IMG/VR virus record: IMGVR_UViG_3300001525_000208
Location: 15,019-79,018 of that record
DNA length: 64,000 bases
DNA from: a virus
Lineage: Duplodnaviria > Heunggongvirae > Uroviricota > Caudoviricetes
Strand: one strand, 5' to 3'
Shown here: positions 1 through 64,000 of the stretch, piece after piece
Numbering within the stretch: the first letter of the stretch is position 1
How the letters are laid out: each line of letters opens with the position of its first letter
Notes under the pieces: generated by a model
Database searches by the model: none
What the model was told of the DNA's origin: nothing
Seen by the model: the letters and a program-made list of their open reading frames with translations, nothing else
Program-made: the position numbers and the translations under genes

Positions 1-14473: not shown

Positions 14474-14829
14474 TTATTCAAATAAATCTTGCCATCCTGT
14501 ATCAATAGCATCAATTAATTTTTTAGCTTGGATTATATAAAATCTATAATCAATTTTATAGTCTTTCATAGGTTTTTCAACATATTCATTAAAAATAGTT
14601 GCACCGTATCCAACATTCACATTACTTTGTCTTCCGTCTCCGAAATCTTTATACAATGTTCCACCATTAGTAGATATGTAATATCTAGTAGTTCTATTTA
14701 ATTTGTCTTCAACTACTTCGTCATCTCTAATAGTTCTAAACATTGCTGTAGATTTAGAATTTACTTTTAATCTTAAACAGAAATCATATATATCTGTACA
14801 ATTCATAATTGTTTCAGATATAGGAATAC
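14474..14829 (-). CDS. polB: Family-B DNA polymerase, exon 2 (C-terminal thumb region, including KxY-like KNY/TRYY motifs). The exon start is uncertain within 14802-14829.
   Basis: The MNCTDIY... frame is open upstream to about 14970. It contains an RYY..GG..YKDFGDG segment resembling the post-motif-C region of PolB. It lies immediately 3' of a group I intron. Confidence 0.55.
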
Positions 14830-15945
14830 CATATACAAAATAATTCTTTACTGCTAAGGGGACTATTCTTGCAGATGGGTCTTTATGATACTCTTTATAA
14901 ATTTCATAGTCTCCTTTTAATTTAATGTGTTCACATTCAGGAGAATTATCAGTGTATACTGCGATGTAGTTATTTCAAGTTATTCGTCTGATTTCTCAGA
15001 AGCTTGGACTATATCTTTATTATTAATTCTTATAATTCTATGTTTTTTAAAGATTACATCATTTATTTTCTTTTTATTAAATGTGGCTATTACATTTTTA
15101 AATCCTAATAATTCTAACTCTTTATATAATATATTTTCTGCAATTAAATCTCCATTAGAATTATAAATTGTATAAGTCCATTTAGTTAAATTTTTTGACA
15201 TTAATTCGCTTTGTTGAGTTTTTCGCTTGTTGTTATCTTTCCAATATTCTTTAAGTTTATCAGAATGATCTTTATGACATCCGTTTTCCCAATCTTTTTT
15301 AGCACGAATACCTATTTTTTCTTTTGTTTCTTCTGAACAAAAACATTTCCCTTTAGAATCCCATCTTAAATTATATCCTTTATTTGGATTTAAGGAATCT
15401 AATTCTTTCATCCAATATAATTCTTTTTCTGCTAAAAGTTGTTCTAAATTAGAATCTTTAATATCAAAATTTTCAACTAAATAATATTCAAAATTATCTT
15501 CTCCATATTTTTTGACAGCATTTAATAAATGTGGATTTTCATTATAATTCCTATTATCTATTTTAATGTCTGTCATATGTTGATGTAATCTTTTATAACA
15601 ATTTTTTGATTTACCGACATAGATTTTTCCATTTATAGAATTTTTTATTACATAAATTCCTGGAAAATTGCTGTTTCTTTTAATATTTTCATAAGTTATA
15701 TAATTAATTATTTATATAGCAATAAATCAAAATTTTGACATATAATTATTAAAATTCATAATACCCAGCGTTTCCATTTAAATTTTAAATGTACTCTACT
15801 CACTTCCGTTAAATAACGTGTTTTCGATAGTCTCTGAACCTTCTTCTACATAGAAGCTTGGCTGCTGATTAGTATACGATTAATCGTCACGATTTGCGCT
15901 TCAACTTTCCAGCAATTAACCGGGTTACGACGCAAATATTATCTT
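14802..15945 (-). mobile_element. Group I intron in polB carrying a GIY-YIG homing endonuclease gene. The 3' end is uncertain (14802-14829).
   Basis: Conserved group I elements were found on the minus strand:
- P-like AATTGCTGGAAAG (plus 15905-15917)
- Q-like AATCAGCAG (15860-15870)
- R GGTTCAGAGACTA (15825-15840)
- S-like AAGAATAGTCCC (14859-14870), which completes P7 (GACTA/TAGTC).
P1 has exon GACGU pairing with IGS GCGUC, with U.G at the splice site. The TAA that appears to end the polB ORF lies inside the intron. Confidence 0.7.
14980..15711 (-). CDS. GIY-YIG homing endonuclease (intron-encoded). The first in-frame ATG is at 15576, but the GIY-YIG motif lies upstream of it.
   Basis: PGIYVIKNSINGKIYVGKS is encoded at about 15610-15663, in frame with the MTD... 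ORF. The frame is open back to a TAA at 15712-15714 and contains no ATG/GTG/TTG. Confidence 0.7.
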   Translation of the reverse strand: MINYITYENIKRNSNFPGIYVIKNSINGKIYVGKSKNCYKRLHQHMTDIKIDNRNYNENPHLLNAVKKYGEDNFEYYLVENFDIKDSNLEQLLAEKELYWMKELDSLNPNKGYNLRWDSKGKCFCSEETKEKIGIRAKKDWENGCHKDHSDKLKEYWKDNNKRKTQQSELMSKNLTKWTYTIYNSNGDLIAENILYKELELLGFKNVIATFNKKKINDVIFKKHRIIRINNKDIVQASEKSDE

Positions 15946-17372
15946 ACGTCCCTCACGCACATCTTTGAGTATACAGTTTCTTCAATTGTTAGTCCCGTTT
16001 CTTCAGTTAATTGATCATTAACTTTTCTTATCTTATCTAAATCCTCTTTAGGTACATATAAGGTTTGCCCATCCGTGTTAGTCTGAATGAATTTCAGTCT
16101 AGGGCATACTTTGACCCATCTTTCTGCCCACATACAGATAAATATCTGTCCTGCAATAGTAGTTTTAAAGGTATATAATGGATCATATAAGAAGGATTTT
16201 TCCTCATTAGACTTGCCATATGTGCCATTCAAAATAAGTTTATATCCTTCAATTAAAACATTATCACGTTGATTTTTAGGCTTATGTTTTTCAGCTAATC
16301 GTGCATCTATAAATCCAATATATTGTTCATTGAATACAGGACCTAAATGTTCAGGATATAGTCCTAATGATTTTGAAATACTCGGGTAGAGCGAACCGAC
16401 ATCGTAGTCTACGATAACCCATTCGTCATTAGTATTCCAAATTCTTGGTCTAGCGCAGCCGTGAGAACCTCCAAGTCCAAAATCAAACTTATAATCGTGA
16501 AATATCACAGACTGTTGAAATTCACCTTTAATTCCTTTGATTGTGATATGTTTTACTGTATCTAAGAATTGATTAAATTCTTTAGACTCAATTTTACACC
16601 ATTTAGGAATACAATCTGATAATTTTATTCCTTCAGGTCTAGGAGTTCCACCTTGTCTTTTTAATTCATTTGGTAATATTCCTACTTTTCTTGCATATAA
16701 ATTTAAAATAAGCTCTTCTCCCATAGGTACATCACCCATATTGAGAACATTTACTTTAAATTTCTTGTTTAAATCCTGCCTAAGTTTAATTTTATTTTTT
16801 CCTTTATATAATGGATATTCCGTTTTACCGAGAGTAGTAAGGAAAAATAAATATGTGGCATAAACGTCATTCTTATTATAAGTAAGAATGCATTTTTCAT
16901 CACCTTTTTTACACCAAGTTGTATGATGAATAGGCATTTCTTCTACATTAGGCATCCTCATACATACTTCTAGGTCCTTGAGACTACATAATCTAGCTTT
17001 ATTATTGTAATGCCAGATTTTGTAAAGATCTAGCTGTTTTATGAGTACATTTCTTTCAGCAATAACAGAAAACTCTTGTTCAATTATCTCTTGTGACTTC
17101 TTATATAACTTTTGAGCTAATTCTTGCCCATCTAAGAATTCATAATCATTAATAAAATGACGTAAGAAATGATGCTCTAACGGGTAATCATATGAAAGGT
17201 TGTTGAACCCAACCTGTATTAATTTATCTCTATTTAAATGCTCATATAGTGATTTAGAGTCGTTTCTCCAATCACAAATAACAAATTGATAATACTTATC
17301 TTCTTTAGGACAATATCCTGTATAAGTAAATACATTACTTAGACATTCTAAATCGTATATTTCTAATATCAA
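15946..17372 (-). CDS. polB: Family-B DNA polymerase, exon 1, with a TTG start
   Basis: Exonuclease motifs:
- Exo I: DLE at residues 7-9
- Exo II: FNNLSYD
- Exo III: YNKND
Polymerase motifs:
- motif A: DYDVGSLYPSI
- motif B: KLILNGTYGK
- motif C-like: TNTDG
The track ORF ends at a TAA at 15939-15941, which lies inside the intron. The true exon ends after ...CVRDV at 15946. Confidence 0.8.
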
Positions 17373-17713
17373 TTCTTGTATACTTTAAATTTAGGTTCCC
17401 AAATTTCACCAATCTTACCTTTTTTGCAACCTAAACCAATCCATTTAATATCTAAGAAATGTTCAAAAATATAAGGAATAATTGTAAATACTATGTTTGG
17501 AATCTCGAAATCATTCCAATATATCATTACAAATGAATCGGTTTCTGTTTTTAAATAATATCCTCTAACTGTATGCGCCCAAGGATACCCGTAATCTGCA
17601 AACCATTCAGCATGGGACATATTTGCGTGTCTAGTATCTGAAAATTTTACTAGTAAACTATCTCCGTCTATATAAAAAGGTTTTCGTTTTTGATGAAATT
17701 CTTCTAATGTCAT
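17369..17713 (-). CDS. Hypothetical protein overlapping the polB start by 4 nt
   Basis: ORF with an ATGA/TTGA-type overlap to polB. No recognisable domain. Confidence 0.4.
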   Translation of the reverse strand: MTLEEFHQKRKPFYIDGDSLLVKFSDTRHANMSHAEWFADYGYPWAHTVRGYYLKTETDSFVMIYWNDFEIPNIVFTIIPYIFEHFLDIKWIGLGCKKGKIGEIWEPKFKVYKN

Positions 17714-18558
17714 AAAAGTATTTTAAGTTTAGTTGAATATTTATCTTTCAGTTTTTTTAATGCAGTTTCTTTAATTTGTCTTACTCTTTCAGTAGTCATT
17801 CCAAACCGTGTTCCAATTTCATCCAATGACATAGATTGAGTATTAATTCCAAAATACATTCTAACTATATCTTGTTCTCTATTACCTAAACTATTAAGAA
17901 CCTTATTAACTTCATAAACTTTAGATTCTTTTAATAAAGTATCATCAGTTTTACTATAACTAGGTAACATATCTCCAAGTGTACTTTCTTCTTCATCATC
18001 AATTGTAATATCTAAAGAAGAACATTTATTCATATATTTAAATACATCAGAAACATAATCTTCACTTGTATTCAAATATTTGGATATTTCTTTTACAGTT
18101 GGAGTTCTTTCTAATTGTTTTTCTAAAGTTGTTCTTGCTTTTTTAACTTTATTAATTTTAGTAATAAAAGTAATAGGGTATCTTATAGTTTTAGAAGCAT
18201 TATATATTGCAGCTACGATAGATTGTCTTATCCACCAAACTGCGTATGAAATAAACTTAAAACCTTTACTTCCATCATACTCTTGTGCTGCTTTTATCAA
18301 ACCTAAATTACCTTCACTTATCAAATCTTCTAAAGATAAACCTTGTCCTTGATATTGTTTAGCTACAGTAATAACAAATTTTAAATTTGATTTGACTAGA
18401 GTATTTAAAGCATCAACATCTCCATTTTTAATTCTATTAGATAATTCAATCTCTTGTTCTAAAGATAAAAAATTACATTTATAGATGTCTTTAAAATATA
18501 AACGAAGAGATTCTCTATCTGTAGGAGTAATTGATTTAGTTTTAGTTATTTTCTTCAT
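17710..18558 (-). CDS. Sigma-70 family RNA polymerase sigma factor (regions 2 and 4)
   Basis: Region 2-like: LVKSNLKFVITVAKQYQGQGLSLEDLISEGNLGLIKAAQEYD. Region 4 HTH: LDEIGTRFGMTTERVRQIKETALKKLK. Confidence 0.8.
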   Translation of the reverse strand: MKKITKTKSITPTDRESLRLYFKDIYKCNFLSLEQEIELSNRIKNGDVDALNTLVKSNLKFVITVAKQYQGQGLSLEDLISEGNLGLIKAAQEYDGSKGFKFISYAVWWIRQSIVAAIYNASKTIRYPITFITKINKVKKARTTLEKQLERTPTVKEISKYLNTSEDYVSDVFKYMNKCSSLDITIDDEEESTLGDMLPSYSKTDDTLLKESKVYEVNKVLNSLGNREQDIVRMYFGINTQSMSLDEIGTRFGMTTERVRQIKETALKKLKDKYSTKLKILL

Positions 18559-18629
18559 TTATTAATCTAATTTCTGATGTACAATTAGAATAATATTTAA
18601 GAGCTACTTTAGTATAACTAGTAACCCAT

Positions 18630-18956
18630 TTAATCGGATAATGTATTAGCATAATTAACAGTTTGTTTATATTCTAACATAAAATTAGCAAACACTTGTG
18701 CTAAATCTTCAGGAACTTCTGTATTCCAATAATAACTAAAAACATGAAATAATTCATGTAAAAATGTTTGGTACCTGTTTTCAATTTTAACAGGATACCA
18801 AACATTTTCAATTTTTACATTTTTAGCTATACAAATACAGTTTAAAGCATCGTTGAATTCACCATAAACATCACCATCATGTAGACTTTTGACTAATTTT
18901 ACAGTGAATTCAATTCCTGCTATTTTAAACTTTTCAGGTATTTGATAGTTCATCAA
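18630..18956 (-). CDS. Small protein with an HExxH motif (putative zinc metallopeptidase-like)
   Basis: FLHELFHVF contains HELFH. There is no other support. Confidence 0.3.
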   Translation of the reverse strand: MMNYQIPEKFKIAGIEFTVKLVKSLHDGDVYGEFNDALNCICIAKNVKIENVWYPVKIENRYQTFLHELFHVFSYYWNTEVPEDLAQVFANFMLEYKQTVNYANTLSD

Positions 18957-19313
18957 TTATTTTATAATAATCTTCATAAGATAAAGTTGAATTAGGAAAA
19001 TTTAATCTTGTTAAATCACGTAATTTTTCCCAAAGATTAAATATAACTTGATATACACCTGAAGGAAAATATTTATTAAGAACAAACATATCTGATTTAG
19101 ATATTTCTACAGGTGTGAATTGCAAGTAATCAAAATCTTCTAAAGTTAATAAATTAAATCCTTCATTAGTTCCAAAATGAAAACTATCTGTTAATCTTTT
19201 TAATTTAGATTTAGCATACATATAAAAATTATATGCGTCTTCATCTAATATTTCAAAGAATGGAACTTCAAATTCATCTGCCCAATTTACAGATTCATTA
19301 ATTAAATAATATT

Positions 19314-20522
19314 TCATTTTTTCAAATCCCATCTAAACACACGAAATTTAGGCTGGGTAGGAATTCCGTCCTCAGAGTAATTAAAGAAAGTACATTCTCC
19401 AATTTCGTTTCTATATTTAGAGTCAAAATTAGTTACATACTCTTCTTTTTGTTCTCTTGTTCCGCAGGGCATTGCTTCAAATGTACGGCCATCTTCCAAT
19501 TCACAAGTAAAAGTCATATCTTCTGAACCTCTTGCCCCGAGTTTATAATCTATTACTTTAAAATCTTCTGATTTATATGCTTTAATTTTAATAAGATTAT
19601 TACAACGAGCACCCACTTTATAAGCTTTAGTGGGATCAGTAATTACCGCACCTTCAAATCCGTCAGAAACCCATGCGTCGTGAAGCTTCTTCATATTATC
19701 CCAACCTGAAACGTAGGTGTGTTTTAGTAGTCTAATAGGTGCATCAGATTCATCTTCATTACTTTCATATATTGGAAAATTATGAACACGAACAAAAAAT
19801 TCTTCTAAGAATTCATATCGATCAGAAGCAATCATATCAGGATTGGATGAATCGTAGCAATCGTAAACCCAATATTGAAGCCAATCACAGTCGTAAGCAT
19901 TCTTTTCCATTCTTGCTGCACCACTTAGTTGTTGTAGAGTTTTACCTCTAACAAACAATTCTCCATCTAATATAACAGAAGGATTTTCTTGAAAGAACTC
20001 TATTAACATAGGATTATTTCGTAGATGAATAGTAGAATAATCGTATGTATCACCTCCTCTACTAGCAGTGTGTATTTCTCCATCTTTATAATAGAATAGA
20101 GCTTTAAGTCCGTCAAGCTTTCGCGATATAAGCCATTCTTTATCAAAGATTTTCTTATTAGTAACCTTATCGGCTTGTTTAGCTAATTGAGGTTTAATCA
20201 CACCAGCTTGATTAGTTTTAAGTTCTCCAAATAATTCGGATAATTCTTCTGTAGAATAACTATTAGGATGTCTTGTTAATTCAATATAACCTTTATCCTT
20301 ATACCCTTTAACAAAACTATTAAATTGAAGCAATGCTTGCTGGTTAAGAGTCCTTCCAGCTTTTCCAATTTTAATAATAGTATCAGGACTTCTAGTTACT
20401 TTACCTCTAACTTGTCCATATTCGCGAGTGATTAAAAATCCATTATCATAATCTTCATGCCAAGTTACTACTACAAATCTAAATTTATTATTAGAAGATT
20501 TACTCAACAAATATGTAATCAT
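19314..20522 (-). CDS. ATP-dependent DNA ligase (covalent nucleotidyltransferase). An RNA-ligase-type enzyme is not excluded.
   Basis: Motif I KLDGLK, motif III LDGELFV, motif IV DGFEGAVIT, motif V NLIKIKAYK. Confidence 0.65.
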   Translation of the reverse strand: MITYLLSKSSNNKFRFVVVTWHEDYDNGFLITREYGQVRGKVTRSPDTIIKIGKAGRTLNQQALLQFNSFVKGYKDKGYIELTRHPNSYSTEELSELFGELKTNQAGVIKPQLAKQADKVTNKKIFDKEWLISRKLDGLKALFYYKDGEIHTASRGGDTYDYSTIHLRNNPMLIEFFQENPSVILDGELFVRGKTLQQLSGAARMEKNAYDCDWLQYWVYDCYDSSNPDMIASDRYEFLEEFFVRVHNFPIYESNEDESDAPIRLLKHTYVSGWDNMKKLHDAWVSDGFEGAVITDPTKAYKVGARCNNLIKIKAYKSEDFKVIDYKLGARGSEDMTFTCELEDGRTFEAMPCGTREQKEEYVTNFDSKYRNEIGECTFFNYSEDGIPTQPKFRVFRWDLKK

Positions 20523-21128
20523 TTACGATAATATTTAACAATTTCCCAAAGATCATCTATAGTTTCTATTGGAATCTCATTATTATCCTCGTCCCACATC
20601 TTTAATTCAGGATTTCCAGATTTTTCATATAACCACCAATTTATATCGTCTACTCCACATTCATCAAATAAAAAATTGATAGTTTTATCAAATAAACTAG
20701 AGGCGTATTCTATCCAATCGCTTTCAAAGAGTGTAGGTACACTGAGAACTTCAGAAACTTCATCAATTCTATCTGACCATTCCAAATGTTTTGAAATAAG
20801 ATCGAAAAATTCTTCCTTAGTTATCATGTAAATATATATATTTAATACAGTTTTCTGAAAAGAAAACATCTTGTTTTACAAATGTTCTATAGTCAGAAAC
20901 TTCATTTTCTTCTAATTCTTCAGCCTTACAATTACATCTATCTTGTACCCATTCTAAATCCTCAGAGTAGCAACCTTTAAGAAATGATTTTGCGTCTTCT
21001 TCAGATTTAGTAGCATAGAGAACTTCAAATTGATTTTCTGAAGGAGTTTGCCAATTGTTAACTACAATATAGATTTCAGGACAATTTGTATTTCTAGCTA
21101 TAAATTCATTATCTATCATTGTAATATT

Positions 21129-21644
21129 TTATTTATTACCACTGTGTCCAAATCCACCATCTCCTCTTTCAGTTTCATTGAGAGAATCTACTACTTCCCA
21201 TTCAATCTTATTAACTTTTTCAAGGAGAGCTTGACATATACGTTCACCATCTTCAATATAGATATCCTCTAAACCAAGATTTATAACTGGAAGCATCCAC
21301 TCCCCTCTGTAATCAGAGTCTATAGTACTTGGAGAATTAGCAAGCTGCAGACCTTTCTTAATAGCCATACCTGAACGAGGTCTAAGCGATACTTGATAAC
21401 CTTCAGGAATTGCAGTAAACAACCCTGTGGGTAAAAGTGCTCTGCTACGAGGAGCTAGACGTACCATAGGTATATTATGTCCTTCTCCTGCCCAAATTAC
21501 TTCAGCATCACCGAAACCTTTAATAGGTTTATCAGGAGTTACTCTACTAAGATCAACACACACATCAAGACCTGCTGCACCTTTAGATTCATATTTAGGA
21601 AGTTTGTGATTAGATACATTAATTACTTTTACTACTTGTTCCAT
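21129..21644 (-). CDS. dut: dUTP pyrophosphatase
   Basis: dUTPase motifs GAAGLDV, PRSGMAIKKG, STIDSDYRGE and RGDGGFGHSG. Confidence 0.88.
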   Translation of the reverse strand: MEQVVKVINVSNHKLPKYESKGAAGLDVCVDLSRVTPDKPIKGFGDAEVIWAGEGHNIPMVRLAPRSRALLPTGLFTAIPEGYQVSLRPRSGMAIKKGLQLANSPSTIDSDYRGEWMLPVINLGLEDIYIEDGERICQALLEKVNKIEWEVVDSLNETERGDGGFGHSGNK

Positions 21645-22627
21645 AATTTTTAAGATATTTAATTAAACAATCAATTACATCATCTGCTTCTGAATAAAAA
21701 ACTGTAAGAAGTTTGTCTTCTGTTGTAACTACAGCAAACGGATCTAAATGCGCACCATAATAATTTTTAAGTTTCCAACCTTCTTTCTTGCCTTTCTTTG
21801 AGAGAATATCGATAAACTTAAAATTAAAAGGTAATTTTTTCAAATCTTCTATTTGTGAAGAATCATTATAAGTTACAGAAATAGTTATCATATTAATAAA
21901 AGTGTAATAGCACTTAATACTTTTAATACTGCATCCAAAATAGTTATTATTAAACCATTTTTGTATTCTTCATATCCTTGTCGTTTTATCTGCTCAGTTA
22001 AATCAAGACTGTACAATATGTACAGTTCAACTAAAGCAGAAAACAACAATAATGTTCCTAATGCTACTTTCATTTATCAAGCTTTTCGTATTCTAATCTT
22101 TTAGTAAGATATATAATTGCATCTAATTGACCTCTAGTAAGATGTATCAGATTATCATTAATACTTATATCCCAACCTTCTCCATTACCCCATTCAGTAA
22201 TAGATATAAAATCTCCTTTTTTAGCGAGATAATCATAAGTATTTAAATCATCAACTACGTTTCTAACTTTCTGAATATCCATTTTTACTTAATATTTTAA
22301 ATCCTTCTTCTAATAATTTCCAAAATACTTGTCGTTCTGAATAGTTTAAACGCATAGGTTCATCTGCTTCAAATTCTAAGATATAACCTTTATCGTGATA
22401 CCATCTAAACGCAGCGATTGTAAAAGAAATTTCAGGACTTACAAAACAACTTTTATGAATTCTATATTTAGGAGTATCGGGATTCTGATAGAATTCGTCG
22501 TTTACTTTAATATAATCTTTTTCTTTACCATAATAATCATTAGGCAACCATCTATTAATTTGATAAGTAATATGCTCAGGAGTTTTTTCTAAATAAGTTG
22601 CTTTGTCTAAACTTAAATTGTCTATTC

Positions 22628-23974
22628 TCATTTTTGAAAAATATAAGTATCACCTCTAGTTCTTGATAATGCTACATATTGTAATTGTCGTAAATTTTCA
22701 GGATCACGATTTCGCATAACATCTGTCATGTCGACATATACATTATTATAACTAGAACCTTGTGATTTATGAATAGTTAATGCGTAACCTCTATCAAAAG
22801 ATTTTTTTCTAATTAATCTTCCGTCAAATCTTAAATCTACAGGTGTTGTAAAACTATCTAAAACACTATAATATTTACCCCAAGTCATACCTCTGTATTT
22901 TGGGAGAGCATCAATTGCTTGTAATCTTAAACTATCTATATGAGCAGCTAAAGATTCAAAAATACTTGGATCTATATTTTTATCAAGTATTTTAATATTA
23001 TGGGTTTCATCATTACCTGTATCATATAAAGACAATTCAAATGCAGGTAATGACATAAAGTATGGAATTCTAATATCTATAGGTTTAGGGTCTTTTACTA
23101 ATAAATAATCCATAGAGTTCCAAAAATTGTACTTATTAATTTTCAGATTCTCACATCCCATTAATATTTCACCTTTATGCCAATGTTTAGAATCTCCAAA
23201 TATATGTTTAGCAATTGCTTCATTATAATTACTAACTCTGTTATTAGTAAATGCCAATATTTTAGATTCAAAAATGTCATGATTATCTATAGCTCTTTTT
23301 ATTCCATTTTTACACAAATTAAAAAATTCAATAAAATTAGACTCACAGAACACATTACCACTCTCACTAGTAGAAGTATTAAAGTGAAGTATTTGATGTT
23401 CTCTAAGAGTCTCTAAGATAGGCATAATAGCACTTTCTGAAGACTGTCTATAGATTTTAGTCAAATTAAATGAATCTTTCAAATCATATACTAAAGATAC
23501 TCTATCTGAATCTACAGGCTTTAACTGACATTTATCTGAAATAAATAGAATCTTACTCTTAAATTCAGAGCATTTTTTAAGCAAAATTCTAAATAAATCA
23601 TCACTTATCATTGAAGCCTCATCACAAATTACTAAACCTTTATAAGGAATCATTCCTGAATCCTTACCCATTTTAAACAATAAATCTTTAAAATCTAATT
23701 CAATTATATCTAAATTAGGAGATAAAGATAAAAGTTTATGTAATGTAGTAGCATCTCTTTTAGAATAGTATTTAATTACTGCTTTAGCTTTATGTGTTGG
23801 TGCGCAAAGACAATAATCAATACCTGTATCTTCAAGCCAATCTATAATAGTAGAAATAAGAAAACTTTTTCCACTACCTCCAGGACCCGTTAATGAAAAA
23901 GCAGGCTTATCACTTCTGATAAATTTTTTAATCTTATCAAAAGCGATAGCCTGCTCTTCTCCTAATTTAATCAT
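22628..23974 (-). CDS. Dda/RecD-like SF1B DNA helicase
   Basis: Walker A GPGGSGKSF, Walker B LVICDEASMI, and C-terminal TIHKSQGSSY typical of RecD/Dda helicases. Confidence 0.75.
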   Translation of the reverse strand: MIKLGEEQAIAFDKIKKFIRSDKPAFSLTGPGGSGKSFLISTIIDWLEDTGIDYCLCAPTHKAKAVIKYYSKRDATTLHKLLSLSPNLDIIELDFKDLLFKMGKDSGMIPYKGLVICDEASMISDDLFRILLKKCSEFKSKILFISDKCQLKPVDSDRVSLVYDLKDSFNLTKIYRQSSESAIMPILETLREHQILHFNTSTSESGNVFCESNFIEFFNLCKNGIKRAIDNHDIFESKILAFTNNRVSNYNEAIAKHIFGDSKHWHKGEILMGCENLKINKYNFWNSMDYLLVKDPKPIDIRIPYFMSLPAFELSLYDTGNDETHNIKILDKNIDPSIFESLAAHIDSLRLQAIDALPKYRGMTWGKYYSVLDSFTTPVDLRFDGRLIRKKSFDRGYALTIHKSQGSSYNNVYVDMTDVMRNRDPENLRQLQYVALSRTRGDTYIFQK

Positions 23975-24464
23975 TTAATAAAATAACCTTATTATTTTTT
24001 AAAGATTCTTGTACATCTATAATTCTTTGATTGGTCGAACCTCTCCATTTTAGATTTAAATTTCTTTTAGTATAATCATATTTACCATCTATTAATACTG
24101 TAATATATTTAAGTAATTCGGGATATTTATTTTTAATATCTTCATACGAATACCCTGTCCAAATCCAAATAGATTTATTATATATATTACAAAAATGCAA
24201 AAACTTTAAAGTTTCATCATAAGCATTATTATTAAATAGATGATAAAATGGATCTCCTCCTAATATAGAAATTCCATCAATTTTAGAATTATTAATATAT
24301 GTTTTTAATATATCATAATCCAGAGGTTCTCCTTGATCAGGATTCCAAGTTTGTGGTGACCAACAATCTTTACAGCAATTATTACATCCTGCTAACCATA
24401 TGGAACACCTAATACCTGGACCATTAATCACATCATATTTTTTATATTCAATAACATTAATCAT
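23967..24464 (-). CDS. nrdG: Anaerobic ribonucleotide reductase activating protein NrdG
   Basis: Cys cluster GCNNCCKDCWSP. It sits immediately downstream of nrdD exon 2 (the start codon abuts the nrdD stop). Confidence 0.7.
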   Translation of the reverse strand: MINVIEYKKYDVINGPGIRCSIWLAGCNNCCKDCWSPQTWNPDQGEPLDYDILKTYINNSKIDGISILGGDPFYHLFNNNAYDETLKFLHFCNIYNKSIWIWTGYSYEDIKNKYPELLKYITVLIDGKYDYTKRNLNLKWRGSTNQRIIDVQESLKNNKVILLND

Positions 24465-24538
24465 TTAGAAGTGTTTTACTCTATCGTTAATGTCTCCAAC
24501 TCGTCCTTTACTAATTCCGTTAGTTAGAACACCTATAT
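24465..24538 (-). CDS. nrdD: nrdD exon 2 (encodes YIGVLTNGISKGRVGDINDRVKHF*)
   Basis: It completes the glycyl-radical motif RRLCG|YIG. The NrdD C-terminal ...RVKH tail is present. It is preceded by a G (omega-G) at 24539. Confidence 0.7.
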
Positions 24539-24542
24539 CATT

Positions 24543-25061
24543 TTATACCCTGCTTTTCAACATATTTATTTTATTATTAAAATAATCTTTTATATTTTTC
24601 TTTTCTATATCCGAAAGTTTATCAATTTCAGTTTGAATTGCTTTATCATTTTCTTTAAATCTAAATTCTTTTTGGAAATAAACTTCACATAAATAACGCA
24701 AATACACAGCTTCCTCTTTTTTATCAAATTGCTTAAAATAATATCTTATGTTTTTATATGTAAAATCTATTTTCCATTTAAGGTTAGATTTTAATTGAAT
24801 AACTCCTCGAAATCCTGATTTGTTATTTTTACATTTATCCATATTTAACTGATTATCTTCTTTATTTATAATTCGTAAATTTGTTTTACGATTATCTAAA
24901 GAATTTCCATTAATATGATCAATTTCTTTTCCGACAGGATTTCCTAGAATTAATCTGTGAAAATATTCTTTTTGTGAATTTTGATTGCCTGTAACTAAAT
25001 AAGGTTTTTCACCTTTATCTTTTAATACAGTTCTCCATTTAAATTGTTTTGCCTCTTTCAA
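24543..25061 (-). CDS. HNH endonuclease with AP2 DNA-binding domain (intron-encoded homing endonuclease)
   Basis: EIDHINGNSLDNRKTNL is an HNH motif and SGFRGV is AP2-like. The frame stays open upstream to about 25156. Confidence 0.7.
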   Translation of the reverse strand: MKEAKQFKWRTVLKDKGEKPYLVTGNQNSQKEYFHRLILGNPVGKEIDHINGNSLDNRKTNLRIINKEDNQLNMDKCKNNKSGFRGVIQLKSNLKWKIDFTYKNIRYYFKQFDKKEEAVYLRYLCEVYFQKEFRFKENDKAIQTEIDKLSDIEKKNIKDYFNNKINMLKSRV

Positions 25062-25158
25062 ATTATCTTTGTCGAATAAATATGTATATAATACATTTCC
25101 ATATTGATCATATGTATCAATTTCACACTTATCATCTAATATTCTTATTTCATTTGGA

Positions 25159-25320
25159 TCAAAAAACTCCTCTTGAATTTGAATCTAAATTATGACCAAA
25201 TTTAGTAAATTGATGTAAATGTTTCTTACATAAACACATATTGAATTTTTTACTAAAGCTAACAATTTTTTCATTTGAAGAAATTCCACAAATTTCGCAA
25301 TACCTAATAACTTTTCGCAT
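25159..25320 (-). CDS. Small Cys-rich (zinc-ribbon-like) ORF inside the nrdD intron (53 aa)
   Basis: MRKVIRYCEICG...CLCKKHLH. Its stop overlaps the open upstream extension of the HNH frame, offset by one frame. Confidence 0.3.
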   Translation of the reverse strand: MRKVIRYCEICGISSNEKIVSFSKKFNMCLCKKHLHQFTKFGHNLDSNSRGVF

Positions 25321-25588
25321 ATAAATATAAATTAAAATAATAATAAAGGGATTAGACTATACAATCATCTAAAATTAGATGCACCTTGGTAGTCGTTGAG
25401 AGCTTCCTTATAACTATATAAATATACGTTTATAATTTTGGGATTCCACAAAATTACAGTAGTTAATTGGCTATCTCTGCTGATTGTCCAATTTTTATAA
25501 ATTTTATTTAAAATTATAAAACTCTAAGGATTTTCCAGCATATTCGGTGTTTTCTATAAATATTACTATTTATAGGGGCAATAGGTTT

Positions 25589-27635
25589 ACCCACATAATC
25601 TTCTTATAGCATATAATTGATGCGGATTAACTTCCCCACAATTAGGGCAACTAAGTTTACCTTCAGAATCCATATGAATTTCTCCTTCATACCCACAAGT
25701 ATAACATACATCACATGAAGTAGTGTTTATTTCACAATACATCATATTATCATATATACACTTAAGAATATTAAGAATAGCTTCAGGATTCTTCCTTACA
25801 TCAGAACATTCTACGTAGCTTATGCTGCCTCCTGATGAATATTCTTGAAAAGGAGCTTCAAATTCTATCTTTGAATAACCATCAATAGGATATGTAACAG
25901 GAATATGATAACTATTAGTTATATAATCTCTATCATTTACCATATACTCTTGAGGAAATTGTTTCAAAGCTTTAGCAAAAGTAGTTGTCGTACTTTCAGC
26001 GGGAGAACCATATAAAGATAAAGCTAATCCGTATTTTTCTTTATTGTAATTGGCTCTATCATACATATGTTTAATAATATCTAACCCCATTTGTTGTCCT
26101 TCTTTAGTAGGATATTCTTTTCCAAAATGATATACACATTCTGAAATTCCCATATATCCTATAGAAGCAGAACAATATCCATCTTTAATTGCTTCACCTA
26201 TTTTAGAACCTCTAGGCAATCTTGCAAAAGCACCGTAGTTCCATAAAATAGGAGCAACATCAGTACTTGTTTCAGAGATTTGACTATAAATTCTAAATTG
26301 TTCAGCTGAGATACTATCTATGATAGTATCTAATTTACTTAAGAAATCATTATAATCTTTAGATTCTAATGCAAAGTAAGGTAAATTAATAGAAATGACT
26401 CCAACGTTTAATCTGCCCCAAAATTTATAATTTCCTTCACTATCTTTCCAAGGATGAAGGAAGCTGCGACATCCCATGCTTGGAAATACATTTCCCTCTT
26501 TATATTTCTTCATTATCTTAGCAGAAATATAATCAGGTACCATTCTTTTACAAGTACATTCAGCTGCAAGTTGAGTCACATAATAATACTTAGTATCAGA
26601 TGTAATATTATCTTCATCAAGTACATATAGAATTTTAGGAAAAGCAGGATTAATATTTTGTCCTGTTGGACCTTTCATTCCTTGTATTCGTTGTTTAAAC
26701 AACTCACATATGAGAGCTACATTCTCTTGAACATACTCTTCATTCTCGTGTATATAACAAAATACTGAGCAGAAAGGGGATTGCCCATTTGTACTCGTCA
26801 TTGAGTTGAGTTGATACAACAACGTTTGCATCGAATCTTTAATTTCTTTCTCTAATGCTTCTTCTACTAATTGCTTTTTAACGTAGTCAGGGATAGTATC
26901 ATAGCTTCCGAAGAATTTTTCATAATACTCTTTACTAATTCTTACAAACGGCGCTAAATGAGACAAGGTAATACTATTTCCACCATATTGACTTGAACTT
27001 ACCGCTGTAAGTATTTGAGTTGCAATTGTAGTAGCTGTTCTAAGACTGTGAGGCTTTTCAATTTTCTTTCCGTTAACTACAGTACCATTTTGAAGCATAT
27101 CTTCCAAATTAATTAATGAACAATTTGTAATACCATGCATAAAACGATAATCTGTATCATGGATATGAACTGCACCTTTTTTATGCAATTCTAATAGTTT
27201 AGGATCACATTCTACTTCTTTATAAAGTTTTTTACATACTTCGCCAGCAATAAGATCACGCATCACATTAAATTGTTTTGCATCCTTATTACCATTTTCA
27301 GTAGTTACTTCATTAGTTTTACCTGAAACTATTTCTTCTATAGTTGTATTGAATTTACTATTATCTGATAGATTTCTAGCTAAAGCGTGTTTATATCTAT
27401 AAAGAATATACTCTTTAGCTATATCAGGATAATCAAAATCCATTAGCAGTTCTTCTATCTGATCTTGAATTTCTTCAACACTAATATCTTCCCAGATAAT
27501 TACTGAATTTACAATGTCTTGTAACGTTTCATTTGATATTACAACATTACAAGACAAAAAAGCCTTTTGAATAGCAGAATATACTTTCCGCTTATCAAAA
27601 GGCTCTTTTGTTCCATTTCTTTTTAAAATGTTCAT
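25589..27635 (-). CDS. nrdD: Anaerobic ribonucleoside-triphosphate reductase NrdD, exon 1
   Basis: Length about 680 aa. C-terminal Zn ribbon CDVCYTCG...CPNCG. It ends ...AIRRLCG immediately before an intron-borne TAA, which truncates the conserved RxCGY glycyl-radical motif. Confidence 0.8.
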
Positions 27636-27704
27636 AAAATTTAATATTTAATTGTTATAAAAATACTATATTAAATATAACAATTAAATATTAATTATCA
27701 AAAT

Positions 27705-28472
27705 TTAAAATATTCCAAGAATTTGCTTTACAAGAAGTGTTTTCTCGCACACATTGAGCAAATCTCGTTTCATAGAATCTGTGAGAATTTGAGTAAATGC
27801 ACTATATACATTATACATATCTGTACTAGGTTCAGTTACATAATAACGGGATTTCTTATCAGCGAACAACATTTCGTAAGCATCAGTTGGTGTAGTCTTA
27901 GAGATTTTTACTTTTCCAAAACCAGTATCTAGATTTGCTGAAATAGCATTCTTAGTCCAATTTCCTAATTGTTCACTAGTATTTCTATAAGAACAGTCAA
28001 ATGGAGTATTCTTAAGTTTAGTAATAAACTTAACTGTATCTTCTATAGAATCCATAATTTTAAGAACAGGACTATAATTTACAGCAGTACTAGGTTCAAG
28101 AGGACTACAACTAAGTTGATCAGGAGAAAATACGCAGAGGTTAGTACATACGTTATCTAAAGCTCCTGAATAAAATTTAACTACAGGTTTCTTAACATCA
28201 ATTCCGTAAACCATTCCTACTACTTGAGAATGATTTGAAATAGTCAATTCTTCAGGAAGAACTGCTTGTACTACTACTCTATTATATACATTCATAGTAT
28301 CATCCTGATCTTTAGTAAGTTGAGTAGGTAACTTAACTTGAACTCTAAAATCAGTAGTATATTTTTGCATACGTTCAAGAAAAGGTTCTACATAGGCAGC
28401 AGTAGGATAATATTCATTATCTTTAATAACTGTTGCTTTTCCCAAAAGAAGTTCGTCGAGTGTAATTTCCAT
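27705..28472 (-). CDS. Hypothetical protein
   Basis: 255-aa ORF with no recognised motifs. Confidence 0.4.
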   Translation of the reverse strand: MEITLDELLLGKATVIKDNEYYPTAAYVEPFLERMQKYTTDFRVQVKLPTQLTKDQDDTMNVYNRVVVQAVLPEELTISNHSQVVGMVYGIDVKKPVVKFYSGALDNVCTNLCVFSPDQLSCSPLEPSTAVNYSPVLKIMDSIEDTVKFITKLKNTPFDCSYRNTSEQLGNWTKNAISANLDTGFGKVKISKTTPTDAYEMLFADKKSRYYVTEPSTDMYNVYSAFTQILTDSMKRDLLNVCEKTLLVKQILGIF

Positions 28473-28672
28473 TAGTCGTTATTATTTTGATTTTTAAGAT
28501 ATTCTTCGAGAGTTTTACGATCAATCTTTTCCAATGCCATACATTGTGCTTTAGAAAGATATTCTGTACCATTATAAGTTACAGGTTTACAATTTTTGTT
28601 TGCTTTGTATACTCCAAATGCATACTTATTTACTTTTTTAGCCATAATATTGATAAATTAAAATGTTATTAA

Positions 28673-30232
28673 TTACATGTTTTCAAAAGTTCCACTAATG
28701 AGATGTCCGTTTTTAATAATATCATAAGACATACCCCAAGAGTTTCGACTGTAATTATATGAACTATAATCAGAAGCTCCAAATAGACTTAATACATTAC
28801 GATATGTAAATTTCTTACAACTATTCATTGAATTAGAATGTAAGTCACCCTTAATAATATGAATATTATCTCCAGTTATCCCTTCTGAATCTAACCACTC
28901 GTATATGAGTATTTGAGTTTTATCATTAAGATTCAAAGGCATAGGTTTCTTCATGTATGCATCTGCCTTTCCGTGCATTCCTAAAAATTGGTGATCGCCT
29001 ACTTTAAAATATCCGTAGAATTTTTCCCACAATGTAGTTTTAATATTAGGATCTAATACGTTCAAAGCATACATCAATGCACGATTTGCCATATATTCAA
29101 AGTTTCCACCATGATTACCACAAGGTACTGAATATACACTAATACTATTACATAAATGTTTCAAAGAATCTACAAACCAAGTCATAATAGAAAGAAAACT
29201 ATTAGCTTGTTGTCTAGGATCCATATTTTCAGGCATTTCGTGATCAAGTCTTGCAGTTCTACCTGCAATACCAGCACAGTCTATATTATCACCTAAAAGC
29301 ACTACATTTATGTGTTCAAATGCTCCAAAATCTGTAATGTTCTCTAATATATAATTAAGTCTTCTACGAACTTCTTCATCGCCATAATTAATATTTTCTG
29401 AATATAACGTTCCACTTGTTACAGCTGCACCTATATGTATATCAGAAACGTACAAATTAAGAACCTTTTCTTCTGTAGTGGATTTATCATATGTAAATCC
29501 AAAATCAATTGATTGTTCAGAAGGATGAATAACTTCAACTTTAAAAGAAGCATTCTCAAGCTGTTTTTTTAATTCAATATTCTCTTGAGCATACTTTTTA
29601 AGAAGTTTTTCATTATTTTTAATTTGATCTTCCTCAGCTTTACGGAGAAAACTATTTTCCTTTTCTCTAAGTTGAATTTCACGTAATTCTTCTTCAGTGT
29701 GTTCTTCATACATAAAAGAAGCAAAAGGTCCTGAAGCTTTAGTAATATTAAAAGCTCTCAAAATACGTTTGAAATCAACTAAAGATAAATCCGTAAAATG
29801 TCTTGCTACAACGCGTTGAGTTAAAGAATCACCGTAATATGAATACAATCGATAAATTGTATTCATTTCCTCTCTACTAAAAGTACCTGTAAGAGGTGCT
29901 TTATTTCTTTTATATATCTTATAAGAATAAGATATTATTCTACCATCTTCATTTCGATTAAGAGATATTTCAGATCTATCGTCAGTATCAATAATTTCTT
30001 CAGATACATCAGAAGGTTTATTTTTCTTAGATGTTATTTTACAAGAATCATATAAATCTAGTATCTTTTTAGATTCTTCATCAAGAACTCCACGTTTCAC
30101 GTCTTGAATTATATCGTAAATACGTTGTTCTGAAATATTGTTTTTCTTGCAATAATTTCTAATAGATTGTCCTGATTGTTTAATATCTCCTAATAGTTTT
30201 GTAATTTTAGTAATGGTAGATTTTCTAAGCAT
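28673..30232 (-). CDS. Protein with an N-terminal HTH and a calcineurin-like metallophosphatase domain
   Basis: N-terminal HTH-like SIRNYCKKNNISEQRIYDI. Metallophosphatase motifs LYVSDIHIG, LLGDNID and GNHG. Confidence 0.5.
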   Translation of the reverse strand: MLRKSTITKITKLLGDIKQSGQSIRNYCKKNNISEQRIYDIIQDVKRGVLDEESKKILDLYDSCKITSKKNKPSDVSEEIIDTDDRSEISLNRNEDGRIISYSYKIYKRNKAPLTGTFSREEMNTIYRLYSYYGDSLTQRVVARHFTDLSLVDFKRILRAFNITKASGPFASFMYEEHTEEELREIQLREKENSFLRKAEEDQIKNNEKLLKKYAQENIELKKQLENASFKVEVIHPSEQSIDFGFTYDKSTTEEKVLNLYVSDIHIGAAVTSGTLYSENINYGDEEVRRRLNYILENITDFGAFEHINVVLLGDNIDCAGIAGRTARLDHEMPENMDPRQQANSFLSIMTWFVDSLKHLCNSISVYSVPCGNHGGNFEYMANRALMYALNVLDPNIKTTLWEKFYGYFKVGDHQFLGMHGKADAYMKKPMPLNLNDKTQILIYEWLDSEGITGDNIHIIKGDLHSNSMNSCKKFTYRNVLSLFGASDYSSYNYSRNSWGMSYDIIKNGHLISGTFENM

Positions 30233-30270
30233 TTTTCAATGTTGTAAATTAAGCTGTTAAGCTGGTAAAA

Positions 30271-30300
30271 ATAAAAAAGACGGAACTATAAAGTCCCGTC
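30271..30300 (-). terminator. Rho-independent terminator for gene 30337..30888
   Basis: The minus strand reads GAAGACGGGACUUUAUAGUUCCGUCUUUUUU: a GC-rich hairpin followed by a U-run. Confidence 0.6.
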
Positions 30301-30336
30301 TTCAATTCAATTATTATATTATAAACGTATTGGTAA

Positions 30337-30888
30337 TTAAGCTTTTACACCAAATACCATGTAAGTTCCAACGTGATGTGCCTTTGAAGGAGTATAATTA
30401 AGTTCAAAAGCTACAGGTTCACCTTCAGTTACTTGCTTCGTGTAAGTACAGATGAGATCACCCTTGAAATCACGCTTTGTATAGAGTTCCTTTGCCATAC
30501 GCTCAGCAACAGTCTTGGTTTCAGTGGTAGAAACAAGTACCTTACCGGTAGCCTTATCCATAACTTGATAAGTAGTAGTGTACTTACGCTTACCCTTTTC
30601 ATTCTTACGATTTACTACAGTGTAAGGACGTTCACGAGTATCAGCAACAGCCGCATCAATAGTAACTGCAAAACCTACATTAGGAGCATTCTTAGACTTC
30701 TTTGCAAGATAGTCAAGACAGAACTGCTTTACATCAGCTTCAGTAATAGCACCTGTCATTTTGCTACGCCAATTCTTGTAAGCTTGGGTAGCGTCACCTT
30801 GAATGAAGAAAGGTGCCTTTTCAAGTGCTTCAGCCTTAGTAGATCCAGTTACTTCGAGTTTCTCAAAATTCATAAAATTTGCATTCAT
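30337..30888 (-). CDS. Hypothetical, probably abundantly expressed protein (higher GC and codon usage than its neighbours)
   Basis: Local GC is about 38% against a background near 28%. It has a strong terminator and an upstream palindrome gtcatc-N5-gatgac at 30927-30944. Confidence 0.45.
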   Translation of the reverse strand: MNANFMNFEKLEVTGSTKAEALEKAPFFIQGDATQAYKNWRSKMTGAITEADVKQFCLDYLAKKSKNAPNVGFAVTIDAAVADTRERPYTVVNRKNEKGKRKYTTTYQVMDKATGKVLVSTTETKTVAERMAKELYTKRDFKGDLICTYTKQVTEGEPVAFELNYTPSKAHHVGTYMVFGVKA

Positions 30889-31396
30889 AATTGTAAAAAT
30901 TTAAAACATTAATTCATATTGTCATCTTTGTGATGACTTCATAAAACAAATATACTATCTAGAAATTAAAACCCAAAATCCATAAATTTTTTTAGGATTC
31001 TGAATTCTCATTTATTGATTCTTATACTAATATATACCTCAAAAATTAGAATTCCAAATTCTTAAAAATGAAAATTTATTTTAAAAAGGAATATATTTTA
31101 AAAGTATTTCTCTTACTGTATTTACCATTTCCTTAGGTGGAACTTCAAAAGTGGGAAATTCTTTACATCCGTAAGAGAAATCTTCGCATACTACAGCAAG
31201 TCCTTTTATGAAATCTTCAGGTAAGAAATCATTTTTAAGAATATTTCTAATAATCTGATAATGTGTAACTCCTGATTTCTTTTCTTTAGCTTTATTTGTT
31301 ATATAATTTATTAAAGATATTAAAGCAAACTTAGTTTTAATATCTGTATTAATAAAACCCAATGAAAAATAATCAGAATACATTTGCCTCATTTTA

Positions 31397-32431
31397 TCAT
31401 ACGGAGGCGAAGTGCTTATATCTGGAGTCTGTTGCAACATAATATCCTACTAATTTAGTTAAATTTATAAATTCATGAAATCCTTTCAAAAATAACTTTT
31501 TAGTCATAGGTACTACTTTAGTATAATATTGAGGAATAGTAGAAACAACTAAGAAATTACTCTTAATAGTAGGATTTTCTAAATTATAAAATTTAGAAGC
31601 ACATAATGAAAGCAAATAACTATACATTCCCATTTCTCGATAATAACGAAAAGTATAAATTGCTTCATTAAAGATATTTACCATTTTTCCTGTTGTCTTT
31701 AAATCATTAACTGTAATAGTATTAGTATCACAATCAATCGAAAAGTTATCTAATTTAGATTTCAACTTTAAAATAAATGGTTCATAATCTTCTACTTGTA
31801 CTTCTACATCTAATAAGATTGTTTTCTCATTAGCAACTATAGGCTCTTGAATTAAACCTGTAGGATGTAATAGTTCTTGAATCTTATTATTAGAATCTAA
31901 TGCTTTTAAACAAGCTGAAAGTCTTTCTCTATTCTTCGGATCAAGATAAATTGGTATTCTAGAATCAATATTTGAAGATTCAAATTCGTATCTATTTTTC
32001 CAATAATCTTTACATTTTTCTTTTAGAGCTTCTAATTTAGAATTATTAAAAGTAGTCTTATAATATTCATATTTAGAAGCTGCTTCAATTAATTTAGAAT
32101 CAGAAGGAAATTCACCTGTTTTATTATAAACATAATCTGCAATATATCCAGCTTTACTTGTTGGTCTGTCAACAGATTCACAAATAAAGAAACTTTCAGG
32201 TTGTAATACTAATTCGTGACACGCTGAACCAAAAACTAAACTGTCAGAAAAAGCATTAAAGCCTCCATTAAAGAATTTCTCAGGACTTCCATCTTGACTA
32301 GGATTAATTAAACCTAATCTAGAATTAGAAATATAATTAGAATATTTCTTAGAGAAATAAATTTCATCTGAAATATCTTCTAATTTAAGAGTTTCTATTA
32401 ACGGTTTAATTTTTATTTTTTCTAAGTTCAT
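31397..32431 (-). CDS. Hypothetical protein
   Basis: 344-aa ORF. Confidence 0.4.
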   Translation of the reverse strand: MNLEKIKIKPLIETLKLEDISDEIYFSKKYSNYISNSRLGLINPSQDGSPEKFFNGGFNAFSDSLVFGSACHELVLQPESFFICESVDRPTSKAGYIADYVYNKTGEFPSDSKLIEAASKYEYYKTTFNNSKLEALKEKCKDYWKNRYEFESSNIDSRIPIYLDPKNRERLSACLKALDSNNKIQELLHPTGLIQEPIVANEKTILLDVEVQVEDYEPFILKLKSKLDNFSIDCDTNTITVNDLKTTGKMVNIFNEAIYTFRYYREMGMYSYLLSLCASKFYNLENPTIKSNFLVVSTIPQYYTKVVPMTKKLFLKGFHEFINLTKLVGYYVATDSRYKHFASV

Positions 32432-32946
32432 AACAACTTCGAAAAATCATCAAAAGCTGACATCATAAATAGCTCATAAGCGTTCTCAATTTCATCAATT
32501 TTAAGACTATTTACGCGTCCTACAGGACCCCAAAATTTATTAGTGGGAGAATCCATCAACAGACATGGAATACCTTTTGTATTCAAGTCTATAAAATTTT
32601 TAATTGAGTCATCTATGAAAACATCAACTTTACCTTTTAAAGCATCAGCTTTACTTAAATGATACCCAGGAACTTGGTAAAGTGGACTAAACAAATCATT
32701 ATTGGTCAAATACTTTTTAGTCCACCTTTTATTATTTACTCTAGCGCTACAAAACAGTCTTGGTTCAAAATTTGGTAATTGTAATACAGGTAATTCTAAC
32801 CAAAAATCCCTTTCGTGTATTAAAATATTATTTACATTTCGAGTAATAGCCCAATCATATTTTGGCCATTTTTTAAATCTTTTTAGATAACCGTAATCCC
32901 AATCTGCAATTACATTATCTATATCTAAACCAATTCTTAATTTCAT
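32428..32946 (-). CDS. HAD-superfamily 5'(3')-deoxyribonucleotidase-like phosphatase
   Basis: N-terminal DxDxV motif (LDIDNVIAD) and C-terminal FIDDS. Confidence 0.55.
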   Translation of the reverse strand: MKLRIGLDIDNVIADWDYGYLKRFKKWPKYDWAITRNVNNILIHERDFWLELPVLQLPNFEPRLFCSARVNNKRWTKKYLTNNDLFSPLYQVPGYHLSKADALKGKVDVFIDDSIKNFIDLNTKGIPCLLMDSPTNKFWGPVGRVNSLKIDEIENAYELFMMSAFDDFSKLL

Positions 32947-33735
32947 TACATTAATTCAACATCCATAATTTCTCCTAAAAGAAATCCACAATCGTAAGCT
33001 TCGTCTAGAAACTCTTCCCAATCACTACAATAAGGAGTATCATGGTCTCTAGCAAATTTTGAAATGTATTTGTCTTTAGCTTCATTCATTGAACGAGCCA
33101 TAACATAATCTGTCCAAACAACATTTTCATTTAAATCAGCTACAGCTATTATATATTTATTCATATCTTAGTTATTATAAGATTTAAGTAATTCGTAGAA
33201 AAAGTTTTTATCAATCATAACCAATTCACCAGCACTGCTCATATTTACTTGGCCTTCTTTAACTTCTTGACGATTCCACATTATTACAAAAGGTTTATCT
33301 TCAAGAGGACAAGCACTTCTAATTTTAAAATAATTAGGAGTGTTGGTAGTACATTTAAGTTGACAATAGAAAGGTAATTTATTTTCTGTATCTACTAAAT
33401 CAACTTTCATATCATCCATTCTTTTGGACTGACTTCTAGATGTTACAACACCTGTGTAACCAAGTTCATTTAATTCGTGAGCTATTTTCAATTCATAGTT
33501 GTTACCTTTACTTTTAGAATAAGAACCTGAACGTCTTTTCTTTTTTGCTTTTTCTTGGTCACAAAGCGGACATCCTGAATGAGTTAATACTTTTTTAGCT
33601 ATTTGATGAACTTCTCCGTGAATAGGACATTTATAAATTATGTCTTTATCTAAACCCTAATAATTACTTTCTGAAAAATCAAATTTATCTCCGTGTTTAA
33701 GCTTTACCTTTTCAACAAAAGACTCTATAGTCTGT

Positions 33736-34740
33736 TTAGCCATTGTTTTTAAGTTTTAAAATATTTGTTTTTAAAAATTCTATTGTTTTTTCTCTTCCGT
33801 ATTTCTTATAGAAATCACTAATATCTTTAGCTTTAAAAGTATTTGGAATAAAAAAATAATTTAGTTCAGGATAAGAATGTCTTATCTTTGCTAAATTGTA
33901 TTTACCTGCTCTATCATTATCATAGTGAACTACAATATATTTGAACCGAGATTTTAAATCGTCTAATACTTTTTGTTCTAAAAATAAAGTTTCTGAATTA
34001 GGAGCAATAGCAGTAATTCCTAAAGAATAATAAGTCATTGTATCTTTCATGCTTTTAGTAATTACTAAAAGTTTACCTTCTTTAGGAAGTTGTTTGAAAC
34101 CTTGTATTTTCTTTGCAGGATAATTACCTAAAAATCTATAAGATTTTCGTTTAGGAAAATACATTCTCCATAATTCAATGTCCTTTTGCTTTCCTCCATA
34201 ATATCCGTAAATTGGACAATTTTTAGAGGAAGTACTTATTAAACTACCATTAAGAAATACGTTTTTACAAGAATAAACATTAAATTTCTTTAAAATTTTT
34301 AATGTAATACCATATTTAGACCACCATTCAAGTTCATCTTCCGAAAACTCTTTTATTTCTGCTTGTAAAAATGTACTACCTTTAGTATCTATTTCTTTTA
34401 CAGGAATAATTTTTGTTTTCTTTACAACTTGTTCTTCTATTAGATTAAAATCACTTGCAATTATTTTTAATGCTTTATAGTAAGAACAATTATATTTTTC
34501 CATTACTACATTAAAACAATTATAATGTTTATTAGTAGCAAAATCATGGAAATAAACTATCCCTGACTTAGATTTATAAACACCACAAGTAGGATTTTTA
34601 TCATCCCTAAAAGGAGAAACAAAGAGTTTTTTAGTTTCTATTGCAAAACCTAAATAATGACTTAATATAGTTTCTTGATTGACTTTAGATAATATAAAGT
34701 CTTTAGTGATTTTTGATCCTATACTAAAATTAAAATCCAT
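33736..34740 (-). CDS. DNA primase (Toprim domain)
   Basis: N-terminal Cys/His zinc-binding region. Toprim-like LLVITKSMKDTMTY ... VVHYDNDRAGK (DxD). Confidence 0.55.
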   Translation of the reverse strand: MDFNFSIGSKITKDFILSKVNQETILSHYLGFAIETKKLFVSPFRDDKNPTCGVYKSKSGIVYFHDFATNKHYNCFNVVMEKYNCSYYKALKIIASDFNLIEEQVVKKTKIIPVKEIDTKGSTFLQAEIKEFSEDELEWWSKYGITLKILKKFNVYSCKNVFLNGSLISTSSKNCPIYGYYGGKQKDIELWRMYFPKRKSYRFLGNYPAKKIQGFKQLPKEGKLLVITKSMKDTMTYYSLGITAIAPNSETLFLEQKVLDDLKSRFKYIVVHYDNDRAGKYNLAKIRHSYPELNYFFIPNTFKAKDISDFYKKYGREKTIEFLKTNILKLKNNG

Positions 34741-34825
34741 ATCTTTCTAATTAGAATTTTAAATTTAGTATTATTTTAAAACAAAAACAAGGATACTAAA
34801 TAAGTACCCTTGTTTTATATTTTAA

Positions 34826-35602
34826 TTAGAGAATGCTATCAAAATCAATATCACTAGTATCTGTGGAAGTTACTTCAGGTACTAATACAGTATCAGCATT
34901 TGGAGCTATAGCTGACATTACAGTAGGCTTAGCCGTCTTATATGCGGCAGCTTGACGTGCTTCATAATCAGAGAATTCTACATTATCTCCAATAAAATTA
35001 TTACGAACATAGCAATTACCTTCCTTACTAATACCACAAACGTTAGGAATTTGTGCGTAAACAGTACCGTTATTATTACGTCCAGTAAGTTTCAATTTAG
35101 TTTTAGCACCTTTCTTAGCATTTGCTACAGTAAGTACAAGCTTGATAAAGTCTTCCATCGTTTTAATCTTCGCAGCTTGGATTTTAAGTTTTTCATATCC
35201 CGAAGGATTAACTACAGCTGCTACCTGAAGCAATGTCCATTTAAATTCCTCAAATCGAGAAGGCATTTCATATTCATGACCATCCTTGTTAGTAATAACC
35301 TTACGAGTAATATCTTCTTGAGTTGAAGGAATAAATAGATTAGTAGAAAATTTACCTTTCTCTCCACTAAAGCTAAGCTTAATTGTATTATAAGTAGCTT
35401 CAGGGTCTTTCTTACCTTTCATTGTAACTTGTTCCAATCCATCAAATGTTACATCATAAATGTCCCAAGGTTTAAGAGCACCCGATTTACTAATTGCTGA
35501 ATTTTCACTAATACCTCTAAAATCAAGATTAAGATCCATGTTAAATATATTTTTAAAATTAAATATTAAAATCAAAAGAAGAAATTTCTGTAGTATCTTC
35601 AA
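34826..35602 (-). CDS. Hypothetical protein with a hydrophobic N-terminus
   Basis: 258-aa ORF. The N-terminus MKILQKFLLLILIF is signal/TM-like. Confidence 0.35.
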   Translation of the reverse strand: MKILQKFLLLILIFNFKNIFNMDLNLDFRGISENSAISKSGALKPWDIYDVTFDGLEQVTMKGKKDPEATYNTIKLSFSGEKGKFSTNLFIPSTQEDITRKVITNKDGHEYEMPSRFEEFKWTLLQVAAVVNPSGYEKLKIQAAKIKTMEDFIKLVLTVANAKKGAKTKLKLTGRNNNGTVYAQIPNVCGISKEGNCYVRNNFIGDNVEFSDYEARQAAAYKTAKPTVMSAIAPNADTVLVPEVTSTDTSDIDFDSIL

Positions 35603-36121
35603 CTAAATCATCTAAATCTAAATTATCAACAAACTCGTCAATTACCTCAGGTTTAGCAAGATTTTCATCTTCTATAATTTCGGGTTCTTTATCACCTTTA
35701 AGAATGAAAATACCCTTTCTATTATCGTGAGGAATTAAATCAAATGTTGTACCATATTCTACGAGTTGATCATGTGATTTACCTCTATAAGCAACGGTAT
35801 TAGATTTGCTTAAACGATTTCCTCCCTTAGTACCAAAACTTTCATCAGAACCAATAATAGGTATAAATTGATTACCTTGTTTATCATATTTAATATCTAT
35901 TCTATCATCAGGCTCTACGTTTAAAGCTTTAAGAGCAGCTGAATTAAGCTCATACTTAGTATCTAAAAGTATAAGTTTCGGATTTGGATCTGTATCCTCT
36001 ACTTTAGATGTTTTAGACTTAGAAGTCTTTTTGGTTTTAACAGACTTGACTTCTCCTGTTTCTGTATTTACTACATCAAATTCACCTGTTGTAGTATCTA
36101 CAATAAGATTAAATGTCAATT

Positions 36122-36820
36122 TCATTCGTCTTCGCCGTTTTCAAATTGATTAATTCTATCAAGAACCGATTTCATATTAGGTTCAATATACTTATCGGGG
36201 AAACAACCTTCAGTTGAACGACAAGTATCATAACCATCAGTACGAGTTTTAAATCGATACTTGATAGATTCATCATCATCAATATATCGTTCTGCATACA
36301 AAATATATGAGAACAAACCATCAATATTAACAGTACTGTTTAACAGTTTACCTGTGGTGTAAAGACGCCATTCAGGTTCCATATCAGTACCATTGTTTAT
36401 AATATGAGAAATGAGAACTACATTAAGATCATCTCTCAGATTTTGTGCAGATTGAATCAAATCATAGTAATTCTTTGCACTAACTGAAAACTTTTCATAG
36501 CCTTTAGTTAATGCATTAACCATAGCTTCATTACTCATAAGATAGTTACAATCATCCAAAATAATCGTTTTAATTTCTGGACGTGTATTTGAAATTATTT
36601 GCAACATCTGAGTAATTTGAGGATAACTATTACTAGTAAGCCAATTTCCAGTAAGTTTCTTATCTTTTACTGCAACTTTTTTGTATTTTTTTCTAAAACC
36701 AGGAATCTGCAATTGCTTATTAGTACAACTAATAATAAATGTAGATTCAGGTTCCAAATACTTCAAAGATGTTGATTTACCAGTATTAGAAAGTCCTCCA
36801 AGTGCAATAAGATTGCTCAT
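36122..36820 (-). CDS. P-loop NTPase (Walker A/B)
   Basis: GGLSNTGKSTS (Walker A) and IILDDCN (Walker B). Confidence 0.45.
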   Translation of the reverse strand: MSNLIALGGLSNTGKSTSLKYLEPESTFIISCTNKQLQIPGFRKKYKKVAVKDKKLTGNWLTSNSYPQITQMLQIISNTRPEIKTIILDDCNYLMSNEAMVNALTKGYEKFSVSAKNYYDLIQSAQNLRDDLNVVLISHIINNGTDMEPEWRLYTTGKLLNSTVNIDGLFSYILYAERYIDDDESIKYRFKTRTDGYDTCRSTEGCFPDKYIEPNMKSVLDRINQFENGEDE

Positions 36821-37164
36821 TATAAAATAAAATTTAATTGTTGTTTATTTATATCATCTTGTTTTTCATTTTCTTGTTTAATCTCAGAATTTACTTCATC
36901 TTTTTCAAGAATCCAATTAGGATTCTTGTATTTATCATAATCATAGATTTCATCAGGTAAAGGAAGTTCTTTAAAATAATTAATCCAACCGTAAAAACTA
37001 CATCCGATTTCAACATCACAGTCACCGAAACGATTCTTTAAAACCATAATGCTTCGGAATACACTTTCTAATTGTTCTATGTTATATTTGCGATAAGTTT
37101 TAAGCGCGTCGCGAAAAGGATTATATAAAGCAATCATAACATTACTGTCTTGTACGGTATTCCC
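36820..37164 (-). CDS. dnaB: DnaB-like replicative helicase, exon 2 (C-terminal region following motif H4). The 5' boundary is uncertain.
   Basis: QDSNVMIALYNPFRD...FRSIMVLKNRFGDCDVEIGCSFYGWINYF matches the DnaB C-terminal region (DADVVMFLYRDEYY ... IIAKQRNGPTG ... FTRFE). The frame is open from 37200. The track ORF starts at a TTG at 37179. Confidence 0.6.
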   Translation of the reverse strand, partial: GNTVQDSNVMIALYNPFRDALKTYRKYNIEQLESVFRSIMVLKNRFGDCDVEIGCSFYGWINYFKELPLPDEIYDYDKYKNPNWILEKDEVNSEIKQENEKQDDINKQQLNFIL

Positions 37165-37993
37165 TGTATCTTTAGCCAAATTTGTTATCTTAAAGGCTCT
37201 TTATCCTTTAATTCTATACTTTTATTTATATGTATAGTTCAGACTATATCTTTCATTCATTTTATATTCTCACGAATTTTACTCTGAACAGTGCCCCGCT
37301 TTCGTGGATGATTTTATAGCCTCGTCTTTCTCGTTAGGCATCACATCTAGTCGTTTAGCTTTTTCCTCAATTTCTTGAGGGTTTAGCACAAGATTGTCCT
37401 TTTCAGGAGTTTCCCTGTTTAACGGAGTTTTATAATGACACTTATAACTTATATTTCATGCAAGATACTATATAAGGCTCTATCAATCTTTTAAATTTAG
37501 GATATTCTTTACTTGGAATATATACAAGATTATCGGACTTATTATTTAAAGTTATAAAAATATTAAATTTAACTTTAAACATTTCTTTTATTAATTCTAA
37601 CTCTTGTTTAGAAAAATTATTAGTACATAACATACATCCTCCATAAGGATTACATTTATACCCATCATCCATATACCAGATAGCTAGTCCAAGAGGTTCT
37701 ATTTTAAATAAGTCATCCTTATATACTGTTTTCACTGGACGATACCAATTATAAAACATAGCATTTAATGATATAGAGGATTTAGTATAAAAAGAATAAT
37801 TATAATATTCAGGATTTTTTCTTCCGTTTGGTGGAAGTTTGTTATTTTTTCTAATTTTTGCAATAGTAGATTCAGAATCACCTGAAATTCTGGATATTTC
37901 AGAATCTTTTAATCCTTGTTCATAAAATTCTAAAAATTGATAGATTTCAAAATAGTTTTTCTTAAATTTCTATAAATTAATTATTTTATCATT
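37165..37993 (-). mobile_element. Group I intron in the dnaB-like helicase gene with a LAGLIDADG ORF in its 5' region. Boundaries are approximate.
   Basis: Minus-strand elements:
- S AAGATATAGTCTGAAC (37237-37252)
- R-like ACGACTAGA (37346-37354)
- GTTCAGAG (37283-37290)
- P-like AATTGAGGAAAAAG (37358-37371)
- P9-like hairpin CTATAC...GTATAG
The helicase is broken exactly in motif H4. Exons 1 and 2 are in different frames, which excludes an intein. Confidence 0.6.
37442..37759 (-). CDS. LAGLIDADG homing endonuclease (intron-encoded). Its frame is continuous upstream through an HTH-like segment to the TAG that ends helicase exon 1.
   Basis: LGLAIWYMDDGY is a LAGLIDADG motif. The upstream in-frame extension (37760-37969) encodes ...LKDSEISRISGDSESTIAKIRKNN (HTH-like). 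Confidence 0.6.
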   Translation of the reverse strand: MFYNWYRPVKTVYKDDLFKIEPLGLAIWYMDDGYKCNPYGGCMLCTNNFSKQELELIKEMFKVKFNIFITLNNKSDNLVYIPSKEYPKFKRLIEPYIVSCMKYKL

Positions 37994-38740
37994 AATACTA
38001 AAGGCCGATTTTCCCTGTTTGAATCTCTCGATATTACCTTGTTCGCGATTAGCTTGTTGGATTACGACAGGACTTATCTTACATTTCTCTCTTAGTACTA
38101 CTAAGTATGCAGATAAGTTATCGATTTCTTTCTTTAAAGTATTCCCTTGCTGAGGTCTTATTAATCCTATATGATCTATAATTACATTATATATCAAATT
38201 AGGATTATAAGGAGTATAAATGAGTCGGTTTTCACTTTCGGAAAAAGTTCCCATTTCCTCAAGTCGTTTCTTTAAAATTGAATAAACTGTATTAGCATTT
38301 ACTTGTTTATCGTAAATTTCCAGTTTACTTTCAATTTTATCTATCCAAGGTTTACACTTTTTGATTAATTCGTAATATTCCTCAGATAATACATAATCTC
38401 GTTCTCTAGATAGTATCTTTTTATAAGATAGTTCAATTCCATAGGTTTCAAATAAATACATAGACAATAACTTTATAAACAACGAAGTTGCATTCATTTC
38501 TAGAGAGAAATAAATAATTTTAAAGTCATCATCGTCAATATGAGCTTGTAAAGGTTTAAAAACATACGAGTAAAGTGCAAAACTCGTCTTACCTGCACCC
38601 GAATTACTCAGGATAAGTGTGTAAGTTTCACGAGTTACACCATCTATTATGCTTTCTAACTTAGGAAGACCCATAGGTATACCTTTATTTAAACCTAATC
38701 TACCTCTTTCAATTTCATTAAAGACACTGTCTGAAATCAA
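37994..38740 (-). CDS. dnaB: DnaB-like replicative helicase, exon 1 (RecA-like ATPase core)
   Basis: Walker A LSNSGAGKTSF, Walker B/H2 IIDHIGLI, and H3 VVIQQANREQGN. It stops within H4 (KSAFSIN...) at the intron boundary. Confidence 0.7.
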
Positions 38741-39354
38741 AGCATTTTAATTGTATTAAAGTTAATATTAGCTATTTCCCCGTTTTTAAGTGCTTCTAAT
38801 TCATTCCACCATTGATTTATTACAAATGAACTAATAGAGCAATTTAAAAATGTAGTATTATCTTTAGCCCATTGAACTAATTCTATAATTTTAGAATGAG
38901 TTTCAGGATTCCATTTAATACTTTTACCATAAAAACGAAAGAAATCTTCTAAAGAATTAAATTTCTTTGCTACTCCTCTTAATGCTACTAAAGATTCTCC
39001 AATATAACCAAATGCAGGATATATTTCAAAAAGTTCTTTTCCTAATTCAAAAGAAGCTTTATAGAATCGTTTTACAAAGGCTTTATTTAATTGAACTTCT
39101 TCCAAATCAAAAGCTGTGCCTGCTTCGGGAATTTTATAACTTTTTAGAATAACACCTTTAGATTGTAAAGATAAAAGAAGATCTCTAAATTTAATATTTA
39201 CTTTGGTGAGTATATTATTAAATTTAAATAAATATTCATCTTCATCTTCTTTAGCTAATAGAATAGTTCTAATAGCAGTCAATTCAGTAGGAGTAAGATT
39301 ATAAAAATCTAATAAATTTAATTCTTCGTCAAAATTTAAATTAAAAGTTTTCAA
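38737..39354 (-). CDS. Hypothetical protein
   Basis: 205-aa ORF, start-stop overlap with helicase exon 1. Confidence 0.4.
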   Translation of the reverse strand: MKTFNLNFDEELNLLDFYNLTPTELTAIRTILLAKEDEDEYLFKFNNILTKVNIKFRDLLLSLQSKGVILKSYKIPEAGTAFDLEEVQLNKAFVKRFYKASFELGKELFEIYPAFGYIGESLVALRGVAKKFNSLEDFFRFYGKSIKWNPETHSKIIELVQWAKDNTTFLNCSISSFVINQWWNELEALKNGEIANINFNTIKML

Positions 39355-39553
39355 GCAGTTAAAAGTTTATATTATTACTTCTAACTGTAATAGTTTAATC
39401 TCGTTTAAGAGTGTTTAATTACATATGGTTCAAAAAATTCACGTTCCAATTGTTTCAAATCGGATTCAATTTTATCTATATTATAATAAAAAGGTAAATC
39501 TTTAATATTAATATTAGATAAATAAATAAGTTTTAATAATCTTTCTTTAGTCA

Positions 39554-40807
39554 TCAGAATCTAAATACCATTTCTTTAAGTTTCTTACGATAAGGTTTAG
39601 GCTCATTTCCTAATAATACTTGTTCAAGTCCTTCTTCATCGATAGTTATATAATTTGCAGATTTATGACTATTTTTGAACCAAGTTACTTCTACTGTATC
39701 ATCAAGAATAAGATTAAATATAGATGCTATCTTTCCTTCTTCAAATCGAATTACACGACCTCTTCTTTGAGAAGATTTAATTTCAGATGAATCTAATCCT
39801 AATATAATTGCTACTGATAATCCTTTTACATCTAAACCTTCATTAGCTTTTTGAACTGTATTTAATACTCCTGTTTTAGAAGTATTAAATTCAGTAATCA
39901 TATTAGCTGCTACTTTTTTACTTAGACTTCCCTTATAAGTGTTACCTATTCCAATAGAATCTGCCATTTTAACACTATTAGAAAATGTAATTATTTTTCT
40001 ATCGTTATAATGTTGTATAATTTTTCTAGCAATTTCTATTTTCTTAGGATGCTTATTTATAAAAGATTTTCTATCTCGCATTGCTCTATTAAAATTAGCG
40101 GAATAATAATTAATAGATGCTAGTAGCTTAGTGCGTTCTTCAGGAGTTCCTTTAGGACAAAGCATATCACGATATGCATTTCTAAGTTTCCATCCATCAG
40201 AACCGAGTAGTTTCATACAAAAATTAAAATCATAATTAAAAAAAGCAAATGCTTCATTAAATAACCTATTAGAATTGTTGTATTCTTCAATGTTATCTGC
40301 TTTTAATAATACAAGATATTCTTTATAAGTAGAAATCCAATTATTAGAAGTAGCTTCCATTAAAGTGATTTCGTCAACAACAGGACAATAAGCTTTTATG
40401 ATTTTTTCTTTTCCATCAATTCGATTTAAAGTAGCAGTAAGACACAATATTAATCTATAGTGTATTTTTTGAAAAATTTGTTGAAATGTATCAGCGGCAG
40501 CACGATGTGCTTCATCAATCACTAATAAATCACAATAAGATTCTCTTTTAATAGCACTATTAATAACTAATATTTCTACATTTAAACTTAAACCCCATTC
40601 ATCTATTTGTGTTGTCCACTGTTCTTGTAATGTGGTTGTGGGAACAACTATAATTACTCTAAATGAAGGGTATTTTTTAAGAACTGAATTTATACAATTC
40701 AGTGCAATTCGGGTTTTGCCTACTCCCGTTGGAGCAATAACTGTTCCGCAACATTTATTTTTAATCCAAGATACTCTACATTGTTCTTGTCTTTCACTTC
40801 TCGTCAT
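39554..40807 (-). CDS. SF2 DEAH-box helicase
   Basis: Walker A VIAPTGVGKT, DEAH box LVIDEAHR, and a motif VI-like QRRGRVIR. Confidence 0.65.
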   Translation of the reverse strand: MTRSERQEQCRVSWIKNKCCGTVIAPTGVGKTRIALNCINSVLKKYPSFRVIIVVPTTTLQEQWTTQIDEWGLSLNVEILVINSAIKRESYCDLLVIDEAHRAAADTFQQIFQKIHYRLILCLTATLNRIDGKEKIIKAYCPVVDEITLMEATSNNWISTYKEYLVLLKADNIEEYNNSNRLFNEAFAFFNYDFNFCMKLLGSDGWKLRNAYRDMLCPKGTPEERTKLLASINYYSANFNRAMRDRKSFINKHPKKIEIARKIIQHYNDRKIITFSNSVKMADSIGIGNTYKGSLSKKVAANMITEFNTSKTGVLNTVQKANEGLDVKGLSVAIILGLDSSEIKSSQRRGRVIRFEEGKIASIFNLILDDTVEVTWFKNSHKSANYITIDEEGLEQVLLGNEPKPYRKKLKEMVFRF

Positions 40808-41681
40808 CTTTCAAGGTAATACCTTTAGATTCAGCAACCAACTTAAGTTGGCGCATTCGTTCAAGCCATTGATCAATATGATATTGAACTTCTTCTTCTA
40901 GTTTAAATAGAATTTTATCTCGAAGAATTGTAAGTTGATCCTTAGTGAGTTCTGAATATTTTTTACTTTGCAATTTATACATTGCTCTGAATTCTCTATA
41001 AGTAAGACCTCCTTTAGGATTAATATGTAAAGAAATATTATTTCTAAGTTGAAGTCTAGTTTCTACAACTTTTAAACGATCAATTACCTTACCATTTTCA
41101 TCTACTTCGTGAAGATCTTTCATTTCTTGTGGAGTAAACCAAAGACCCATATTACAAAGGAAGTTATTAGTAATATGTTTCTTATTAAATGCACCTAATG
41201 CATCCAAACAAGCTTTGTAAATCATATCAATAGTAATTTCAGAGAATTCAGGAGGGGTTGTAGAAATTACTGTAATAGGAGTAGTCGCCCAAACTTCTTT
41301 AGGCAATACTTCTTTATTTTGTTCCAAGAAAGTTTTTAACGCTTGAAAATAAGAGAAACGAGGATAAGGTTTAGCATTCGTTTCAGGATCTCCTTCCTCG
41401 AGATACTTCAAATACAATTCAGCATTACAACAAGCACGTTGTTGTTTAATAAGATCTAACAAAACATAACGTCCTGGATTCTTGTTATCCTTATTATAAA
41501 GCATTGTTCTACAATGATTATAAAAAGTTTGAAGTTGTTCAGGAGTAGCATCAACAAGTTTGATTTCTTCTTGTACTCTTTGTTTATTTACAAATCTTTT
41601 TGCACTTTTCCAAATAAATGAATTAATGTCATTACGTTTGGCTTCTAAAGCTTCTGTAAGCTTATCTGCGAGAATACTCAT
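40794..41681 (-). CDS. Hypothetical protein
   Basis: 295-aa ORF overlapping the helicase start. Confidence 0.4.
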   Translation of the reverse strand: MSILADKLTEALEAKRNDINSFIWKSAKRFVNKQRVQEEIKLVDATPEQLQTFYNHCRTMLYNKDNKNPGRYVLLDLIKQQRACCNAELYLKYLEEGDPETNAKPYPRFSYFQALKTFLEQNKEVLPKEVWATTPITVISTTPPEFSEITIDMIYKACLDALGAFNKKHITNNFLCNMGLWFTPQEMKDLHEVDENGKVIDRLKVVETRLQLRNNISLHINPKGGLTYREFRAMYKLQSKKYSELTKDQLTILRDKILFKLEEEVQYHIDQWLERMRQLKLVAESKGITLKDDEK

Positions 41682-43386
41682 AATTATAAAATAATATTTT
41701 TTGTTGTTTCATTTGGTTTATCTATAAATTTTATGAATTGTATGCCTGTGTATCTATAAGGTAAGAACTTTTCACCATCGAAATACTTATCAGCACCTGC
41801 AATATGTACTTCGTATGTGAGATACCCTATATCTTCTAAATTTAATATTTTATGTTCCCAATTAGGATACATAGTACATAAGACATACTTATCATAAACA
41901 TCTTCAGTTTCTAGATTCCTAAATACATAATTAATATATCCTCCTGTTTCTTCACATCGAGCCATTAACTTTGCTAGTATTGTTGTCATGAGCTAATTTA
42001 TAAGCAGTACATCCATATTTAGCCATGTCACTAACACAATTCTCTTGTCCTTGGAAACAGGGATATAAACCACAATCTTTACAAGATCTATCCTCAAATT
42101 TTAAAACAACACCATCCTTATCTCGGATTCTAGCCATAAAATATAATAAAATACAAATAGTTAATTCAATAAAAGAATAACAATCAGCACAGAACTTAAT
42201 CCAAATCCTCCTATAGTCCAATTTCTTAAATTACGAATTTTACGTTTATTCTTATTAATAGTATTATTTAAGTTATTAATGGTTGTGTTGTTATTATTAA
42301 TAACTTGCATACATGTATTAATCTTTTCTTTTTGTAAAGAATCAGATTGTTCCCAAATATTATTAATAGATTGCAAATTAATAATTTTAGACTGTAACTG
42401 AGGAACTAATTTAACATAATAAGAATGTTCTGAAAATATTAAATTAGTTTGTTTTAATTGTGTCGGAGTTATTACAATTAAAGAGTCGTTTAGAATTTTC
42501 GGATAAATAGTTTGAGAAAAACTTACAATCGGAATCAACAGGCTGAGTAAGAATAGTACTAATGTCTTTTTTGTGTTCATACTTAATTTTAAATATAGTA
42601 CTATCAATTATATTAATAGAATCTTTAAGTTGACATCTAACCGATTGCAATGAATCGTATTTTATAGATATTTTATTTAAAGAATCTATTAATATAGAAT
42701 TATCTTGATTTGAACTATTATGATTACAACTTTTAAAAATTAAAATAACTGTAACAATAATAGCCCAAATCCAAGAAATATATTTCATTACTTATTATTT
42801 TTATAATAAGTTACCATTTTCTTTAGAAAATCAAAATCCATATTAGCAATACGCTTAATAAGATTCTTTTCGTCAGTAGGAAGTTTATCCCAACTTGCCT
42901 TTTTATTTTCAGCATCAAGATATCGATTCATTTTATCTCGATAACCTTTAATTTGAGATCCTGGATTTTCTTTAAAATATTCAGATTCTTGAAGAAGAAG
43001 TGCAGTTACTACTTTAGTATTAATCATTCCTGATTTGGTAGCATAAAGTACTGAATCTGAATTCTTTGCTCTATTATAAGCTTTAAACTTACCTACATTT
43101 TCGTCAAATTTATCTTCAGGATTACAAATTGAAAATCCAACAGATACTTTTTTAACTACTTCATCTTCAGGATCATCTTCAAAACCTTGTCCTTCAACAT
43201 AACAATCTACTGTATGATAAAGAGTAGCAAATTCTTTTTCTCCTCCTTCATAATAGTCATCGGAATAATCCTTGAATCTTTTAGGAAGAATTGTACTTAC
43301 AGCGGCAATAACAAATTTATGTTCTTTACCTTCAAAATCAATAAATGAATCAATGTGGTACTGAACACGTTCTTTAATATTTTCCA

Positions 43387-43938
43387 TTATTTTCTAGAAT
43401 TAATATAAAAATTATAAATAGAATTTTCTTTAATTAACCAAGATGCAGAATCTTGAGACATCTCAGCTATAGTTCTTGAAATAGATTCTTCTTCGCATTG
43501 TTCTGAACAAAGATTACCTTCGATTGGACCATTACCCATAATCCAATTAAATGTCATATAATCTTTAAGTTCCAATGCTTTATTAATAATATTATAAATA
43601 CTATTAGTAGTTTCTACTTCAACATCTATTGTAATATTAAAAGGAATTTGCTTGTTCTCAATATTAACGTCAATTTCTTTTACGGCAGGAAATTGAAAAC
43701 AAATGTCATTATAATTAAGAAAATCTACTATCCATTTTTGATGATTCTCTTCTTCTTTTGCTCTAAGTTTATAATATTCTGCTAACTTAGGAAGACCTTC
43801 AGTATCATAAAAATTAGCAAATGTTAAATACAAATGTTTATTGTACAATTCATTACTAATTTGATTAATAAGAAGTTCTGCTAGAGAATCGTCCATAGAA
43901 CAATATTTACGATTTGTGTCGTTTTCTATTACGGACAT
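43387..43938 (-). CDS. Hypothetical protein, possibly ferritin-like
   Basis: Weak E..H motif EEENHQKW in a predicted helical protein. The assignment is speculative. Confidence 0.2.
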   Translation of the reverse strand: MSVIENDTNRKYCSMDDSLAELLINQISNELYNKHLYLTFANFYDTEGLPKLAEYYKLRAKEEENHQKWIVDFLNYNDICFQFPAVKEIDVNIENKQIPFNITIDVEVETTNSIYNIINKALELKDYMTFNWIMGNGPIEGNLCSEQCEEESISRTIAEMSQDSASWLIKENSIYNFYINSRK

Positions 43939-44464
43939 AAGGTTCTACTATTTTTAATTTATTTTTATCTATATAAGATTTAGGTGCTTGAACCCAATCT
44001 ATAAATTTACCAATGATATGATCTGATTCTTTAGTATATTTAGCATACTTCTTTATTTTTAAAGGAGTATTTGCTTTACAGTATTTAACTCCGTGTAATT
44101 CTGTCCTGTCTTTCCATATTTTGTATATACTAATCATATATACAAAACAAGGACCTTCTATTACAGAACTACCATCATTTGTTAGATAAAATGTCGCCAT
44201 TTAAATACTTAGTCAGATTCTGCAATTCTTGTCTGTATAACTTTAAATATTCATTCATATTTAAAGCATCATTCTTACGTTTATTAATACATCTATAATG
44301 TATAATTCGTTTAATTGCAGATTCTAAAGTAAGTCCGTAAGCAGCATTTTTAAACTCTTGGCGAATTTCTCCTGACCGTGAATTTACGGTATGGAGAAAT
44401 TCTAAATCCCAAAAATTACTATCATTTGATATAGGAGTAAGTCTAAAATCAGATTCTTCTATTA

Positions 44465-45250
44465 TCATCGATTAATTCCATACATAATATTTCCATTGCT
44501 AGTTACAGTAGGAACTTTACCATCCCACTTTTCAATCCACATTTGTTGAATCAAAAGAGGAGTAAGAGCTTGTTGCTTAAGTTCATTAGCTTCACGTTCT
44601 GCTTTAGCTGTTACTACAAGTTTTTGTGCTTGTGCTTCTGCAACTTTAACTTCATTAGCTGCGCGTTGTGCATCTTGAATTGCTTTATTCTTAGCATTAA
44701 CTGCATCTACAATAGTTTTAGGATAAGCAAGTCCTGATGTCATTTGTTCAAGATGAAAATTCTCTTTCTCAAGTGCTGAAGCAAGTTGCTTTTCTACAGC
44801 TGTTTCAATTGAATCTCGTTTACTTACAATTTCATCGGTAGTAAATTTATTCAATTGAATACGAAACGCATCTCTCACATAGTTGAATAGTGTAGTTTTA
44901 ATAATTTCATCTACATCTTTACGATATTTTTTAAAGATTGTAGGAGATTTACCATCAACTACTTTAAGTGAAATTGTAGGATCAACTGTAAATTCTGAAC
45001 CATCTTTAGCGTTAACAGTAAAAGGTTCATAATCTACAGTTTGTACATAAGTAGGATACTCATATACTTGTTGTGTAAAAGGATTATAAAATACAGTTCC
45101 CGATACCATTGATACTTGATCTACACCTCGATCATCTCCAAAAAGATTTACAAGAATACCTTCAGAACCAGCATCAATACGTTCACACGAAGTAAGAGAA
45201 GCTATAGTAATTGTACCTATAGCAAAGCATTTAATTAAATTTTTCACCAT
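44465..45250 (-). CDS. Predicted lipoprotein (lipobox LTSC), possibly with an SPFH/band-7-like domain
   Basis: N-terminus MVKNLIKCFAIGTITIASLTSC. A coiled-coil-rich C-terminus. Confidence 0.35.
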   Translation of the reverse strand: MVKNLIKCFAIGTITIASLTSCERIDAGSEGILVNLFGDDRGVDQVSMVSGTVFYNPFTQQVYEYPTYVQTVDYEPFTVNAKDGSEFTVDPTISLKVVDGKSPTIFKKYRKDVDEIIKTTLFNYVRDAFRIQLNKFTTDEIVSKRDSIETAVEKQLASALEKENFHLEQMTSGLAYPKTIVDAVNAKNKAIQDAQRAANEVKVAEAQAQKLVVTAKAEREANELKQQALTPLLIQQMWIEKWDGKVPTVTSNGNIMYGINR

Positions 45251-46442
45251 ACTTTTTAAAAATATAATAACTAGCGATGATATAACTTAGAAATAAAATA
45301 ATAGCAAGAGTAAGTGTTATACTACTTGCTACTTGTGTAAGAGAAGTTACAAATGTAAAGAAAACGCAAGATATAATAATGTATATAAAATAAAATATAA
45401 ATGTTTTCATATTAACAACATTTTACAGATCCTGGTTTTTTACGGCTTGCTTTCTCACGTTCAGGAAGATTATCCCACCACTTCATACAGTTTTGAAGCC
45501 ACTTGAGTTTATTCTTATACTTCATAATAAATTAATTTACCTTTTTTGTTTTGAATAGAATAAATTTCATACTTTCGTATCATATAAGGTACGATAGTTT
45601 CCATACATCTTGATATTAAAGGAGGAAAACTAGCTAACATTTGTATAAATGTTTCCGTGTTTTTAGAATCCTTTCCTTTATCTTTACAGTATTCTGATAT
45701 TAAATTTAATGAAAATTCAATATCAAAAGTACTATTTAATTGTTTAACTAATAATTTTTTATCCATTAGTCCCACCAATATCTCATTCTATATTCTCTAA
45801 TCAAATTATATAAATGCCAAATTTTTTGTTCTGCTAAAAATTCTCTTATTATTTTAGCAGAAGGAGAAAGTTCAACATTTAATTCTGAAAAATAATTTGG
45901 ATTCCAATCATTAAGTTTTCCTTCATATAAATCTTTTTCAAGAAATCTATTAATATTTTTAATATTAATAGTTTTATAATTAAAATCCATGTTCATTATC
46001 TTTTCTAATAATGAAATACATAATTTTAAATCTCTTACTATACTTTCTCTATCTGACGTAATATTAGAATTTTGAAAGTATTTTAGCATCCGCTTCATTT
46101 TATAATGTTCTATTCGTAATAGAAATCCATAATCCCAATCAAAATCTTTTCTTAGAAGTCGAGTCCACCCTCTCCGTCTTTTGTTTTTTCTCATAATAAA
46201 TTGTGTCTTTTGGAATTATTAATGTTAATGTATCGGAATCAATTATTGTTATAGTATCTTTATTTATTACAATTTTAGGATTTTGAACATTTATATAAAC
46301 TTTAAATAAATATATACTACATCCTAAACAAATAATTGCAAATAATCCAATTAATATTGAAAATATTCTTTTTTTATTATTATATAATAATGCAGCTATT
46401 ACAAACAAAAATACTCCGAATAATAAAAATAATACATTCATT

Positions 46443-46871
46443 TTAAATTTGTTGTGATGCTAAAACAGCTAATCTATCACATTGATTATTAAACTTGGTT
46501 TCTTCAGAAGAATCTTTTTGATGACCTTTGATGTGTTTAAATTCTATATTGGGACACAAATTGGAAATTCTCTGATATTCCTTATCAAAAAGTTTCCAAA
46601 GTTTAATATTCTTTTTTCGATTCCAATTTAATGATGCACAACCAATACAATACATACTATCTGATATAATAGTAAGTTTCTCAATAGGTTTAATAAAACA
46701 TTTTAATCCTAGAATAATAGCAAGAAGCTCCATTTGATTATTGGATGTATGTTTAAACATCTTAGAATATTCAAATATTTTTTTGTTATTATTAATGATT
46801 ATAAATGCTATTCCACCTTGATCTCGACTTGAACTATATGCTCCATCAGTCATTAAACGATAACCATTCAT
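46443..46871 (-). CDS. rnh: Ribonuclease H (type 1)
   Basis: TDGAYS near the N-terminus, MELLAIILGLK, and C-terminal HxxD-like residues. Confidence 0.65.
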   Translation of the reverse strand: MNGYRLMTDGAYSSSRDQGGIAFIIINNNKKIFEYSKMFKHTSNNQMELLAIILGLKCFIKPIEKLTIISDSMYCIGCASLNWNRKKNIKLWKLFDKEYQRISNLCPNIEFKHIKGHQKDSSEETKFNNQCDRLAVLASQQI

Positions 46872-47530
46872 AATTACATTGTTGTCCTAATTGTATATCT
46901 GTAATTAATTTATAAAAATATTTAGCGACGTGTCTTGCTTTTTCTTTTGAATTATATGATAGAAATCCATAAGCTGAAAAAGAATCACCAACACTATAAT
47001 ATGAATTAAAAGCAAGAAGTCCATGATAAGTTCCACAACAAGCGTATGAATCAAATAAATATAATTTTTTACCATCAACAGCAATTGTCGCTATATAATG
47101 TGAACGTTTATCTCCACAATATCTTATTATAGGCTCATATCTAACTCCTGAAGTTGCAAACTCTTTTTCATTATTTGTAATAGCTATTTTTATTAATTGT
47201 AAACAAGCTATTTTATATTCAAATGAAGTTGGAGAAAGATGAATTAAACTATTCAAAGAAAAATTACCAATATTATTTTCTTTACAATAATCTATAGCAT
47301 CTTCGATTGTTTTAATATTTTTCCAATATTCAATATCTTCAAAAATAATTTTTCCATTTGAATATTTAGCAATTTTGTCATCAGGAACTTCAATTGTAAT
47401 TGTTTGTATTGACATGGTATACAAAATAAAAAGACTCCAAACAATTAATCTTGTTCAGAGTCTTCAGTTAATATTGTTTTAATTATTTGAATTGAATTTA
47501 ATTCTTTATCTACCCATTCGTCAAAATCAT

Positions 47531-47920
47531 TCATACAGTTTTACTTATTTGTTTGATTTTTTGAATATATTTTGGATCAGAAGCATATCTTATTCTTTTT
47601 AAAAAAGATAAATAATGTTCTCCTACTTTATATCGAGATTGTATTTTATTCTTATAGAATAAAATAGAGTAACTCCAATGTCGGAATGTGTATAATCCGT
47701 TTTTATGTTTTAATCCAAATAAATTATTATGATTTTTAGTTTTTAAACCACTCTCTTGAATGGCTTGAGCTACTACATAATTAGTATGACTTATGTTATG
47801 ATAATTACATACTAATATGATATTCTCTTTAGTAGGAGTTAAATGTTCGAATTGTTTCTGAGCTTTTAATTGTATACATAATATACAACAAATACAAAGT
47901 AATAATTTTTTTAACTCCAT
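47531..47920 (-). CDS. GH73-like N-acetylglucosaminidase with an N-terminal signal/SAR-like segment
   Basis: Hydrophobic N-terminus LLLCICCILCIQLKA. AQAIQESGLKT...NLFGLK glucosaminidase motif. Confidence 0.55.
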   Translation of the reverse strand: MELKKLLLCICCILCIQLKAQKQFEHLTPTKENIILVCNYHNISHTNYVVAQAIQESGLKTKNHNNLFGLKHKNGLYTFRHWSYSILFYKNKIQSRYKVGEHYLSFLKRIRYASDPKYIQKIKQISKTV

Positions 47921-47930
47921 AAATTAATTT

Positions 47931-48506
47931 TTAATAGTTTACATTTAAAGCATCAGGTACTTCAGGTTGAATTTTAGATAAAATATCTAAATTTTTATTT
48001 AAATCTTGTTGAGATTGTTTAAACGAAGGTGTTTCGGATACATCAGAAATTGATCTACGATAACTAGGTCCGTTCATTATACCTGATAATCTATTTACAT
48101 AATTATCATAAGTATCTGTATAATAATTACCTTTCTTTAAATTTCTTGCTAAAGAATCAGATGTAATAGTAGGAATTTCATGAACTTTATATTTATTTAT
48201 TAATAAATCAACAAAACCTTTAACTCCATCATCAAAAGTTTTGAAATTTTTAAATCCTCTTTTTACTTTTGTTCTAACTCCGTTTATAAGTTCATGAGTA
48301 GTTACAGAAGTTCCGTTATCATCTTTAATACCATAGTAATTATAATCTCCTGATTTACTAGTCCCCCATCCCGACTCTAATAAAGCTACACTCGTTAAAC
48401 CTTTAACTAAAGCGAAATTATTTATTTTATATTTATTTGCTAAGTAATCTCTGATTTTCTCAGTTATCATTTTAGCAAATTGAGATTTATTAAAAGTCAT
48501 AATCAA
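47931..48506 (-). CDS. GH73-like N-acetylglucosaminidase (second copy)
   Basis: ALLESGWGTSKSG...NYYGIK glucosaminidase motif. Confidence 0.55.
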   Translation of the reverse strand: MIMTFNKSQFAKMITEKIRDYLANKYKINNFALVKGLTSVALLESGWGTSKSGDYNYYGIKDDNGTSVTTHELINGVRTKVKRGFKNFKTFDDGVKGFVDLLINKYKVHEIPTITSDSLARNLKKGNYYTDTYDNYVNRLSGIMNGPSYRRSISDVSETPSFKQSQQDLNKNLDILSKIQPEVPDALNVNY

Positions 48507-48788
48507 AAATATAATTTAGATAATATCCAATACCCAACTTTTAAATACCAAGGATTCTTATTAATATCTACATCCTTAGTATGACTTCTAAATAAATGAA
48601 GATTGTATAACAAATTATGTCCTCTCCATTCATTTATCATAGTATCTTTATCTAATTGATTAATTACATAATCAGATTGAGGATAGTTATACTTTATTAC
48701 AGATAATACAAAACTCATATCTGCTTTACTTTTAATCAGATAAGAATCATATATTGTAATATTATCTTTAGTTACTTTATAATTTAAA

Positions 48789-49394
48789 TTAGGAATTGAT
48801 TTCATTTAAATACTTAATTATTCCATTATAATGAATATCTACTATAGTTTGCTTACCTTTATCTGATAATAAAAATTCTACATCTTCCTTATTATCTTGA
48901 AAAAGATTTTCAGTAAGTACAGTAGGACAATTAGTATCTCTACACATAGCAAGGTTTTGAGTCCAGTATTTTTCTTTTGGAACTGAACGATTACCTTGTA
49001 AATTTGATTTTTCTGCTTCTAAATAAATAAATTTTGCTAATTTTTTAGAATTATTGGAAGCATTTAAAGATACAAATACTTGCCAGCCACTTGCAGAATG
49101 CCATTTTCCATCAGCACCTGCTGCATTATTATGTATTGAAATAGCTATAGCTTTTTTATTATTATCTTTATAAACTTTATTAATACGTCTACATCTTTCT
49201 TTTAAAGATATATCAGTATCTACTTCGGGAGTTACAATAAATACATTATAACCATTACCTTTTAATTTTAAAGATAATAATTTTACTATTTCTCTAGCAC
49301 AAGCATACTCTTTTAATTTTTTATCAGGAGAACATTTTCCTGGAGTTGAAGAAGCATGTCCATTATCTAGACATATAATATAATCAGACTTCAT
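48789..49394 (-). CDS. N-acetylmuramoyl-L-alanine amidase (Amidase_3)
   Basis: ICLDNGHASSTPG, ISIHNNA and E...S motifs of MurNAc-LAA. Confidence 0.75.
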   Translation of the reverse strand: MKSDYIICLDNGHASSTPGKCSPDKKLKEYACAREIVKLLSLKLKGNGYNVFIVTPEVDTDISLKERCRRINKVYKDNNKKAIAISIHNNAAGADGKWHSASGWQVFVSLNASNNSKKLAKFIYLEAEKSNLQGNRSVPKEKYWTQNLAMCRDTNCPTVLTENLFQDNKEDVEFLLSDKGKQTIVDIHYNGIIKYLNEINS

Positions 49395-49712
49395 TTAAAA
49401 ATGATTTTATTTTTTCTTGTATTTCTTTTGATTGTAGTTTAAGCCATTTATTAGCATTATCTAAATTAGATACTTCTTTATAATATAGATAATCAATAAT
49501 ATTGTTATCTGAAATATCTTCATGATCTAAATAAAAATCAATAGGATCAATTTCATTTAATATAGGAGGTTCCCAATTATGAAGAATTTTTTAAAGTTTG
49601 TTTATTTAGTAGTATTCCCATTATTAAATAAATTTGTTAGAGGTATAGATAAAGAAAATGGGTATAAAGTTCGTCTTTATAATTTTTACTCATATACATA
49701 TATTAAAATTAG

Positions 49713-49785
49713 AGCTTCTACTCAGATTCGAACTGAGAACAACTTCATTACAAATGAAGAACTCTACCAATTGAGCTATAGAAGC
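49713..49785 (-). tRNA. tRNA-Thr (anticodon UGU)
   Basis: Manual fold: acceptor GCTTCTA/TAGAAGC, D-arm GCTC..GAGT, anticodon stem CTTCA/TGAAG with loop TTTGTAA, T-arm CTCAG-TTCGAAT-CTGAG. Confidence 0.8.
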
Positions 49786-49964
49786 AGAAAAGTATATTAA
49801 ATAAATTTAATTTCCATCATTTATAAAATATACTTTTATAATCAATAATTGACTAGTTTGTGTATTTCCGTAATACTCAGTTTTCTTTCTGAGAACGACT
49901 TTTGTAACGGACAAAAGAATAACAGCTTATACAATCTTTTAATTCCTTAATAAGAAGGAATGGA

Positions 49965-50037
49965 AATGTGGGCCTGGGGAATATTGAAATCCCGATCTTC
50001 GGTTTATGAGACCGCTGCTTTAACCTCTAAGCTACAA
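49965..50037 (-). tRNA. tRNA-Met/Ile2 (anticodon CAU)
   Basis: Acceptor GGGCTTG/CAGGCCC, anticodon loop CTCATAA, T-loop TTCAATA. One mismatch in the anticodon stem. Confidence 0.7.
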
Positions 50038-53000
50038 GCCCTATGATTTATATTACAAGCATTTATAAGCTTGTTCTATAAATCTATCAATGTATTTATC
50101 ATTATAAAAACAATCTATATTATATCTAAATTGTACTTTTCTTCCAACTTTATATTTAGATTGAATATAATTAAATACTTTTTGACCTTTTCTCCAATTA
50201 TCAGGGAGAGTTTTTATATTTTTAAAAATATCTCCTCTAAATTCTTCAAATGTCATAAAATGTGTTGATTTTATTGTCTTTATAATCTCTTACTATCGTA
50301 GAAGATTTTCTTGGAAAATGTTTAATATAATTTTCATAAGATTGTGCAAAACTAAAATTGGTAATAAACGCACATAATAAAAATATATATCTAAACATTA
50401 TAAATCTTTATTTAAAATTATCTTAAATCTTTTTAAATTGAGCATAAGTATGATTTAAAATAACAGGTTTATTATTTTGAGGATTTAATTCCTTAGTTCC
50501 ATCAGGATTAAGAATTTGAATCTTACAAAAAGAACATCTTTTTTCAACAATAATACCGTGTTTTCCTAAATCATTCTTATGCGTATGAGTAATTACTACT
50601 TCATCTCCTTCTTTATATAGAGTACGTAGTTTCATATTCTGTTATTTGTTTTTTAATATTTTCAATTAAAACATCTAATTGTTTTTTTCTCTCTTCTTTA
50701 TCTTGAATACAAGAAAGTTTAAAACAAGGTCTACTATAATTTTTAAATTGAAATTTTATAGGAATATTTTCCTCAGAGCCATAATAATCTAAAATTACTT
50801 TAGCTATTATAGCTTCCATATTTTTCTTTTTAAGTTTCATTTAAAAAATAAAATTTTAAAATCAATTTTGCAATTCTTTATCTAAAGATGGAATATAACA
50901 CGGAACAGCTAATATATCTTTAATTTTTAGTTCTGTTTCATATTCATCAACATCTGTACTTAATAATTGATCACAATCATCATAAATTCTATATTCTTCA
51001 TAATGACAAGTATTATAAGCTGTAATTAATATATTATTATAATACAATAGAAAGTTTTGTTGCCAAGTATGTGAATCTAATGCAATACAATTAAAATCTA
51101 ATATAACAGCTTTAATAATAGAGTTATTATTAGATATATTAATTATATCATATTGTTTATAATCATTCATAATTTTTAAATTCTTCAATATTATTAATAA
51201 CTATAGGTTGCCCATCTAAGAATAGAAAATAATCTGCTAGGGTATCTACATAATAAGTAGGGCCTGAGGACATTGTGACAGAATCATCTATTATTTTTGT
51301 AATAAGTACTATTCTATTACCAACTTTATCTCTCAAATACCCAAAACAATCATGCTTCTTAGCTTCTTTAATAAACTCTGAAGTTTTACATACTTTCTTT
51401 GTGTATTTGATTCTAAGAGGAATTTTGAATTCAACACATTCTTTTATTCTTTCAGGATCAGTAGTTTGTTTATAATTATTGGTTGTATTATCCCAATATT
51501 CTACTTTTTTATTCTTAAGTAATGCATCAAAGCATTTAATAATAATATCTTGTTTAGTCATATTTATTCAATATAATCATCAGTAGTACCAATTAATTTA
51601 GCTGTTTTTTCATTGTAAGGGAGACAATAAGTATACCAACCATTAATAGTAGTATAAGGAGCTTCTTTGCAAGATTTATCTTTATAACTAAAGAAATCAA
51701 TAGTCCAAGTATCAAGTTTATTATCTCTTACAACAACCTTGTCAAAAGGTTTAAAATGGTATTTTTCTTTCTTTTTAAGACTAAAGTTGTCCCAGTTTCT
51801 TACTTCTTTTGAAGGGAAGAGAAGACATTCTCCATTTATGTTATATTGGCCATAACTATTAAATGTAAAAAATCCTATTTCTTCATCAACAAAAACAGTT
51901 AGATCTCCATTATCTAAAATTCTACTCAAATATACGTCACCACAGAGAGGGCTATAAAGTTTGAATCCTTCACGTAAGAAAGCTTGATAATATCCTTGAG
52001 TTGCATCTTTGAGTAAATCTGCTATATTATTCATATGTCACTGTTTTTAAGTTATATTCTATGTTATTGAATTCTCCTTCTGTAGTATCAGAGATTTCTT
52101 TACCATCACCATCTTTATAAAATCTTTCAAAAGCTTCTGTAGGACTTGTAGCATCTATTTCATATACTCTAGTCCTAGTAAGATGTTCTATTTGTGTTAT
52201 TTGATATGTTTTCATAAGGATTTCAATAAAAAACAAATCATAAAGTATATAAATACTAGAGTAAATACATACTAAATGATAGGTTACAATTATAAAACCA
52301 AACAAAAATGTCTATTATTCTACTAGTTTACCAAAAGGAGTATTATCAGCAAATTGAAATGAATCTAATGCTTCTTTAAAAGTATAAGCTAGATGTTCAT
52401 CAGGATAAGCATCTAGCATAAGTTCATCTTCAGCTACTGATATAATAGGTTGTTTAATACCTTGTTTAGTGAATGTAATCCAACTAAAAGGTTGATGTTT
52501 GAGCATTTCTTCCCAACATTCTTCTTTAGTTTCAAAAGAAACATATTTAGGTTCAGGTTTTACTCTGAAAGTAATATCTGCTTCCATAAAGGTTTGAATG
52601 TCTACAATTTTAAGTTCATCTAGGTCTATCCAAGCCCCTGTATCATAGACACCATTATCTTTATATTGAATAGTTTTACCTTCTGAATATGCTTTAAGAA
52701 TAGGAAGTATGTCTTTAATTTGATTTGATGTCATAATTTAAAAATAAATACGTTTATACTTTATATTACCACATTTTGTACATTGAAGGAGAAATCCTTT
52801 AGCACATTGCTCATGAGTTTTATCGTACAAAGGAACTTCATTTAATAAAGTCCAATGATGACGATGAAATAATAAATCGTAAATTCTAGTAAACATATCT
52901 AAACATAATTAAAATCTAATAAAATGAGGAAACCTTGTTAATGTCTTATTTTACATCTCATTGAGAAAACCTCTTTGTCTACATATTACTATGTAGTTCT

Positions 53001-53310
53001 GCTTATTTGTTTTACTGTGGATTCTAAAAGCATTTTCTTATGTAACATCGTCCTATTTTATATAGGATTAAAGATATACAGCCACAAACTCTATTAAAAG
53101 AGATAGTATAATTAAAATTATGAAGAAGATTAAAATAATAAAAGAGAGTGTATAAAATAGTTTAATGTTTCATCACTATTAATACACTCTCTTGTCGTAA
53201 TTAAATTACCTGTACTGCTGCTTGGTCACAGTCCTACCACCCTTCGTATATCTTGTTGCACAAGGGCGAAAAAGTCACCAATTTGTAGATTATTGGGAAC
53301 TGAAACATAG

Positions 53311-53384
53311 TGACTCCGACGAGATTCAAACTCGTGACAAATAATTTAGAAGATTATTGCTCTATTCAGCTGAGCTACGGAGTC
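53311..53384 (-). tRNA. tRNA-Arg (anticodon UCU)
   Basis: Acceptor GACTCCG/CGGAGTC, D-arm TAGCTCAGCTGAATAGAGC, anticodon stem ATAAT/ATTAT with loop CTTCTAA, T-arm CGAGTTTGAATCTCG. Confidence 0.8.
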
Positions 53385-53534
53385 ATATTTACAATAATAA
53401 TATTTATATTATAAATAAAAAAGAGTAGTTATAAAACTACTCTTTTCACTTATAAATTAAGTCTTACTTGAACCATATAAATAATTCATTTTAAAATATA
53501 ATTTTAAGTTAAACAATTTATTAAGTAAGACTTT

Positions 53535-54092
53535 TTACCAAGTATAATTAGGATCACATAATACTAAATATTTGCTATAATTATAATCTTCATTACCAAG
53601 TCTTACATTATGACCATTGATGTTTTCTATTTTAGCATCAGGCATATAAGGACTATAATCATAATGTCTATATGTAGTATATGTAATATCCCATAAAACT
53701 TGATAACGATATTTATAATCACTTTTTAAATCTCCTTTTAAATTCTTTTTGGGAATTTTACAAAGAAGATAAGGTTCATCCCAAGATAACCAAAGCATAT
53801 ACTCATGATAAATCAATCTTGCATAATAGAACTCATTATCTTCAAATAAAGTTATTTCCCATAATTGGCTAACTCCAACAGGCCACCCTGTGGGTCCAAC
53901 TTCGACATCAAATCCAGTTTTTGCTTCACTTAATACTAGATTAGCATTTGGAATATTAATGTCATGATCTAGGTTGGTAATATTAAAATCTAGATTTTTC
54001 TTACTAAACACTCGATGTTGAAATCGAAAGATACTCCAACTAATAAATACGACAATTATTAGTCCTAAGAGAATACTTATAAAATATATCAT
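53535..54092 (-). CDS. Hypothetical membrane-anchored protein
   Basis: N-terminal TM segment MIYFISILLGLIIVVFISWSIF. Confidence 0.4.
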   Translation of the reverse strand: MIYFISILLGLIIVVFISWSIFRFQHRVFSKKNLDFNITNLDHDINIPNANLVLSEAKTGFDVEVGPTGWPVGVSQLWEITLFEDNEFYYARLIYHEYMLWLSWDEPYLLCKIPKKNLKGDLKSDYKYRYQVLWDITYTTYRHYDYSPYMPDAKIENINGHNVRLGNEDYNYSKYLVLCDPNYTW

Positions 54093-54109
54093 ACAGATTA
54101 ATTATTGGT

Positions 54110-54260
54110 TACAATTAAAACCCTACTAGTTTGACTAAAAAGTCAGGGACTAGTAGGAAAAAGAACAACGTTGTTGCTGTATAGAGAGTCGAACTCTATA
54201 ATTGACCATCACAGCAAGAATATTCTCCATTTGAGAATATTCTGATTAATTAATTACTAA
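54110..54260. repeat. Cluster of perfect palindromes and hairpins in a non-coding region
   Basis: - cctactagt...actagtagg, with a nested tgact-aaaa-agtca (54122-54157)
- 12-bp palindrome aacaacgttgtt (54164-54175)
- tatagag-agtcgaa-ctctata inside gctgt...acagc (54176-54215)
- an 11-bp stem agaatattctc...gagaatattct (54216-54245). Confidence 0.6.
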
Positions 54261-54383
54261 TTAATAGGAATCATACAACTAGGAGTAAGTAAAGTTGTTG
54301 ATGCCAATAAGTTACTAATTGCTTTTAAAATTCTTTTCATAATCTAATATATTTTAGTTAATAATAAGTTATCTTTAGAATTG

Positions 54384-54470
54384 TAGCTCGAACGGGACTC
54401 GAACCCGTAAGTTCTTTTCAGAACAGTAGATTTTCATAAGAGTTTCACATCTCTCTTGGACTATGTCTTC
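54384..54470 (-). tRNA. tRNA-like element or fragment. It has a canonical T-arm and acceptor 3' half plus a variable-arm-like hairpin, but no convincing 5' half or anticodon arm.
   Basis: Minus strand has ACGGG-TTCGAGT-CCCGT followed by TCGAGCT, preceded by GTTC-TGAAAA-GAAC. No matching 5' acceptor strand was found within 150 nt. Confidence 0.3.
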
Positions 54471-54582
54471 TCCTTATTATTTATAACTTAGGAGGTTGGT
54501 ATATAGTCTCTACACATTTATGTAATAAAATTACAATTTAGCTCGGCGTTATTATCATTTTAAGGCTGATACCTTCACCGAA

Positions 54583-54873
54583 TTAGCCAACTTCTACATC
54601 AGAGATTTCTCCCTGTGTACTCATACCTATATTTTTACCTCTATAATTATCCGTAAAAGCATGACAATTAGGACATAATACTTGAAGATTACAAAGCCTT
54701 AAATCATCCTTAATACCATTTATATGATGTAACTCTAATTTAATAGGCTTTTCTAACCATTCAGTTCTTCCACAACACTCACATTTATATTCTTTTACAT
54801 TTTCTTTTAGTAATCTTTCACGAAGATGATTAGTGTTTATAAATGTAGAATGTTCTACTAAGATTTCAGACAA
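54583..54873 (-). CDS. HNH endonuclease (free-standing)
   Basis: Two CxxC pairs and ELHHINGIKDDLRLCNLQVLCPNCH. Confidence 0.65.
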   Translation of the reverse strand: MSEILVEHSTFINTNHLRERLLKENVKEYKCECCGRTEWLEKPIKLELHHINGIKDDLRLCNLQVLCPNCHAFTDNYRGKNIGMSTQGEISDVEVG

Positions 54874-55435
54874 AGGTTGTTTTTGTTTAATTTGTCTATA
54901 TCTTTTTCCCTAATTCCATACTTTTCCAGTCATATGAGAGGTATCTAAATTTAATTCATCAATTTTTCGTTTTATAGTATCATAGTTACTTCCTGCAACT
55001 TTAAGTCCTATTTTTCGTAGAACTTTTGCATAAGATAAGCTAGTTTTTACTGCTTCAATAAATTGAATATATCAAATTAAATTTAGGTGAATTTATTTTC
55101 TTCAAAGTCTACTGCGTTTACCTATTTCGCCATCGAGCCGATAACTAGTTTATTTTATTCCTAAACTAGTAAAAGAATACTTTTTAATCTTCACATACAA
55201 CTACTGAATCTGTATTAATAGAATCAGAATCAACTACAGTAGAATCTTGTTCAGAAGATGATTCTACATGTTTGTTACAACTAATAAATGAAGTACTAAA
55301 AAGTACTGCAAATACAAAAATAAGCTTTTTCATATTAAATATATTTTTAATTATTAATATTCAAATTAAAAATTACTCTATTCTCACGAACCAAGTAATT
55401 CAAGTTATCAAACGTTATTTCACATAATATAATTG

Positions 55436-55517
55436 TTGGAATAATAGGAATCGAACCTATATTATCTGGCCCAAAATCAGATGTAATAACCATTATACTA
55501 TATTCCAGTTTGTAGAA
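55436..55517 (-). tRNA. tRNA-Gln (anticodon UUG)
   Basis: Acceptor TGGAATA/TATTCCA (U1-A72, as in bacterial tRNA-Gln). Anticodon loop TTTTGGG with a 4-bp stem plus A.C. T-arm ATAGG-TTCGATT-CCTAT. Confidence 0.65.
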
Positions 55518-55582
55518 CCGATATTCACATATGAGTTCTACTTCAACTATAATCACTTAAAACATTTAACGAACTATGCTTG

Positions 55583-55656
55583 CGCTTTAGGTAGGATTCG
55601 AACCTGCGACCCTCTGATTAACAGTCAGATGCTCTAACCAACTGAGCTACTAAAGC
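55583..55656 (-). tRNA. tRNA-Asn (anticodon GUU)
   Basis: Acceptor GCTTTAG/CTAAAGC, D-arm TAGCTCAGTTGGTTAGAGC, anticodon stem TCTGA/TCAGA with loop CTGTTAA, T-loop TTCGAAT. Confidence 0.8.
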
Positions 55657-56990
55657 TTAGATAATATTTTATTAATATTATCATTTTAATTACTAATACT
55701 GTTTATAAATATACTCTTTATTTTTTTAATTACAAAAATGCTTAACTGTTAAATGATTTTAAGAGCTAATTATGATTTTTGTAATGTTGAGTTTACAATC
55801 CAAGATACTATAAATACAGATTCAATTTTCGGATTTAATTCGTGAATATTAAAACCCCTTTCTTTAATATCATTAATAATATTATCTTTAGAATCTAATA
55901 AATCGGGTGTAAGTTCTACTAAACAATAAGATTTATTATTTCTTGCTTTATTAGTGATTATATTATTTAAATCTTTAATAAAATCACTAATCCGTTTGTC
56001 TAAGGATTCCAATTTTCCTGTAATTGAAAGTAATCTTGCATCTTCACTTGTAATTGGTTTTTGTTTCGGTGAAATAATTGTTTTTAAAATATCTGTCATG
56101 GTTTGTAAATTTTATAACCTTTCTTTAATAAATAATTAATACAATATGATTCTTCATTGAATACTAATTCAGTATTAGTAGAATTACGTTTTCTAGCATA
56201 ACATTGTTTAGTTTTCTCATTTTTGTATTCTTTAATTTGAGTCATTAAATTTGCGATTTTTTCTTGGAGAATATTAGTTGGACTAAAATAATACTCTCTT
56301 TTATCTCTAATTATAGAATTAGTATTAATTAATTTTTGAAGAAGTGCTAATCCGTTAGGATATTGTTTGAATTCTTTTTCAAGTTCGTAACGTAAAAATC
56401 TACGACCTTTACTTGCTAATCTGAAAGAATTAATTTCTATTGTAATATCTGAAATTGTCATTGTTGTTTGAATTTTATCTTGTTATTAAATAAGGTATTC
56501 TCTAAGATACTTATTTTACTAAGCACTTAAAGAATACCGAGCCTTTAGTATATTCCACCTAAAGGGAGATTTCTACATTAAAGATTGATATAATATGTTG
56601 AATTTCATGCATATAGTGAATGTCAGCAATGAAGACTGATAAGCTTCCAAAACCTGTAATAATTTCTAGATATACACCAATGCAATCACTTTCCATGTTC
56701 AAACGAATTCTTCTATTATCATCAATATATTTAACAATATTCTTAATATACTGATTTTCTTTATGTTTATAGAAGTGATTTGATTTGAGATGTTTTTTGA
56801 AGATTTCACATGGTTTTATTTCTTCTAAAGGTACAGTTAATGTATCTTCATCTTGAAATTGAATCTTAGCGAAAGTTTCACTTACACCAAGAATAATTAC
56901 TACATCATGGTGATAAGTTACAATGTCGTTGATTTTGAGATCTGTTGCTTTCATTTTGTTGTTGTTTTAGTGAGTGAATAAATGGATTTG

Positions 56991-57062
56991 TCCTCATAAT
57001 AGGAATCGAACCTATAACTATATCTTATAAATGATTTGTTTTACCAATTAAACTATATGAGG
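56991..57062 (-). tRNA. tRNA-like gene with a degenerate anticodon arm (possibly Ile-UAU; the loop contains TTTATAA)
   Basis: Perfect acceptor CCTCATA/TATGAGG, D-stem GTTT/AAAC, and T-arm ATAGG-TTCGATT-CCTAT. The 17-nt anticodon-arm segment AATCATTTATAAGATAT cannot form a 5-bp stem. Confidence 0.45.
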
Positions 57063-57636
57063 TTGTTTTAGTGCAATAAAAGTATCTATTCTCACGAACC
57101 AATACTTTTGGATGAAAAATCGTTTCATCTGATTAAATTCAATAACTCACTAAAACGTAATTAATTCTATTTGTCTGAGTAAAGCTCTTTGAGCCTTAAT
57201 CTCTTTTCTAAAGAAATCATACACTCTTTTTCTTTTATCAGTTCTTAAGTCTGAGAGTGTAGATTTATTGAGAATTCTCCCATTTCTGTTCATACAAACA
57301 GTATAAAGGGAGATGAGTTTATGCAGTTCTTCAATGCCATTAAATTCTTGGCAAGGAAAATACATATTTCTGCATACTTTGATGTTCTTTTTAACTGCTT
57401 CTTTTGAAGCTTCAGCTAAAGAAGAATATTGTTGATTATCTCTTGTGAGAGTGTTGTCTTGGATGAAGTATATGTAATACATAGTTGTTATTGATTTAAT
57501 TGTGATTCATAATTTTCAATTAGTTTAAGATCTTCGTGATTAGTCATCTGATAACCTACAAAAAAGCTAAGAAGACAAAGACAAATTACTAAAAGTGGAA
57601 TATTACGTTTCATTGTTGTGAATGGTTATTAAAAAG

Positions 57637-57720
57637 TACCTCTAATGGGATTTGAACCCATACTTCCTTATGGAAATAGCATTTTAAGTGCTACGTGTCT
57701 ACCACTTCCACCATAGAGGC
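57637..57720 (-). tRNA. tRNA-Leu (anticodon UAA), type II
   Basis: Acceptor GCCTCTA/TAGAGGT, anticodon stem TAGCA/TGCTA with loop CTTAAAA, long variable arm TTTCCATAAGGAAGT, T-arm ATGGG-TTCAAAT-CCCAT. Confidence 0.8.
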
Positions 57721-58645
57721 TTTGTTAATTATTATTGTTTGTTCTTTTTATCTTGAGTGTAACAAATAGTCATTAATAAACAACCATTTGTAAATGTTGA
57801 TAATGCTAATCCTACTACAAATGCAATAGTACAAGGGTCATTGTTTAAAAGACCTATACAAGTACAAATAAGTAGAACTAAAGTACAGCAACAAGAGAAA
57901 ATTAATGATTTCATTTTGTTTGGTTTTATATAACTGAGGTTTTAGATATTATTTTCATACCAATCTGCTACAGTGTCAAATTCTTCTTCTGTAAGGTCTG
58001 ATACTGTAGTATAGTAGTTACAAGCTGTTATGTATTTAGCTTGTGAGCAAGTGGACTCTATAATAGAATCCAATTTGTTAAGGCATTCTTGTTTTGTCAT
58101 TATCTTATACGATTTAATTTATACTATTGCGAGGTTTCACAGACACAGAGCCATTATCTATATGATAGTTTCTCTCTGTGTTTCGTCCAGTCTCATCAGT
58201 ATGAATTTTAACGTCTCCTGGATGACGATTTTTTACTTTTTAGCAAACAAGAAATGAACATTAATTTGATAGTTTGACCTTATACTAACTATTCAAGGTT
58301 TTGTTGATAAAATGGTTAATTCGTATTAAGTTGGGATAATTTTGGATTTGGTTGGTGTGGGTGATGGTTGTGTTGGGAGGGTGGTGATGAGCTGCTTCGT
58401 TCTTAACATATCACGAACGATACACCAATACACCTTTCCATCAATTAACCAATCTTCTCCACCACGAATACTCATCCATTTACCAGACTCAACATCTTTG
58501 TACAAACTGTCACCATACTTACGTACTTTGACAGTCTTAAGTCTTTCGTCAGGATGCATAATATGTATACATATTAAAATCTAAAAACTTAAGTTACTTC
58601 GAATGACTCGTTATAACCTAAATTTTTAGATTTTTTCAACATATA

Positions 58646-59131
58646 CTACTCTGCATCTATGGTAGGAATATTAGTATTTACGAGAGCATCACCATCAAAA
58701 TTGAGAGTTTTGATAGTCATCATGTCCGAAAACTTAATCTTCTTACCTCCGAAATACTTAACTGCTTCGTCAATTGAGGCAAACTCACGGAACTTTTCTG
58801 CACAAGAACCAGTAGTATGAACTCGGTTACCTGTAGGAGTCATGTCGTCATTATATACGGCACGAGACTTCCACATAATTGACGGATAGAATCGCTTAGC
58901 GCAATTCTTAGTACCTGTTGTTGCGTTGGATACATCAACAAGAATGAACTGAGCACTATTGGTTCCAATCTTCTGATTGTAAACCTTGTACTCTTCAGGC
59001 ATTACGAACTCATCACCTTTCTCAAACGAGTTAAGGTCTACATCACGAGTTGCGCCAGTAAATGCATTACCAGCTACTTCAATACCTTTTGTCTTAGAAA
59101 GACGATCGATTTCAACAGTCATTGCTGCCAT
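58646..59131 (-). CDS. Hypothetical protein inside the GC-rich segment
   Basis: 161-aa ORF. Local GC and amino-acid composition (A/G/T/V-rich) differ from the rest of the window. Confidence 0.4.
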   Translation of the reverse strand: MAAMTVEIDRLSKTKGIEVAGNAFTGATRDVDLNSFEKGDEFVMPEEYKVYNQKIGTNSAQFILVDVSNATTGTKNCAKRFYPSIMWKSRAVYNDDMTPTGNRVHTTGSCAEKFREFASIDEAVKYFGGKKIKFSDMMTIKTLNFDGDALVNTNIPTIDAE

Positions 59132-60016
59132 TGTCTTGGTGTGGATTTACCTATATCACCCACGAGGTTTTAATAAAAATTGGAATCACTGTCTTAGGTG
59201 GATTCATAACCTACGTATACATTTATACTCCTATACGCAGAGTAGACAAGCGGTTGCTTGCCTACATCGCTATCGCAAGTTATACCTTTGGCTATTTTTT
59301 ATAATATATATTGGCTATCTTTACCCCCTTTCCGACCTCGGCAACGGATGCCCGATGAGGGGCACCACGTTGTGAGGTGTGGGAATCAATAGCAATTGTA
59401 AAACGCTATCGTGGAAAGGTTGTAAACCTTTTCGGTTTCGTTTGCAATGTATTCAAGTTCTTTGCCTTGTTCAACACAATCGCAAAGAACTTTAAAGACT
59501 CTGCGTTTTATCCAATCTTGCGAGTTTTTCGGTTTGAGTGGAACGTTATTGTAGATAATTGCAAATTCGGGATGCCTAATGCTTTGCAGTGCAACGTATG
59601 TTTTTGTTTGCTCTATGATTGCGAAGCGGTCAAATTTGTATTCGGAATTGTCGGAAATGATTGCTTTAAAAATGTTGTTCATTGTTGTATGAGTTTTTTT
59701 GTTGTTGGTGGAGTTGAGTATAAATAAGCCTTTTTACAACGTGCTTAGGTTGTGTTTGTTTTATTTCTCTGTAACGTAAGATATAAGAGAGAAAACGAAC
59801 TTAAAGAAAAGTCCATAGAATAAAAACATTAGGAAAAGATTAAGTGCGTAAGGTTCGGTATAGCCAAAAACCAAAGTTGCAACAATCATAAGAACTAACA
59901 CCAATGCAGATGTTATGCCAAAGAAAAGAATATTTTTCATTTTCGTAAAATTTTGATGAGTTGTAAGTGATTAAATATGCACGTTGATTAAACGCTCAAC
60001 GTGCAAAGCGTGTGTG

Positions 60017-60439
60017 TTAAACGAAATCAATAACTAAAACACTTGCTTGCCCGTTGTCAGTTAAGAAATAGTCCTTTGTTAGATTAAGGATTTTATCCTT
60101 AACTTGTGCAAACATAGCGTCCATTACGTTTTCGTTGGTTTTGTCGGTGATGGAATCGGCTGCCTTTTTCATCGCCTCAACCGCTGCGCCGTGTGCGGTG
60201 TGTGGCTTTGCGTTCTTATCAAGTTTAACCTTGAAAAGCGATGAAGCGTAAACTGGAATGTTTTTATTAGTAAGGAAAATGGGGCAGTTGGTTACGCTTT
60301 CCTTAAACTGAACTTGCGAAAAACTCCAACCGATAATTTGAAGTTTGCCTTCTTGCAAACCTCCGAAATTAAATTGTTGGTTGAAGGCTTCGTTCTCTTT
60401 GCGTTTGTCTTCTGCGACGATTGTAGCGTTAAATGCCAT
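60017..60439 (-). CDS. Hypothetical protein inside the GC-rich segment
   Basis: 140-aa ORF with atypical (higher-GC) composition. Confidence 0.4.
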   Translation of the reverse strand: MAFNATIVAEDKRKENEAFNQQFNFGGLQEGKLQIIGWSFSQVQFKESVTNCPIFLTNKNIPVYASSLFKVKLDKNAKPHTAHGAAVEAMKKAADSITDKTNENVMDAMFAQVKDKILNLTKDYFLTDNGQASVLVIDFV

Positions 60440-60906
60440 AGTAATAAAATTTTAAGTGAGTAATTAAATGAGTGATTGTGTGCGAGCCGAGGGCGTACCC
60501 CCTGTTCGATAGAACAGTATAGGAATATATATGCTGGCTATTTTCCATCCGATGGGGGGAGGGGGTCCCCACCGGAGGTCTACCCACCCGCCCATCACCA
60601 TCAAAAATTTTACTCCAAAAAATCCACCCATATAACATAAGAAGGAATTTTTATCTAACTCATTGATTATCAGTGACTTACAAAATTTATAGTCATTATC
60701 AGATGTGTCACAATTTTAATGACTTTGAATTTTAGATTTAATTTTTTGAAATATAAAAATTATGACTATGTTTAATAATAAAAGTAAATCGTATGAAACA
60801 ATTCTGCCAAGTGTATATTATTTAAATCCTGAATATTTCTTTAAAGGTAAAATTTTAGATAGAACTAATATTATTAAAAATATAGTTGAATATAAATTTG
60901 TATAAA

Positions 60907-60940
60907 ACAAAAAACGCAGATTCTTTAATTAGAATCTGCG
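60907..60940. terminator. Hairpin terminator (bidirectional), 3' of late gene 60946..62145
   Basis: aacgcagattct-ttaatt-agaatctgcgtt is a 12-bp perfect stem flanked by A/T runs. Confidence 0.6.
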
Positions 60941-60945
60941 TTTTA

Positions 60946-62145
60946 TTATTTAATTCTTCGAATTAATCCACCGTTTTTATAATTATTACTTTTAGATGCC
61001 TATATCTGTTTCTTAACTTCATCAACAGCTTCTTGAGAAACACCTAAACCTTTTAATACTCTTTGACCTTCTTTCATTGCATTTCCAGTATCATCAAAAA
61101 TATCTCTACCTGTTGCTGCATTATATCCATCATCAGTTGCACTTAGTATACTTACAATATCATCTCCATGAAATTTATTTAATGTAACAAGTGATCCTAG
61201 ATCTAACAATGTATGAACTATATTCTTAGCAGAAACATCATTTATTAATGATTTAGCATCAAGACCAAAATCAGGAAGATTCTGTGCAATCATATGATAT
61301 ACTTTATATTTAGAAGGAAATAAACTAACAACATTATTCCATACTGATAATCCTGAAGCTATTCTTTGTAATACTTCATTATCACTATCTGCTAATAAAC
61401 CAACTCCATCACCTAATAATGAAAATGCATCTACTCCTAATTGAACTTTATCCCAAGTACTCTATCCTTTAAACCACTGACCTGCTTTAATACCATATTT
61501 TTTGGCATAACTGGCTACTTGTTTAGCAATTTGACCTGCGTATTTAGAAGCGTAATTGACTAATTTAAAAGCTTGTGGTGCAAAAGATGCTGCACCTTCT
61601 AGTAATATTGGTGAAAGAATAAGTCCAGCGGCTACAGCAGCAGTAAAGTTACCTGCACTTTCAAAAGCATCATGAATTTCTGCATATCCTTTAGGATTTC
61701 GAATAGATTCAAAATTACCTGCTTCAGTTAAAGTTTTAGGTTTAGCCCAAAGATTATTACTGGAAATCCAATCACGAAGGTTGTCTTGTTGCTAAACATC
61801 ATCTATTAATATGTTATAATTTTTATCTACTAATACTGTTTTACCGTCTACTGTATTAATAAATGAATAACCTTTTTCTTTAGCAACTTCAGGAGGCATA
61901 ACAAGTTCTCCTTTATTATTATATCTGAATCCTTGTTTTATCTATTCATTAGTAAGTTTATTCGTTCCATATCTAATTCCTTGTTTAACTTCATTTTGTG
62001 CTTCATTTCTTTTATCATTTTCACGCCAAAGTTCTACTTCAGAATCTTCTGAGAATAAATCGTTATTCCAACTTTTATTAACTATAGAATTATTTTTAAT
62101 TGGTTTGACAGGGTTTCCTGAAACTTTAATTTCAATATCAGCCAT
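60946..62145 (-). CDS. Late protein (about 400 aa), readable only with TAG translated. It has four in-frame TAG codons.
   Basis: Track ORFs 61942..62145 and 61000..61293 share one frame. The intervening stops at plus 61942-44, 61792-94, 61462-64 and 61000-02 are all CTA, which is TAG on the minus strand. The frame terminates with TAA at 60946-48. Confidence 0.6.
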
Positions 62146-62160
62146 AATTTTAAGTTTATA

Positions 62161-62216
62161 CTATTTTTGAATTATATTTACAATAATACTATTTTTGAAT
62201 TATATTTACAATAATA
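62161..62216 (+). promoter_or_regulatory. Tandem 28-bp direct repeat carrying a Bacteroidetes-type promoter (-33 TTTG and -7 TAttTTTG), oriented toward gene 62265..62687. A third, inverted copy of the core lies at 62284-62304.
   Basis: ctatttttgaattatatttacaataata appears twice (62161-62188 and 62189-62216). TTTG at 62166-69 and TATTTTTG at 62190-97 are spaced 20 nt apart. Confidence 0.5.
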
Positions 62217-62264
62217 CTGAAAAGTTCTTCATCGTAATTTCAGACGATTTACAAATTTTAATAT

Positions 62265-62687
62265 TTGGAATTATTGAAAAATTATATTATTATTGTAAAT
62301 ATAATAATTAAATACTTATTGATAATGAAAAATGAAATAATTAATGAATGGTTGAAGAGTTTTGGAACTCTTATTAATAAAGAAAAATCAGAAGGAGTTA
62401 CTCATTACGAATTTGACTTTGAAGGGTCACCTGTTCATATTTGGACAAGTGACGGAATGCTTAAATTAGAGTATAAATATAACAATCTTGAAGATGAGTT
62501 TTTAAAGTATTGTGAATCTTTAGATGATGATATTTTTGTAGAAGCTTGTGAACGTTTTAATGAATATAAACCTATTAGAGAATTTTCAAAGAATATAAAT
62601 TCTGAAGATATTAAATTTTTTAAGACTATAGTTGAAAAAATTGTCTGTGAAAAAATTAATTATTATAAAGAAATGATAGAAAGATAA
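62265..62687 (+). CDS. Hypothetical protein (standard code, TAA stop)
   Basis: 140-aa ORF downstream of the promoter repeat. Confidence 0.45.
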   Translation: MELLKNYIIIVNIIIKYLLIMKNEIINEWLKSFGTLINKEKSEGVTHYEFDFEGSPVHIWTSDGMLKLEYKYNNLEDEFLKYCESLDDDIFVEACERFNEYKPIREFSKNINSEDIKFFKTIVEKIVCEKINYYKEMIER

Positions 62688-62688
62688 A

Positions 62689-62713
62689 CAATAACTACTC
62701 TTTAAAGAGTAGT
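62689..62713 (+). terminator. Palindromic hairpin downstream of 62265..62687
   Basis: aactactcttt|aaagagtagtt is a perfect 11-bp palindrome followed by tctatt. Confidence 0.4.
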
Positions 62714-62719
62714 TTCTAT

Positions 62720-62793
62720 TGGAGTGTAGTATAAAGGTTTAATTACGATGGTCTCTAAAACCGAAGATCTGAGTTCGAGTCTCAGCGCTCCGA
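62720..62793 (+). tRNA. Amber suppressor tRNA (anticodon CUA), type I. Its acceptor and D-arm resemble the phage tRNA-Gln(UUG), so Gln identity is predicted.
   Basis: Manual fold:
- acceptor TGGAGTG/CGCTCCG (two G.U)
- U8
- D-arm GTAT-AAAGGTTTAA-TTAC with GG
- anticodon stem ATGGT/ACCGA with loop C-U-CUA-A-A (CUA at 62755-62757)
- 4-nt variable loop
- perfect T-arm CTGAG-TTCGAGT-CTCAG
- discriminator A. Confidence 0.75.
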
Positions 62794-63020
62794 CTATTTA
62801 ATTCAATACCTGATATGTTAGATAAATTTACTAATTACTTATTAAAGAAAATGTATAATCAATCTATTAATATTTGTAATAATATAGATAAAATTGTACG
62901 TATTTCAAATAAACAAAACACTCAAGATTTTATAAATTGGCAAGATGCTTTAAATAAGATAAGTGTAAAATAATTAATTTTAAACCAAGCGGGCCTATTC
63001 AGGTTCGCTTTTATTTTTAT

Positions 63021-64000
63021 ATGGCGAAAAAAACATACGAACACAGACCTATTGCGGTAGCACAAAGTGATGCTACTAATGTAAATTCTCGAATTAGATC
63101 TTTCTTAGAAACTCTACGTGCTAATGATAGAGCTAAAGCGGTTGAAGATATTAATGAAGATTCTTATTGGGGTTAGTTTAATCCTGAAGGAGGATGGGTT
63201 ATTTTGCGAGAAACATATACGCTCAAACCCACTTTATATTATAAAGATGCGTCTGATAAACTACACGCTGTACCTGAAAAATATATTAATTCTATTATAA
63301 AGAATCATCATGGACTTTATAGAGATTGGAATGAAGCAGAAACTGATTATTAGAATAATTTAATAAAATTTGGACTTACTCCTACTGTAGTAAGTGCAGC
63401 TCCTGTAGATAATAGAAGTGAAGCTATTAAAGAATATGAACGAAGAGGAAGACGTGCTGCTTATGAACACGATCAAGCAGAAGCTGACGCTTAGAAGGGT
63501 ATTAATATTGCATTGAATGCTATGTCACCTGGTTATTATATAGATAAGACAGGCATACTAGATAATATGTCTGAAGCAGATGCAGAAATTACTAAGGTTG
63601 GGGCTGATTTCGCCCCTGTTATTCTGACAGCTGGTGCTCAAGCTGGTGCTCAAGCTGGTGCTCGGATTGCAAACAGTTTAGTTAAAAGAGCTGCACGAAG
63701 AGCCACGCAAGCTTCAGCTAGAGAAGCAGAACAAGTTTTAGCTAGAGAAGCAGAACAAGTTTTAGCTAGAGAAGCAGAACAAGCAATGGTCAAAAGAGCG
63801 AAAGAATCATTGGCTAGACAAGCTTCAGCTAGAGAAGGAGAAACTATTGTTAATAGACCAGTTAATTTTGAAGACTTGGTGGCTGCTTATTCTAAAAAAG
63901 GTAAAAAAGGTAAAAGAGCACCTTAGCCGAATAGAACTACAGTTGAAACACCTGTTAAACCTGCAGAACCTGTTAAACCTGCAGAACCTGTTGTTGAAAC
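63021..64000 (+). CDS. Late protein, 3'-partial, readable only with TAG translated. It has four in-frame TAG codons and internal tandem repeats (GAQA x3, AREAEQVL x3, PVKPAEP x2+).
   Basis: ATG at 63021. In-frame TAGs at about 63174, 63351, 63492 and 63924, with no TAA or TGA to the window end. Nucleotide tandem repeats at 63630-63662, 63717-63784 and 63951-63990. Confidence 0.6.
63717..63784 (+). repeat. 24-nt tandem repeat (2.8 copies) encoding AREAEQVL
   Basis: gctagagaagcagaacaagtttta is repeated exactly twice, then a third copy is diverged at its end. Confidence 0.8.

Follow-up and report, generated by a model that had tools for sequence, protein, structure and literature searches.

A probable glutamine-type amber-suppressor tRNA encoded in a small conserved cassette of a phage with in-frame TAG codons

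The locus described here lies within a 64,000-nt stretch of DNA (hereafter the window) from a member of the Caudoviricetes, corresponding to positions 15,019 to 79,018 of the IMG/VR record IMGVR_UViG_3300001525_000208. A tRNA gene with the anticodon CUA occupies positions 62720-62793 on the plus strand. The preliminary description, made from the sequence alone, had taken it for a real tRNA gene, and both programs that we used recover it: ARAGORN reported a tRNA at 62720-62794 (plus strand, anticodon cta, labelled "tRNA-Pyl"), and the Rfam model RF00005 matched 62720-62793 with 50.1 bits (E=9e-8), the gathering score being 29. This is the lowest Rfam score among the 8 tRNAs of the window, 21 bits over the gathering threshold; with the covariance model built in this analysis the gene scored 81.6 bits.

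Precisely, reading the sequence as a cloverleaf gives an acceptor stem (62720-26 paired with 62786-92), a two-base spacer separating the acceptor stem from the D stem, a D arm with G18G19 (62729-46), an anticodon loop CUCUAAA with U33 and A37 (62753-59), a variable loop of 4 nt, a T stem CUGAG/CUCAG with 5/5 pairs, a T loop UUCGAGU and a discriminator A (62793). CCA is not encoded in the gene. The anticodon CUA is at 62755-62757, where it had been placed before and where ARAGORN also finds it, and it is complementary to UAG, as an amber suppressor requires. The cloverleaf had been called fully canonical. This holds for the T stem, the T loop, G18G19, U33 and A37, but the wording is too strong, because two pairs (U13.U22 and A27.A43) are marked as non-standard in the Rfam alignment and the pair 1-72 is a U.G wobble. 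Except for these three pairs, the gene has the features of a bacterial-type elongator tRNA (RF00005).

The minimum free energy fold of the single sequence contained no cloverleaf, and its z-score was only -0.5. In the comparison of 16 related tRNAs, the cloverleaf was paired in 98.7% of cells (about 42% when the 3′ partners were slid), 15 of the 19 pairs had changes on both sides, and the observed covariation score was reached by none of 500 shuffles. All four helices of the suppressor tRNA are backed by covariation, and the predicted cloverleaf is, on this comparative evidence, independently supported by the related tRNAs. Moreover, four related contigs (L003-L006) carry the gene with 100% identity, beside flanking proteins that are only 80-88% identical.

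The label given by ARAGORN would make this a pyrrolysine tRNA, and only the CUA anticodon is behind that label. Pyrrolysine tRNAs have neither G18G19 nor the T-psi-C motif, and their D loop and variable loop are shortened. Here, G18G19, the T loop UUCGAGU, the two-base spacer between acceptor and D stems and the 4-nt variable loop are all present, no pylS or pylBCD-like Pfam match was obtained among the ORFs tested, and TAG aligns with Gln (see below). We consider a pyrrolysine identity effectively refuted by the canonical cloverleaf elements and by the lack of pyl genes among those ORFs, and give it a negligible probability.

The direct neighbours of the tRNA are two small open reading frames on the same strand, neither of which contains TAG. 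ORF1 (62325-62687, 120 aa) ends 32 nt before the tRNA, and ORF2 (62815-62973), identified by context clustering and HMM search, encodes a micro-protein of 52 aa. The tRNA had been described as lying between recoded genes; this is correct in so far as the TAG-containing genes C and B flank the whole unit, at distances that agree with those originally quoted (575 nt from the gene C ATG at 62145, 228 nt from that of gene B at 63021), and incorrect for the direct neighbours. Gene C is divergent, on the minus strand, relative to the suppressor tRNA. The main tRNA island of the window (7 tRNAs, 49712-57720) is also on the minus strand, so that its opposite orientation to the suppressor had been seen correctly. 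A separate regulation of the suppressor tRNA, which we infer only from its position on the other strand and in a small unit of its own, is plausible.

The ORF1 product is acidic (pI 4.8, net charge -9) and carries the motif F..YC..LDDDIFVEACE. It belongs to an orphan family of about 120 aa with the invariant motif LDD(D)IF..(A)CE, which occurs upstream of CUA tRNAs in many phages (24 representative clusters) and whose profile (HMM) matches adjoin CUA tRNAs. ORF1 was present in 18 of the 26 loci that were selected by their tRNA and had 1 kb or more of sequence upstream; when homologues were chosen by the protein alone, a CUA tRNA was found 8-150 nt downstream in 6/6 evaluable cases. ARAGORN missed the CUA tRNAs of three loci (L047, L050 and L051), and these were exposed by the location of ORF1 alone. 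Sequence and profile searches with ORF1 gave no Pfam, PHROG or credible PDB sequence match. The AF2 model (pLDDT 86) consists of a beta-meander and a helical bundle and had no fold match; the model obtained from the single sequence was poor (pLDDT 50).

ORF2 has a conserved C-terminal motif, NTQ(D/E)F(I/L)NWQDxLNxISV, and its HMM places it next to related CUA tRNAs in 39 of 44 loci; it had no PHROG match. We considered ORF2 as non-coding, with 5 non-synonymous changes and 1 synonymous change relative to close relatives, and rejected this, the C-terminal motif being conserved in distant loci. The order of tRNA and ORF2 is variable among loci and the genes around the cassette are not detectably conserved.

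Two hairpins accompany these genes. The first, found by the repeat search and the terminator scan, is a perfect palindromic hairpin of 11+11 nt (62693-62714) between the ORF1 stop and the tRNA 5′ end, and it is kept in relatives by compensatory changes (AACTACTCTTTAAAGAGTAGTT in the window, AATTACTTCTTATTAGAAGTAATT in the relatives). The second, found by the terminator scan and by alignment, is a terminator-like G+C hairpin (62987-63010) with a T tract (the whole element spanning 62987-63020, plus strand); it ends directly at the gene B ATG and is conserved in relatives. The terminator scan gave 2 sites, 0.1 being expected. The divergent intergenic region between gene C and ORF1 contains a tandem 28-bp repeat (62160-62215), within which there is a match to TTTG-N20-TAnnTTTG (62166-62197, plus strand). 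The Bacteroides-type promoter motif TTTG-N18-22-TAnnTTTG has 8 matches in the window, 3.8 being expected, and these are mostly not upstream of genes; without clear enrichment, and with such positions, the match at 62166-62197 is only a weak lead, as a candidate promoter of the ORF1-tRNA-ORF2 cassette. As judged from the comparison of loci, the cassette formed by ORF1, tRNA(CUA) and ORF2 is conserved among numerous uncultured phages.

Three genes of the window contain in-frame TAGs. Gene A (1-3075, plus strand), which served to deduce TAG = Gln, comprises the 3′ 1024 codons of a gene of about 1580 aa and has 14 of them; its homologues carry a precomputed match to PF12705 (PDDEXK_1). Gene C (60946-62145, minus strand, 399 aa, divergent from ORF1) has 4, at 61942-44, 61792-94, 61462-64 and 61000-02. 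Only two close homologues of gene C were found, and the homologue P0069 is 88% identical with the TAGs kept. Downstream of the suppressor tRNA, the first gene with in-frame TAGs is gene B (63021-64000, plus strand). It runs past the window end (about 699 aa in relatives) and has 4 of them (63174, 63351, 63492 and 63924), and its L005 homologue has 6. In L003/L005, gene B is followed 3′ by a glucosaminidase (7 TAGs), a 71-aa membrane protein (1 TAG) and a 700-aa protein (5 TAGs). PHROG and Pfam gave no match for genes A, B and C, for ORF1 and ORF2, or for the giant upstream proteins of relatives. Windows such as the one with the 62720-62793 region need annotation with code 15, since the standard code fragments genes A, B and C.

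The three genes hold 22 in-frame TAGs, each flanked on both sides by coding-type codon usage, and at 11 positions TAG is conserved as TAG in relatives. With TAG positions conserved and coding-type codons around them, a decayed or chance tRNA-like sequence accompanied by pseudogenes becomes hard to maintain. Such decay could be suspected from an Rfam score below those of the other 7 tRNAs, the two mismatched pairs and the folding z-score of -0.5; against it are also the 21 bits over the gathering threshold, the strong covariation in the tRNA family and the full conservation of the tRNA while its neighbours diverge. We give this possibility hardly any credence. A further explanation is that the tRNA is chiefly directed against the host, with UAG read-through weakening host or defence proteins, and is not required by phage genes. 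"Idle" suppressor tRNAs have been reported for related kinds of phage, and an anti-host effect would be compatible with the decoding of phage genes. Since three conserved genes of the window carry 22 or more in-frame TAGs, and others lie 3′ of gene B in relatives, the suppressor tRNA would be needed for the phage's own proteins, and we consider a chiefly anti-host role very unlikely.

We then considered which amino acid TAG stands for. At 15 positions where TAG is discordant with relatives, the partner is CAA or CAG in 9, the Gln codon frequency being 3.3% (p=2e-10). The other 6 pair with AAT, AAA, GAA, TAT, TTG and ACG, which is expected at about 12-20% protein divergence, yet leaves room for some ambiguity. 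In fact, an exchange between TAG and CAA requires two substitutions, and its recurrence argues for synonymy. The TAGs of the window align to columns with Gln in 54-68 of 68 homologues, although these raw counts are partly circular, because the database homologues had themselves been called with TAG=Q, and the DNA-level comparisons alone are clean. At the DNA level, TAG in the window corresponds to CAA in relatives in columns 1228 (Q in 68/68) and 1806 (Q in 66/68), and the reverse was seen in the high-Gln columns 1954 and 2070, with CAA in the window and TAG in a relative. TAG makes up 14 of the 48 Gln-type codons of gene A. In the more distant contig L007, two TAGs align with Phe/Tyr columns. 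The phage has, in this comparison, what defines code-15 (TAG to Gln) phages, namely in-frame TAGs in conserved genes and aligned with Gln, and TAG behaves as Gln in the DNA-level alignments.

The body of the tRNA was compared with other tRNAs of the same phage. In the 5′ acceptor strand and D arm, it is identical to the phage tRNA-Gln(UUG) (55435-55507, minus strand, found by ARAGORN) at 22 of 27 positions; the two D arms differ by one base and a two-base loop insertion, and both genes have the U13.U22 mismatch and A73. The anticodon arm of the suppressor is nearer to that of the phage tRNA(CAU) (49968-50041, minus strand) than to that of the phage tRNA-Gln, with identity to tRNA(CAU) at 18 of 23 positions of the anticodon arm and variable loop. 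The identity set of E. coli GlnRS consists of a weak 1-72 pair with U1, G2-C71, G3-C70, G10, U35, G73 and U38. The suppressor has U1.G72, G2-C71, G3-C70, G10 and U35, and the phage tRNA-Gln(UUG) also has the U1 weak pair and the four other elements. Instead of G73 and U38, the suppressor has A73 and A38, in a set that may not be that of the host; A73 is also found in the phage tRNA-Gln(UUG) and in nearly all related CUA tRNAs, which suggests that the GlnRS rules of the host may differ. The amber suppressor supE (glnV44) of E. coli is a tRNA-Gln with a CUA anticodon. The present tRNA resembles it in the Gln-type body (U1 weak pair, G2-C71, G3-C70, G10 and U35) and in the change at position 36, by which UAG would be read as Gln. 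It differs in being phage-encoded, in having A73, A38 and U1.G72 where supE has G73, U38 and U1-A72, and in an anticodon arm unlike that of the phage's own tRNA-Gln.

These data bear on a real suppressor that inserts another residue at UAG (Lys, Glu, Tyr or Leu) or is charged ambiguously. The departures at A73 and A38 from the E. coli set, the anticodon arm similar to that of tRNA(CAU), the single exchanges of TAG with AAA, GAA, TAT, TTG, AAT and ACG and the two L007 TAGs on Phe/Tyr columns would fit this explanation. It is opposed by the CAA/CAG partners in 9 of 15 exchanges, by the recurring two-substitution change, by the TAGs on columns with Q in 66-68 of 68 homologues where relatives have CAA in their DNA, and by the Gln-type acceptor stem and D arm, and we consider it improbable. 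The amber-suppressor reading of the preliminary description is borne out by the CUA anticodon and by genes A, B and C, which would be untranslatable without UAG read-through. Considering together the exchange between TAG and CAA/CAG, the invariant-Gln columns and the tRNA-Gln-like acceptor and D arm, the feature is very probably a phage-encoded amber-suppressor tRNA of glutamine type (code 15).

On the reading frames of the window, the use of TAG is confined to some genes. A replication and nucleotide-metabolism block of about 55 kb (about 3.7-59 kb, minus strand), which encodes NrdD, DNA polymerase, helicases, ligase, primase, a sigma factor (17710-18558) and ThyX, is essentially TAG-free. 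TAG is the terminal stop of about 7 of its 97 ORFs, and in 6 of the 7 a TAA or TGA follows within 18 codons downstream. The seventh is a DnaB fragment (37970-38746), whose frame is open for 175 codons more into a LAGLIDADG endonuclease ORF; the in-frame TAG at 37442-38746 was rejected as a case of recoding, being at the junction of these two ORFs. The block also holds two cell-wall hydrolases, a glucosaminidase (47931-48515) and an amidase (48789-49394), so a picture in which all lysis genes are recoded fails here: the glucosaminidase of relatives is recoded, whereas the two hydrolases of the window are not. No release factor or aminoacyl-tRNA synthetase was found among 42 window ORFs (about 75-690 aa, mostly at least 150 aa), the window being part of a genome of about 150-175 kb.

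No close relative of this lineage was found among 50,697 GenBank phage records. Against these phages, a DNA search with the 60-64 kb region of the window gave one 88-bp match, and tblastn retrieved three unannotated faecal contigs with gene A and none with ORF1. Scans of IMG/VR gave no match for the gene B protein, the exact anticodon arm or a degenerate Gln-type CUA pattern, the gene B protein had no match in a scan of JGI metagenomes, and a large protein-database search with gene B gave no match, the query itself also not being recovered. The identity of the DNA polymerase to those of diverse phages does not exceed 36%. A search for the host through bacterial tRNA-Gln genes that share the D arm matched only 2 MAG contigs, and no host was inferred.

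The recoding of TAG to Gln by a phage suppressor tRNA is already described, in four reports (bioRxiv 10.1101/2021.08.26.457843; PMC9523058; PMC12386605; PMC10607447) that cover code-15 phages with tRNA(CUA), among them crAss-like phages including the zeta group, Lak, Agate, Garnet, Topaz and phAss-1. As in those phages, we found a CUA anticodon, TAG aligned with Gln and rare as a true stop, recoding of only some genes with replication genes in standard code, and a large, AT-rich phage from a gut-type metagenome. The present phage differs in belonging to a lineage without a close relative in the GenBank phage records, and in having a tRNA cassette with two orphan ORFs, of which the passages on those phages make no mention. 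The preliminary description had not included Gln as the decoded amino acid, the Gln-type ancestry of the tRNA, the published strategy or the standard-code ORFs travelling with the tRNA.

Two other systems can be compared. In the "code-change module" of Jade phages, as presented in one of these reports (bioRxiv 10.1101/2021.08.26.457843), a suppressor tRNA, TrpRS and RF1 are encoded in standard code upstream of a recoded lysis cassette. The present unit is likewise in standard code and carries a suppressor tRNA directly upstream of recoded genes, among them, in relatives, those for a glucosaminidase and a small membrane protein. It differs from the module outlined there in using TAG/Gln and not TGA/Trp, and in having, as neighbours of the tRNA, the two small orphan proteins ORF1 and ORF2 in place of the synthetase and release factor. 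Theta (HDV-like) ribozymes adjoin phage tRNAs and have been proposed as suppressor-tRNA accessories in recoded gut phages (PMC10879173). The partners of the present tRNA are also proposed as accessories, although it is a 5′ hairpin and ORF2 that flank it; no HDV-like ribozyme was found beside it in an Rfam E-value scan of 56900-62900 (Rfam models only). That scan returned tRNAs, one hammerhead and a few weak, sub-threshold, chance-level matches to unrelated families.

We propose the following course of events. The transcript of the suppressor tRNA would be processed at its 5′ and 3′ ends and then completed by CCA addition by the host, as the gene encodes no CCA. It would be charged with Gln by a glutaminyl-tRNA synthetase, presumably that of the host, as no such enzyme was detected in the window. 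The charged tRNA would then pair with UAG through its CUA anticodon, compete with host release factor 1 and insert Gln at in-frame TAGs. The genes served would be A, B and C in the window and, in close relatives, also the three that follow gene B (glucosaminidase, small membrane protein, 700-aa protein), while the replication and nucleotide-metabolism block would be readable by the standard code of the host without suppression. The suppressor tRNA lies outside the tRNA island, in its own standard-code unit between two divergent TAG-containing genes, and by analogy with published models the expression of this cassette may be what allows the TAG-containing genes, which are probably late ones, to be translated. 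The timing of expression, the charging by GlnRS and the roles of ORF1 and ORF2 are what we infer.

A tentative suggestion, possible but rather doubtful, is that the suppressor tRNA is part of a dedicated mobile "code-switch" cassette, in which ORF1 and ORF2 would act as accessory factors when UAG is reassigned. Conceivable tasks are to neutralise release factor 1, to help in charging or using the CUA tRNA, or to set the time at which this tRNA is expressed. Alternatively, the pattern of ORF1, tRNA and ORF2 could be synteny inherited in one large phage clade.

The suppressor tRNA as such is a further case of TAG to Gln, confirmed at the level of sequence comparison, from a sparsely sampled lineage of large phages of gut type. 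The conserved ORF1-tRNA(CUA)-ORF2 cassette is a more useful lead than the tRNA: being nearly always found with the suppressor tRNA, ORF1 and ORF2 are candidates for overcoming host release factor 1 and for timing the code switch, and they may serve as a practical marker for recoded phages and for divergent suppressor tRNAs that are missed by standard finders.

The stretch at 62720-62793 (+) of the window is a tRNA gene. ARAGORN, one of the checks that the preliminary description had proposed, reported a tRNA with anticodon cta at 62720-62794 (+), and Rfam family RF00005 matched 62720-62793 with 50.1 bits (gathering score 29, E=9e-8). Read from the sequence, the tRNA has an acceptor stem UGGAGUG/CGCUCCG, a D arm GUAU-AAAGGUUUAA-UUAC with G18G19, an anticodon stem AUGGU/ACCGA, an anticodon loop CUCUAAA with CUA at 62755-57, U33 and A37, a variable loop AGAU, a T stem CUGAG/CUCAG, a T loop UUCGAGU and the discriminator A at 62793, with CCA not encoded. 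The structural details claimed earlier were thus found again by ARAGORN, Rfam and direct reading. The cloverleaf had also been called fully canonical, which overlooked the non-standard pairs U13.U22 and A27.A43 and the wobble U1.G72 of the Rfam alignment. Single-sequence folding did not return the cloverleaf (z = -0.5).

Two independent results support function. Four related contigs (L003-L006) have this sequence at 100% identity, with flanking proteins that are only 80-88% identical. Moreover, in an alignment with 15 related metagenomic tRNAs, pairing was found in 98.7% of cells, versus ~42% with the partners slid, 15 of the 19 pairs had changes on both sides, and the covariation was reached by none of 500 shuffles.

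As for its type, the 5′ acceptor strand and D arm share 22 of 27 positions with the phage tRNA-Gln(UUG) (55435-55507), the U13.U22 mismatch included, and A73 is common to both. Acceptor and core elements of E. coli GlnRS recognition are U1 in a weak first pair, G2-C71, G3-C70, G10 and U35, all of which the suppressor tRNA has; G73 and U38 are absent from it. The anticodon arm and variable loop share 18 of 23 positions with the phage tRNA(CAU) (49968-50041), the main difference being CAU to CUA. With a Gln-like acceptor and D arm but a tRNA(CAU)-like anticodon arm, the gene looks mosaic. We rejected a tRNA-Pyl identity, since every canonical element that tRNA-Pyl lacks is present; no pyl genes were seen among the window ORFs tested.

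Three genes of the window contain in-frame TAGs that are flanked on either side by coding-type sequence: gene A (1-3075, +; 14 TAGs), gene C (60946-62145, -; 4 TAGs) and gene B (63021 to the window end, +; 4 TAGs). In close relatives gene B encodes 699 aa with 6 TAGs, and the next three genes downstream, on its strand, encode a glucosaminidase-domain protein (246 aa, 7 TAGs), a two-helix membrane protein (71 aa, 1 TAG) and a 700-aa protein (5 TAGs). We found 68 homologues of gene A, of ~1580 aa each. The database proteins were called with TAG as Q, given that the standard-code (code 11) translation of their loci fails to match the query and that P0001 has all 14 TAGs written as Q; counts of Q in the homologues are therefore partly circular, and for this reason the comparisons were made at the DNA level. 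At alignment column 1228 (Q in 68/68 homologues) TAG stands in the window and in the related locus L001, opposite CAA in L007; at column 1806 (Q in 66/68) both relatives carry CAA where the window carries TAG; for columns 1954 and 2070 the TAG/CAA exchange goes in the opposite direction. Across genes A, B and C, 11 TAGs are conserved in close relatives and, of the 15 discordant TAG sites, 9 pair with CAA or CAG, versus a Gln codon frequency of 3.3% (binomial p = 2e-10). These DNA-level exchanges and the invariant-Gln columns indicate that UAG is read as Gln.

The window is AT-rich phage DNA (G+C 25-32%) in which a minus-strand block at ~3.7-59 kb holds functions of replication and nucleotide metabolism (NrdD and its activase-like Fe-S protein, dUTPase, ThyX, DNA polymerase, ligase, a Dda-like and a further helicase, DnaB-like and DnaG-like proteins, exonucleases). 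According to a codon-usage score trained on long ORFs, nearly all TAGs of this block lie upstream of the true start or serve as stop. About 7 of its 97 ORFs end in TAG, and in 6 of these 7 a TAA or TGA follows within the next 18 codons; the seventh, a DnaB fragment (37970-38746), is open for 175 more codons into a LAGLIDADG endonuclease ORF. Precisely, 37442-38746 (-) holds a 258-aa DnaB-like helicase fragment, a TAG and then the in-frame endonuclease ORF, and at 14980-17384 (-) a GIY-YIG endonuclease ORF adjoins a 481-aa DNA polymerase fragment. Rather than recoding, both regions look like homing-endonuclease or intron/intein insertions into replication genes. A glucosaminidase-domain gene (47931-48515, -) and an Amidase_3-domain gene (48789-49394, -) of this early block are TAG-free, so not all wall-degrading enzymes are recoded. 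Relatives have a second glucosaminidase gene 3′ of gene B with heavy TAG recoding, so wall hydrolases of this phage come in recoded as well as in standard-code form.

The block also encodes a TAG-free sigma-70-family factor (17710-18558, -; regions 1.2, 2, 3 and 4), a candidate regulator of middle/late transcription and possibly of the tRNA cassette too, and an island of seven tRNAs (49712-57720, -). One tRNA at 56990-57062 (-) (Rfam, 57.4 bits) has an 8-nt anticodon loop, AUUUAUAA, for which ARAGORN gives the four-base anticodon 'ttat' without an amino acid; candidate readings are a UAU (Ile) reader, a UUA reader or a quadruplet decoder. The ~1-kb segment bearing this tRNA is missing from L003. 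A RAGATH-1 hammerhead ribozyme (58137-58228, -; 65.2 bits, gathering score 56.3) precedes tRNA-Leu(UAA) by ~420 nt on that strand.

The suppressor tRNA unit is itself written in the standard code in the window. It consists of the TAG-free ORF1 (62325-62687, +; 120 aa), a perfect 11+11 hairpin (62693-62714) kept in relatives through compensatory changes, the tRNA, the TAG-free ORF2 (62815-62973, +; 52 aa) and a conserved terminator-like hairpin with a T tract (62987-63020, +) that abuts the gene B ATG. The divergent gene C/ORF1 intergenic region has two tandem copies of a 28-bp repeat, ACTATTTTTGAATTATATTTACAATAAT (62160-62215), present in 2.6 copies in relatives, with ~42 extra bases in the same region. 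A match to TTTG-N20-TAnnTTTG inside this repeat region, upstream of ORF1, is a weak candidate promoter.

Scanning metagenomes for tRNAs that share this D arm and have a CUA loop gave 35 loci, of which many are on contigs of 157-192 kb. ORF1 homologues (19-42% identity) lie directly upstream of the CUA tRNA, co-oriented, in 23 of 40 tRNA-bearing loci (the window, L003-L006 and the 34 pattern-selected loci with an ARAGORN call, L034 having none), and in 18 of the 26 whose upstream sequence is 1 kb or longer. ORF2 is a conserved micro-protein adjoining the CUA tRNA in 39/44 loci, absent only at L029, L031, L032 and L042 (CUA tRNA with an unrelated acceptor stem) and at L034 (locus edge). Two gene orders occur, ORF1-tRNA-ORF2 and ORF1-ORF2-tRNA. 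Essentially no homologues of gene B, gene C, the glucosaminidase or the 700-aa protein were detectable in the pattern-selected loci.

As a reverse test, ORF1 alone was searched against 1.8 billion representative proteins, giving 24 clusters, for 7 of which contigs were retrieved. A CUA tRNA was downstream of ORF1 in 6/6 evaluable homologues (P0090 was excluded, its contig L053 being too short): at 10 nt for P0073 (L043), 8 nt for P0075 (L044, L045) and 146 nt for P0079 (L046), interrupted by an assembly gap for P0084 (L047), cut at the contig end for P0088 (L050) and split by an anticodon-loop insertion for P0082 (L051, L052). This insertion of ~190 nt (L051 1710-1969, same in L052) is possibly an intron; ARAGORN missed the interrupted tRNA in L051, of which a covariance model found both halves. 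Many related contigs (L008, L012, L013, L016, L028, L030, L041) have tandem pairs of CUA tRNAs (e.g. L012 1869-2037), one of 73 nt and the other of 88-91 nt with a Gln-like D arm and also a long variable arm (GCCTTCTGAGGGC hairpin) that is not usual in Gln-type tRNAs.

ORF1 is acidic (pI 4.8, net charge -9; family median pI 4.7), with a predicted structure (pLDDT 86) of an N-terminal helix, a four-strand meander and a helical bundle; fold and sequence searches gave no informative match. In some lineages (L012, L028) ORF1 itself has in-frame TAGs, so a standard-code ORF1 is not universal. Two giant proteins (P0072 and P0087, 2767-2888 aa) contain up to 29 repeated stretches that match ORF1 residues 24-55, the beta-meander; a beta-hairpin repeat may be shared.

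In the proposed working, the suppressor tRNA would be made from its own small unit, matured, charged with Gln, presumably by host GlnRS, and would then compete with RF1 at UAG, allowing full-length translation of genes A, B and C and their neighbours. The unit might thereby act as a temporal switch, an idea taken from a published model (as outlined in bioRxiv 10.1101/2021.08.26.457843).

The suppressor tRNA is real, and its earlier interpretation as an amber suppressor was right, given the CUA anticodon, the in-frame TAGs and the TAG/Gln exchanges. The phenomenon is already known: there are good descriptions of phage CUA suppressors and of TAG-to-Gln recoding of late genes (code 15), backed in crAss-like phages by proteomic proof (bioRxiv 10.1101/2021.08.26.457843, PMC9523058, PMC12386605, PMC10607447). 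Known accessories differ from those of the window. Jade phages are described with a module of tRNA, aaRS and RF (bioRxiv 10.1101/2021.08.26.457843), whereas no aaRS or RF domain was found among the 42 window ORFs scanned; theta ribozymes are reported to adjoin suppressor tRNAs (PMC10879173), whereas an Rfam scan of 56900-62900 gave no HDV-like match. No close relative was found among the GenBank phages searched.

What is new in this analysis is the conserved ORF1-tRNA-ORF2 cassette. ORF1 and ORF2 may be participants in the code switch, or their tight linkage may simply reflect descent. The two-protein cassette offers a concrete and testable starting point for asking by what means the code switch is brought about, and it adds somewhat to the interest of the find.
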